The notes under the pieces were generated by a model. That model searched no databases. It was not told the origin of the DNA and saw nothing but the letters and a program-made list of their open reading frames with translations. A stretch of DNA of 51,638 nt from Phoronis australis. Taxonomy: Eukaryota > Animalia > Phoronida. Both the position numbers and the translations under genes were made by a program. Positions 1 through 51,638 of this stretch are shown piece by piece; position 1 is the stretch's first letter; each line of letters begins with the position of its first letter. The stretch spans positions 37,649-89,286 of the forward strand of contig NMRA01000699.1 of the NCBI GenBank assembly GCA_002633005.1. Direction: 5' to 3'.

Positions 1-365
1 ATGAGTTGTCTGTGAGGTAGGCAATTTTCAAATAAGATAATGAATAAAATTGTCAAACATTGTTTTATTTTTTAGATGTGTGATCTTCCAATAAGTGATT
101 ACTTTTAAAAAACCTGTGCAGAATTTGATTTTTACTCTTCATTTGAAGGAGAATAAATACATAAACCTGCATTGTCTAGAAATTTTACTCAAACTACATA
201 TTACAGGGTTGGGCATTGGAATCTTAATACAACAGAGTCTGAACCAGTACCGTGAGCAATACAACACAATACACGGATATTAAAATTTGGTGTTTAGGTT
301 CCACGGAAAGGATTCGTGTGCGCGGTAATAGTTACTAAGGTGCGTGGTCATTGTTTGTGGATACT

Positions 366-494
366 TTGGACGGCTTGAGGTCAAGGACGGTACGGAAATT
401 GCCAGTTTGTTGCGTAAAGTCACGATGTCGATAACGCCGTTCATCTGTAAATCATCGGTAATTTCCGTACCGTCCTTGACCTCGAGCCGTCCAA
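366..494. repeat. Inverted repeat, 38-bp arms with 53-bp spacer (hairpin or tiny MITE)
   Basis: TTGGACGGCTTGAGGTCAAGGACGGTACGGAAATTGCC (366-403) is the near-perfect reverse complement of 457-494 (2 mismatches). Confidence 0.85.
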
Positions 495-1039
495 GATGGA
501 AGTGTGTTTGGGCTATCTGTGAACATTTTTGTTCTTTGACCGCGATTTTCTTACGAAGTCGCCTAAACAGGACACCGTGATTGGTATTGGAAGAAAGAAC
601 AATTGCCAATGGTTTGTTGAAACCTTGTTTTGTGTAAATTTATTGAGTTTTATGTTAGCTATGGAGGGCTGAAATGAAGCACCAGTGGAATTTCTAGTCG
701 GGAGTGCCATACCTTGTAGTATCATGTGTAGTGTATTGGGGACGATCAGAAGCTGAGGACGCCTGTGAGTAGATGCAGATTCACGCATATGGACGAAAAA
801 TAACGAATTATTTTTTTCCGAATTGCTCGAGCTGCTTAAGAAACCTAGACGAAATTCTGAGCTGGCCAAAGTTTCAAGGATAAAAGATAACATACTTCCT
901 CCAGAATGCATCATTTGTCAACACAACAAGTGCATGCATGTGCTGGACCGCGCTCCCGTAATTCCTGCTGACTGGTGTGGGACATGCACGTAATGAGATT
1001 ATATATCTCAGCAACCTTGTCTTCTCGCTCCGCAAGGAA

Positions 1040-1480
1040 AAGTGTGATGCTCACCTCCGAGTGCATATCTTCACCAGATGTGACACTATTGGCGCTTTCG
1101 AGGGAAATGGGAAGGTAAAGGTGCTGCGCATTTTACTGGAATTGCATTCCTTTTGCAGCACGTTTGCAAAACTTGGAGCAAGCTACACAATTGACGAGGA
1201 AATATTATCCGATATACAAGAATGTGTGTGTGCTTTATATGGAGTAGAATCAAACGTGAATCAAGCCCGCTAAATTGTCAGATACCAAAATGTGTTTGAA
1301 CGCAATTTGCCATCCAATCTCGATGCTCTTCGACAGCTCGTTAAACGAGCAAATTATCAGTGTGCTAACGAATTTATAGGAGTGCACTCGACCAATAAAT
1401 GGAGACTCCATCACCAGAAGGCCATGGATGGTTGATCAGGAAGAACGAGATTCATTTTGTGTGGACATCCCTTCCACGTG
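1040..1480 (+). pseudogene. Academ-type transposase remnant (XPG/H3TH nuclease region)
   Basis: Translates to HIFTRCDTIGAFEGNGKVK...CVCALYG...VNQAR*, then LPSNLDALRQLVKRANYQ and PSPEGHGW. This matches the HxxTGCD..AF.GKGK / LPP..DAL..H..RA.YQ / P.P...GW motif series; stops and frameshifts are present. Confidence 0.7.
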
Positions 1481-2341
1481 CACCACCCAGTGGTTTTAAA
1501 GGAGAATAGCACACCAAAACAACCTATTTTCTATCAATTTAGATCGAGTAGTTCTACTCGATAATGGAACTTTGGGTTGCGTTACCTGATAACTGACGAC
1601 AGACAGAGGTGTTGAAATTATCCAATGACGTCATTGGTTTCACACGCAGTCTGTTCATCAGTTCACAACACGGGTTACTGGTGCCAGCTTATCGTTTGAA
1701 TTCATCGTTTAACACCAATCAATCATCAAACTTCCATGTAAAAGCCTTAAAAATACACCGAGTTCTGATAAAAAGTGTTGTTTTATTTCTATGTTACGAA
1801 TTTATTGGTATTTGGACCCACCGTAGCCTACAAAGTTCGGCAGGCCAATTTATCATGGTCCCTAGCAGGAGTTTGGGGTCTGTTCGGAGATAAATTTGAA
1901 ATATTCTTCAGTGAAATACAGACAGGAGAACCTAGATCCGTGTTGTTTGTACTTGTGATTTTTTAGTTCTAAACAGACAAAACGCTTGTTTTCCAAGCCA
2001 GTGACTCGGAACCCTCGTTATCACGGCCAGTGGTTCCGAACCCGATCAGGCCCTTCAAGGCCGCCGGGACTGTAACGAACATAAAGCAGCTTGAGTTGGA
2101 AAGTAAACCTCTGGTCACGAAAAGACTATATAATAGTGAGCCAAAGAAATAATGTGCACGTATTTATTTTTGTAAATTAACCACGAAACTGATAATCTAC
2201 TTACTCGTCGCGGTCCGCGAAGTCGGGTTCCCCTTCCACATACCGTCAGGGCAAAGGCTGTACAGTAACAACGATTTGAATAATCTCCATGCTAGCAAGA
2301 AGCAGCATATATTAAAGAAAACAACAATTGTTTTAAGTCGA

Positions 2342-2385
2342 CTTGGCATGTTTCGGTGTCATTTATTCAAAACCATCATCAGAAG
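2342..2385 (-). ncRNA. Minimal hammerhead-ribozyme-like motif in Penelope pLTR (copy 1)
   Basis: Minus strand reads CTT-CTGATGA-TGGT..ACC-GAAAC-ATGCC-AAG, i.e. CUGANGA and GAAA core boxes with a short stem II. Confidence 0.55.
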
Positions 2386-3012
2386 AGAGAATGTAGTGGC
2401 CACCTAGCTACACTGTAGGCCCAGCAACATGTAATGAAGCACAGATACAGTCAGTTACAGGGAGTGACCATGAACTAGACCAACAACGACAACCTGTGGT
2501 GTGCCAGTTGCCTATTGAGATTGGGCTTGCACCAAAGGATGTGTAGAGCCTCACGAATTTTAAGCTCCTTTGTTGTTACTGCCTGGTCTATTATTGCAAA
2601 GTCATTGAAAGCGCACTACTGATCACAATCATTGGAGCTCTGTAGGTGAATATATACAAGTAAACCTCTGTCAGAATTCAGATGTTCCTTGGTCCTGGTT
2701 TTCAAATGGCGAACAGATTCACCTACATAGCTGGAGCCACATCCAGCACAGATAAATTTGCACACTACCCTGGACCGTAGACCCATAGGAATTTTGTCCT
2801 TAGGGTTAAATAAATTCGACAATTTCAGAGACTTCAATGTCAATACAACTCTTAAGTTTATACAATAAAATGATTACTGTGTAAACGCAATAGGCAACTG
2901 GCACACCACAGGTTGTCATTGTTGGTGTAGTTCATTGTCACTCCCTGTAACTGACTGTATCTGGGCTTCATTACTTGTTGCTGGGCCTAGCTAGGTGGCC
3001 ACTGAATTCTCT

Positions 3013-3057
3013 CTTCCGAAGATGATGTTTGAATAAATGACACCGAAACATGTCAAG
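3013..3057 (+). ncRNA. Minimal hammerhead-ribozyme-like motif in Penelope pLTR (copy 2, mutated first box)
   Basis: CTT-CCGAAGA-TGAT..ACC-GAAAC-ATGTC-AAG; palindromic ACATGT stem III and a GUC cleavage triplet. Confidence 0.45.
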
Positions 3058-3270
3058 TCGAGTTGAAAGCATTTTTGTTTTCTTAAGATTTGAATAATGT
3101 ATTTGTATTAAATAAAGATTCTCCTAACATGTGGCCATAGCACATAAAATCGAGTTATTGCTTCACAACAGCTTTCTGTCAGGAAACACTGAATTACCAT
3201 GCACTCAAACGGCCTCGGTGCCCAGTCAATTACCTTAATCAGTTAAATTTGTTGCCGGCATCAAAAGTGG

Positions 3271-3996
3271 TTCATTTATTGCTGACTTCTCAACATTTGC
3301 CCTCACGAATACTGCAAAGACTTTATAAATTGTATCTGATGAGACAGACTTTGTATCAGTTTCATATAAGCATTGGTTAGCATGAGAATAATTCATTTTG
3401 AAACAGGACGCAGAATAATAAACGTCTACATGACAACTCGTCTGGCGCCAATCCCGACTTACATGTAGTCAAGAGTTCATCAGACGAAGACTTCACGAAT
3501 CGAATCGTTAGGATTCAGAGGCTATCAGTTCGAACCGGAATACACAGAAAAAAATACTAGAGAGGCGCCGTGAACATGCACATGCAACGGAACGTATGGA
3601 TAGTTCTTTGGTAAGCCGGAATTCGTCAGAGAAATCACTGTCTACGAAATGTCGGACCGGACACGGAGGTGTTTCATCTTCCTCATACTTGCTATTAACA
3701 GCGTACCTTTCATTCTTCTCTACCGCGAGACACTTCCTAAGCATTTAGGGCTCTCGAGTAGAAAAGCGATATTTCGCGCTTGCATTCCAGCTTCAAAGTT
3801 CGGACAAGCGGGAACGATGCACCGCAATGTAACGGCATTCACTCTACAGATGAACCACTGACGTCGCTGCGTCGTTTCACACCTTCCTCAAAGCTTAACA
3901 CGACACCTCTCGGCAAGGTGAGGTCAACCGTATAAGATGTGGACATAGACCGATTAAGACGGTAAAAAGACTAATTAAATCGGGTGGCATTGTCCT
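3271..3996 (-). mobile_element. Non-autonomous Kolobok-like element, copy 1 (one end truncated)
   Basis: Aligns by eye with 11514-12276. Ends GGGTGGCATTGTCCT followed by TTAA (3997-4000). THAP stub on minus strand (MLRKCLAVEKNERYAVNSKYE). Confidence 0.75.
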
Positions 3997-4004
3997 TTAA
4001 AGAC

Positions 4005-4130
4005 GTTAGCTGCACGTGCAAAAAGAACAATTATCAATCAATCTGACAATGTGTTCTTGCGAAAAAGCTGGAGTAAAAGGCACTGAAATGTGCAACTGCC
4101 AAAAATGTGAGAATGTCATGAATTCGAGCC
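4005..4130 (+). pseudogene. Cys-rich (CXC-like) C-terminal remnant of Academ-type transposase
   Basis: SCTCKK...CSCEKAGVKGTEMCNCQKCEN matches the C.C.K.GL.CT..C.C..C.N tail that follows the XPG domain. Confidence 0.55.
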
Positions 4131-5813
4131 AGGTGATGAGTAAAGCTGTGATGCACTTGCATCCCAGCTGGAGGAACTTGGAATTACATGTTCTCAAGAG
4201 ACACAAACCGGGCTATTAACTGGCCCAGTGAGCCTGGTGATTTGTGAAACATGTTTCTATTTTTGTATTTACATCTTTAATAATGTCTTTTTACCATGTT
4301 AATTTCCATTTGTATTTCATCCAATTGCATTTGTTGTTATTCTGTAATTTTTGTCGCCATTTTTGACAAATTGTATGCTTTTGACTTGTAACAATGATTG
4401 TTTTTGTATGCCAGATTGGTGAATGTGTGATAAAGTAAAAGTGAGACATACTCAGTTTGTTACTTATGGCTTTAACAACTGTAAAAACAGCATAAACTAT
4501 GAATAATAGTTCCCTATTTCGCCAACAGGTGGCAACCCTAAATTCATATTTCTTCTATAATTCTAAATTTAATTGAAAAATATAACGAAGTGTGTGTTTA
4601 TTATGACTTAATACAACCTGTATGAATATAGTCTGCACTATCATCCTTCATGGACAATTAATTTTCTTCTTTTCTTACTTTTAATTCCATGTAATTTTTT
4701 TTTTGAAATGGCACAATTTTGACATCAAATTTCACAAATATAAAAAATGTACAAGTTTAAACGCCGGAACTTCTTTGATTCATAAAGTAAAAGGATTTGT
4801 GACGTCAAAAACACCAGAATTAAATTACCCACTGAAGTGGTGACAGAAGTGGTTTTCTAGGCCTCCTGTGGCTTACAGCTCATGTCCTATATAGCCATGG
4901 GTGCAAAAACAACCAAAACTACCACTAGGAGGCGCCAGATTATTTGAAGTCGATGGCAATTCACCATCATCCATCCTCTTAACAGTAGGATTACATTTAT
5001 ATATGCCAATTTTCACAGTCATCCTTGAAGTTGTTTGGTTGACTGAGGTGCGGACGCCAAAAAAAACAGACTCGTAAACAGTAAAAATGGCCGCAAGGTG
5101 GCGCAAAGTACCTTGAATTCATCCGAACACGGGAGGATAGCGTCATGTCACTAATTGATGCCTAACGGCCAAGTTTGTGAAAATCCGCCGGTTGAGGATC
5201 TCCGAAGATACAGAGGTAACGTAAAATATTAAATTTGCCATTAGGTGGCACACTTGTTTTCGGATAGGTTCAAAATTCGTCGTAATCCATTGTATGCTTC
5301 ATAGGCACAAATCCGCTAAATTTTATCAAGATCCTGTGAGGGGTTTAGTAGATACATTGCACGCCGGACGACGGACTAAAACTGGACCGTTAACTGAGTC
5401 ATAAAGTAAGAATTAGGGACTAAGACCTTAATTTAGGGGCGTTGCATGAAAATATCCCTATTTATTTTCAAAAATATTGAAAATTGAACTTGGATTTCAA
5501 TCTCGATTTCAGTGTATGTATCAGCCAAAAATGCGGTTATTACTGAGGCTCAAACAGCACAAGAAAGGACAATCAGTGTTTTCACAAGCCCACAAATACA
5601 CTGTATAAGTAGATTTAAAGAGCTTAGTTGAATCCCTATTTCGGACTGTTGCGTGCAACCCACAGGGAACCCGGAACGCCAACTTTTTAAAACATACCTT
5701 TAAGATATGACCCAAAATTAAACGAACTTTCTCCAAACCGGAACAAAACAAAATAAAGCATGACCGTAGCCGCATGATAGGTACGAGATGAGTGTCTTGT
5801 TTCAAGTGAATCA

Positions 5814-6130
5814 CAGCTGAGCTGCTAGTAGAGTTTCATAAATTCATATTTTCTTACAATCAGTTGGCGTGAGAAGTTAGCGCCGCACAACTACATGTAT
5901 ACATGTAGTTCGATTGAGCCAGACAGCGCACCATTGTTCCCAGAAGATCGATAACGGTTTACAGTATGTCATCATGAATAGGCGTGCCTTTGCTCGAATC
6001 TTGTGGGGGTCCAAAACGAGGACTCCGCTTTGTTAAACAAGGAGTAGTAACATTTGAGGAAACTGGACTGAGAAATCAAAGCAGGACTTAAGTCTCTATC
6101 GAAGGTGACCTACAGCGTATTATATACGCA
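5814..6130 (+). repeat. Dispersed ~300-bp repeat, copy A
   Basis: GCTAGTAGAGTTTC.TAAATTCA.ATTT...GGTCCAAAACGAGG...CTGAGAAATCAAAGCAGG...GAAGGTGACCTACA is shared with 23541-23820. Confidence 0.75.
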
Positions 6131-6138
6131 CATAATGC

Positions 6139-6325
6139 AGGGGCGTAGGAAGCAGGGGGACCGGAGGGCACGGTCCCCCCAAAAAATTTCAGGAGTCTGG
6201 GTTAAACCGTGGTAACCGACATAGGCATGGTGCCGAGGACAGTCGAGAAAAAAAGACTGCAAAAATGATAAGAGAGAAAATTCAAGAGGACATTTAACAA
6301 ATCTGTATCAGTGCATGACTTACCT
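6139..6325 (+). mobile_element. CAGGG-ended DNA transposon terminus (hAT-like)
   Basis: CAGGGGCGTAGGAAGC... is homologous over ~190 bp to the reverse complement of 50873-51075. Confidence 0.6.
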
Positions 6326-6980
6326 CTTCAGGACCCTGGCCGGAACACTGTCGCTAGGGTTCTTGCTTTTGCAGTTCAGGTAGTCTAAACGCAAATATAT
6401 ATTTCAAAAAATCGAGGAAATTTGTAAAGCGAAGCTTTTGCGGAACGTACTAATTTACTGGATGTTTAAAATCAATAAATTAATTTTGTGAATGCAAAAC
6501 TATATTTCTCCAGAGGCCCCTCGCTGAAAAGGGATAACGGAAACACCTTCCGTTTTATTTTTTTCTCGAAACTGTATATCACTTGAGAAAATGGATGAAT
6601 GACAGATAACATCAATTGCTGCGCACTTCCTGATCTTTGTTAAAACATATATTTCAATATTTAGGAGTCCCGCCCTTGAAGGAGGCCTTCATGACATTCA
6701 AGGGGCCACCTTTTTGTGTTTTTATTAACAGGCCCAATGTTGGAATCGATTACCTCTATGTTCCTGTTTTTTTGTGAAATAATCGTGTTTTCATGTTGAA
6801 GGAGGTCTTTCCCTGCCTCGATTTGGGACCACACGACGGTGGAATGCACTGTCACTTTTTCGAAGCTAAATGATGTTTAGCCTTTTATCTTAAGGTGTCC
6901 CATTTGAGACAGTGCCCTTTCTCGGTGGAGCAGTTCGGTGTGAATGTCCCTTTGTCCCTCTGTATTCATGTATATCTTTG

Positions 6981-7075
6981 CGTGCAGGACAGGTATACAC
7001 AGACACTATTTCTGCGCATGCACGACAGGTGTACACAAGTGCTATGTCGGCACGTGCACGACAAGTGTACAGAAT
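6981..7075. repeat. 36-bp minisatellite, ~2.6 degenerate units
   Basis: C(G/A)TGCA(G/C)GACA(G/A)GT(A/G)TACA recurs at 6981, 7017 and 7053. Confidence 0.7.
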
Positions 7076-7559
7076 CAATTATGGTTGATAAAATTTATTA
7101 AAAATGATTCATTAAAATAGATTAATTTCGACTATTTCTAAGAATGGTCTGACATGTTATAAGATGTAAATAAAAAATATTATTAACGAATGATGTAATA
7201 TAAGATTTAAGTTTTTTCATCAGCTCTAGTAATTTATACGAATTCTTGTCACTGACCAGAAACGATCCCCAGAATAATGCTATAAACAATGATGAGACTG
7301 ATATACGTGAAAGATGATCAGACTAATTAGAATTCATATCAACCAAAATGGAGGTGCAAGATCTTTACACAAGCAATACTTACTTTAAGTTTAGAAAATT
7401 TGGTTAAGAAAATAAAGAAGGTGAACGGTACACAATATCTATTTTGTTACGTACATGTACAACTTAATTGAGATTGACGGCAAATATAAGGTGCATAACT
7501 AAGCTTTAGAACTAGCAAGGAGCAATGTATAATGCATAAAGAAGTACTGCAACAGTCAG

Positions 7560-7718
7560 GGTACGGACTTCTGGGTGGGAGAGGCGACACAACAATTTGT
7601 GATCATCTGCACTAAACATTTTAGGATCAGAAATATTACATAGGTTCATTCAAGTCAGGCAAACGCATTTTAAATTAATAATCCTCTGGTGCCGCCTGCC
7701 GCCCAGAAGTGTTGTACC
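7560..7718. mobile_element. Small MITE with ~30-bp imperfect TIRs
   Basis: GGTACGGACTTCTGGGTGGGAGAGGCGACAC pairs with the reverse complement of GTGCCGCCTGCCGCCCAGAAGTGTTGTACC; AG lies on both flanks. Confidence 0.55.
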
Positions 7719-10349
7719 AGAGGGTTCCAGTTCAATCCCGTCCTGCAGCAATTCTATCACTGGTGATGAATTTCTGTAATTACTTCACGTTTTGTCCCTT
7801 ATAGTTGCTAAACGTAAATTGAAACATTAGAACGTTCTAGAAACCTTGCGTAGTTACATTGTAGTTGTTGCAACAAGTAGGGGTTTACATATATCAAACT
7901 TGAAGAATATCCGTGGCGGTACTTCGGGAAGTTATTTGGGTTCATTTAATTTCTTCACATTGACAGGCTGTATTACTGCTTACAGTATTATGCAAATTAA
8001 AATGAATAAATCAAGTTCTGGACTTATTGTATGCTAATGTTAACGAAGCGTCGCCATCTCGGAGACTTCTAATACAGATCGTCTGAAGCCGAAGTGTTGG
8101 TGTGTCGCATTGGCAGGGATTGTTGTTACGTGTCTTATGCCACAATATGCCATTTTCTAATTTTTGCAACATCTCCCGGGAAATGATGGCAGCTTCGCAA
8201 AACTTGATCTGAAATGCTGTTTTTTGGTTTTAAAATGCTAAAAATCTTAAAACAAAATGAAACAAGTTTCGATAAATCGTGAAATGCACACAACCCTTGC
8301 AAGAAGAACGGTTGATTGAAGAATCGACGAAAAACTGGATAATAGATGACACTACAAATCTTGGCGCCCCGACCCGACGCTTAATGCCATTCCACAAATT
8401 AAGCAGCAGAATACCTAAAACGCTTTTTTTAATAGCAGACAATAATCTACTATACTCAAAGACGAATGTAGTTTTAATGACACTAATTTCGAGTCGCATT
8501 TTGGAGAAGTTTTTACATCGTCAATGGAAGGCTAAAAACCACAAAGTTTGTAAAACAACTCTTAACAGCTGTGTAATAGCTAGGAACAACATGGTAATGA
8601 GCTCCAATAGACCTCGAAATTCCACACCGCCCAGGTACATGTGGTTCCGACTGCGTATCGCATCATTGTGGAACTTATATCAACACATGCTGTACAGCTA
8701 ACGGCCTTCGGTGGACAATGCAAAATCTTGTACTCACCTGGCACTTACCTTGTCCATTGCGGTGGTTTAAGTGGAAATCAATCTAATATAACTCGGCGTT
8801 TTTTAACAAAGAAAAGTTTGTGGTCGTTTTGAAAACTGTACACCCGTGACATTTAAGAGCCCATGACTTATCCTAGTTGAAGACTGTAGGGCTTCGAAAC
8901 AGCAAAGTTTGTTCTGAAATTCGGATTACTGACATCATAGACTATAGTACATGGACCTCCAATTCCGCATATTTCCATTGGGGACGAGTGATCTTATCTA
9001 TCAGTTGTGACCTCACTATTCACTAGCGACAACTGCCAATATAAGCAAGATTTACTGCCGGCAAGTACATGTACGCTGTCTGCTAGTAATGGTCGGCTGT
9101 TGTGTGGTGGGATGTCAAAAGTTTTCACGATACCAACAATTCTATTATTGGACGACTCTGAACAGTGTTTCAATGCCGAATTCAATGTTCGTGGTACTGG
9201 ACAGTAAAATAGACGCGAGAATTTACCGTTACAATGCACTAACCGTAAACTGAATTCGGTAATTTAGGAGAGTGGCGCCTCTACTAGCGTGCTACGTCAG
9301 AAAATTCCGTAGCTGCAACTCTTTTGACAAAAAATCTTCTGGCGCTATGGGATTTCATGTCATTTGAAGTCGAAAATAACTGGTCGGGTTTCGCAATTTC
9401 TTCACAATGAGGATGACGACAAAACTCAACAAAAAGTGAATAACTATTCGCCATTGATTGACCAGTTATGTGCGAATCAATTTGCCAATGATCAAAAGTC
9501 GTATTTTCCAGGCCCCGACGCTACTTTAATTTATTTCTAAAAAGCGCTCGTAGACATGGAATTGGGAAACATGTACATTTTCTTACAGTACTAGACAAAC
9601 AAAAGTAGTTTCGAAAAGACTCCTTTTGCGAGTTTCGAAATTCAAATCTCATTGGTTTTGTAAAGTTCAATTAGTCTTATTCGCTCGGCTAAAACAACAA
9701 GACACCGCCGACAAACCATTTCCATAACAGTTTCCTTCAAAAATCGTAGTTTCCCCCTCCCCTCACGGGACTTTTCAAATCCTACAATGTTGTATGAACA
9801 GTGTCATTTATTTTAATTTTGTCTGTTAAAACAAATATGCTTACTGCGAGTTAGCTCTGGAGTGTGTCTGAACAAACGTTATTATTTGTGGAATGTTCAA
9901 GTGGTTTTGATGCAGGGCGTTGGAAGTGGAGAACAGTGTCAGAGTGAAAGATTCAATGACATTTACTGGGAAAGGCCGGCAAAACTACTGGTGACCAGAT
10001 TTTTGTGGTCGTTATATAGCCGCCAGTGTCCCAGTAACTTCACCTTTTGGAGGGGTGTAGCTGACTAGTGTCCCATGTATCATTTTGCTGTCTGTATGCA
10101 GTTTGTTGTGACTGACACAGTCATGTGAAATGCCTGCTGTTTGAAGCATTATCAGATTTTCATTCACCACAGAGATCACGGGAAACAGTACAAAGTTCAT
10201 CAGTACACGGCAATTTTTGTATTGTAGCTCTTGTTTTCCATGAGTTCACAGCAGACAAACTAAATGCAGCACATAAACAATAACCCTAAACAGTATATGA
10301 AGGTTGAAATAGTCTCCAATTCAAAATATAGCTCCATGTACAATGTGTA

Positions 10350-11000
10350 TTGGGTTCTAAATGCTAAGTCTTTATGTCTCGTAAATAACAACTGTTGTTA
10401 CTGATATAAGTGCTGATAAATTGGCTCAAATATGACACTCCTACTGTATGTTAACTGTTCAAAATACAGGTGATCTCGCTTACATGTACCTCCTCATCCC
10501 GTACTGTACACATAACCCTTTAGTCTGTGTACAATGTTGGACCATTTTAAAGTAAAGTGTGATATTTAATGCAACTAGAATCTGGTTTAATACTCATCAC
10601 CGGGTTGTTTTATACAAGTAGCATGGAAAAATCAAGAACTCTAAATGTATTAACTGATATAAATGCAAGTGAAATGGCACAAGTATGACAATCCTGATGT
10701 TAGCCATCCAGTTAAGGGAGGTGCCATTGTCACCTCCTTAAACTCATCATCACATGCCGTAACTAGCCATTCTGCAAAAACAATGTTGGTGTAAATTTAA
10801 TTCGAAAATGACATTTAATGTGAGTGTAATCTGGTTTAACACGGGTCACCCAGTTAAGTGGCACAAACTAACATGAAAACAATGAGGTATCTAAACTTGT
10901 TGTTTGATCTAAATGCCAGTGAACTGGTTCAAATATGACATCCCCACAGTTAACCTTTCAAAATGCAGGAGCCCTCCCTAAACTTGACATCACTTATAGT
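10350..11000. repeat. Old tandem repeat, ~250-bp period, ~3 units
   Basis: TATGACA anchors at 10431, 10684 and 10934 with similar context; AATCTGGTTTAA at 10579 and 10828. Confidence 0.65.
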
Positions 11001-11513
11001 ACATGTACATGTAAGTCACCAATCTGTGTAATTTACCACCTTTCCTTAAGCTAGCCCATAAGTCAACACTCAGATAAGGCCTCACTTTTAGTTAAGTGAG
11101 GTTGAGTGTATTATGAGTTTCAGAGGTGAAAACTGAAATGCCAGCATATTTAAAAACGGACACCGACTAAATATCTTGATTTTACTGACAAAATCACAGC
11201 AAGTCTTTTTATATTGCGTTTTGCTTTTGTCCAGTTTCTTTAATATCACAGCAACAACAATTGGTTAAATCACTGAGGCAACCCAACAATATGAATTCTG
11301 GAGTTTTCCTGGTCACCACTGATTGTCAACTTCACTATAACAACGCATTTCGCCATCCGTAAATTGTCCGACTGTATTCAAAATCATTTGTCATTCAGAC
11401 TGTAGGTGTGATGACTTCATACTCATTTTATGCTGCACCAACATTTCATACATGTGCACAGGTTAATCGTTTGTCGTGCCACACCTTTCATAACGCTTCA
11501 TCATGATCGTTTA

Positions 11514-12276
11514 AGGAGAATCCCGCCCACAGTGATTTATTCATTGCTGACTTCTCAGAACATTTGTGCCCGTGAATACTTCAAAGGAATTACACATTGT
11601 ATATATAATGAGACAAACTTTTTTATGTAAGCATTGGTTAGGGTGAGAACAATTCATTTTGAAACAGAACGCAGAATAATAAACTTCTACATGGGAACTC
11701 GCCGGGCGCCAATTCCGAAGTAGTGGAGAGCTCATCGGACGAAGACGTCACGGGTCGGATCGGCGTTAGGTTTCAGAGGTTATCAGTTCGAACAAGAATA
11801 CACTGATCCCTAAATAATAGAGAGGCGCCGTGAACATGCACAGGCAACGGAACATACATGTATGGATACAGTAGTATTTTGGTAAGCCGAAAATCGTCAG
11901 AGAAATCACTGTCGATGAAATGCCGGCTACAGAAGCGGAGATGTTTCACGGCCTCATACTTGCTATTGACAGCTTACTTTTCATTCTTCACTACCGCGAG
12001 CCACTTCCCAAGCATTTTGGACTCTCGAGGAAGTCGAAAAAACGATATACCCGCTTTTCTCGCAGCTTCATAGATCCGACATGGAGAAAAGATCCACCGC
12101 AATATAGCGGAATTCACTCTGCAGATGAACCACTGACATCGCTGCGTCGTTTCTTACCTTCCCACACAGGTTAAAGGGACACCGTTTGGCAAGGTGTTAT
12201 CGACCGTATAAGAGGCGATGTTGATATAGACCGAGTAAGACGGTAAAAGACAAATTAAATCGGGTGGCATTCTACT
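11514..12276 (-). mobile_element. Non-autonomous Kolobok-like element, copy 2 (full length, ~760 bp)
   Basis: TIRs AGGAGAATCCCGCCC and AGTAGAATGCCACCC (rc), flanked by TTTA and TTAA. THAP stub on minus strand; GYQFE-type stub on plus strand. Confidence 0.8.
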
Positions 12277-13559
12277 TTAAAACTGTAAGACAGGATCGTT
12301 GGACAATTTGCCACCCCTAAAGTGACATCTGTTGCTGGATACTGGGTTCACGAAAAACGTGGAATTCAGGTGAAAATAAAAAATGACTTAAAGAAATGCG
12401 CCTTACTTAATGACACTAATCTAAACATGAATAAAACGACATTTGAATCAAAACCAAGCACTTAATCGGTGATACAGTGTTCCAAACAGGTATCGGTATT
12501 GAAGGTAATTTACGCCTACGTGGTTGCCACTAGTTTGCGATTTCTTTAACGATATACTCTCTACCAGAAAATTATATTGTATCAATCAACTCAACTGAAA
12601 TAGAAACGTCTTGTGAAAAAGGCTGGAGTTGATTAGTGCTGGGCCAGCTGAGATATACGGGGTCAAAATGCGGGGAAATTGCAATGGTTTGTAAACCTCT
12701 GACAATAAGCCTGAAATTTTGAACCTAGCGACAAAGTTAATGAGATTTATTTAAAAATTACAGACAAATAATTATCTTGTGCACCGCTACTTTCCATTAT
12801 GCATTACAAATAAGCCATTTTCGTTGCGTCTAGTGCATGGTTTACTCCCAAAATAGAGAGTCCCTGATTTTTCCTCCTGAAACAAAGTAAAAATTAATAA
12901 GATTTGACTTTACCGTTTTGTTTACCATCCCAAAGATACATAAAATCAGGAAGAGATAACCAGGAAGGGACAACTGTTTTAGCGCATTTTAACGGATATT
13001 CAGAAGTGATTTCAAAAGTAAATGTTAAAGTCGTCTGGAATCCAAGCATTGTGTTCCAAAGCTTAACTCTTTAGCTATAAAATGACACCACTTTGGTCCC
13101 CAAAGACTGCATATTAATGGCACTAGGATGCTTTGAACATGACTTGTTTTACCCTTAAAAAGATGCCTCTTCCCAGGCATGTACTCGGGCATGATCCTCT
13201 TTTTTGAACCAACAAATGTCACTTACATATGCAAATGAGGCTCGCATCTCCTACGTCATATGACGTCATACGACGCGAACACTCCGGTGCCTATAGCGAA
13301 TGACTTGAAACGCAGTTCTACCTGATTGGGCAGATCTAAGAAAATTAAGAACTCACACAAGTCAATGTTCAAAGAACATTGAATGGTTTCACATGAAAAT
13401 ACATTTAATTGTATTTGGATACGCTTGCATATGTGTAAGCGTGGACTTTGTCATTTTGCTTAAATCCAGATTTAGAAGCAAGTTAGTCAAGAAATAAGCT
13501 GCTCCCGCCACGGGTGGCAGGTGTCGTGGCGTCCGAGTCGCAGGGAAGTCCGATCCATG

Positions 13560-13666
13560 CATGCGCAATTCGATGAACTAATGCTAGTCGCTGGTCAGCT
13601 CCGCTATGATTCATGCGCAATTCGAAGAACTAATGCTAGTCGCTGGTCAGCTCCGCTATGATTCAT
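13560..13666. repeat. 52-bp tandem duplication
   Basis: CATGCGCAATTCGA(T/A)GAACTAATGCTAGTCGCTGGTCAGCTCCGCTATGATT at 13560 and 13612, one mismatch. Confidence 0.9.
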
Positions 13667-13689
13667 TTGAGACGTGCGACTTAGCTCGA

Positions 13690-14160
13690 ACCTATACCGG
13701 TGTTCTGGCTCCAAGGTCGTTCTGTTTGACCCAGTTTCGGGAAAAGTTTGTTTTAATACGGTCATTTCCTGAAGATTTTTTTGAAAGATATGATCTCGAA
13801 ATCCTTGGCCTATAGAGCTGTTGAAACACAGACACTGGTCCAGCTTCTTCCGCCGGGCGGCTGGGGAAAATGCTATGGAACGCGTGTCCCAAAAATGCAC
13901 ATACTTCAGCTCCTGCAGTTCAAGTTCTTTTCCCGTCAATCACTGTGCGCGGATTCTACGCGGGCAGCCAACACCTTATTTTTAACGTAGGTGCGCCACT
14001 GAGTCACGACGTGTCCAGCCTTTGCAGTATGCACGGGAATGTCAAGCAAACGATTCGGTTTGGAAGAACCTAAATTCATTGCACAATACTACTGGGAACT
14101 ACACTAAGCATCAAGGAAATGCAAAGACAATCTTTCCAAATTTACGACCAATGACTTGAA
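13690..14160 (-). pseudogene. Possible hAT transposase C-terminal remnant; part is homologous to 50048-50175
   Basis: Frameshifted pieces VSTA / KIFRK / RIKTNFSRNWVKQNDL resemble the hAT dimerisation motif. 14025-14155 clearly aligns with 50048-50175. Confidence 0.35.
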
Positions 14161-14459
14161 TTTCTTTTTCGATCCGATCTAGGGTTTGTAAATTTTTGAA
14201 TTTCTTTAGTCTAGTTTTTTTTTAAATTCAATACATTCATGAATATCACTGTTATCGTTTAGAATCCTTCTTTGCGATATGGTGGTCTGATGATGGTTCG
14301 AATTTTTGCAAGTCCGTCCTTCAGCCTTCAACTAAGTTCAGTGACGCATCGGCATTTCTTACAAGACAGCTCCTGTGCTGTGCACGAATGTTTTGTGTTT
14401 TTGATGAATTTGAAATCTCAACTTCCCCTCGTGTAGTTGGCAGTGTAATGTCGGAGGTG

Positions 14460-14530
14460 TATAGAGGGCCCAGCACTGAAAAAAGTGGGGGCTAAAGCCC
14501 CCTCAGCTCCCCTGCAGTGCACCGCCTATG
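14460..14530. mobile_element. ~70-bp mini-MITE
   Basis: ...CAGCACTGAAAAAAGTGGGGGCTAAAGCCCCC...GTGCACCGCCTATG; same family as 25400-25544. Confidence 0.65.
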
Positions 14531-14558
14531 GACCACTGAAAACCTTGAACTGAATAAA

Positions 14559-15142
14559 AGGAGAATGCCACCCGATTTAATTAGTCTTTTTTGCCTTATT
14601 AATTGGTCTATATCCACATCGCCTCGCACACGGTCGACCTTAACTTGCCAAGAGGTGTCTCGTTAACCTGTGAGGATGGTGACAAACGATGCTAGCGACG
14701 TCAGTGGTTCATCTGAACTAAATGAGAGTGAATGCCGCTATGTTGCGGTGCATCGTTCCCGCTTGTGGGAGCTATGCAGTTGCGAGGAAACCGGGAATAT
14801 CGTTTTTTCGACTTCCTCGAGAGTCCGAAATGTTTAGGAAGTGGATCGCAGTAGTGAAGAATGAAAAGTACGCTGTAAATAGCAAGTATGAGGCCGTGGA
14901 ACATCTCCTTGTCTGTAGCCTGCAGTGGTCGACAGCCGCGTGAGTGCCTGACGAATCCCAGCTTGCCAAATAACTGTCCCCACGTTCCGTTGTCTGAGCT
15001 TGTTCACGGCGCCTCTTTAGTATTTCTTCATCACTGTATTCCTGTTCGAACTGATAGCCTGTGAAACCTAACGATCCACCTGCGAAGTCTTCGTCGGGAC
15101 TGATGAGCTCTCGTCTAAGTCGCGGGGGATTGCGAGTTGCCA
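14559..15142 (+). mobile_element. Non-autonomous Kolobok-like element, copy 3 (runs into gap)
   Basis: Starts AGGAGAATGCCACCCG after TAAA. Plus strand has THAP start MLRCIVPACGSYAVARKPGISFFRLPRESEMFRKWIAVV. Minus strand has GFTGYQFEQEYSDEEILKRRREQ. Confidence 0.8.
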
Positions 15143-18100
15143 NNNNNNNNNNNNNNNNNNNNNNNNNNNNNNNNNNNNNNNNNNNNNNNNNNNNNNNNNN
15201 NNNNNNNNNNNNNNNNNNNNNNNNNNNNNNNNNNNNNNNNNNNNNNNNNNNNNNNNNNNNNNNNNNNNNNNNNNNNNNNNNNNNNNNNNNNNNNNNNNNN
15301 NNNNNNNNNNNNNNNNNNNNNNNNNNNNNNNNNNNNNNNNNNNNNNNNNNNNNNNNNNNNNNNNNNNNNNNNNNNNNNNNNNNNNNNNNNNNNNNNNNNN
15401 NNNNNNNNNNNNNNNNNNNNNNNNNNNNNNNNNNNNNNNNNNNNNNNNNNNNNNNNNNNNNNNNNNNNNNNNNNNNNNNNNNNNNNNNNNNNNNNNNNNN
15501 NNNNNNNNNNNNNNNNNNNNNNNNNNNNNNNNNNNNNNNNNNNNNNNNNNNNNNNNNNNNNNNNNNNNNNNNNNNNNNNNNNNNNNNNNNNNNNNNNNNN
15601 NNNNNNNNNNNNNNNNNNNNNNNNNNNNNNNNNNNNNNNNNNNNNNNNNNNNNNNNNNNNNNNNNNNNNNNNNNNNNNNNNNNNNNNNNNNNNNNNNNNN
15701 NNNNNNNNNNNNNNNNNNNNNNNNNNNNNNNNNNNNNNNNNNNNNNNNNNNNNNNNNNNNNNNNNNNNNNNNNNNNNNNNNNNNNNNNNNNNNNNNNNNN
15801 NNNNNNNNNNNNNNNNNNNNNNNNNNNNNNNNNNNNNNNNNNNNNNNNNNNNNNNNNNNNNNNNNNNNNNNNNNNNNNNNNNNNNNNNNNNNNNNNNNNN
15901 NNNNNNNNNNNNNNNNNNNNNNNNNNNNNNNNNNNNNNNNNNNNNNNNNNNNNNNNNNNNNNNNNNNNNNNNNNNNNNNNNNNNNNNNNNNNNNNNNNNN
16001 NNNNNNNNNNNNNNNNGGCATAACATTTCTGTAGCAGATAAAAGGTTGATTGGCGCAGGAAAAGGCCGAGGTCTTCAATGCTCAGAAAGATTTCGGCAGG
16101 CAAGAGACTTGCCAAGAAAATGACACAGTTGAGTCCGGGCATTCTAAAGGAAAGAACTGCAGCTAATTCCAGTTACTCGGTGCAACTTCTCTCACCCGAC
16201 GGCGTTGTTTCACAATACCGCAACCTCAAACAACGTCAAAGAAACGAAACGCGGAGGGTGAGATATTTCAGAGTATAAATATTTATTCTTGGATACAGGT
16301 GTCCAACTCAAAATGAATAACCCACGGTCATTCTTTATGCCGATAGCAATGTTTTCGCCAAAGAACAGGAATCGTAGACATCCCGCGTGCTCCGTCTATG
16401 GTTCTGACACTTCTAACTTTCAACACGATAGGTAGCCGCAGATAGTTGGATGTTGACCTCATTCTAATCTTCCCTGCAATCCACAGTCTGGGGACGAAAA
16501 CAATTCAAATCCGCTCCTCGAAATAGGGCTTGCTTAGCTGGAATTCAAAACTGCGGTCATGAGAGTGTTTTCACCTCCTGATTGCGAAGCGATCGAGTTA
16601 GCTGTGGTATCTTCATCAGCGCATGCTCTCAGCGGGAGGTCACCGCTTTATGCACTCAAGCGGTCGACAATAACTAAACTGACGAGTCTCAGAACTCCCA
16701 CATGCAAATTTGATATGCAACTGAGGTAGTACTTGACTACTGCGCCATCTATACATCGACGGAAAAGCTTAAATACCCGTGACTGCGTGTGGGAAATTGC
16801 GATTGCGTGCGCTGAAGTCGATATTTTCAAAGTACAATTACACCACTGTTTAAGGTTGAAAAGTGAGTTTTTTTGATATCCTTCTATAGAAAAAGCTTTA
16901 ATCTCTGTGATAAAATCATCTGTTTCCTTTTAAACGAAACTTAAGTCCTGAAATTAGGCCGGGTAAAGAGGCCAAAAACGGCGGTTTAGCTGATAAAATG
17001 CATAGTGTGGTTCAAATCCGTGACATTGGGTTTATCACCCCTTTGGGCATTTTTGCTGCTGGGAACCGTACTTCACTCTTAAATACTATTGTAACCTTAA
17101 GACTATGTATTGTTTTGATCCAAGGCTTAAGTTACCGTTACTTAATAGTTTTATTCGGTTACGTTGATCCAACCAAAAAACTTTACTTGGAAGTAAGTAG
17201 ACAGGAGGAACTGAAATATTACCATAGACTATTATTCATTTGCAATGATGGTTTGTAGAGGATGAATACCTCTTGCTTTTGATTTTCAAATGATATTGTG
17301 AATGTAGGTCACGTTTTGTAAAAAGTTCAATGGAAGCATACAACTCAGGAATCCTGTATAAGCCTGCAAGCTAATCCAGATACATCTATTATTAAATACG
17401 TGTACTTTGCCCTTAAAAGAAAAGAACAACTCTTACGTGTGTTGGCTGCGTGGTAAAGATGCCTGATTAATTTTTGTTTATTGCACTTTGGGCCAACGGC
17501 TTTTAATACAAAACAATTTGTGATATGATATATTTTTGTAAACCTTCACTGGTTGTTCTTCTTTCAAAAATATAGAGCTTTATTACATGTAGTTGAAAAA
17601 GCCCATTTTTTCATATACGAGTTAGACTGAAGATCAGTAAATATGGTTTCAGTTACCCCAAGTATGTGAGTAGCGACATCAGTGCTACCATGCATAGTTT
17701 AACGAACAAATGAACTTTGTGATGATTACGAAAAAAATTGACCTTAGCGATGATAAATTAAATCGGTATCAAACTGCAGCGACCATAACAGTAGAAGTGC
17801 TCCGATGATCCCAACTTTCAGAAAAGCTGAGATACGTTTAAGTCGCCTGACAGTAGGTTGTGAAAAAATTGTTGAGATTGAACTGGTGTCGTTGTAGGGA
17901 TATGGGACTACCAAATCAGACTTTTTGACAACTCTGGGGTGTTATTACATGCAGTCAGAGGAAGTCAGACTTTGCGTCTCCAATACACTTTGCCTTATTC
18001 ATTAGGGTCTGCATAAGGGCTGCTTTGGGGAAACTGTTTATAATGGATGGTAAAATGGGAAGCTCTATTAGGCACGCTGTTGCTAAAAATGACTCTTCAT

Positions 18101-18515
18101 GGTTCGCTGAGTGTGAGTTAGTGGCATGGGTCAACGACTGTGTAGGTGCAATGGAATGCAGTCACGCTGCTGTAAATATCCATTTTTAGATCAAATTGTA
18201 AGTGAATTGCAGAACGGTACACTGCATGTGAGTACACGTAGAATATCATTTCTAGTATATATCTTCAATGATGACTTTTTTCGCTTTAGATTCATAGAGG
18301 GCGTCCAACTGAAATAAGCAAGAAAGAATGATCAGAGCAGTTTTACAGTGACAATGGAAATTTCGTTTTTAGAAATACAAAAATGCTACATCAGATAAGA
18401 CTTTGAAATTAAGATAAACCTGGAAGTTGTATTCACAAAACGAAATGTTTGACGCTTTTCTCTAGCATTGGTTTCTAAGCAGATTTTCTAAGCTTCCAAG
18501 TCAACGTACTCCATC

Positions 18516-18670
18516 TTAAACGTATCCGTTTGCTTTACAAGAAAAACAGCACACATTGCGGATTGTTGAGTAGACGCAGACCGTTGGGTTGTCCTCTATC
18601 AAGAAGTCTGCGCAGTTTAGGTTGATTCCGGAACGAGTAACAATTCGTGCTCTTGGATTGTCCAGGCAAT
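18516..18670 (-). CDS. Secreted two-domain Cys-rich peptide, exon 3 (domain 2, stop)
   Basis: Acceptor cttcatctttcag, phase 1. Encodes DCLDNPRARIVTRSGINLNCADFLIEDNPTVCVYSTIRNVCCFSCKANGYV*. Confidence 0.8.
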
Positions 18671-19301
18671 CTGAAAGATGAAGTTTAAGAAAATGACGTA
18701 TTGTCATGAATGTATCTTTCTTTTTTGCTAAAATGTTAGTAAACATGGTCACGTGACCCACACAACAGAGCACAAGGAGACACTTATATGTCATAAAATG
18801 TAACAATTTTGGAAAATGTCATTTTTCATGAGTTCGCAGGGTATTTCTCACACGGAGGAAAACGGTTCACGCACTAAAAGCCTTCGTTCTATGATTGATT
18901 GAATGGAAATCTGTCAAATGTGCCAGTTGGGATTGCTAGATGCGTGCCAATGTGCTATCCATTTTCTTAACATGTTGTGTATCCTGCATTACAGTAAAGA
19001 CAATGACATCGAATTTGGCTAATAGTTATGTTATTTCTTCGGGAATATAAAAAACAATAACAAAAATTTTCACGCAAAATGGAATTTCGGAAGCCAATTT
19101 TCTAGAAAATAACTTGTTTTAGTCCACGATAATTTGATTCATTTCAGCCAGAGTTTTATTGCCTTGGAATCATCCCTGAGCAGTATTTGCCCTGATCCAA
19201 ACAAAAGGAGCACGACCCAAGTTTCTGATACTGACGGGTTCTATCTACCGCCATAGTTACGAGTGACAATTTCTTTAACACACTTTGGTGGGAGGATTTA
19301 A

Positions 19302-19480
19302 AAGAGAATATCACTCGATTTAATTAGTCTTTTTACCGTCTTAATCGGTCTATACCCACATCGCCTCGTAAACGGTCGACCACATCTTGCCGAGAGGTGT
19401 CGCGTTAACCTGTGAGGAAGGTGAGAAACGACGCAACGACGTCAGCTAGCGGTTCGTCTACAGAGTGTATGCCGCTATAT
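19302..19480 (+). mobile_element. Kolobok-like element, copy 4 (one terminus only) in intron 2 of the peptide gene
   Basis: TTAA|AAGAGAATATCACTCGATTTAATTAGTC... matches the start of copy 3. Confidence 0.75.
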
Positions 19481-19546
19481 TAGATTATTGCTGTCGTCTG
19501 TTTAAAGACAAAGGGGATAGGTAGGCTTCCTCCGGGTTCTACTCAC

Positions 19547-19699
19547 CTGGGGATGGCTTAGGTGGCTCAGGGTTGCTGCACGAATAACAACAGTCTGATA
19601 AGACATAATCTTTTGTGCACATCTTTTTCGCGGCCATTTGTGCACAGGTGACTTTCGTTCCGTCAGCCTCCACAAATACTTGCTTATTCACGCACTGGC
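19547..19699 (-). CDS. Secreted two-domain Cys-rich peptide, exon 2 (domain 1 plus Pro linker)
   Basis: 153-nt phase 1-1 exon, acceptor ...ccataaaaag (weak), donor CAG|gtgagt. Encodes GQCVNKQVFVEADGTKVTCAQMAAKKMCTKDYVLSDCCYSCSNPEPPKPSP. Confidence 0.8.
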
Positions 19700-20169
19700 C
19701 TTTTTATGGATAAACGAATAATATTAATATGACATGACACTCACCACGATGATCATGCACGTTATAGATCACATTTGTCTCCTGCAGTCAAACTAACGTG
19801 TCCAGTACTGTACTTCACTAAACTTTTAGTAAAAGTATGAAAACCGTTAATTCTGCCAAACGACAATTAAGTGTCCATGTCGATCACTCACGGTTGTAAA
19901 ATTGGTCTCACATTAACCAGTAACGACATTATAATGCGTTGGTGCGCTTGCAAACAACCAGAAATTCCATGAACTGACAATGCTGGATTTTCTGACCAAT
20001 ATCTTAATTTCGAGTCGCGGTTTGAGCTAACAATTCATGAACTGAGGAAATAACAAAACGTCTTGGCACGAACGCTTTATATCGAACAGTTTGCCGTGTG
20101 GTTATACGAAGTAGCATCCAATATACGAATATGCCATTCTCTCACATGGAAGTGTTGATCCGTACTTAC

Positions 20170-20251
20170 CTCTTTTCACCACATTGATAACGCGTCCCCA
20201 AACCGCTAAGGGTGCCGCACCGACTAAAATGCACAGCAATAATATCTTCAT
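20170..20251 (-). CDS. Secreted two-domain Cys-rich peptide, exon 1 (signal peptide and propeptide)
   Basis: ATG at 20251; MKILLLCILVGAAPLAVWGRVINVVKR, then a strong donor GAG|gtaagt in phase 1. Confidence 0.8.
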
Positions 20252-20316
20252 CGCTTGCGGTTACATTAATCGCGAGCAGACTCACTAGCTCTCAAAGTAT
20301 AGTTGGTGAGAAACTG

Positions 20317-20324
20317 TTTATATA
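20317..20324 (-). promoter_or_regulatory. TATA box of the peptide gene
   Basis: TATATAAA on the minus strand ~65 bp upstream of the ATG. Confidence 0.6.
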
Positions 20325-21045
20325 CTGTTTGAAGGTGGTTTCGACGCGCAAGACGCCGTGAAAGGGCAGCTCTGACATGTCAATCGAGCTGACAAGTCAA
20401 GCCAATCACTGTTCAGGAACTAATAAGAGAAACGACAGTCCGCCTTCTTTGTTCCACACAAACTGTTTTGGGTACAGAAAAAATAAAAGCCGTAAACATT
20501 AATTAAACATCATGTTGACGTGTTTCGTACTCGTTTTATTTGCTAAGTGCAGGCAACAATGTTTAAAGGTACCTGTTAAAACAACCTAGGTATTGTTTGA
20601 GGAAAAGTCTTTCATACATGTAGTTCGTGGCAATGGTGATCAAGTAAAATTTTCACTCACTACAAACTGTTTGTAGTAAATGAAATTTTTATCTGATAAC
20701 CCAGAGATTATTTTTGTAAACAACGAGTAGGCATTGTTGTTGAAATTTTATGTCATTGTTTTTTCAAATAAATCTGCAAATTAGTCAAAAATGCACAACT
20801 ATTGACGTTTAGAAAGTATAATTATGGAACGCTAGAGGGAAATTGCCAAGTTAACTTATTCAGAAAATCATTTCTTCAACCTCCTGCACACCAGGTCCTA
20901 CTGACTACTAAAACTAGAATATGTTTATCAGATTGAGACCAACGTGAGGTCCTCTTCTCACCCCATCTCTCCCTTTCCAAGTGGAATTGTAACGTTTTCT
21001 CTCAGTTTTCACACAGAGATTCTTCGTCAAGTTTTCTCCCACACC

Positions 21046-21310
21046 CATGCGCGCACCCAGCCTTACGTATAGAGGGGCTAGGATTTTTCGGTGTGCGGAC
21101 CTTTTAGTGAAAGAAATCAACGAGGACTAAAAAACGAGGCCACTAGGTTCAGGCTCACGTATTGTGCATCCGCGCAGACTTCCCGTGGGATTTTCTGGAT
21201 CCTTTTCTCGTTTACGCAGACTATTTGTTTCACTGACGCAGACTTTTTTGCCCAATTCGCCAAACTGGGGGCTCGTTCAAGCTACCTGAACTTCCTTGGG
21301 TGCGCCCATG
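21046..21310. mobile_element. ~260-bp MITE with CATGCGCGCACCCAG TIRs, copy 1
   Basis: CATGCGCGCACCCAG...TTGGGTGCGCCCATG; flanks ACACC and ACACT. Confidence 0.75.
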
Positions 21311-21960
21311 ACACTTTATTTTATTAACATTACAAGCAACTCTGAGTTCCCCGAAGACAACGAAATTAAACTTGATAACTAACAACGTAGAGTAGGCAAT
21401 AATTGCCAGTTGCGTTGCGACTATCTATGTCGCAGAACCCTGATCCCCGCTAGGGAGGGTAATCCTGCTGACCAATTTGTTTACGAGACGTAGGTGCATC
21501 TGAACTATGTGTCATTCCATTCAATTCTGGAAATAAGGGGCAACAGATGTGAATCGGTTTCGCAAAATTACGCTAGGTTGGTAGCCGCCTACGGACAAGG
21601 AAAAAACAAAAATATCTTGTGGCATATTTTTGTATCATGTGTTATTGCGTAAAAAGAATCAACATTAGTAGCTGTACATATGGAATCGTCACCCACATGA
21701 TCGTAGATCTTATCAACAGCACTGTGCTTGTAACGCGTTTAAAAACGCATCCGTGATACATTGACACGTTATACTTATGCAAGTCATGCGCCAGAAAAAC
21801 ATTTCTTGTCACGTGAATCGTGCACTGGCATGATTGCGATGAATTCTGGTTCTCGTGACAACGATTAATAATCAAACAGTGACAATTAAAAATAGGCATA
21901 AACGTACTGCATCATACGACAACGAGCGGAGACTGCGCTACAACAAAGTACGGCCATGTC

Positions 21961-22216
21961 CATGCACGCACCCAGGGGGTGGGGCTCGGGGGGCTCGAAG
22001 AAGCCCCCCCCCATTTGGCGAAGTGGGCAAAAGGGCCGCCTCTGAGAAACAAAACGTCCAAGAAAATGAGACAAAAGTCCACTAAACAAGCACAAACGCG
22101 CAATTCACAGCGGTGCCCCCCTTTTTTCTTTTTTAGTCCGCCCGCTTTTTTGTTACCAAAAGGTCCACTAGGTCAGGAAGTCGAGCCCTCCTTATTGAAG
22201 ACTGGGTGCGCGCATT
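21961..22216. mobile_element. ~260-bp MITE, copy 2 (opposite orientation)
   Basis: CATGCACGCACCCAG...CTGGGTGCGCGCATT; flanks ATGTC and ATTTC. Confidence 0.75.
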
Positions 22217-22608
22217 ATTTCGCCATAAGGCAATGAAACATAGTCTTTTTTCTGTGAATACATTTATTTTGCCAGAAATCCAAATATTCATGAATATGGC
22301 TGGGGTTGAGTGATCCCAACTACGTATATCCTTACAATATAGAATGCATAATACAGACCTGGGTAATTTGGAAAAGGAATCATAGTGGTTGGGCGTACAA
22401 CTGACATGGGAATGTTATAGAAGAGGGTTAGAGGGAGGACAAAAGGAAGGACTTTCGTACACACACGCATTCATTCACGCGATTAAAGTTAACTTTTATT
22501 TGCACTTACATGTACATCAAGTTATCTAAATAAAGACGGTTACTTAACAGAAATTACGTCGGACGTTTTGTTTGAGTAGGCTGGTGAAGGTACGGTGGGT
22601 ATCAATAA

Positions 22609-22686
22609 GGTTAGAAACTCGAACCAGTCTTCATTCTGTCGTGGCACCGAAATTTATCAGCGTCGGTCGGTAACCACTTGAGCCCC
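22609..22686 (-). mobile_element. tRNA-derived SINE-like head
   Basis: Minus strand has A-box-like GGGCTCAAGTGG and B-box-like GGTTCGAGTT; no complete cloverleaf. Confidence 0.45.
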
Positions 22687-23540
22687 AAACACGGGTAAAA
22701 ACATGACAACCACACACGACTTTCTTCAAAGTTACGTAGAAACCGAATAAAATGATATGAAAGAAGACTCTTTCATGGCATAATTGCCCTTGACATGTTT
22801 CCTTTTAAGAATTATTTCGTTACCTAAAATGATAGGACTGTATTGTACATGTCGTGGCGTCGTAAAATAATGATTTACCCTGGTTGAATTTAAAAAGTTA
22901 CAGAGCACCTTTTTAACTATGGGAACTGGACTAAATATTTTACAATTGAGAATGCCCAATCTTGCCCGAATATAAAGGTTCAATATTTTCCATTTTAGCG
23001 TCTTCAGATGAATATTGAATGAAAAAATGAGGTCACCGCTAACTAATCCTTATTAAACAAGTAATTTAATGTAGGTTTGCGTGTTTGGCTAAATGCTGAG
23101 AATTACACTGTAGGCAGCTTTTCTTGAACCGATGTCCAGTTGTCAACATGTTCGTCGTCTAACCGTGTTGAACTCTATAAAACTTGAAAGAATAGAGGTA
23201 TTGACTAGAAAGCACCAATTCCAAACCTTTTCAACACGATTTTTGTAGTGTGTCCAACTTGGCTTATTGGACGAACACGTGTTTGAGATTGGGTTCAGTG
23301 TCAGTTACACGTATTTTCAACTGTGTCCAAACATGCCATAAATAGTCACCAGCATCTGCCATGTAATCTTAGAAATTCAACTTTGTCACCATCTGGAGCC
23401 AAGCGATAATCCGCCATTGCAATGCACAGCACTAAACATAGAATACAGGTAATACAGAAATAGATTCATCAATAGACCAATTTTTATTTGGCTATGTATA
23501 CAGAAAACTAAATAACCATAGCATAAGGACATTTAAACAT

Positions 23541-23820
23541 TAGCTGACCAGCAGCTAGTAGAGTTTCTTAAATTCAGATTTCTACGCAATCAGTGGGCGT
23601 GAGATGTCAGCCCTGCACAGTTATATTTCACCGGATGCAAGCAGCGCACCATTGTTTGAGGCGAGCCCGTGCTTGAGGGTTGTGGTGGTCCAAAACGAGG
23701 GCCCCGCTTCGTTAGACAAGGAATACAGTGTAGCAACATGTGCTCAAACTGTACTGAGAAATCAAAGCAGGCCAGAAGCCTCAATTGAAGGTGACCTACA
23801 TGTACAGCGTATTCTAGACA
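23541..23820 (+). repeat. Dispersed ~300-bp repeat, copy B
   Basis: Homologous to 5814-6130 in the same orientation. Confidence 0.75.
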
Positions 23821-25399
23821 CACTTTGGCAGGGGTCAGTAAGCTGAATGGCATCAAGAGGCCCGTACCCAGCATTGCGCGGGGGTGGTTCGAATTGCTAG
23901 ATCGGCGGACCTTTGCAAACGTCGACTCTATAGAGTTTTCGGTAAGGCCCTTGACGCAGCGTATTTAGGGGGAAGGGAAATTTGTACACACCACGATGAC
24001 TCTCAGCGCTATGCTCCTGAGATGACATGGAATCCGTAGTATCAGAATGCCGTGATTAAATGAGTGATTACACCTCATTTCATACTGGGACTCAAATGTG
24101 GCTTGAATTTTTTATGGTTGGATTTTGCGTGTCTCTTAAATTGCTTACAAGCGGTAATGGGAACAGGTCACTTTACCGAATATTCACTACTCTCAAGGTT
24201 CATTACACTGAAAATATCTAAAAATTTCGGGTCATTTGTACTTTTTATAATTTTACACGCAAAAATAAAGGATATTTTGGTTAGTAAATTCACTGAGTGG
24301 TGTCCCTGTACCCATTCATGCGCGTGTGAAATTGCCCGCATGCCTTACGAATACAGAACATGAGGACGGATTTGCATTTTTAAAAGAATATGAAGTAGGA
24401 ATATTGATGAATTATAAACCAAGATACATGCATCAAATCCATGCCAAGATGGCATCATTTCACATTCTAGGCCTATGCTCCTCACCCTCACCCACAGGAA
24501 TCAAGCACACAGCATGGTCGAAACTAAATGTAGTAATGAACTGCGGGAGTTCTGGTTTGTGGACATTCTGTAGTGAACTTTCGAAGGCACCGAACCCTCA
24601 GAATAGTGAAACTTCGGAGTAGTGACATGTACGTGTAACCTTGGAAATCTTCGTTTCCATCAAGTTTGTTGCTCGTTTGAAATATGCGTGGCTGTGCAGC
24701 ACGGCCCTGATTGACAAGAGAAGACTTTATCCATCGGTCAAAATTTTATTAGGTGTAAACCTACTTTTCTTTTATAGTACGAACATGCTCCTCGGGGTTT
24801 TTTAATGCAAGAAAAAACAGAAGTTTAATAGTCTGGATTTTGAGCACCGATGTAGCACTGCCTATAGTGAACTTAGCGTCGGCGTGCACTGAATTTAACA
24901 GAATGAAAACGCACACGCTTGTACACGCAAGCATCATCCAACATCCACTTTCAAATTGGACACTGGATGAACAACATATTTGACGATCACTTTCAATTCC
25001 AAATTTGAAAATGCCTGCACTATATCGTACTAAGCCAGCAAGTATAAAGTATAGCAAAATAGCAGACAGACAAGCTGCTTTCTGCTGTTTTGTTTGTTGG
25101 TCGATTTTAAAGCATTCTCACCGCACTACTTTTGGGACCTCCCTCGCCGCTATGTAGCCTAGCTACAGTAGGTATAGGCATTTACACCGTAGTTCTAGTC
25201 TCCCTTGTTACACTATGTTGTATCCATCACGCGTGTTCAGCGCCGATGAATATCATAAAACCTCCTCTCTTCGTCAGCGCGATCCTATCATCTACTCAAA
25301 CATCATTCGGGCGAAGTTGGAAGGGTACGACCTGTTGATTCCTTGAAACGCTTTGAATCGAATTAAAGAAAATTCAAAATTATTACTTAATTATCATTA

Positions 25400-25544
25400 C
25401 ATGGGCGGCGCAGCACTGACAAAAGAGGGGGCTAAAGCCCCCCCCCCAGACCCCTGTGGTGCACCGCCTATAGACCATGTGCGGCGTAGCACTGAAAAAA
25501 GTGGAAGGCTATAGCTCCCAGCCCCCTATGGTGCGTCGCACATG
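25400..25544. mobile_element. Tandem dimer of the ~70-bp mini-MITE with 5-bp TSD
   Basis: Units 25400-25472 and 25476-25544; CATTA flanks both outer ends. Confidence 0.75.
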
Positions 25545-25869
25545 CATTATATAGTTAGTAGTATCAGTAGTAATTGGAACAATGTTGTCCATCTGTATCC
25601 TTATCTTTAACGGATAGGCTGGGACTGGACCTTTCCTGCGGGGGTTCGATGGAACACCCCGAACAACCCTTGGCCGTGTACGTGATGAAAGCTACATGTA
25701 ACATTTACACGAACTTGGAAGACATTGCCCAACCAAAAATTTACATGTTGAGAGGTGTTCCATATTTTTTTTCAAATCCAAGATTGAGACTGGGTTGCAA
25801 CAGTTGCAAGAGGACGATATTATAAGCCAGATGCTCCGCAGCATCTGGGCTTCTCTCAGCACTTAAGAA

Positions 25870-27480
25870 ATCTGTAGAAGTACGCATATACGGTTATAAC
25901 AAAGTTTCCACAAAACCCGTGATGCAAGTCGATTGCTACCCACTACCCAAGGCTGAAGCCATCTTTGCATTCTAGGAAATTTTCTGAGATTGGCCTCATC
26001 AGTGCTTATAATGAAGATGGAAGACAGTTCCAAGGATTTATAACAGTTAACTCTCACAAATGGGTCATTTCGTTATATCGTTATGCCTTTTGGCGTTGCC
26101 TCAGCACCAGATTTTCAATGTCGTAAAGAACGATGAACCAAGTGCTTTAGAATGTGCCATTTATTTCATGTATTCTGAATGACATGAATATCAACGGGCG
26201 GACTGTTTACTGTTTGGATCGTCTGAAAAGCTACAGTCTGAAAGATCAGTTTACTGTGAACACGTTACAACGACACAAGGTCTGCACAAGGTGTCAGATC
26301 AGGTGAGTGCAATCCCCAATGCCCCGAAACCCGAGAACCAACAAAGCGTCGTTCCTGTCTGGAACTAGTCAACATTTACCACCGCTTCATTCTACATTTG
26401 ACTACGCCCGACGGCCCCATTCGCGAATTTCTACTACTCGAAAAACCTTGTTGCTGGACCACAAGTCTCTAAAGTCATTCCAAGAAGTGAAGAAGTTGAT
26501 GACATCAGACCAAGTCATCACGACCCCAATCTACCTGTGAGATTGGCGTGTGATGCTTCGCCTTACGGACTTCAATATGCGTGATCCAATGAACTTATCG
26601 CTTTCGCATCTTGCTAACTTAAAAAGTCTGAGAAAGGGTATGACGAGATAAAAAAGACGCGTTGGCAACCAGAAGTTCCTCACAAATGTGTTCGGGCGTC
26701 ACTTTAGATTAGTGACGGATCATAAAACGTTGCTGAGTATTTTGCATCCGTATTGTGATATTGGATATTTTTACAAATCTTACATTGGATGCCAGAGAAT
26801 TTAAAAGTTGCCTTCTGCAGTCCCCGTCCAGTGGAAGTGGTCATCGACTCCATGCAATCGCCATGTTGATTACAGTGGTCCTTTAGTCAACCCAATAGGC
26901 GGAAATGGTGGCGATGAAATCGAGAAGCTAAGTACCGTACACAGTGCTAGGTACAGTATAGGCATTTCACTCGAGTCTAACTACCCGAGGTAGTTGTTTC
27001 TAACAATGCACCTCAATTCTTATGCAATGAATTCACTTTGTTGTAAAGTCAAATGTATACGTCACGTTACGTCTGTTCCATGTCAAATCCGGCATCAAAT
27101 TACGGTCTGGCTGACAAGTTGGTGCAATCCTTCAAGCTGGTCATGAAGCAGAACAGAGATGGCAAGCACTCTGTGCACCATAAGCCAAGTACTTACATCA
27201 GTTTAAGCTTCGCATAACACCTAATGCCTTCACAAATTCAACTCCTGCTAAGCTGATATTTGGTAGGAACCTCAGAAGACGTCGCAAATGCTTAAAACCA
27301 GAGAACGACAGGACGACACTCTCTTTACATTATGGGTCTGAATTGGGCCATCCCTTGCCCGGTCATCCATTTAGAATTAGATTTCTGGTCGTGTTGCTGT
27401 GAAAAATGCATGGACAACGAAAAAAAATGGACATAGAGGGTGGAATTACTTGGCGGCGCATGGTTGATCAAATGCAGGAT
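25870..27480 (+). mobile_element. Decayed Ty3/Gypsy LTR retrotransposon pol (RT - RNase H - integrase)
   Basis: Frameshifted motifs in Gypsy order: TVNSHK..PFGVASAP (RT); LACDASPYGL, IAFAS, FGRHFRLVTDHK (RNase H); HVDYSGP, NNAPQF, LVQSFK, TPAKLIFGRNLR, WRRMVDQM (integrase). Confidence 0.85.
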
Positions 27481-30400
27481 TCACCGGCGGCTACTCCACC
27501 TTTCTTCGTCGATTGCGCAATTTCCTGACCAATACGACCACTTCAAACGAAACAAACACCAGAGCTTCGGTCTTGACTGACTGCGCTACTGCACAACTTG
27601 GCCAAGGTCCGCGATAAAAAGAAGTTGCTAGAGACACCGCCAAAATTAAGTGAATGCCTGATCGATTTAAAAACACTTTAGCTGAGTTTTGTTTTCGAAA
27701 ACTGATTCTTAATCGTTTGGTAGACTTGTTGTCAAATGCAAGAGTGTTGTGTTTGGCGTAGTGATATCTTAAGAAAACAAATAGCTCCCATAATGACTGT
27801 CCCATTATTAAAAACAAGTTATAGCTAAATACAGCCGTAATACGTTGGGTAAACGTTTGACGAAGTCCCCTTCCCCTACCTTCGTACGGGACTTCATGCA
27901 TACGCGCACATCAGTCACAGACCATCACTACATACTTGTGTTGGCCCATTCTGCAGTTTTTGCAAACGGCGAGTTTCAAAGAAATTTGGATTGTGCTACT
28001 TCACAGTTGTTTCAAAACGTACCTCACAGATAATATCGTTATATTCTGTTCAGTTCACATTTTCTAAACAAGAATTTGCAATCCCAAACGAATGAAATCT
28101 ATAATTAAAAAGGCCACTTGCAAAAACGCGACTCTTTTGTCTGTTTCTGTTTTCGCCAGAATAAGATAAGTGTTGCTTTCGTCTCTAAATGGCATTCAAT
28201 TAAAAGCTAGGAAAGTAGGTAACTTTTGAAAATTTTTCACAAGTCACGATATCAACTTACAACAGAATTACTCAGCGATAAAAAGGCGACGAGAGTAATA
28301 CATTTGTGTTGAAAATGTTGAGACATGTGCATATAATCCCGACTTCTTCCATTAAATGCATGTTTTTGTTTTGGTTAGGAACTGGTACTGCATTTTGCTT
28401 CACTTGGGCCTTGCAATTTGCAGATACAACAGGCACATTTTAATTAGCAAAACGTGGGCAAAATTGTGTTCCAAGGGTTAACTACCTTCTGCAGCGTGTC
28501 TGTAAGTACTGATTTACGCACAGGTTATGTGCCTAATACATGTGCGTGTAAGGGAGATAACTCAAAAGACGACGGATAGATCGGAGTTTAATAATGCAAG
28601 CAATGACTTCTCGGGTGTTAGGAGCAGACTGACATCAATGTTTGTTAGATCTGTTCAATTTGTTTGAGCTACAAGCATACATTGAAAGATTAGCACTTTA
28701 TCGGCTTCCAAAAGTGAGATCAGGGTGGAGTTCAGTAGCTGTCTCGCAACCAGAAATATCCGGCCCAAATCAGCTTTTCTCATTTAAAATAACTAACATA
28801 ATATCTCTGAGCCTTGCATTTTAGTACGGTTCTCGCGTGGACCCTAGCGTTACTGAACTTTACCCAGGCCAGTGATTATGTCATAGCTATTTAAAAAATG
28901 ACCTGTGAGAATATTTTGTAGAGTAAGATTCAACGTACATCAGCGATTGGTATAAAACCATGGTTTGGAACATTCTATAGCCTCGAATAAATGTTTGTAT
29001 TTGTAGAAGGATTTGGTAGATGACAGAACGTCGTAAAATGTGACTGAATTGCTGAACATTACCAGAAACTTAACAAAGATTGTCACACGCAGGCACGAGT
29101 TAAGGAGAGTGGCCAGTTACCTAGTCAATAGGGATCCAGTTTAAGAGACAACAAGTCCCTGCATTAGTTATTAAACAGTCAAAGTGCAGGAGAAAGTGAC
29201 ACAACAGTTCTTCAAAACCTCGCAGCACTGGCTGGAGAGTTAGAACAAAAATCACAAAGGACATCATGCTTGAAAGGGTTTTGTACGTAGAGAAAAGTGA
29301 TTGCCGCGAACCAGGATTTAGTATACAATGGCACTGAAAGCCATTACCACCTGACTGTGAGGTCATGCGCCCACCCACCATAGGAAAAACGTGACATTTG
29401 AGTGGCGGCAACTTCCATGTATTAAACAAAAATAGAACTGATAGACCGGGATCCCAGAGCTTTTTTGGCCATGAAAAGGTAACCAATATTCTTTGGTGCC
29501 ACAGTGCTGCATGTACATGTGTATATGGGTATCCTCATGCTTGAAATTGGCATTCTGTCAGGTTCACTCTGGTGGGTGTGGTCAGGGAAGCCAAGAGAAT
29601 GACACTCAAAAATTGAGCTCAATCAAGTTTTCTGGTGACCACTTAAAACTGCCTTCGATACCTACTACGTAATCCACTGTATCAAAATTGGTCACTACCA
29701 GACAATTTCACAGTGCTGAAGTGGTAAAATTAGAGGTAAGTAGGCGCCCAATGGCCGCCGTATCACCTTGAGCACTGGACGTAACTTACGTTGCGTAGGC
29801 GCTACGTTCAAATGCTAAAAGGTGGATGGCTGCGCCTACGTGCCCCTGCGCCCCACTACAGCACTACAATTTCATTTGTGGGAGAATCAACCAGACGGTT
29901 ATAAACAGGGTAAAAATTGAGACAGGTCAATCCATGAGGTAACCGCATGAAACCCGTTGCAAAATGTTCACCGTGAGCCCAGGTATCAACAATAAACGCT
30001 GGCAGACAAATCTAGTGGTGTGTTAGTCCCGCCAGACACGCCCAAATACCCGAGTTGAGCTAGATCAACTCACTAGGTAACCNAAGTAGGCGCCCAATGG
30101 CCACCGTATCACCTTGAGCACTGGACGTAACTTACGTTGCGTAGGCGCTACGTTCAAATGCCAAAAGGTGGATGGCTGCGCCTACGTGCCCCTGCGCCCC
30201 ACTACAGCACTACAATTTCATTTGTGGGAGAATCAACCAGACGGTTATAAACAGGGTAAAAATTGAGACAGGTCAATCCATGAGGTAACCGCATGAAACC
30301 CGTTGCAAAATGTTCACCGTGAGCCCAGGTATCAACAATAAACGCTGGCAGACAAATCTAGTGGTGTGTTAGTCCCGCCAGACACGCCCAAATACCCGAG

Positions 30401-30974
30401 TTGAGCTAGATCAACTCACTAGGTAACCGTTGGAAACAAATTGCCCGATGTTCAGCATCACTGCACATGGCACAACAGTTGGATGCCAGAAAATTTCAGT
30501 GGTGGGGTGCCCCTGTCAGACGATTATTCAAAAGGGTTAAAATTTGAGCTATATCAACCCAAGAGGTATACGCATAAAACCAGTTGCCAAAATATTCACC
30601 GTAAGCTCAGGTACGAATAAACACTGCCAGACCAATCTAGTGGTAATTTAGCCCCCCCCCCAGACACGCCCAAATATCTGAGTTGAGCTAGATAAACTCA
30701 CCAGGTAACCATTTGAAACCAACTGCACGATGTTCAGTTCACTATTAAGATGCCAGACAATTTCAGCGGTGGGGTGCCCCTGCCTGAAGATTATAAAAAG
30801 GGCTACAATTTGAGCTAAATCAACCCAAGAGGTAACCGCATGTACTCGTTTAAAACCATTTTCATAATGTCTAGCAGAATGCATGCAGCAAAAGGTACAT
30901 TACAGTTAATTTCAGAACGGACGACTCTTTATTGGACGCCCCCCTCTCTCTACTCAAATTCAAGTACCCTAGTA

Positions 30975-31430
30975 ATTTATTTATTTATTTATTTATTCAT
31001 TGTGATATTCAAAATGAGGTTGACCGCTTCAGTGATAGCACTGCTTTCCAAGAGGTCCCTCAACAACAAAAACAATAATGTAATACAATGAAGTAATAAA
31101 ACAACAATTAAATATACGTGAAATAGATACAATTAAAACCGGGTGAGAATTAAGACAATAAATACATGTAAATGACAAACAATGGTGAAAATTTAACTAA
31201 GAGAGATGAAATGACTCTTAACAGTGAGAGTATTTATGACAATTAGGAAAAAATGACATGATTGAGGCAGGTAGCGTATAAAAAGGTTAGGTAAATTACA
31301 ACCACTTTTCAATATTGTTTAAATTAATTAAAAGTATTTATTGAATTGGACCGTTTAATTTCTGGGCTAACAGATTTCTATACATTGTATTGTAGCAGCT
31401 GCATAGATAAAAGATCTCTTGCCGGTGTTG
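30975..31430 (-). mobile_element. LINE (L2/CR1-group) 3' tail nested in Academ
   Basis: Minus strand GKRSFIYAA (RT C-terminal motif), then an AT-rich UTR, GAGGGACCTCTTGGAAAGCAG...CAACCTC and a (TAAA)n tail. Confidence 0.55.
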
Positions 31431-32149
31431 TTTTTAATTTTTTTTAAGAGAAACTATTCCAGCGACAGAAGAACGTGTAGAATACACAGCTTGACTGCTA
31501 TTGAATTGTCGTCTGGGAGATGCTGGAGCCAAGCCATTCATACATCTGTACATACATGTACAACAGGCAGAGGGATCTTTATTTCTTTGTTTTACTTTCA
31601 TAAATCCCAGCTTGGAATACAAGTCATCGACGTTGGTGTCCCTAATGCTAGTACCCAGGATAGCCCTGGCAGCTCTATTTTAGATTACTTGTACTTTTCT
31701 GACAAGTGTGTCACTAGTATGCCCCCAAACCGGTAAACAATAATCAACATGAGGCTGAATAATAGATAAGAGTATTGACGAACCGGGCCTCGCTAACATC
31801 TTTGAGCNAAGCCATTCATACATCTGTACATACATGTACAACAGGCAGAGGGATCTTTATTTCTTTGTTTTACTTTCATAAATCCCAGCTTGGAATACAA
31901 GTCATCGACGCTGGTGTCCCTAATGCTAGTACCCAGGATAGCCCTGGCAGCTCTATTTTAGATTACTTGTACTTTTCTGACAAGTGTGTCACTAGTATGC
32001 CCCCAAACCGGTAAACAATAATCAACATGAGGCTGAATAATAGATAAGAGTATTGGCGAACCGGGCCTCGCTAACATCTTTGAGCTTGATTTTTGAATAC
32101 ATGTGGCACACAACTTCAGTGACTAAACCGTCAACGATGCTGCACATCT

Positions 32150-34120
32150 TCAAAAGTAGTGAACATATTGATGAACTTTTCATCACTTTCAGCATTGTCT
32201 AAGGGCTTGACTTTGCCTTTCCGGAAAATAATTAATAACTCATTAGACCAATTCAAAATAGAAACCTTTTTAAATTGAAGGAGGTAATCATAACACGTTT
32301 GTTAGACTTTATTCACATGGCAGACGTAATCACAGCTAATTGCTGAATGCATTCAATTCTGGCCAATACCGCAATTACCAAAATTTCGATAGCATACATG
32401 TACATGTACCTATAAAAGGCAGATGTGTAGTCACGTCCAGTTAAGGCATGGAATCCAGGCATTGATCTGGCAAGTTCGTATTTGCGCTCTTCAAAATCGT
32501 TTGCTATGTCGGAAATGTTGATAAATCTCCTGCTATTTCCTATCCCCCAGTCCATGACAACGTTGGTCATGGATCGTATTTCTCGCAGCTGTTGTCCAAG
32601 TGTACCAATCAAGATTTCTAAAACATCTGTATCTAAAACCTTCATTATCACATGGCGACGTGCAACGCATTCACCGTGTCCGCTTCCTCGTGGTCGCCTT
32701 TAAGATGGGCAGGTTTTTTAACCATGATGTGCTGGTTATCGTCGGGAAAAGAACTCGTAGCAGTAATCACCATGGGAAACAAAAAGGGTTTTCCCACCAA
32801 ACATATGCCAGTTCATTTTTGTACTCGGTGTTGCTAAGAAGTGTTTGTGAGCTCTGTCACATAGTTTTATTGGGTACTGTTAAGGCATAAGTGGAATTAA
32901 ATTCGCCGTGTTGTTTCCGTTTACTGTCCTTGATTGAGTTTTCAACATACTTATCCCCGAATAGATTACTGATAACATCGACCGTGCAACTGATTCGTTG
33001 CGCCTATTCTCGTTCGCTATCAAAAACCTTCACGTAGCCCAGTAGAAAGTCTGCATCAGTTATACGCTTTGTATGGAACACTTCAAGTTTTTCAACAAAG
33101 GGTACTTTTTCGGATTTGACGAGGGCTCCATCGCAGTGAGCAGGTGATAACGGAAAATGTGTGAATGGATGTGAGAGAAGTTTTCTGAGGTCGAAGACTT
33201 TCCTCTCTGCTGCAATTATGACTATGCGTATGAACAAATCTCCGAGGCTCTCTGCGGTTTTCATGCTTATCTGTGAGCCCGATGATGACTTTCTTCTTCA
33301 CGCTATCAGGAGCGAAATTTTGGACAGCTGTACATGTACCTTTCACTTGTAGCAGAAACCTATTGCTGTCGTTTCCTATTGGTGGTGGAGTTTTTACTCT
33401 CTCATCATGGCCTCGGATCAGTGCCTTAGTCTTCCGTTGCTTGGGATGCTGCTTGGCCAGTTGCGATATTATGAGCAGACGAAATAGAGCAACGGATTGC
33501 AGAAATTGTCGATTTTCAAACTGAGTGATGCCATTTGTACGTTTATTTTGATTCTTGAAGGACTGTACTGACTCTTTGCATTCTACCCCATTTCAAGTCT
33601 TGCAAAGGTTTTCAGTTCAGTTACAGCCATTGCCCTTTGTGTCACAGAGAGGGAACATCCACGGATTGCATTCTTGGAGAAGCGGAGAGCCCACTATCCC
33701 TTTCATGCTCGATGCTGCATCCGGGTTAACGGACTGTTCCAAAGAGAGGTCAGCAGGCGATCTACTGAAGTTCCTCCTCGTACGTCGCACTGAGTCCGAG
33801 CCGTTTTGCAGCACGTCACATAATATTGTAAATTTAAATTTTGGTAAAGCAGTGTTCCCCATCTGGAGTAGTTTCGGCGGTTTAGTGGATTGTCGCGAAA
33901 ATGTTGATATAGCCACTGACGTCATTGGTCTTGACGCATCTGGAGTTTTCTGTGGACGCGGTTTATTAGAAAGATGTAGATTACCCAAAACTGAGCAGTT
34001 ATGCCACATTTGCCATTGATCAGGGTGTGAAATGAAGGTAGCTGGCCCTCATACATAACGCAGACGAGATCAAAAGACACTATTTTAATTATTCCTCGAT
34101 GTAGCAGTTGCATCAAATGA
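32150..34120 (-). pseudogene. Academ transposase/XPG ORF relic
   Basis: Motifs in order: GITAQFWVIY, RRNYSRW, SVRRTRRNFSRSPADLSLEQSVNPDAAS, DLFIRIVIIAAERKVFDL..PLSPAHCDG, DKYVENSIKD, HEEADT, DTDV, GFHALTGRDYTSAFYR, then a likely intron before GKGKVKP. Many disruptions. Confidence 0.85.
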
Positions 34121-37003
34121 CGAAGTGGATTTGGCTAACATTCGCCTGAAAACAGAGGGACAAAGTTTAGCCTACGAAAAATCGATTTTCGTGCAAACAC
34201 AATGTGCCAAATCCGTCACCATCGAGTTTTTAGGTTTTGCTTTTGGTGGTGGAGTATTCAGCTGTTGTTGCGTAGAGTTGTATAGTCGCTCCAACCTCAG
34301 GCGCGAAGTTTCTGGTTTTCATGCCCTGACGTAAACGTGCGGAAAAAATCTCTCACCTTGTTTACTGATCTGTGTCGTACGGACTCACTGGCTTTATGGA
34401 AATTCGAAGTGCCTGGTTCCTCATTGCGGTGCTTATTCAGTGTGAATGGGCCTATATCGAATTTTCTTTCGACTCTTAAAATTTGTCTGACGGGGCTACT
34501 CTACCGCTGAAATTGTCTGCCATCTTACTTTTTATGCCATGTGCAGTGATGGTGAATATCGCGCAACTGGTTTTGAACGGTTACCTGGTGGATTAATCTA
34601 GCCCAACTCAGGTATTTGGGCGTACCTGGCGGGGTTAACCCACCACTAGATTTGCTGGCAGTGTTTATTCATGTTACTTGGGCTTACGGTGAATATTTTG
34701 CAACTGGTTTCACGTGGTTAACTTTTGGGTTGATCTAGTTACCTCAACTCAGGTGTTTGGGCATGTCTGGCGGGCCTAACCCGCCACTAGATTTGTCTGG
34801 CACTGTTCATTCGTGATATCAGAAATTACGGTGATTATTTTACAACTGGTTTGATGCGGTAACCTCTTGGGTTAATGTAGCTCAATTTATAACCCTTTTT
34901 GATAATGGTCTGGCAGGGGCTCCCCACAACTGAAATTGTTCGGCATCTAATTTTTGTTCCAATCACACAGTGATGCTGAACATCCTGCAATTGGTTTCAA
35001 ACGGTTCCCTGGTGGGTTGATCTAGCTCAACTCTGGTTTTTGGGCGTGTGTGGCTGGGCTTTCTTACCACTAGATTTGTCTGGCGATGTTTATTCGTGAT
35101 ACCTGCGATGACGGTGAATATTTTGCAACTGGTTTTATGCGGTTACCTCTTGGATTGATCTAGCTCAAACTTTTACCCTGTTTATAACCGTCTGGATGGT
35201 ACTCCCCACCACTGAAATTGTCTTGCAGTGACCTATTTTGATACAGCGTAATATGTAGAAGGTATCCAAAGCAGTTTTAAGTGGTTACCAGAAAAGTTCA
35301 TGTACATGTAGCTCAACTTTTAGCGTCATTCGCTTGGCTCCCCTGACAACATCCATCAGAGCGAACATGCCAGACGGCCATTTCCATGCATGAGGATAGC
35401 CATAGAGCACTGTAGGTCCAAAGAAAATTGGTTACTTTTTCATGCCCAAAAAGCTCTGGGATCACTGTCTATGAAGGTTTGAAGAATTTTCTGACAGTTT
35501 TTTTTTTTTGGCCAATCCCTAAAAAGCTTTCCTGGTTTAATTTGATTAAAAATATTTTGTGCGCATGTAGGATAAGTGTGATTGTGTTTAGCAACAGGTT
35601 CTCAAATATCGGGTCCTAATAACGCTGTTTGCCGGTCCCTGTATCCCTTAACGCCTATGTTCTTCAAACCCTATATTTCTTTGTCCTGATGTTCCTCCGT
35701 CCAAACCCATATTTTCTCTACATTGAGAGTCAATATCTTTGCATTAAGTATCAGTCCACGGATCCACCGACCACTGTACAGCCAACAAACGGCAAGGTTG
35801 GGGGTCAGCCATTCAGATCCATGTTTAGTCTGATAAATCACATTAGGGATGAGAGAAAATGGGTGAAGTATGACACCACAAAGTTTGGTGGTTTAGGAGA
35901 TACAAGGGAAGTGTTCTGGGGGGCAAAATGAGGCAATTTCTTGGTGTGGAATGAGTCATTTTTGACCAAATTTTCTACTCCAGTTTCTGCTTCAAACAGA
36001 ATCGTTTCTGAACAATTTTGATATCACATGATAGGTTCATGATCAATGTCAGTAAAAACGGCACCGACACTGCAATATCGGTTACCATGGTAACACTGGA
36101 ACTGTTTCCGTGGAGGTACGTTTCCGTCTTGTGAAAAACCAGCAGTAAGCTGTACCCTTATAGCGAAGCTGCCCCCACGAGAAAACCAAAAATAATAACA
36201 TGGACATGTAGAAGACTCCATGCCCTTGAAATTAATACAATAAAAACTTTGTCAGCCCTTCAGGCAGGCTTGGTAATAGGTGTCTGAATTTCACTATTTT
36301 CAGACCGCGTATGTGTATTTGTCATGTTAAACCAGTCACTAGTTGTGCGCCGTTTCTACGCATTAATATGCCGTGGTATAATACAACAATTAAAACAATC
36401 GGTTCACTTAAATGTTTTCAATTAATTTTAAGGACACTAGCATTTCCAAATAAAATATGAAATTATACTAAATTTGTTCATCTAACTCGTCTGAATATCA
36501 AAATAAAGCTTAAAATGCGTTAGTTGAATGATGGCTGACCTAAAGTGCGGGTTTGCGAATTTATCTATTTATCTGGCACTGCCAGTCGCATCGAATGTGG
36601 TATTTCCACAAATTGCTGAGAGAAAGAACTTTGGAAACTCTTGGGGAAATGCACAAGGTACATTTCTGTATAGAGCGAGACATTTTAGCACCTTACAAGA
36701 TTACGTGGAGCTGACGTGGAGGTGGAACGTATCCTGAGAAGTAGTCTGTCTCAGTGTCTGCGTCGGGGGCAGGTGTGCAGCAAGAGCTACATAATCTGCC
36801 GTATTAGATTCACTTGCCCGAATCATCGTTACAACACTAGAGGAGAAATCTGATAGAGCCTGATAGAGGTCTGAAAAATGACCAAAGACGTTAAGTCAAG
36901 GTTCAACCGCCCTGCTTCGTGTGAGCTCAGGTACGAATCACGAAACTCCAGGGTCTGACCCTGAGGAATATTTTTAGAAGCATGTCATTCATGCAAAAAT
37001 ACT

Positions 37004-37009
37004 TTTATT
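37004..37009 (-). other. Candidate polyadenylation signal of the pathogen-related-like gene
   Basis: AATAAA on the minus strand ~380 nt after the stop codon. Confidence 0.4.
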
Positions 37010-37385
37010 GACACACCGTGATTGCTTATAACTTGGGCCTTATTGCTTAACCATATCTTATTCAAATGTGTTGATGTTTATGCAACTACATGTATACATT
37101 GGCATAGAAAATAGGTAGTCATCATAACTTTCATAACAACCACCAAATGTGTAACATGACTTCTGCCCATGAACTACTTTTAGAGACTGGGGAGTATGTT
37201 ATGTCTGCCAATGAATTTCTGCAATTGAAGTTAATTAAACATGCTAGTTGAGAAAATCAAAGTTTCGGCACGTGGTGATTCCAACCTATGTCATTGGTAA
37301 ACGTTCTAGTTTGATTAGCGCATTTATAATAGTACATATAGTACATAGTATAATAGTGTATATTTGGGAAGTCTAACAATAATTA

Positions 37386-37633
37386 TTATTCTTTAATACC
37401 GACGTTTCGGCACACTGGGCACTGGGCCCCAGAACTCTCGCCCAGACGTAACAACTTCGCCATCATCGGATTAGGATCATAGAAAACATTAATTTCCTGT
37501 ATTTTGAGGTCATCGTTTACAAGAACAACGCAGGATCCTTTCAGTTCTATGTCTTCTCCGGTCGGCTCAATTCCCTTATATGGTCCTGTCCATTTCGCCC
37601 AATGTCTCCACGTGAAAGTTACCTTAGGGGGGC
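37386..37633 (-). CDS. Pathogen-related protein homologue (SnoaL/NTF2-like), coding exon 4
   Basis: Acceptor tttacag, phase 1. Encodes GPPKVTFTWRHWAKWTGPYKGIEPTGEDIELKGSCVVLVNDDLKIQEINVFYDPNPMMAKLLRLGESSGAQCPVCRNVGIKE*. Confidence 0.92.
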
Positions 37634-39385
37634 CTGTAAATACAGTGTGAACATTTTCTAATTACAGAGTTATAAGCATGTCGCAGACAACTATATGCAC
37701 TTAGCCAGCAAAATCGGATCACAATTCCATGTCGCACATAGGTCGTTTTATTCAGGATTGATGTCTAGTAAAAACAACAAGAAAATGCTCGTCTGGTAGT
37801 CATTAGTCAATCATAACATTGTCCAAACTTCACGGAGCAAAACGGTAAATCTTGAAGGGATCCGCTTGATGAAAGAGTTTCTATCAGAACATGAAAGTAA
37901 CAGAATGCAAAGATTTTGAAACTGGTGTATCGCCCAGCGAATGGAAAATCTCACCGTTTATTGTTAAATGCTCAGTAAATTCTTTTGATTAGTCGAGCAA
38001 ATTAGTGGTCGAGTCTTCTGACTTATCGCCAGAGCCATAGGGCATTTTACACGACTTACGTTTTTATTGATGATGCGGACCAGATTAAATCCGTGAGCCC
38101 TTGCAAGGTGCTCCTAGAGAATTCCCATCATGCATTTTCTTAGTTTTTGTGGTTACAGTTACCTATTATGATTTAAGTACCATACAATCTAACTAAACAA
38201 GTACTTTCGATGCCAAAGAGTGGCGAATTTATTAATTTTGAAGAAAAAATATTTTTCAAAGTTTCAGTTTATTTGCTGCCATACATGTAAGGTGTAATGT
38301 ATCAACGAACTGTCAGTTGTTTTCAAACCCAGAAATTACTGTTCAAGCTGTGACTAATTCTTCATCGGTAAGTAATCCAAATCAACTCTGTGCGAGTTTT
38401 TAGATGCTATTAAGAGAACACAAACTCGGACTACTGTTCAATTGAATAGACTTCAGGAATAGTGCCGGGTGTTTGGAGCGTTTCACGATATTGTCGACAA
38501 CTACATTTAGGTAAATATCTACAAAAGCGTAGACTTTAATTCAGTAAATTTATATCTTTTCGGAAATCGATGACCTGTAATGATTTTCGTCTTGATACCT
38601 CTGTGTCGTTAACCACATGAAACTGGTTTCACTAAAACTTAGCTTATAATGGTAAATTGATAGCAAATAGCAGCACTAATAACAAGACCAAACTTCATTT
38701 GACATAAATGTTCTAAATGAAAATCACAAAGCGGTCTTACATTTTTTAAAATTATTATTTCGTTTTCGTTTTAGGCAACACTTTTAGTTTTCCCGTGAAA
38801 ATCATAAATTTAAACCCTTGTTCTCATGCAAGAACGAAACGTTTTAGAAACGTTTTCCAACAGCCGCGAAAATGCACAAGGTATATGTATAATATTTGAA
38901 TAAGTTTGTTTTATGCTTAGCATACCAGTGAAGCTTAATCTTCCTATCCTTGTCACCTACATGTAACTTGACCCCGTTGATTAACTCAAAAAGGGTGTTG
39001 GTAGGCATTTCAGTTCAAGTGACTTCCTGACTGCCCGGTGTATTATTTTTTCAAGCAATCTGATTGGTCTACTGTACTTTAGTGGTTTGTTATTTAATTC
39101 AGGTCCTCACTATCACAGGTGGAAGCTCAATACCTCTAAGAACTCCTGTGTTCCAAAGTTAGTCAAATTTTGACATTTGACTAGGCTCCTATATGACCCT
39201 GGCCTGGTTGTTGCCGAAAATTCAACATTTCCATCAACAGTTTTGATACAGAGACAAGTCCACCCAAGTTCTGTTGAGTTAAGTGGGTAGTGGTTTTCCA
39301 AGGACAAATTATTACATGCGAAATAAATTCTTAGTATTTTGTGTAACATCTCTATCAAACACACTCTGATTTACTGCGTACTCAC

Positions 39386-39602
39386 CAGAAAAGACCTCTA
39401 AGAGTTCCCAGGTAAACCCCAATGGAAAGGCGTCCAGAAACACCGAATGACTGGACTCGTTCGTTTCACTTTTACAGTTGTAGAGCGGCGAATCCATTAA
39501 CAACATATTGTAGTTTCCCATCTTCATGTTATCTTCGATTGTTAGAGGGCGCCCACCGTTGACCACGAATTTGTAGTTTTGGAGGTCTATACAGCCCCAG
39601 TC
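39386..39602 (-). CDS. Pathogen-related protein homologue, coding exon 3
   Basis: cttttgttag|DWGCIDLQNYKFVVNGG...GNYNMLL...SSHSVFLDAFPLGFTWELLEVFS|gtgagt; 217 nt, phase 0 to 1. Confidence 0.92.
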
Positions 39603-39906
39603 CTAACAAAAGCACTAGTGCTATGATAACAAGCAGACATTTTTATAGCTCAGGGTTATTTCCAATTTGAATATGTGGGCTTAGACGACACACCAAAACG
39701 CGCCCCAAATAAATGTTCCACGAACTACTTTTTCGAAACACAGTTAATTCAAAGTAAATGGATAGAGGATCCAGGATAAGTTTTCATTCAAGCCTTACAT
39801 CGGGATCCACCCTACATGACAACCAGTAGATCATTATTGGGAGATTGGCACATGCTCTGAAAATATTCCTTTCCTCTCATTTGTGTTAAGATAAAGGTAT
39901 TCCTAC

Positions 39907-40005
39907 CTCGGGTCTTATTTTGTGAGTGCTTTCCATTTCCCATGTCTTGACCAAGTTCTCGACCAGTTTTTCAAGCGAGTCCACTGGATGTTTCTTAGAT
40001 CTCCC
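39907..40005 (-). CDS. Pathogen-related protein homologue, coding exon 2
   Basis: tttacag|GRSKKHPVDSLEKLVENLVKTWEMESTHKIRPE|gtagga; 99 nt. Confidence 0.92.
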
Positions 40006-43000
40006 CTGTAAATAAAAATTGTCGATAAACACGTAATTCGCTGCACCGTAGTTTAATCTACACGGACAAACACTGTTCCTGTGCGTTTTTCCTTGTTAAG
40101 GAGATTTGTAACGTTAAAATTCGTAAAAAAATCTAAAAAATCGCAGTGAATCTACTGCATTGGTACACTAACCTGGGGATGCATACTGTCCTTTTCGTGC
40201 CACTGTTGTAAGAGTTATTCGCGTTGAATATTGCAAGAATTTATAGACGAAATATTTATCCCATTGCAATTTTCAAATTATTCGCCACCCTAATAATATA
40301 AATGCTCACATGCGCTCAAAGAACTACCCAGTTTAAGGTTTCCTAAGTGCATAATTGCCCTTGTTTTGTTTACATGAAAAGTTCAGAGGAAGAGAAATGC
40401 GTTACGTCTAGTACTAACACCACTTCCAGTGGCTGATTTTGACCTTATAAGTCAATCAAGACCTTATCTGTACATCTGTCTCGCACATTTAAAAAAATGC
40501 ATAACTGACAGACAGTAAACTCTATAGGGTTCATCGAAAATGGAGAAATTCATCAAAGCCACGCTTTTTACCTTGCTACAACCACCGTGAAATAAGGTCG
40601 AGATGCCAAAGATGACCAAAAAACGTGTGATTTTGGCCATGTTTTATCTAAACTAACAAATTCACAAAAAGAGACTATCATCCGAATGCTATTTTACCCT
40701 AGATTCCCGAAATTCAGGGTAAGGTGCATTAACTGTGAACCTTGTTTACTTTTTGTTCTTAAGTGCAAATATCTTCAATTCTGTAAGCTTAAACCCCTAG
40801 AAAGTATATATGTTCTGAAAGGTACATAAATTTCCAAACAAAATGTACGGTTCTTATTTGCTTGCCATATTTTTTCACGAGATATGCGTAAAGAAAAGTG
40901 TTTGAGATTTTAGTTTTCGGCATTAAGCCTCCAAAAATCAAGAGTACGATCGGTCTTGTTCAAAATGCTCTAAAGAGTTGATAATTAAAAAAACTAAGAC
41001 CTCTTTCAAAAATCTGAGACACGGTTCTATCGAAATTGTCGTTCTCAACTTGTGGCCAAAAGACCAATATGATTGGAGGAACAATATACTTAAAATCTCT
41101 GTTCAATGTCAAAAAAACGCACAGCTCGTGAAAAAAGTTAATAAAAATAATAAATTTGGTTATAAAATGTATTCATTTTTCAGAAAATAAATACTTTGTT
41201 TTTGCTTTGCCTTGAGGGAGAAAAATCGACGAAGTGATGAGCAGTTGACAGATCGTTTCTTGAAATTTTGAAATTAAATGAAATTTTTCTACATCAACAG
41301 AAATTCAAAATCTTCAAGAACAAACCATAAAATACCTGGTGAACGGTTTGACAGTTTCATATGCAGAGGATCACTTAGAATTATGCAATTTATTATACAT
41401 GCATTATTTGCATTATATGCCACTTCAAAACAGCACATGTGAGACGAGGCCATAAAGCGTTATAACGTAGGTCATGTCTTACCCTGCCCTTTGCCATAAT
41501 ACAGGCCTAACGGGAGAAGCATTCGACCAATTTTTCACTTTTTGATATCAGCATAACATTTAATTTACAAGTCATTAATATCTGTAAAATCAAATAACTG
41601 CATGTAGATACCAAACGGCACCGCGCTACATTCCTTTCGCGGGAAGTAATTGATAGAATAGTTTTAAGTTAAAATTTACTGATCATTTCGGAAAAATATC
41701 TTCTGGCTTAACATGGAACTCTAAGACATGGAATGCCAATTTGCGCACGTGACCTTCATGTATCTTATCTATCGTTAGAGCTTGCGACACTGGGATCAAC
41801 CGCGAGAATTTGCTCTGTGAATTTCCAGCTTTCTAAACGGAACTGTTTTGGACGAGTGTTGTAGTTATAAAATCAAGCCTAATTTCATTGATTCATTTTC
41901 GTTTCATCATTCTTGCTCACCAAGCGTGATTCTCAAGCTAGGGTTCCAGGCAACCAGCCATTTCTTGGCGAAATTGGTCAACAAACAGAACAATAAGCAC
42001 CGGTTATTCTTTACACGAACAGACCAATTTCCCTGGCGTAGGCCTATACATGTATGTCGGCGACTTCTGCAACATGGCCTTATTTTAGTGTTGGACTAAA
42101 AATCCTATTGGCACGATTTTTGGCTTTTGCGATACCCATATTATTCCCTTCTATCATAAAATAATCCTATTGGGGAGATTCCGTGAGTTGCGATAGGCAA
42201 TTCGATCTGACAATTAGCACGGACCAAGATGCCTCTTATCCGGCATACATGTATCTCTCTTTCAATTCAGCTTTGTCCCTTTATTCAGTTCGCGATTGCT
42301 GGCAGCTTGAAGTATGAGCAGTTGTCGTTGACGACAATGTCGACGAGGATTGCTTAGAAAAGCATAGGCAGAACACATGTACAATCGTGTACTTTTAGCG
42401 AACATAGATTCCCCATACCACAGTATGTCTGTTTCTACGCTGACAGTTGAGGTAGATAAAATACAGACCTTATTCAACCGATGAATCTGCCTCTTGTCGT
42501 CTGTTGAAATACAATGTACATGTAGCTTGTAAACGAATCCCCCGCGGCCTAACGCATCGAGTATGACCGTTAACTACTGAAAGGTCCTGCACAGTCCACA
42601 TCCTCTAGCGCAAAACGCCGAGCAGAGTTTTATATCAATACATTATGATACATGTACATAAATAATAACAATGCAGAGTGGTCACGAAACTGTAAATTTG
42701 AACTTCGTGACTTTACCACCTATTAACGCATCATCGTCTCTTGTGTTACTGGAAGATTCGACTGAATAATTACACAAAATCTGTAACTGATCACCATTGC
42801 AAGATGTTATTACAACCACTGAAATTTCTATCAATGATTCGCATCCCATGATACATTTATAAATTCAACAGAAGGGCATTAAATGGTGCCCCAAATGTAC
42901 TCACATTTCAGTAACTGCGGTAACTGCTTATTGAGTAAGGAAATACTACTGGTTGAAAATCATAAAAAGGTGTTGAAAACAAAAAAATCATTCTTTAAAA

Positions 43001-43049
43001 CAAATGAAACGTGTATTAACTTAATAGGAAGATTGCCAATTGTATATGC

Positions 43050-44420
43050 ATTTCATTAAAGTTTTTGAGATGTCAATGGAACTGCGCAAGTCGTTCTCCA
43101 AGACGGAGTCGTTTGTTTGTCTTTCCCGTGTGCATAGAGCACGAGGCGGCTCACAATGAAATACATGTAGACCGCCGACATGGATTGTAGGTGTTGCTCG
43201 AATGTTTTCTGGGAGTATCTGGGTAGAACGTATGCGTACATCATCACAGTTCATTCTGGTTTCACACAGGCTTCCTCTGAATAACTGCCGTTATTAAGTG
43301 GAAGCAACTGATTTTCAAATCACGCACCTGTCCATTGTCCCATTATCATTCACTATACATACATTCTAATATCTGAAATTCTAATTCATTTGCATACATG
43401 TAAATCTCTACACCGGCCTTTGCTCCGGTCAACCTCTGAGAGGTCAATTATCTAGAACACTGGATCGGTATCTCATACTCTCACTATTGTGCACTGTACA
43501 TGTAGGTGGGTCCATACTAAAAATTCTACGAACAGAACTGTTGCAGCACACTTAACCAGATGTATCGACACTTAATGAATTTTTGTGATGTATGTATTTT
43601 GTTTGGGTGCAAAACCACACGGCATATGCAAAGAAATTGCCAACACTTTTTCCTTTTTTCATGTAATTGCTTTCTTTTAAAAACACATATCATTGTGCTG
43701 ATATGGAAAAGTAGTTCTTTCATATCATTCCCCTTGATAACTCTTTTATCACACGCCGGAATCAACAGGCACGTGTGAAAAAAATCGAAATATTTAGTTA
43801 CATCAAAGCACCTCAAAGTGCATGTGAAAGCCATTTAGTTCTTGATCATTTCTTATCCCTTTTCACCTGTCACTGAGTGTACACTATCGAGTATCTTAGT
43901 AGAATAAATATAAGTATGATTTAATAAAATTACACTTGTCAGCAAGTTAAAACATCATACACAAGCGTGTCTTGGGTGATGGGGTGTCGATCGAGAGTAC
44001 TCTTTCGTGAGCCGAAATCCACTGACAACCAAGAGAATGATCTTGGGTCAAATTAAGGTGAAATGAACTTTTCTTGTAACGCTCGTAAGTGATTAACCTC
44101 TTCGCCGATTTTGTTGTGAATGACGTCACTTATAAGTCCAAAGAATTATGTTTCATTACATGGTAGAAGCTTTTTATCGAAATGATATAAAGTGTACCGT
44201 TCGTGGGTAAAGAGCTTGCACAGTTCACAGTTGTCTTGCCAGTGATCGGTGTTCCCTCGACATACATGTACAATATTTTTCTTAACGACCTACCTGAACG
44301 TATTTACCCATATCCCAGCGTATATTTATTGTTTGCGTTCCTGCTGCTCTTTTGGGAATTTGAAAAGGGTAACCCTGTTCGGGTAGTATCTCGCATTCGT
44401 TCACAACGACGCTATTTGGC
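43050..44420 (-). pseudogene. Possible THAP/P-element-like transposase relic within the long intron
   Basis: PNRVTLFKFPKEQQERKQ* (THAP-like) near 44330-44390, and downstream YVLPRYSQKTFEQHL (like P-element Y.L...SQD.LE..F) near 43200. Highly decayed. Confidence 0.3.
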
Positions 44421-45669
44421 TATTTTGTGTGCCGATTTTGCCTCGTTTTCACCGTGACATGACGGCGACATCCCGTAGCTGCCAACTTGTTCGATTCTAT
44501 AGCCCAGCAACAAGTTGTTAAGTTTACCCTCGAAGCCAATATCTTACACGACTGATTAGCTCCATTCTGGCATTTATTGTTGGAGGGCCTGGGCTCTTTT
44601 GTTCGATAATTGCTCTGTCTGATCAGATCGTATATAGCCTGACTGGACTGGGCTGATAAAAATGAAAATTAAGTTATAACATATTTGAGCTTAAACATCT
44701 GAATTCCTCGTCAATAGCTGATCATGATCCGTTTTTGAATCACGAAAAATCGCCCAACTACCACAGAAGTTAAGACAATCTATTCTGTCCAAACGGATTA
44801 CTCAACGTACTGGGTTTGACTGTGTTCATACGCGTTCCGTAATATCGTGCAACCACCATACGTTTCCTTTGAAGCCTGGGAGATAATTGGCCTGCTTGTT
44901 ATCATACGGGACAAAAGATTGAGCTGGGCAGTTATCAAAAGAGCTAGATGTTATCGCACGTTCAGCACCCCTCACGTCTGGAAAAGTTACTGAACGACAG
45001 AACGCTGTAATGCCTGGGTCACGTATGAATAAGGTGTATTGTTTTGTTTACATCAAAGGTCATACAAGGTCAAGTTTTCCATATAATGGAAGAGTGCAAC
45101 GTTTCTGTCTTGCCCTGTCAAATAGGGGGACGTGGTTCGCCTTGCGGAAGGAATATCGAGGAAGTGGCGAGCAATTGACAGATCTTTTTTTCGTGTAAGT
45201 TAAATTAAAGAAAAATGCTTTGCCATCAACAGAAATTAAAAATCCCAAGAACAAACCGCTTTCCTTCTCTTCTAGTGGCAGAGAACCACTTTGAATAATG
45301 TAATTTAATCTGTTTTTTACGCCTACGCCACTTTAAAAGGTCGTATTCACCGTGTATTTGTGGACAGATGAAATCACACGTTTCTGCCGAAAACGCTGGC
45401 GTCATACACAAGCTTAATCGTGCTCAAACTTGTGTTTTCAAAGTGGTATAGACAGGACCTTAAAGTAACAATAAACAACGATCTCAATAAAGCTGGGTCT
45501 GCAAATGGTTAGTCGGCAACCACTTGGCAGGAAACGTTTGCAGTGCGGTAGGTAGGCACAGTGGCCTGCTAAAATAAGCTGACCAGTCGCTCACCCCGAC
45601 CGATCGACAATCGGTTGCCGAGTCGTTTCTGACCCGTCAGACAACAAATTCGTACACAGTAGTTTATAC

Positions 45670-45774
45670 CTTCAAGTAATTCTTGTTATTTAAGTCGTAT
45701 TTCGGTCGACCACCATATCTCCACTGAATGGACTCGTCGTCCATATACGATCGCACTGGCGTATCAGGATCCAT
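45670..45774 (-). CDS. Pathogen-related protein homologue, coding exon 1
   Basis: GAGATGG start preceded by an in-frame TAA; MDPDTPVRSYMDDESIQWRYGGRPKYDLNNKNYLK|gtataa. A likely acceptor at 45855-45856 implies an upstream non-coding exon. Confidence 0.9.
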
Positions 45775-46567
45775 CTCTTAACAGCTGTCCTTCTTCAGTC
45801 ATAAATGAATGACTACGCAGCTTCCAGTTTTTTTCCGAAATGCTGGCCAATATTCTAAAAGAGGTAATAACATATAATTTGGTCAGATAGAATACAGTAC
45901 CTTAGGAACAATCCTCAGACTACTAAAGACATGATCTTCTCCAGACTTTGGTGGTAAATTTACCCCAATGGCTTTTTAGCATTATTAAATTGTGTTGTGA
46001 AATTCCCTCACAATGGAAACTTTCCATGTGCAAAAACGAAATATGCATAATGGTCAGGAAACAATGATCGGCAAACAAGTTTGCAGCAATCGCCGTCGAA
46101 GCCTTTTAATCTAAAGCGGCTATACCAACGAGCCTTTTCTCACTTGTTGCATTCAGGACAACCCGTTTCAACTCTTAGGTATTAGGTGTTCGCCAAGCAG
46201 GGTTGCCTTTGAAAATGTACTGTAGGAGCTGGAATTTTTATCCAAAGAAGTTCCAAGCCAATAGCTAACTAACTGTATTACAATATTGTAGTTTATCCAA
46301 TACCTGTTGAATCAGTCGAGGGAAATAGGGCCATGTACAGTGGCGGATCTAGGATATCACAAAGGGGGCAACTTTTTGTCCCGCTGTAAGCATTTGCGCA
46401 AACCACGATTGTACATGTAGATGCGCATAGCACCGAATGGGGGGAGGTCAGGAGATTTTTCTGTTTTTTCCTCTAAAATCAAGCATTTTCCTTCATTCTT
46501 GAAATTTATATCCAAGAAAAAAAGGAAAAAAAGCATGGAGAACGTGTCAAACAGAAAAAAACTGAAA

Positions 46568-46632
46568 GTATCAGAGACTCGAACTCAAAACCTGACGAAC
46601 AGAGCGCGGGTGCTTTACCACTACACCACGAC
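46568..46632 (-). mobile_element. tRNA-derived head (SINE-like or tRNA pseudogene)
   Basis: Minus strand GTCGTGGTGTAGTGGTAAAGCAC...GAGTTCGAGTCTC contains A and B boxes; anticodon arm and acceptor stem are degenerate. Confidence 0.55.
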
Positions 46633-47044
46633 TTACCTACTAATCTCCTAGTAAGAGACCTACTTGTTTATGGTCCACAGCGTTTGCGCGCGAAACCTAC
46701 TTCTTTTTGTAATGCTTATTACAAGTTTTATATTTTGTGCAATCGGTTCTTAACAAATTTGTTGTATTTAAAATAGTCTTCAAATGCCCAAAAGACCAAA
46801 TCCGTGTTTCGTGTTGGCAATAATGACGGGACTGCTTTGGAAATCGTCTAAGTTAAGGTTTGAGAAAGAGAGAATTATGAGTTTCTGAGTGATTCACTAA
46901 GGCTTCGATTAAAATTCACATCTTACCAGCAGCTTCTGTTTTTTTAATCGTCACTCAGGTTCCATTTTCTTTAAAAAATGAAGAAAATTTTCTTCATTGC
47001 ACACACAGGCGCTTGGGTTTATCGCAAATGACGTCACAATATAT

Positions 47045-48078
47045 ATATAAGAAAACATAAAGGTTGGACACTCGAAATCTGTTTGCTCAGAATTTTCTAC
47101 TCAATTGTGCATGGAACTCCACGAAACTAGCATCGGACAACTCTTTCAATACTTTCTTTCATTCGATCTATTCAAATTTCCTTCGAGTGGTGATTTGGCG
47201 ACAAAAATGCCAAAAGAATGCCAAAATCACAAATTCAAGGACCTGATTCTGTGATGTCATGGCAGACGGTCTTCGCACATCCGGGTTTTGACCGACGCTC
47301 CCGAGCTAAATCCGAAAGTCTAATTTCGCGCGGCTTTCGCTGTCAATCCTTCGACTACTTGATCATGAGAAGCAGAGAGCACTTTATTGCCAAATAAATG
47401 AAATTACTCACATATTTGTGTCAAATATAAATTATCCTGATACAGTTTTGATATGCGAAGTTTTTTGTGTTCTGTGATTTCTTATGAAGGTTTTATTTTT
47501 GGCCAAAACAATGATTGAGTTAACTCGTCGGCCACGCGCATTGTAATACTTGCACGGGCTGCGTTTTCTGGCCGAATGTGTGTTGTGCTTCAATCAAAAA
47601 AGTGCGTGATGTCAAGATGAGAAACAAGATACGCCAGTTTATGCAATAAAATTCTAAGTTAAGGGCTAAAATGAGCCGTCAGTGGAATAAAGTTACAAAT
47701 AATTATTAAAATACTAACTTTAACATTCTCAATTAGTTGAGTTTTGGATTAGAGTTATTGAATTTGAAATATAGGTTGCTTGCTCAAACTTGAAGTTTCA
47801 CCTACGTCAGGCGTACAAGTTGAAGCACAACAGAAATCCGCCATGTTTACTATTTCAGGTCCTTGAATTCAGAGTTTTGAGATTGTTTTGGAAATTCCAT
47901 CGCCAATTCACCACTCACGAAGACAGTTAATGGGATCTAGGAAAGATAAGGCTTCGAAGGTTTATGCAACACCAGACTGAGGGAGGTGCACGCAGATTTT
48001 ATTTGGATTTTGGACGGTTGAAGTTGGGAGCCTCGGCTTTGCAAAGTTTAAGTGTCCAACCTTTATGTTTTCTTATAT
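47045..48078. mobile_element. ~1-kb foldback/MITE with long TIRs, next to a TA run
   Basis: Perfect 28-bp terminal IR ATATAAGAAAACATAAAGGTTGGACACT. Imperfect symmetry continues to AATTCAAGGACCTGA (47232) and TCAGGTCCTTGAATT (47855). Confidence 0.8.
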
Positions 48079-49806
48079 NNNNNNNNNNNNNNNNNNNNNN
48101 NNNNNNNNNNNNNNNNNNNNNNNNNNNNNNNNNNNNNNNNNNNNNNNNNNNNNNNNNNNNNNNNNNNNNNNNNNNNNNNNNNNNNNNNNNNNNNNNNNNN
48201 NNNNNNNNNNNNNNNNNNNNNNNNNNNNNNNNNNNNNNNNNNNNNNNNNNNNNNNNNNNNNNNNNNNNNNNNNNNNNNNNNNNNNNNNNNNNNNNNNNNN
48301 NNNNNNNNNNNNNNNNNNNNNNNNNNNNNNNNNNNNNNNNNNNNNNNNNNNNNNNNNNNNNNNNNNNNNNNNNNNNNNNNNNNNNNNNNNNNNNNNNNNN
48401 NNNNNNNNNNNNNNNNNNNNNNNNNNNNNNNNNNNNNNNNNNNNNNNNNNNNNNNNNNNNNNNNNNNNNNNNNNNNNNNNNNNNNNNNNNNNNNNNNNNN
48501 NNNNNNNNNNNNNNNNNNNNNNNNNNNNNNNNNNNNNNNNNNNNNNNNNNNNNNNNNNNNNNNNNNNNNNGGGGGGGGCCTGCCCCCCCCCCCCCTAAAT
48601 CCGCCTATGATGTAATAAGGTTTTCCGTATTCTCCTCTGCACTACACTGTATTTCAGCAGCGATCTCTGGCATGGAAAGTTCAAAAGGTAGGTCAATGTC
48701 GACTCGACGTCGATAGCTGGTTCGATCATCAATCTTTCGTAAAATAGTTTGCAGTAATACAATTTGTCAGAATAAATATTGATTAAGTAATTAGTAAGAA
48801 TAGATCCATTTTAAGTTGCCCAAAATTTGTGCATATGTACTTTTAAATCATGGGGTCAGACTTGTTGACATGTATTTTAACGTCAAAATCTATTTTTAGA
48901 TGTTGTTTACAACTTTGGGTTCTGGGGTCAAAGTACTCTACAGATTTTAGAATATTCTGAGAACAACTTGTAACAGCCAATAATACGAGTGGATATGATC
49001 ATGTGGTTTTTATTAGCCAATCACTAAATAAGTAGAATGTTATATTATGGGCTGAAATCAGCAAGATAATCAGATGCGCTAAAGTAGTTGAAGCATAGAG
49101 ACTTGCTACAGTGTACAGAGGAAATTGTACGACAGAGCCATCTCGTGGAAGATTCTAGAAACGATCTTGGCAAGGGCAAGGGTTAACGAACCGGAAGTTA
49201 ACTAAGAGCTTGTCACTTGCATTGTGGGTAGTAAGATACTACCTGAAGTTTTGCGTCATCAGCCAGAGACTTTGACCAGCAAGAAGAGTCGCGGGTAGAA
49301 GAAATTGCNNNNNNNNNNNNNNNNNNNNNNNNNNNNNNNNNNNNNNNNNNNNNNNNNNNNNNNNNNNNNNNNNNNNNNNNNNNNNNNNNNNNNNNNNNNN
49401 NNNNNNNNNNNNNNNNNNNNNNNNNNNNNNNNNNNNNNNNNNNNNNNNNNNNNNNNNNNNNNNNNNNNNNNNNNNNNNNNNNNNNNNNNNNNNNNNNNNN
49501 NNNNNNNNNNNNNNNNNNNNNNNNNNNNNNNNNNNNNNNNNNNNNNNNNNNNNNNNNNNNNNNNNNNNNNNNNNNNNNNNNNNNNNNNNNNNNNNNNNNN
49601 NNNNNNNNNNNNNNNNNNNNNNNNNNNNNNNNNNNNNNNNNNNNNNNNNNNNNNNNNNNNNNNNNNNNNNNNNNNNNNNNNNNNNNNNNNNNNNNNNNNN
49701 NNNNNNNNNNNNNNNNNNNNNNNNNNNNNNNNNNNNNNNNNNNNNNNNNNNNNNNNNNNNNNNNNNNNNNNNNNNNNNNNNNNNNNNNNNNNNNNNNNNN
49801 NNNNNN

Positions 49807-50035
49807 GCGCACCTGGTGGGGACTCGGGGGGCTCGATGGCAAAGAGGACAAATAGGTCCGCCTCAGAGAAACAAAAAGTCTGAGAAAAACGTGACAAAAG
49901 TCGACTAAGAAGGCAGGATTCGGCGTATGCACAATTCATAACCCTTAACGAACCCTGTATTGTTTTTTCTTTAGTAAAAGGTCTACATCCTCAAAAATTC
50001 GAGCCTCCCTTTGCGTTAGGCAGGGTGCGCGCATG
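49807..50035. mobile_element. ~260-bp MITE, copy 3 (left end in gap)
   Basis: GCGCACCTGG...CAGGGTGCGCGCATG; internal sequence matches 21961-22216. Confidence 0.7.
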
Positions 50036-50872
50036 CCGTGTGTGTACAGTATGCATGGGAAATGCAAGCAAACGATTCAGCTTTGAAGAACAAAAATTCA
50101 TTGCGCAATACTACTGGAAAACAAAAACATCAAGACAGTTAAAAGACAACCTTTCCAAGTTGATAACCAATAAGTTTGATTCTATTTATCTAAGTACTTA
50201 AAACTTCGTTTTCGATCTACGGATTGTAAACTGAAACCCAGTAATCTATTTCCTAAACCAATAAACAATTTATTGTCATTTGAATTCTGAGAACATTTTA
50301 GGACACGGTGTTCAGCAATGCATTTATTGTCATTTGAATTGTGAGTAAATTTTTGGGAACTATCCAAATTTCATCAATGTCTTTGAGAGTTATTATACGT
50401 AGATAGGCCAAAAGCGTCCAAGTGCACTTTACTATTTGGGGATCGGATTATTGTTTTTTCCATACTCAGGCTTCAACTAAATTTCCTGAATCGTCATCAT
50501 TTCTTAAAAGATTAGCTTCTAATTGCTAAAAATCATCTATTAACCTGTCGGTTTTTGTAGATACATAAACATGTAAATCAGAAACCAATGAATGTGTTGA
50601 TCAAAATGGAATATTATAAGCAATTTCCGCAGACATGCGCGCAGATTTTTGACGGGTAACCGGGGGAAACGGGAAATTGGGCATTCATGGTAAGGTGTAT
50701 TTTTGCTCTTTCCGAGGTACCTATAAGGGTTCACGAGTTTAACTTGGCCTCAAATAAGTTGTTTATTATTGCAAGTATTTCGGTACACTCGTTCGACATG
50801 TACACGGTAACCCCAATGGTAGACTCGACAGCAGTGTTTTCCACATATGGGAATTCCATACTGGGTCCTCAC

Positions 50873-51075
50873 AAGGTAAACCATGCACTGATACAGAGTT
50901 ATTACTATGTTCTCTTGAATTTTCTCCCTTATCCGCATTTAGCTGTCTTTCTTTTCTCGGCCGTCCCGCCCCACGCGTTTGTCGGTTGCCACGGTTTAAC
51001 CCTGACGCCTGAAAACTTTTGGGGGGCCGTGCCCCCCAGCCACACGCCCCCCCCCCCCCGCTTCCTACGGCCCTG
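50873..51075 (-). mobile_element. CAGGG-ended DNA transposon terminus (hAT-like), second copy
   Basis: Reverse complement CAGGGCCGTAGGAAGC...; homologous to 6139-6325. Confidence 0.6.
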
Positions 51076-51437
51076 GGTCTCAGTCGTAACATCTGGAACA
51101 GGACTGTTAATTATACATGTATGACAGTTCTGTCTCAGTTTTCAATTGTTAAATATTATATCGTCTATATCCCAGGCGCCGATTCCTCAGTACAGTGTAG
51201 CTACAATATCAATTATTGTTATTTAACTATTTTCAGGAGATGTTGCAACTTCAATGCACAATTACCGTTGTTTTCATCTTTGTTGTCTCTTCTCATGTAA
51301 TAAATCATTACCTTTAAAGGCGAAGGCAACCTTTTTCCATGTCATTTTGAGCTAAAATAAGGTTGGTTGGTTATCCTAGACATATTTTTCACTTAATTAC
51401 AGCTTTTCGTAATTTTATTAATTATTCGTCCGCTTTT

Positions 51438-51450
51438 CCGGAAGTGACGT
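51438..51450 (+). promoter_or_regulatory. Composite ETS-CRE promoter motif
   Basis: CCGGAAGTGACGT ~135 bp upstream of the THAP ATG. Confidence 0.5.
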
Positions 51451-51582
51451 TTTAGGAGGCAAGCGCTTCCCGCCAATTTCTTTTCACATAGTCTGACTGT
51501 GAGAGCTGCCGAGTCAGTCATTGTTCTACCTCGGTTGTGTTAAGTTCCGTCGTCGTTCGCTTTCATTTACTAGTCAGTCAAC

Positions 51583-51638
51583 ATGCCACACTGTTGCTGC
51601 GTACCGGGATGTAGTAATTATCGGCTCACGCGCGCTTT
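51583..51638 (+). CDS. N-terminus of a THAP zinc-finger protein (probably a transposase), truncated by window end
   Basis: CAACATG start; MPHCCCVPGCSNYRLTRA matches the THAP start M.x.C.V.GC.N. TTAA|AGG at 51314-51320 is a candidate Kolobok terminus. Confidence 0.7.
   Translation, partial: MPHCCCVPGCSNYRLTRA

What the first reader, a model, noticed from the sequence alone, without database searches (positions are those of the whole stretch)
18516..20324. Hidden 3-exon gene for a secreted prepropeptide with two tandem C-C-C-CC-xx-C domains (candidate toxin or defence peptide)
Seen: a TATA box, then exons 20251-20170, 19699-19547 and 18670-18516 splice in frame (both introns phase 1) to a 129-aa protein. 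It has a hydrophobic N-terminus, RVINVVKR, domain 1 (C-x15-C-x8-C-x8-CC-x2-C), a PEPPKPSP linker and domain 2 (C-x17-C-x11-C-x8-CC-x2-C). Established: signal + dibasic site + disulfide-rich domain is the usual layout of animal toxins, antimicrobial peptides and peptide ligands, and the CC-xx-C ending recalls PLAC-type modules. Inference: a standalone two-domain peptide of this frame may be an undescribed family. The ORF track shows only exon 3, so automated annotation could miss it.
Basis: partly seen in the sequence, partly recalled or inferred. Interest (0 to 1): 0.8.

Follow-up and report, generated by a model that had tools for sequence, protein, structure and literature searches.

The report
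Free-standing PLAC-like secreted peptide gene
A likely marine invertebrate has a small intron-split gene predicted to make a secreted protein of two six-cysteine modules, which likely belong to the PLAC-like class normally found as tails of large matrix proteins, so it is likely a small binding protein and nothing yet shows that it is a toxin.

Summary
The gene model is in the sequence as described: TATA box, three minus-strand exons with GT-AG phase-1 introns, 129 aa, signal-like N-terminus, KR, and two exon-sized C-C-C-CC-xx-C modules. Chance gives 0.02 such motifs per window. RNA shows only weak, same-strand exon coverage; neither junction was seen, and the one joint found skips exon 3 into an unannotated downstream exon, probably from a related transcript. 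The module is not new as a frame. It matches an unnamed secreted 8-repeat protein (E 1.2e-4), and through it the tail repeats of limpet M12B metalloproteases. A limpet repeat resembles PLAC by predicted structure, and the exon-3 model is hairpin plus three helices. The modules themselves miss Pfam PLAC and ShK, carry a long first loop, are near neutral and lack a Lys-Tyr dyad, which weakens the toxin or cationic antimicrobial reading. Best reading: a free-standing, likely KR-processed, two-headed PLAC-like binding protein of mucus or matrix. It is a new variant of a known module, with untested function.

The parts
20317..20324 (-). TATA box (TATATAAA), about 70 nt upstream of the ATG
   Evidence: sequence
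20170..20251 (-). Coding exon 1: predicted signal peptide (residues 1-19, 20251-20195) and 8-residue pro-region ending in KR (20194-20171); phase-1 donor GTAAGT
   Evidence: hydropathy 2.2-3.4 over the first nine 9-residue windows; -3/-1 rule fits after residue 13 or 19; about 129 read bases in 20180-20313 and about 11 in the next bin, run X6 only
19700..20169 (-). Intron 1, 470 nt, GT-AG, phase 1
   Evidence: depth 0 in all 4 runs over 19912-20045; junction not listed
19547..19699 (-). Exon 2: module 1 (Cys 19694-19578, spacing 15-8-8-0-2) plus Pro-rich linker; phase 1 at both ends
   Evidence: one-strand RNA depth in 3 of 3 raw-read runs, much of it partial matches; 12.5 bits on the HMM of P0009 repeats, 7 of 500 Cys-fixed shuffles as high
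19297..19481 (.). Dispersed repeat inside intron 2 (80-82% identical to three other places in the window); not part of the protein
   Evidence: dominates RNA depth on both strands
18516..18670 (-). Exon 3: module 2 (Cys 18668-18537, spacing 17-11-8-0-2) and stop codon
   Evidence: hit P0009 at E 1.2e-4; AF2 model pLDDT 70.9 with hairpin and three helices; RNA depth about 1 over its 5' part, almost none over 18516-18571
18197..18308 (-). Candidate fourth exon: either a 3' UTR exon after exon 3 (possible donor GTACGT at 18509) or an alternative last exon that adds 4-5 residues to exon 2, giving an 83-aa one-module form; 3' end uncertain
   Evidence: acceptor at 18309 has 17 of 20 pyrimidines; one X8 contig (depth 69) joins 19560 to 18314 with only 22 letters on the short side; 18 and 13 one-strand reads with 4 differences near 18197-18240 in X5 and X6

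Best explanation
This is an intact small gene predicted to make a secreted protein of two likely PLAC-like six-cysteine modules joined by a proline-rich linker, which would act as a two-headed binding protein in mucus or extracellular matrix. Shown: the exon layout, reading frame, cysteine spacing, near-neutral charge, and sequence kinship to a secreted all-repeat protein. Inferred: the signal peptide is cut after residue 19 and a convertase cuts after KR, releasing 102 residues. Each module would close three disulfides around a short three-helix core, with a beta-hairpin inserted in the long first loop. The gene likely arose by exon shuffling and duplication of the phase-1 module that lophotrochozoan M12B proteases carry in their tails. 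The free modules would bind the kind of extracellular protein or glycan partner to which such tails dock, acting as adaptor or competitor. A one-module form from this gene or a paralogue likely exists too.
For: Gene model and chance control. One-strand RNA on exon bins with empty intron-1 bins. Of 1.84 billion proteins, 2 passed E 0.001 with module 2; one, P0009, is a signal peptide plus 8 repeats of spacing 16-18/9-12/6-8/0/2. An HMM of those repeats ranks exon 3 and exon 2 first and second among 1719 window segments (E 2.3e-5 and 0.018; next 0.28), and module 1, which was not the search query, beats 493 of 500 Cys-fixed shuffles. Profile comparison of both modules with P0009: probability 82.6%. 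P0009 has a sub-threshold Pfam PLAC match (19.1 bits, cut-off 26.4). A profile including P0009 finds two limpet M12B proteases with tails of such repeats. For one limpet repeat, 5 of 10 Atlas structure rows align to a PLAC part at TM 0.51-0.58. The module-2 model has helices 19-26, 28-32 and 34-40. PLAC is described as a six-cysteine region of about 40 aa at the C-terminus of extracellular proteins, and a PLAC cysteine is essential in C. elegans DYF-4 (PMC8221789, passages).
Against: Neither module hits Pfam PLAC or any family convincingly. The direct link to the limpet repeats does not exceed cysteine spacing (190 of 500 and 87 of 500 shuffles as high; probability 13%), so the PLAC link runs through P0009 and a limpet homologue. 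All Atlas PLAC rows are under that tool's bar for naming a family. The helical model leans on aligned homologues: the other four models score 56-62, pTM is 0.43, and the single-sequence model was all-beta at pLDDT 59.7. No solved structure matched (0 of 48,161 at Z 2 or more). No binding partner or tissue is known. A signal-KR-disulfide layout is more typical of bioactive peptides than of matrix adaptors (established knowledge), and P0009 has no such pro-region. No splice junction was observed.
Confidence: 0.45

Rival explanations
1. A defence or toxin-like peptide of mucus: KR cleavage releases disulfide-stapled modules that act on microbes or on predators' ion channels, like ShK-fold peptides, from a fast-diverging paralogue family.
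For: Signal-pro-KR-disulfide layout. Hints of diverged related transcripts: 12 of 15 X7 reads differ at 19567 and match only about 46 bases each; an X8 contig of depth 69 matches only the end of exon 2. The Atlas feature search puts a limpet repeat nearest ShKT clusters (0.78-0.81, lead only). Coral antimicrobial peptides carry ShK domains (PMC12496222, passages), and lack of the dyad does not exclude channel activity (PMC6409789, passages).
Against: Modules are near neutral (K+R 6 vs D+E 5, and 5 vs 4; pI about 7.8), whereas antimicrobial peptides are generally cationic (PMC12496222). No adjacent Lys-Tyr pair. No hit to any solved toxin by sequence or fold. Very low expression in three RNA runs of unknown tissue. 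Dyad-less six-cysteine repeats in limpet mucus proteins and nematode mucins are read as non-toxic (PMC7333891, passages).
Confidence: 0.25
2. A disulfide-rich neuropeptide or paracrine ligand, made in few cells, processed at KR and acting on the animal's own receptor.
For: Dibasic site and very low whole-sample expression fit a rare cell type. In Nematostella an ShKT-motif peptide is a neuropeptide and the ancestor of a venom paralogue (bioRxiv 10.1101/2020.05.28.121442, abstract).
Against: No conserved orthologue was found across animals, as would be expected of an old ligand (module 2 only). No clear amidation signal on the 129-aa form. Closest relatives are multi-repeat or protease-tail proteins.
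Confidence: 0.15
3. The three-exon, two-module form is minor or unused: the working product is a one-module 83-aa peptide (exons 1, 2, 4), or this copy is a weakly used paralogue of a better expressed gene.
For: The only joint listed skips exon 3 and lands within 6 nt of the strongest acceptor of the region (chance about 0.019). Exon 3's last 55 nt have 7 read bases in total. No AATAAA or ATTAAA between 18516 and 18000.
Against: Exon 3 keeps an open frame, all six cysteines, a good acceptor (16 of 20 pyrimidines) and the better match to the family. The joint has only 22 letters on one side, unknown letters between, and comes from a contig only guessed to be RNA.
Confidence: 0.12
4. The exons are the tail of a longer metalloprotease or matrix gene.
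For: The same module type forms tails of limpet M12B proteases.
Against: Own TATA box, upstream in-frame stop, signal-like exon 1 with no good acceptor before it; no HExxHxxGxxH in six frames of 13000-26000; tblastn of both limpet proteases on the window gave one weak hit (E 0.089) in repeat DNA.
Confidence: 0.03

Closest known systems
Unnamed secreted 8-repeat protein P0009 (433 aa, JGI/IMG; cluster of 3)
   Same: Signal peptide followed only by C-x(16-18)-C-x(9-12)-C-x(6-8)-CC-x2-C modules; long first loop with a conserved Gly; C-x-S/T-C ending; no catalytic domain
   Different: 8 modules rather than 2; no KR pro-region; no Pro-rich linker; about 31% identity; itself unnamed and uncharacterised
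Tail repeats of limpet M12B (reprolysin/ADAMTS-like) proteases P0012 and P0013
   Same: Six-cysteine CC-xx-C modules in tandem, separated by flexible linkers, extracellular
   Different: Attached to a 940-aa protease; first loop mostly 8-10 residues; direct similarity to the window modules does not exceed cysteine spacing
PLAC (protease and lacunin) domain, Pfam PF08686, of ADAMTS, ADAMTS-like proteins, papilin, C. elegans MIG-17 and DYF-4
   Same: Six cysteines in about 40 aa, extracellular (PMC8221789); homologues give weak Pfam and structural PLAC matches
   Different: Here free-standing, doubled and behind a KR site rather than a single C-terminal tail; first loop 15-17 residues (PLAC about 6-7, recalled); no Pfam hit for the modules themselves
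ShKT family (ShK, ShK-like neuropeptides, damicornin, AmAMP1, aurelin)
   Same: Small secreted six-cysteine helical module, alone, in tandem or on protease tails (PMC6409789); nearest clusters by language-model features for a limpet repeat (lead only)
   Different: Ends in CC-xx-C rather than the ShK C-xxx-C-xx-C (spacing recalled), so the C1-C6, C2-C4, C3-C5 pairing cannot be assumed; no Lys-Tyr dyad; near neutral; no Pfam ShK hit
Conotoxin framework XXIII (K-superfamily, im23a)
   Same: Same order of cysteines, C-C-C-CC-C (PMC4278219, passages)
   Different: That toxin is a helical hairpin with I-II, III-IV, V-VI bonds; no sequence or fold match in PDB searches; likely coincidence

Membership tests
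PLAC domain (PF08686) | Six cysteines in about 40 residues, extracellular | tested here: met
   39 and 44 residues from first to last Cys; signal-like N-terminus; definition from PMC8221789
PLAC domain (PF08686) | Score above the Pfam gathering threshold | tested here: not met
   No PLAC row for either module at E up to 10; homologue P0009 reaches 19.1 of 26.4 bits
PLAC domain (PF08686) | Sits at the C-terminus of a large extracellular protein | tested here: not met
   Standalone 129-aa gene; no protease exons nearby
PLAC domain (PF08686) | PLAC fold and disulfide pairing | tested here: inconclusive
   Only a limpet homologue was compared, TM 0.51-0.58 between predicted models, under the naming bar; own model helical at pLDDT 70.9; pairing not examined
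ShKT (PF01549) | ShK cysteine spacing and Pfam match | tested here: not met
   Ends in CC-xx-C; no ShK row
ShKT (PF01549) | Lys-Tyr functional dyad of channel blockers | tested here: not met
   No adjacent Lys-Tyr in either module; its absence does not exclude activity (PMC6409789)
ShKT (PF01549) | ShK helical fold | tested here: inconclusive
   No match at Z 2 or more among 48,161 chains, a weak test for 40-residue domains; feature score 0.81 for a homologue is within chance range
Cationic antimicrobial peptides | Net positive, amphiphilic mature peptide | tested here: not met
   Net charge about +0.7 and pI about 7.8 for each exon product
Cationic antimicrobial peptides / toxins | Measured antimicrobial or toxic activity; gland or mucus expression | not testable with these tools
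   Needs bench work; tissues of runs X5-X8 are not given
Conotoxin framework XXIII (K-superfamily) | Sequence similarity to im23a-type peptides | tested here: not met
   No such row in PDB sequence searches at E up to 10
M12B/ADAMTS-like protease | Reprolysin catalytic domain in the same gene | tested here: not met
   No zinc motif in 13000-26000 and no tblastn support in the window; a motif split by an intron would be missed by the motif scan
Prepropeptide | Cleaved signal peptide and convertase cut at KR | tested here: inconclusive
   Hydropathy and -3/-1 rule fit; no SignalP, ProP or proteomics available

The most novel reading that the evidence does not exclude
The first member of an undescribed family of free-standing, convertase-processed PLAC-fold peptides in a lophotrochozoan. 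A protease-tail module would have been recruited by exon shuffling into a fast-diverging set of one- and two-module secreted defence or signalling peptides, giving a disulfide-permuted cousin of the ShK scaffold with a hairpin insert.
Probability: 0.2. Interest if true: 0.65.

Novelty: new variant of a known kind. Interest (0 to 1): 0.36.

Why it matters
PLAC tails occur on many matrix proteases and ADAMTS-like proteins, yet the passages I read give only genetic or indirect hints of what they bind, and no solved structure matched here. A natural mini-protein made only of such modules is an easy object for structure and partner-finding. If it proves bioactive, it would add a new three-disulfide helical scaffold and another case of a protease-tail domain recruited as a free peptide, as known for ShKT. 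If it is only a mucus or matrix binder, it is one more unannotated small cysteine-rich gene of an invertebrate.

Tried and rejected
Pfam: no meaningful family for either module; the DnaG zinc-ribbon row (E 0.073) is a cysteine coincidence. PDB sequence searches: 1 chance row for module 2, 0 for module 1, 0 for P0009, 4 chance rows (chemokines, an isomerase) for the profile. Word-index search with module 2 among 89-2000 aa proteins: no candidate. P0008, one of the 2 hits, is a cysteine-free repeat protein and was rejected as spurious. The profile search covered only 759-2165 aa proteins, so small standalone relatives were not sought with a profile; module 1 was never searched alone against the large libraries. 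Single-sequence fold: low confidence, all-beta, not used. Fold searches of the alignment-based model: 0 of 23 Foldseek rows at E 0.001 or better, 0 of 48,161 and 0 of 23 at Z 2 or more; this shows neither a new fold nor absence. Atlas on the C-terminal part of P0012: no usable hit. No paralogue in the window by tblastn, HMM or blastn; no whole genome is held, so paralogues elsewhere are unexamined. Run search: no RNA holder listed in the index, which is no evidence either way. Only one laying of reads was obtained, so junctions below 3 reads and the loose ends at the exon borders were not seen. Literature: 'PLAC domain' + 'ShKT' gave 0 papers. None of the 20 rows or the 15 rows contains 'PLAC domain'. 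One search gave 6 papers on ADAMTS-type proteins, protease inhibitors and synaptic domains. 'CCXXC' gave mainly IGFBP papers. I found no description of a free-standing PLAC-only peptide in these searches (listings only; open-licence library only; no supplements read). Earlier scan notes held nothing on this sequence or on P0009.

Full report
Observation. On the minus strand, TATATAAA at 20324 precedes exon 1 (20251-20170), exon 2 (19699-19547) and exon 3 (18670-18516). The donors are GTAAGT and GTGAGT, both acceptors end in AG, both introns are phase 1, and the frame gives 129 residues. Cysteine spacing is 15-8-8-0-2 and 17-11-8-0-2. These two modules are the only matches to a loose C-C-C-CC-xx-C pattern in six frames of the window. 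In 150 Markov-2 random windows, 3 had one match and none had two. Each module fills its own exon, and the two modules align to each other (25% over 36 residues), which points to exon duplication (inference). The N-terminus is hydrophobic and fits the -3/-1 rule after residue 13 or 19; no dedicated signal-peptide predictor was available.

Host. No genome is held. An exon of the neighbouring gene has 7 hits among 59 candidates at 54-64% identity; the 4 named ones are from a scallop, Lingula, a crinoid and Owenia. The host is therefore likely a marine invertebrate. Earlier unchecked scan notes on this genome guess horseshoe worm, lophotrochozoan, mollusc or echinoderm. My data do not decide among these.

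Expression. Three raw-read RNA runs (about a fifth of each read) and one contig set were laid on 17500-21500. Most laid reads come from a dispersed repeat in intron 2 (19297-19481). Over exon 2 (bins 19510-19777) all three raw runs show depth on one mate direction only, the direction expected for minus-strand RNA in the usual stranded protocol; strandedness of these libraries was not shown independently. Bin 19912-20045 in intron 1 is empty in all four. Exon 1 is covered only in X6, by about 129 bases plus 11 in the next bin, as expected for a read ending at the donor (inference from one read). X6 also has about 54 bases inside intron 1. Exon 3 has depth near 1 in its 5' part and 7 bases in total over 18438-18571. 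No junction of the model reached the 3-read listing threshold, so splicing is unverified.

A related transcript and a fourth exon. Much of the exon-2 signal is partial: in X7, 12 of 15 reads differ at 19567 and match about 46 bases each. One X8 contig of depth 69 matches 33 bases at the end of exon 2 and then 22 bases starting at 18314, skipping exon 3. That landing point lies within 6 nt of an acceptor at 18309 with 17 of 20 pyrimidines, the strongest of the region (3 sites of 16 or more in 2047 nt; chance about 0.019). X5 and X6 have 18 and 13 one-direction reads with 4 differences near 18197-18240. The simplest reading is a diverged paralogue or allele with one module, and a fourth exon here that is either a UTR exon (possible donor at 18509) or an alternative end giving 83 residues. 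This rests on a short match in a contig only guessed to be RNA.

Relatives. Module 2 against 1.84 billion representatives gave 2 hits at E 0.001 or better. P0008 is a cysteine-free repeat protein and is spurious. P0009 (433 aa, unnamed, cluster of 3) is a signal peptide plus 8 repeats with spacing 16-18/9-12/6-8/0/2. An HMM of these 8 repeats ranks exons 3 and 2 first and second of 1719 window segments. Module 1 scores 12.5 bits, reached by 7 of 500 shuffles that keep the cysteines in place. Module 2 scores 24 bits (0 of 500), but it was the query that found P0009, so that figure is biased. A profile of both modules with P0009 and P0011 found 2 of 2366 candidates among 759-2165 aa proteins: limpet M12B proteases with an ADAMTS cysteine-rich domain and tails of CC-xx-C repeats. 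Against my reading, an HMM of the 12 limpet repeats alone does not score the window modules above their cysteine spacing (190 and 87 of 500), and the pair probability is 13% against 82.6% for P0009.

Fold. P0009 has a sub-threshold Pfam PLAC match, and 1 of the 5 rows of alignment A3 (not module 2) matches PLAC at E 0.009. For a limpet repeat, 5 of 10 Atlas structure rows align to PLAC parts at TM 0.51-0.58, all under the tool's naming bar, and the top 3 feature rows are ShKT clusters at 0.78-0.81, a score a third of shuffled proteins reach. AlphaFold2 on module 2 with 4 aligned relatives gives strands at 8-10 and 16-18 and helices at 19-26, 28-32 and 34-40, pLDDT 70.9 for the best model, 56-62 for the others, pTM 0.43. 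Without an alignment it gave a low-confidence all-beta model. No solved structure matched by sequence or fold, a weak negative for so small a domain. So the modules look like PLAC with a hairpin in a lengthened first loop, but they fail the Pfam test and are not filed as members.

How it most likely works. Shown: gene anatomy, cysteine frame, charge and kinship to P0009. Inferred: secretion, removal of an 8-residue pro-piece at KR, three disulfides per module, and two heads on a Pro-rich spacer. PLAC is described as a six-cysteine tail of extracellular proteins, one of whose cysteines is essential in DYF-4 (PMC8221789, passages). It ends MIG-17 and ADAMTS10/17 (PMC4856095, passages), and it may take part in Punctin-collagen binding (PMC13142758, passages). 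A bivalent binder in mucus or matrix is therefore my first choice (0.45). The toxin or defence reading (0.25) has the precursor layout and the hint of diverged paralogues in its favour, and ShK-domain antimicrobials exist in corals (PMC12496222, passages). Against it are near-neutral charge, no Lys-Tyr pair and very low expression in samples of unknown tissue. Dyad-less six-cysteine repeats in limpet mucus are read as non-toxic (PMC7333891, passages), though loss of the dyad does not exclude activity (PMC6409789, passages). A neuropeptide-like ligand (0.15) has a precedent in Nematostella (bioRxiv 10.1101/2020.05.28.121442, abstract). A longer protease gene is unlikely. Conotoxin framework XXIII shares only the cysteine order (PMC4278219, passages).

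Novelty. The module type is present, unnamed, in databases, both on protease tails and as a secreted all-repeat protein. The new aspects are the one- or two-module size and the KR pro-region. My searches (listings only, open-licence library, no supplements) found no description of a free-standing PLAC-only peptide. The usual PLAC first-loop length and the ShK end spacing are recalled, not taken from a call. Verdict: a real gene, a new variant of a known module class, function untested; interest 0.36.

Noticed in passing
window 40047-37401 (-): Neighbouring multi-exon gene for a 'pathogen-related protein'-like, SnoaL-fold protein; exons at about 40047-39907, 39602-39369 and 37652-37401 match the Lingula protein at 44-55%.
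   Followed up: partly
window 19297-19481; also 3826-4001, 12101-12281, 14557-14744: Dispersed repeat of about 185 nt, 80-82% alike between copies, with high RNA depth on both strands from other loci.
   Followed up: partly
window 18197-18240 (-): 18 reads in X5 and 13 in X6 match about 38 bases with the same 4 differences, and 7 molecules in X5 begin at 18197: possibly the 3' end of a paralogue's transcript.
   Followed up: partly
window 29738-30383 and 31526-32081: Adjacent 99%-identical duplications of 300 and 278 nt, each next to a single N: likely assembly overlap artefacts.
   Followed up: no
window 29900-30841 and 34540-35180: Satellite-like repeats of about 140/280-nt period, present in inverted orientation about 4.5 kb apart.
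   Followed up: no
window 2416-2989: GIY-YIG-like fragment (2616-2873, Pfam E 0.14) between 107-nt inverted repeats of 93% complementarity: likely a retroelement or MITE-like remnant.
   Followed up: no
window 32313-33300 and 962-1273: Stop-interrupted ORF fragments without a Pfam hit that look like decayed transposon proteins (resemblance recalled).
   Followed up: no
P0009-P0011: Unnamed secreted proteins made only of 8 CC-xx-C repeats, on 1.4-kb contigs; a better expressed or easier object for studying this module than the window gene.
   Followed up: partly
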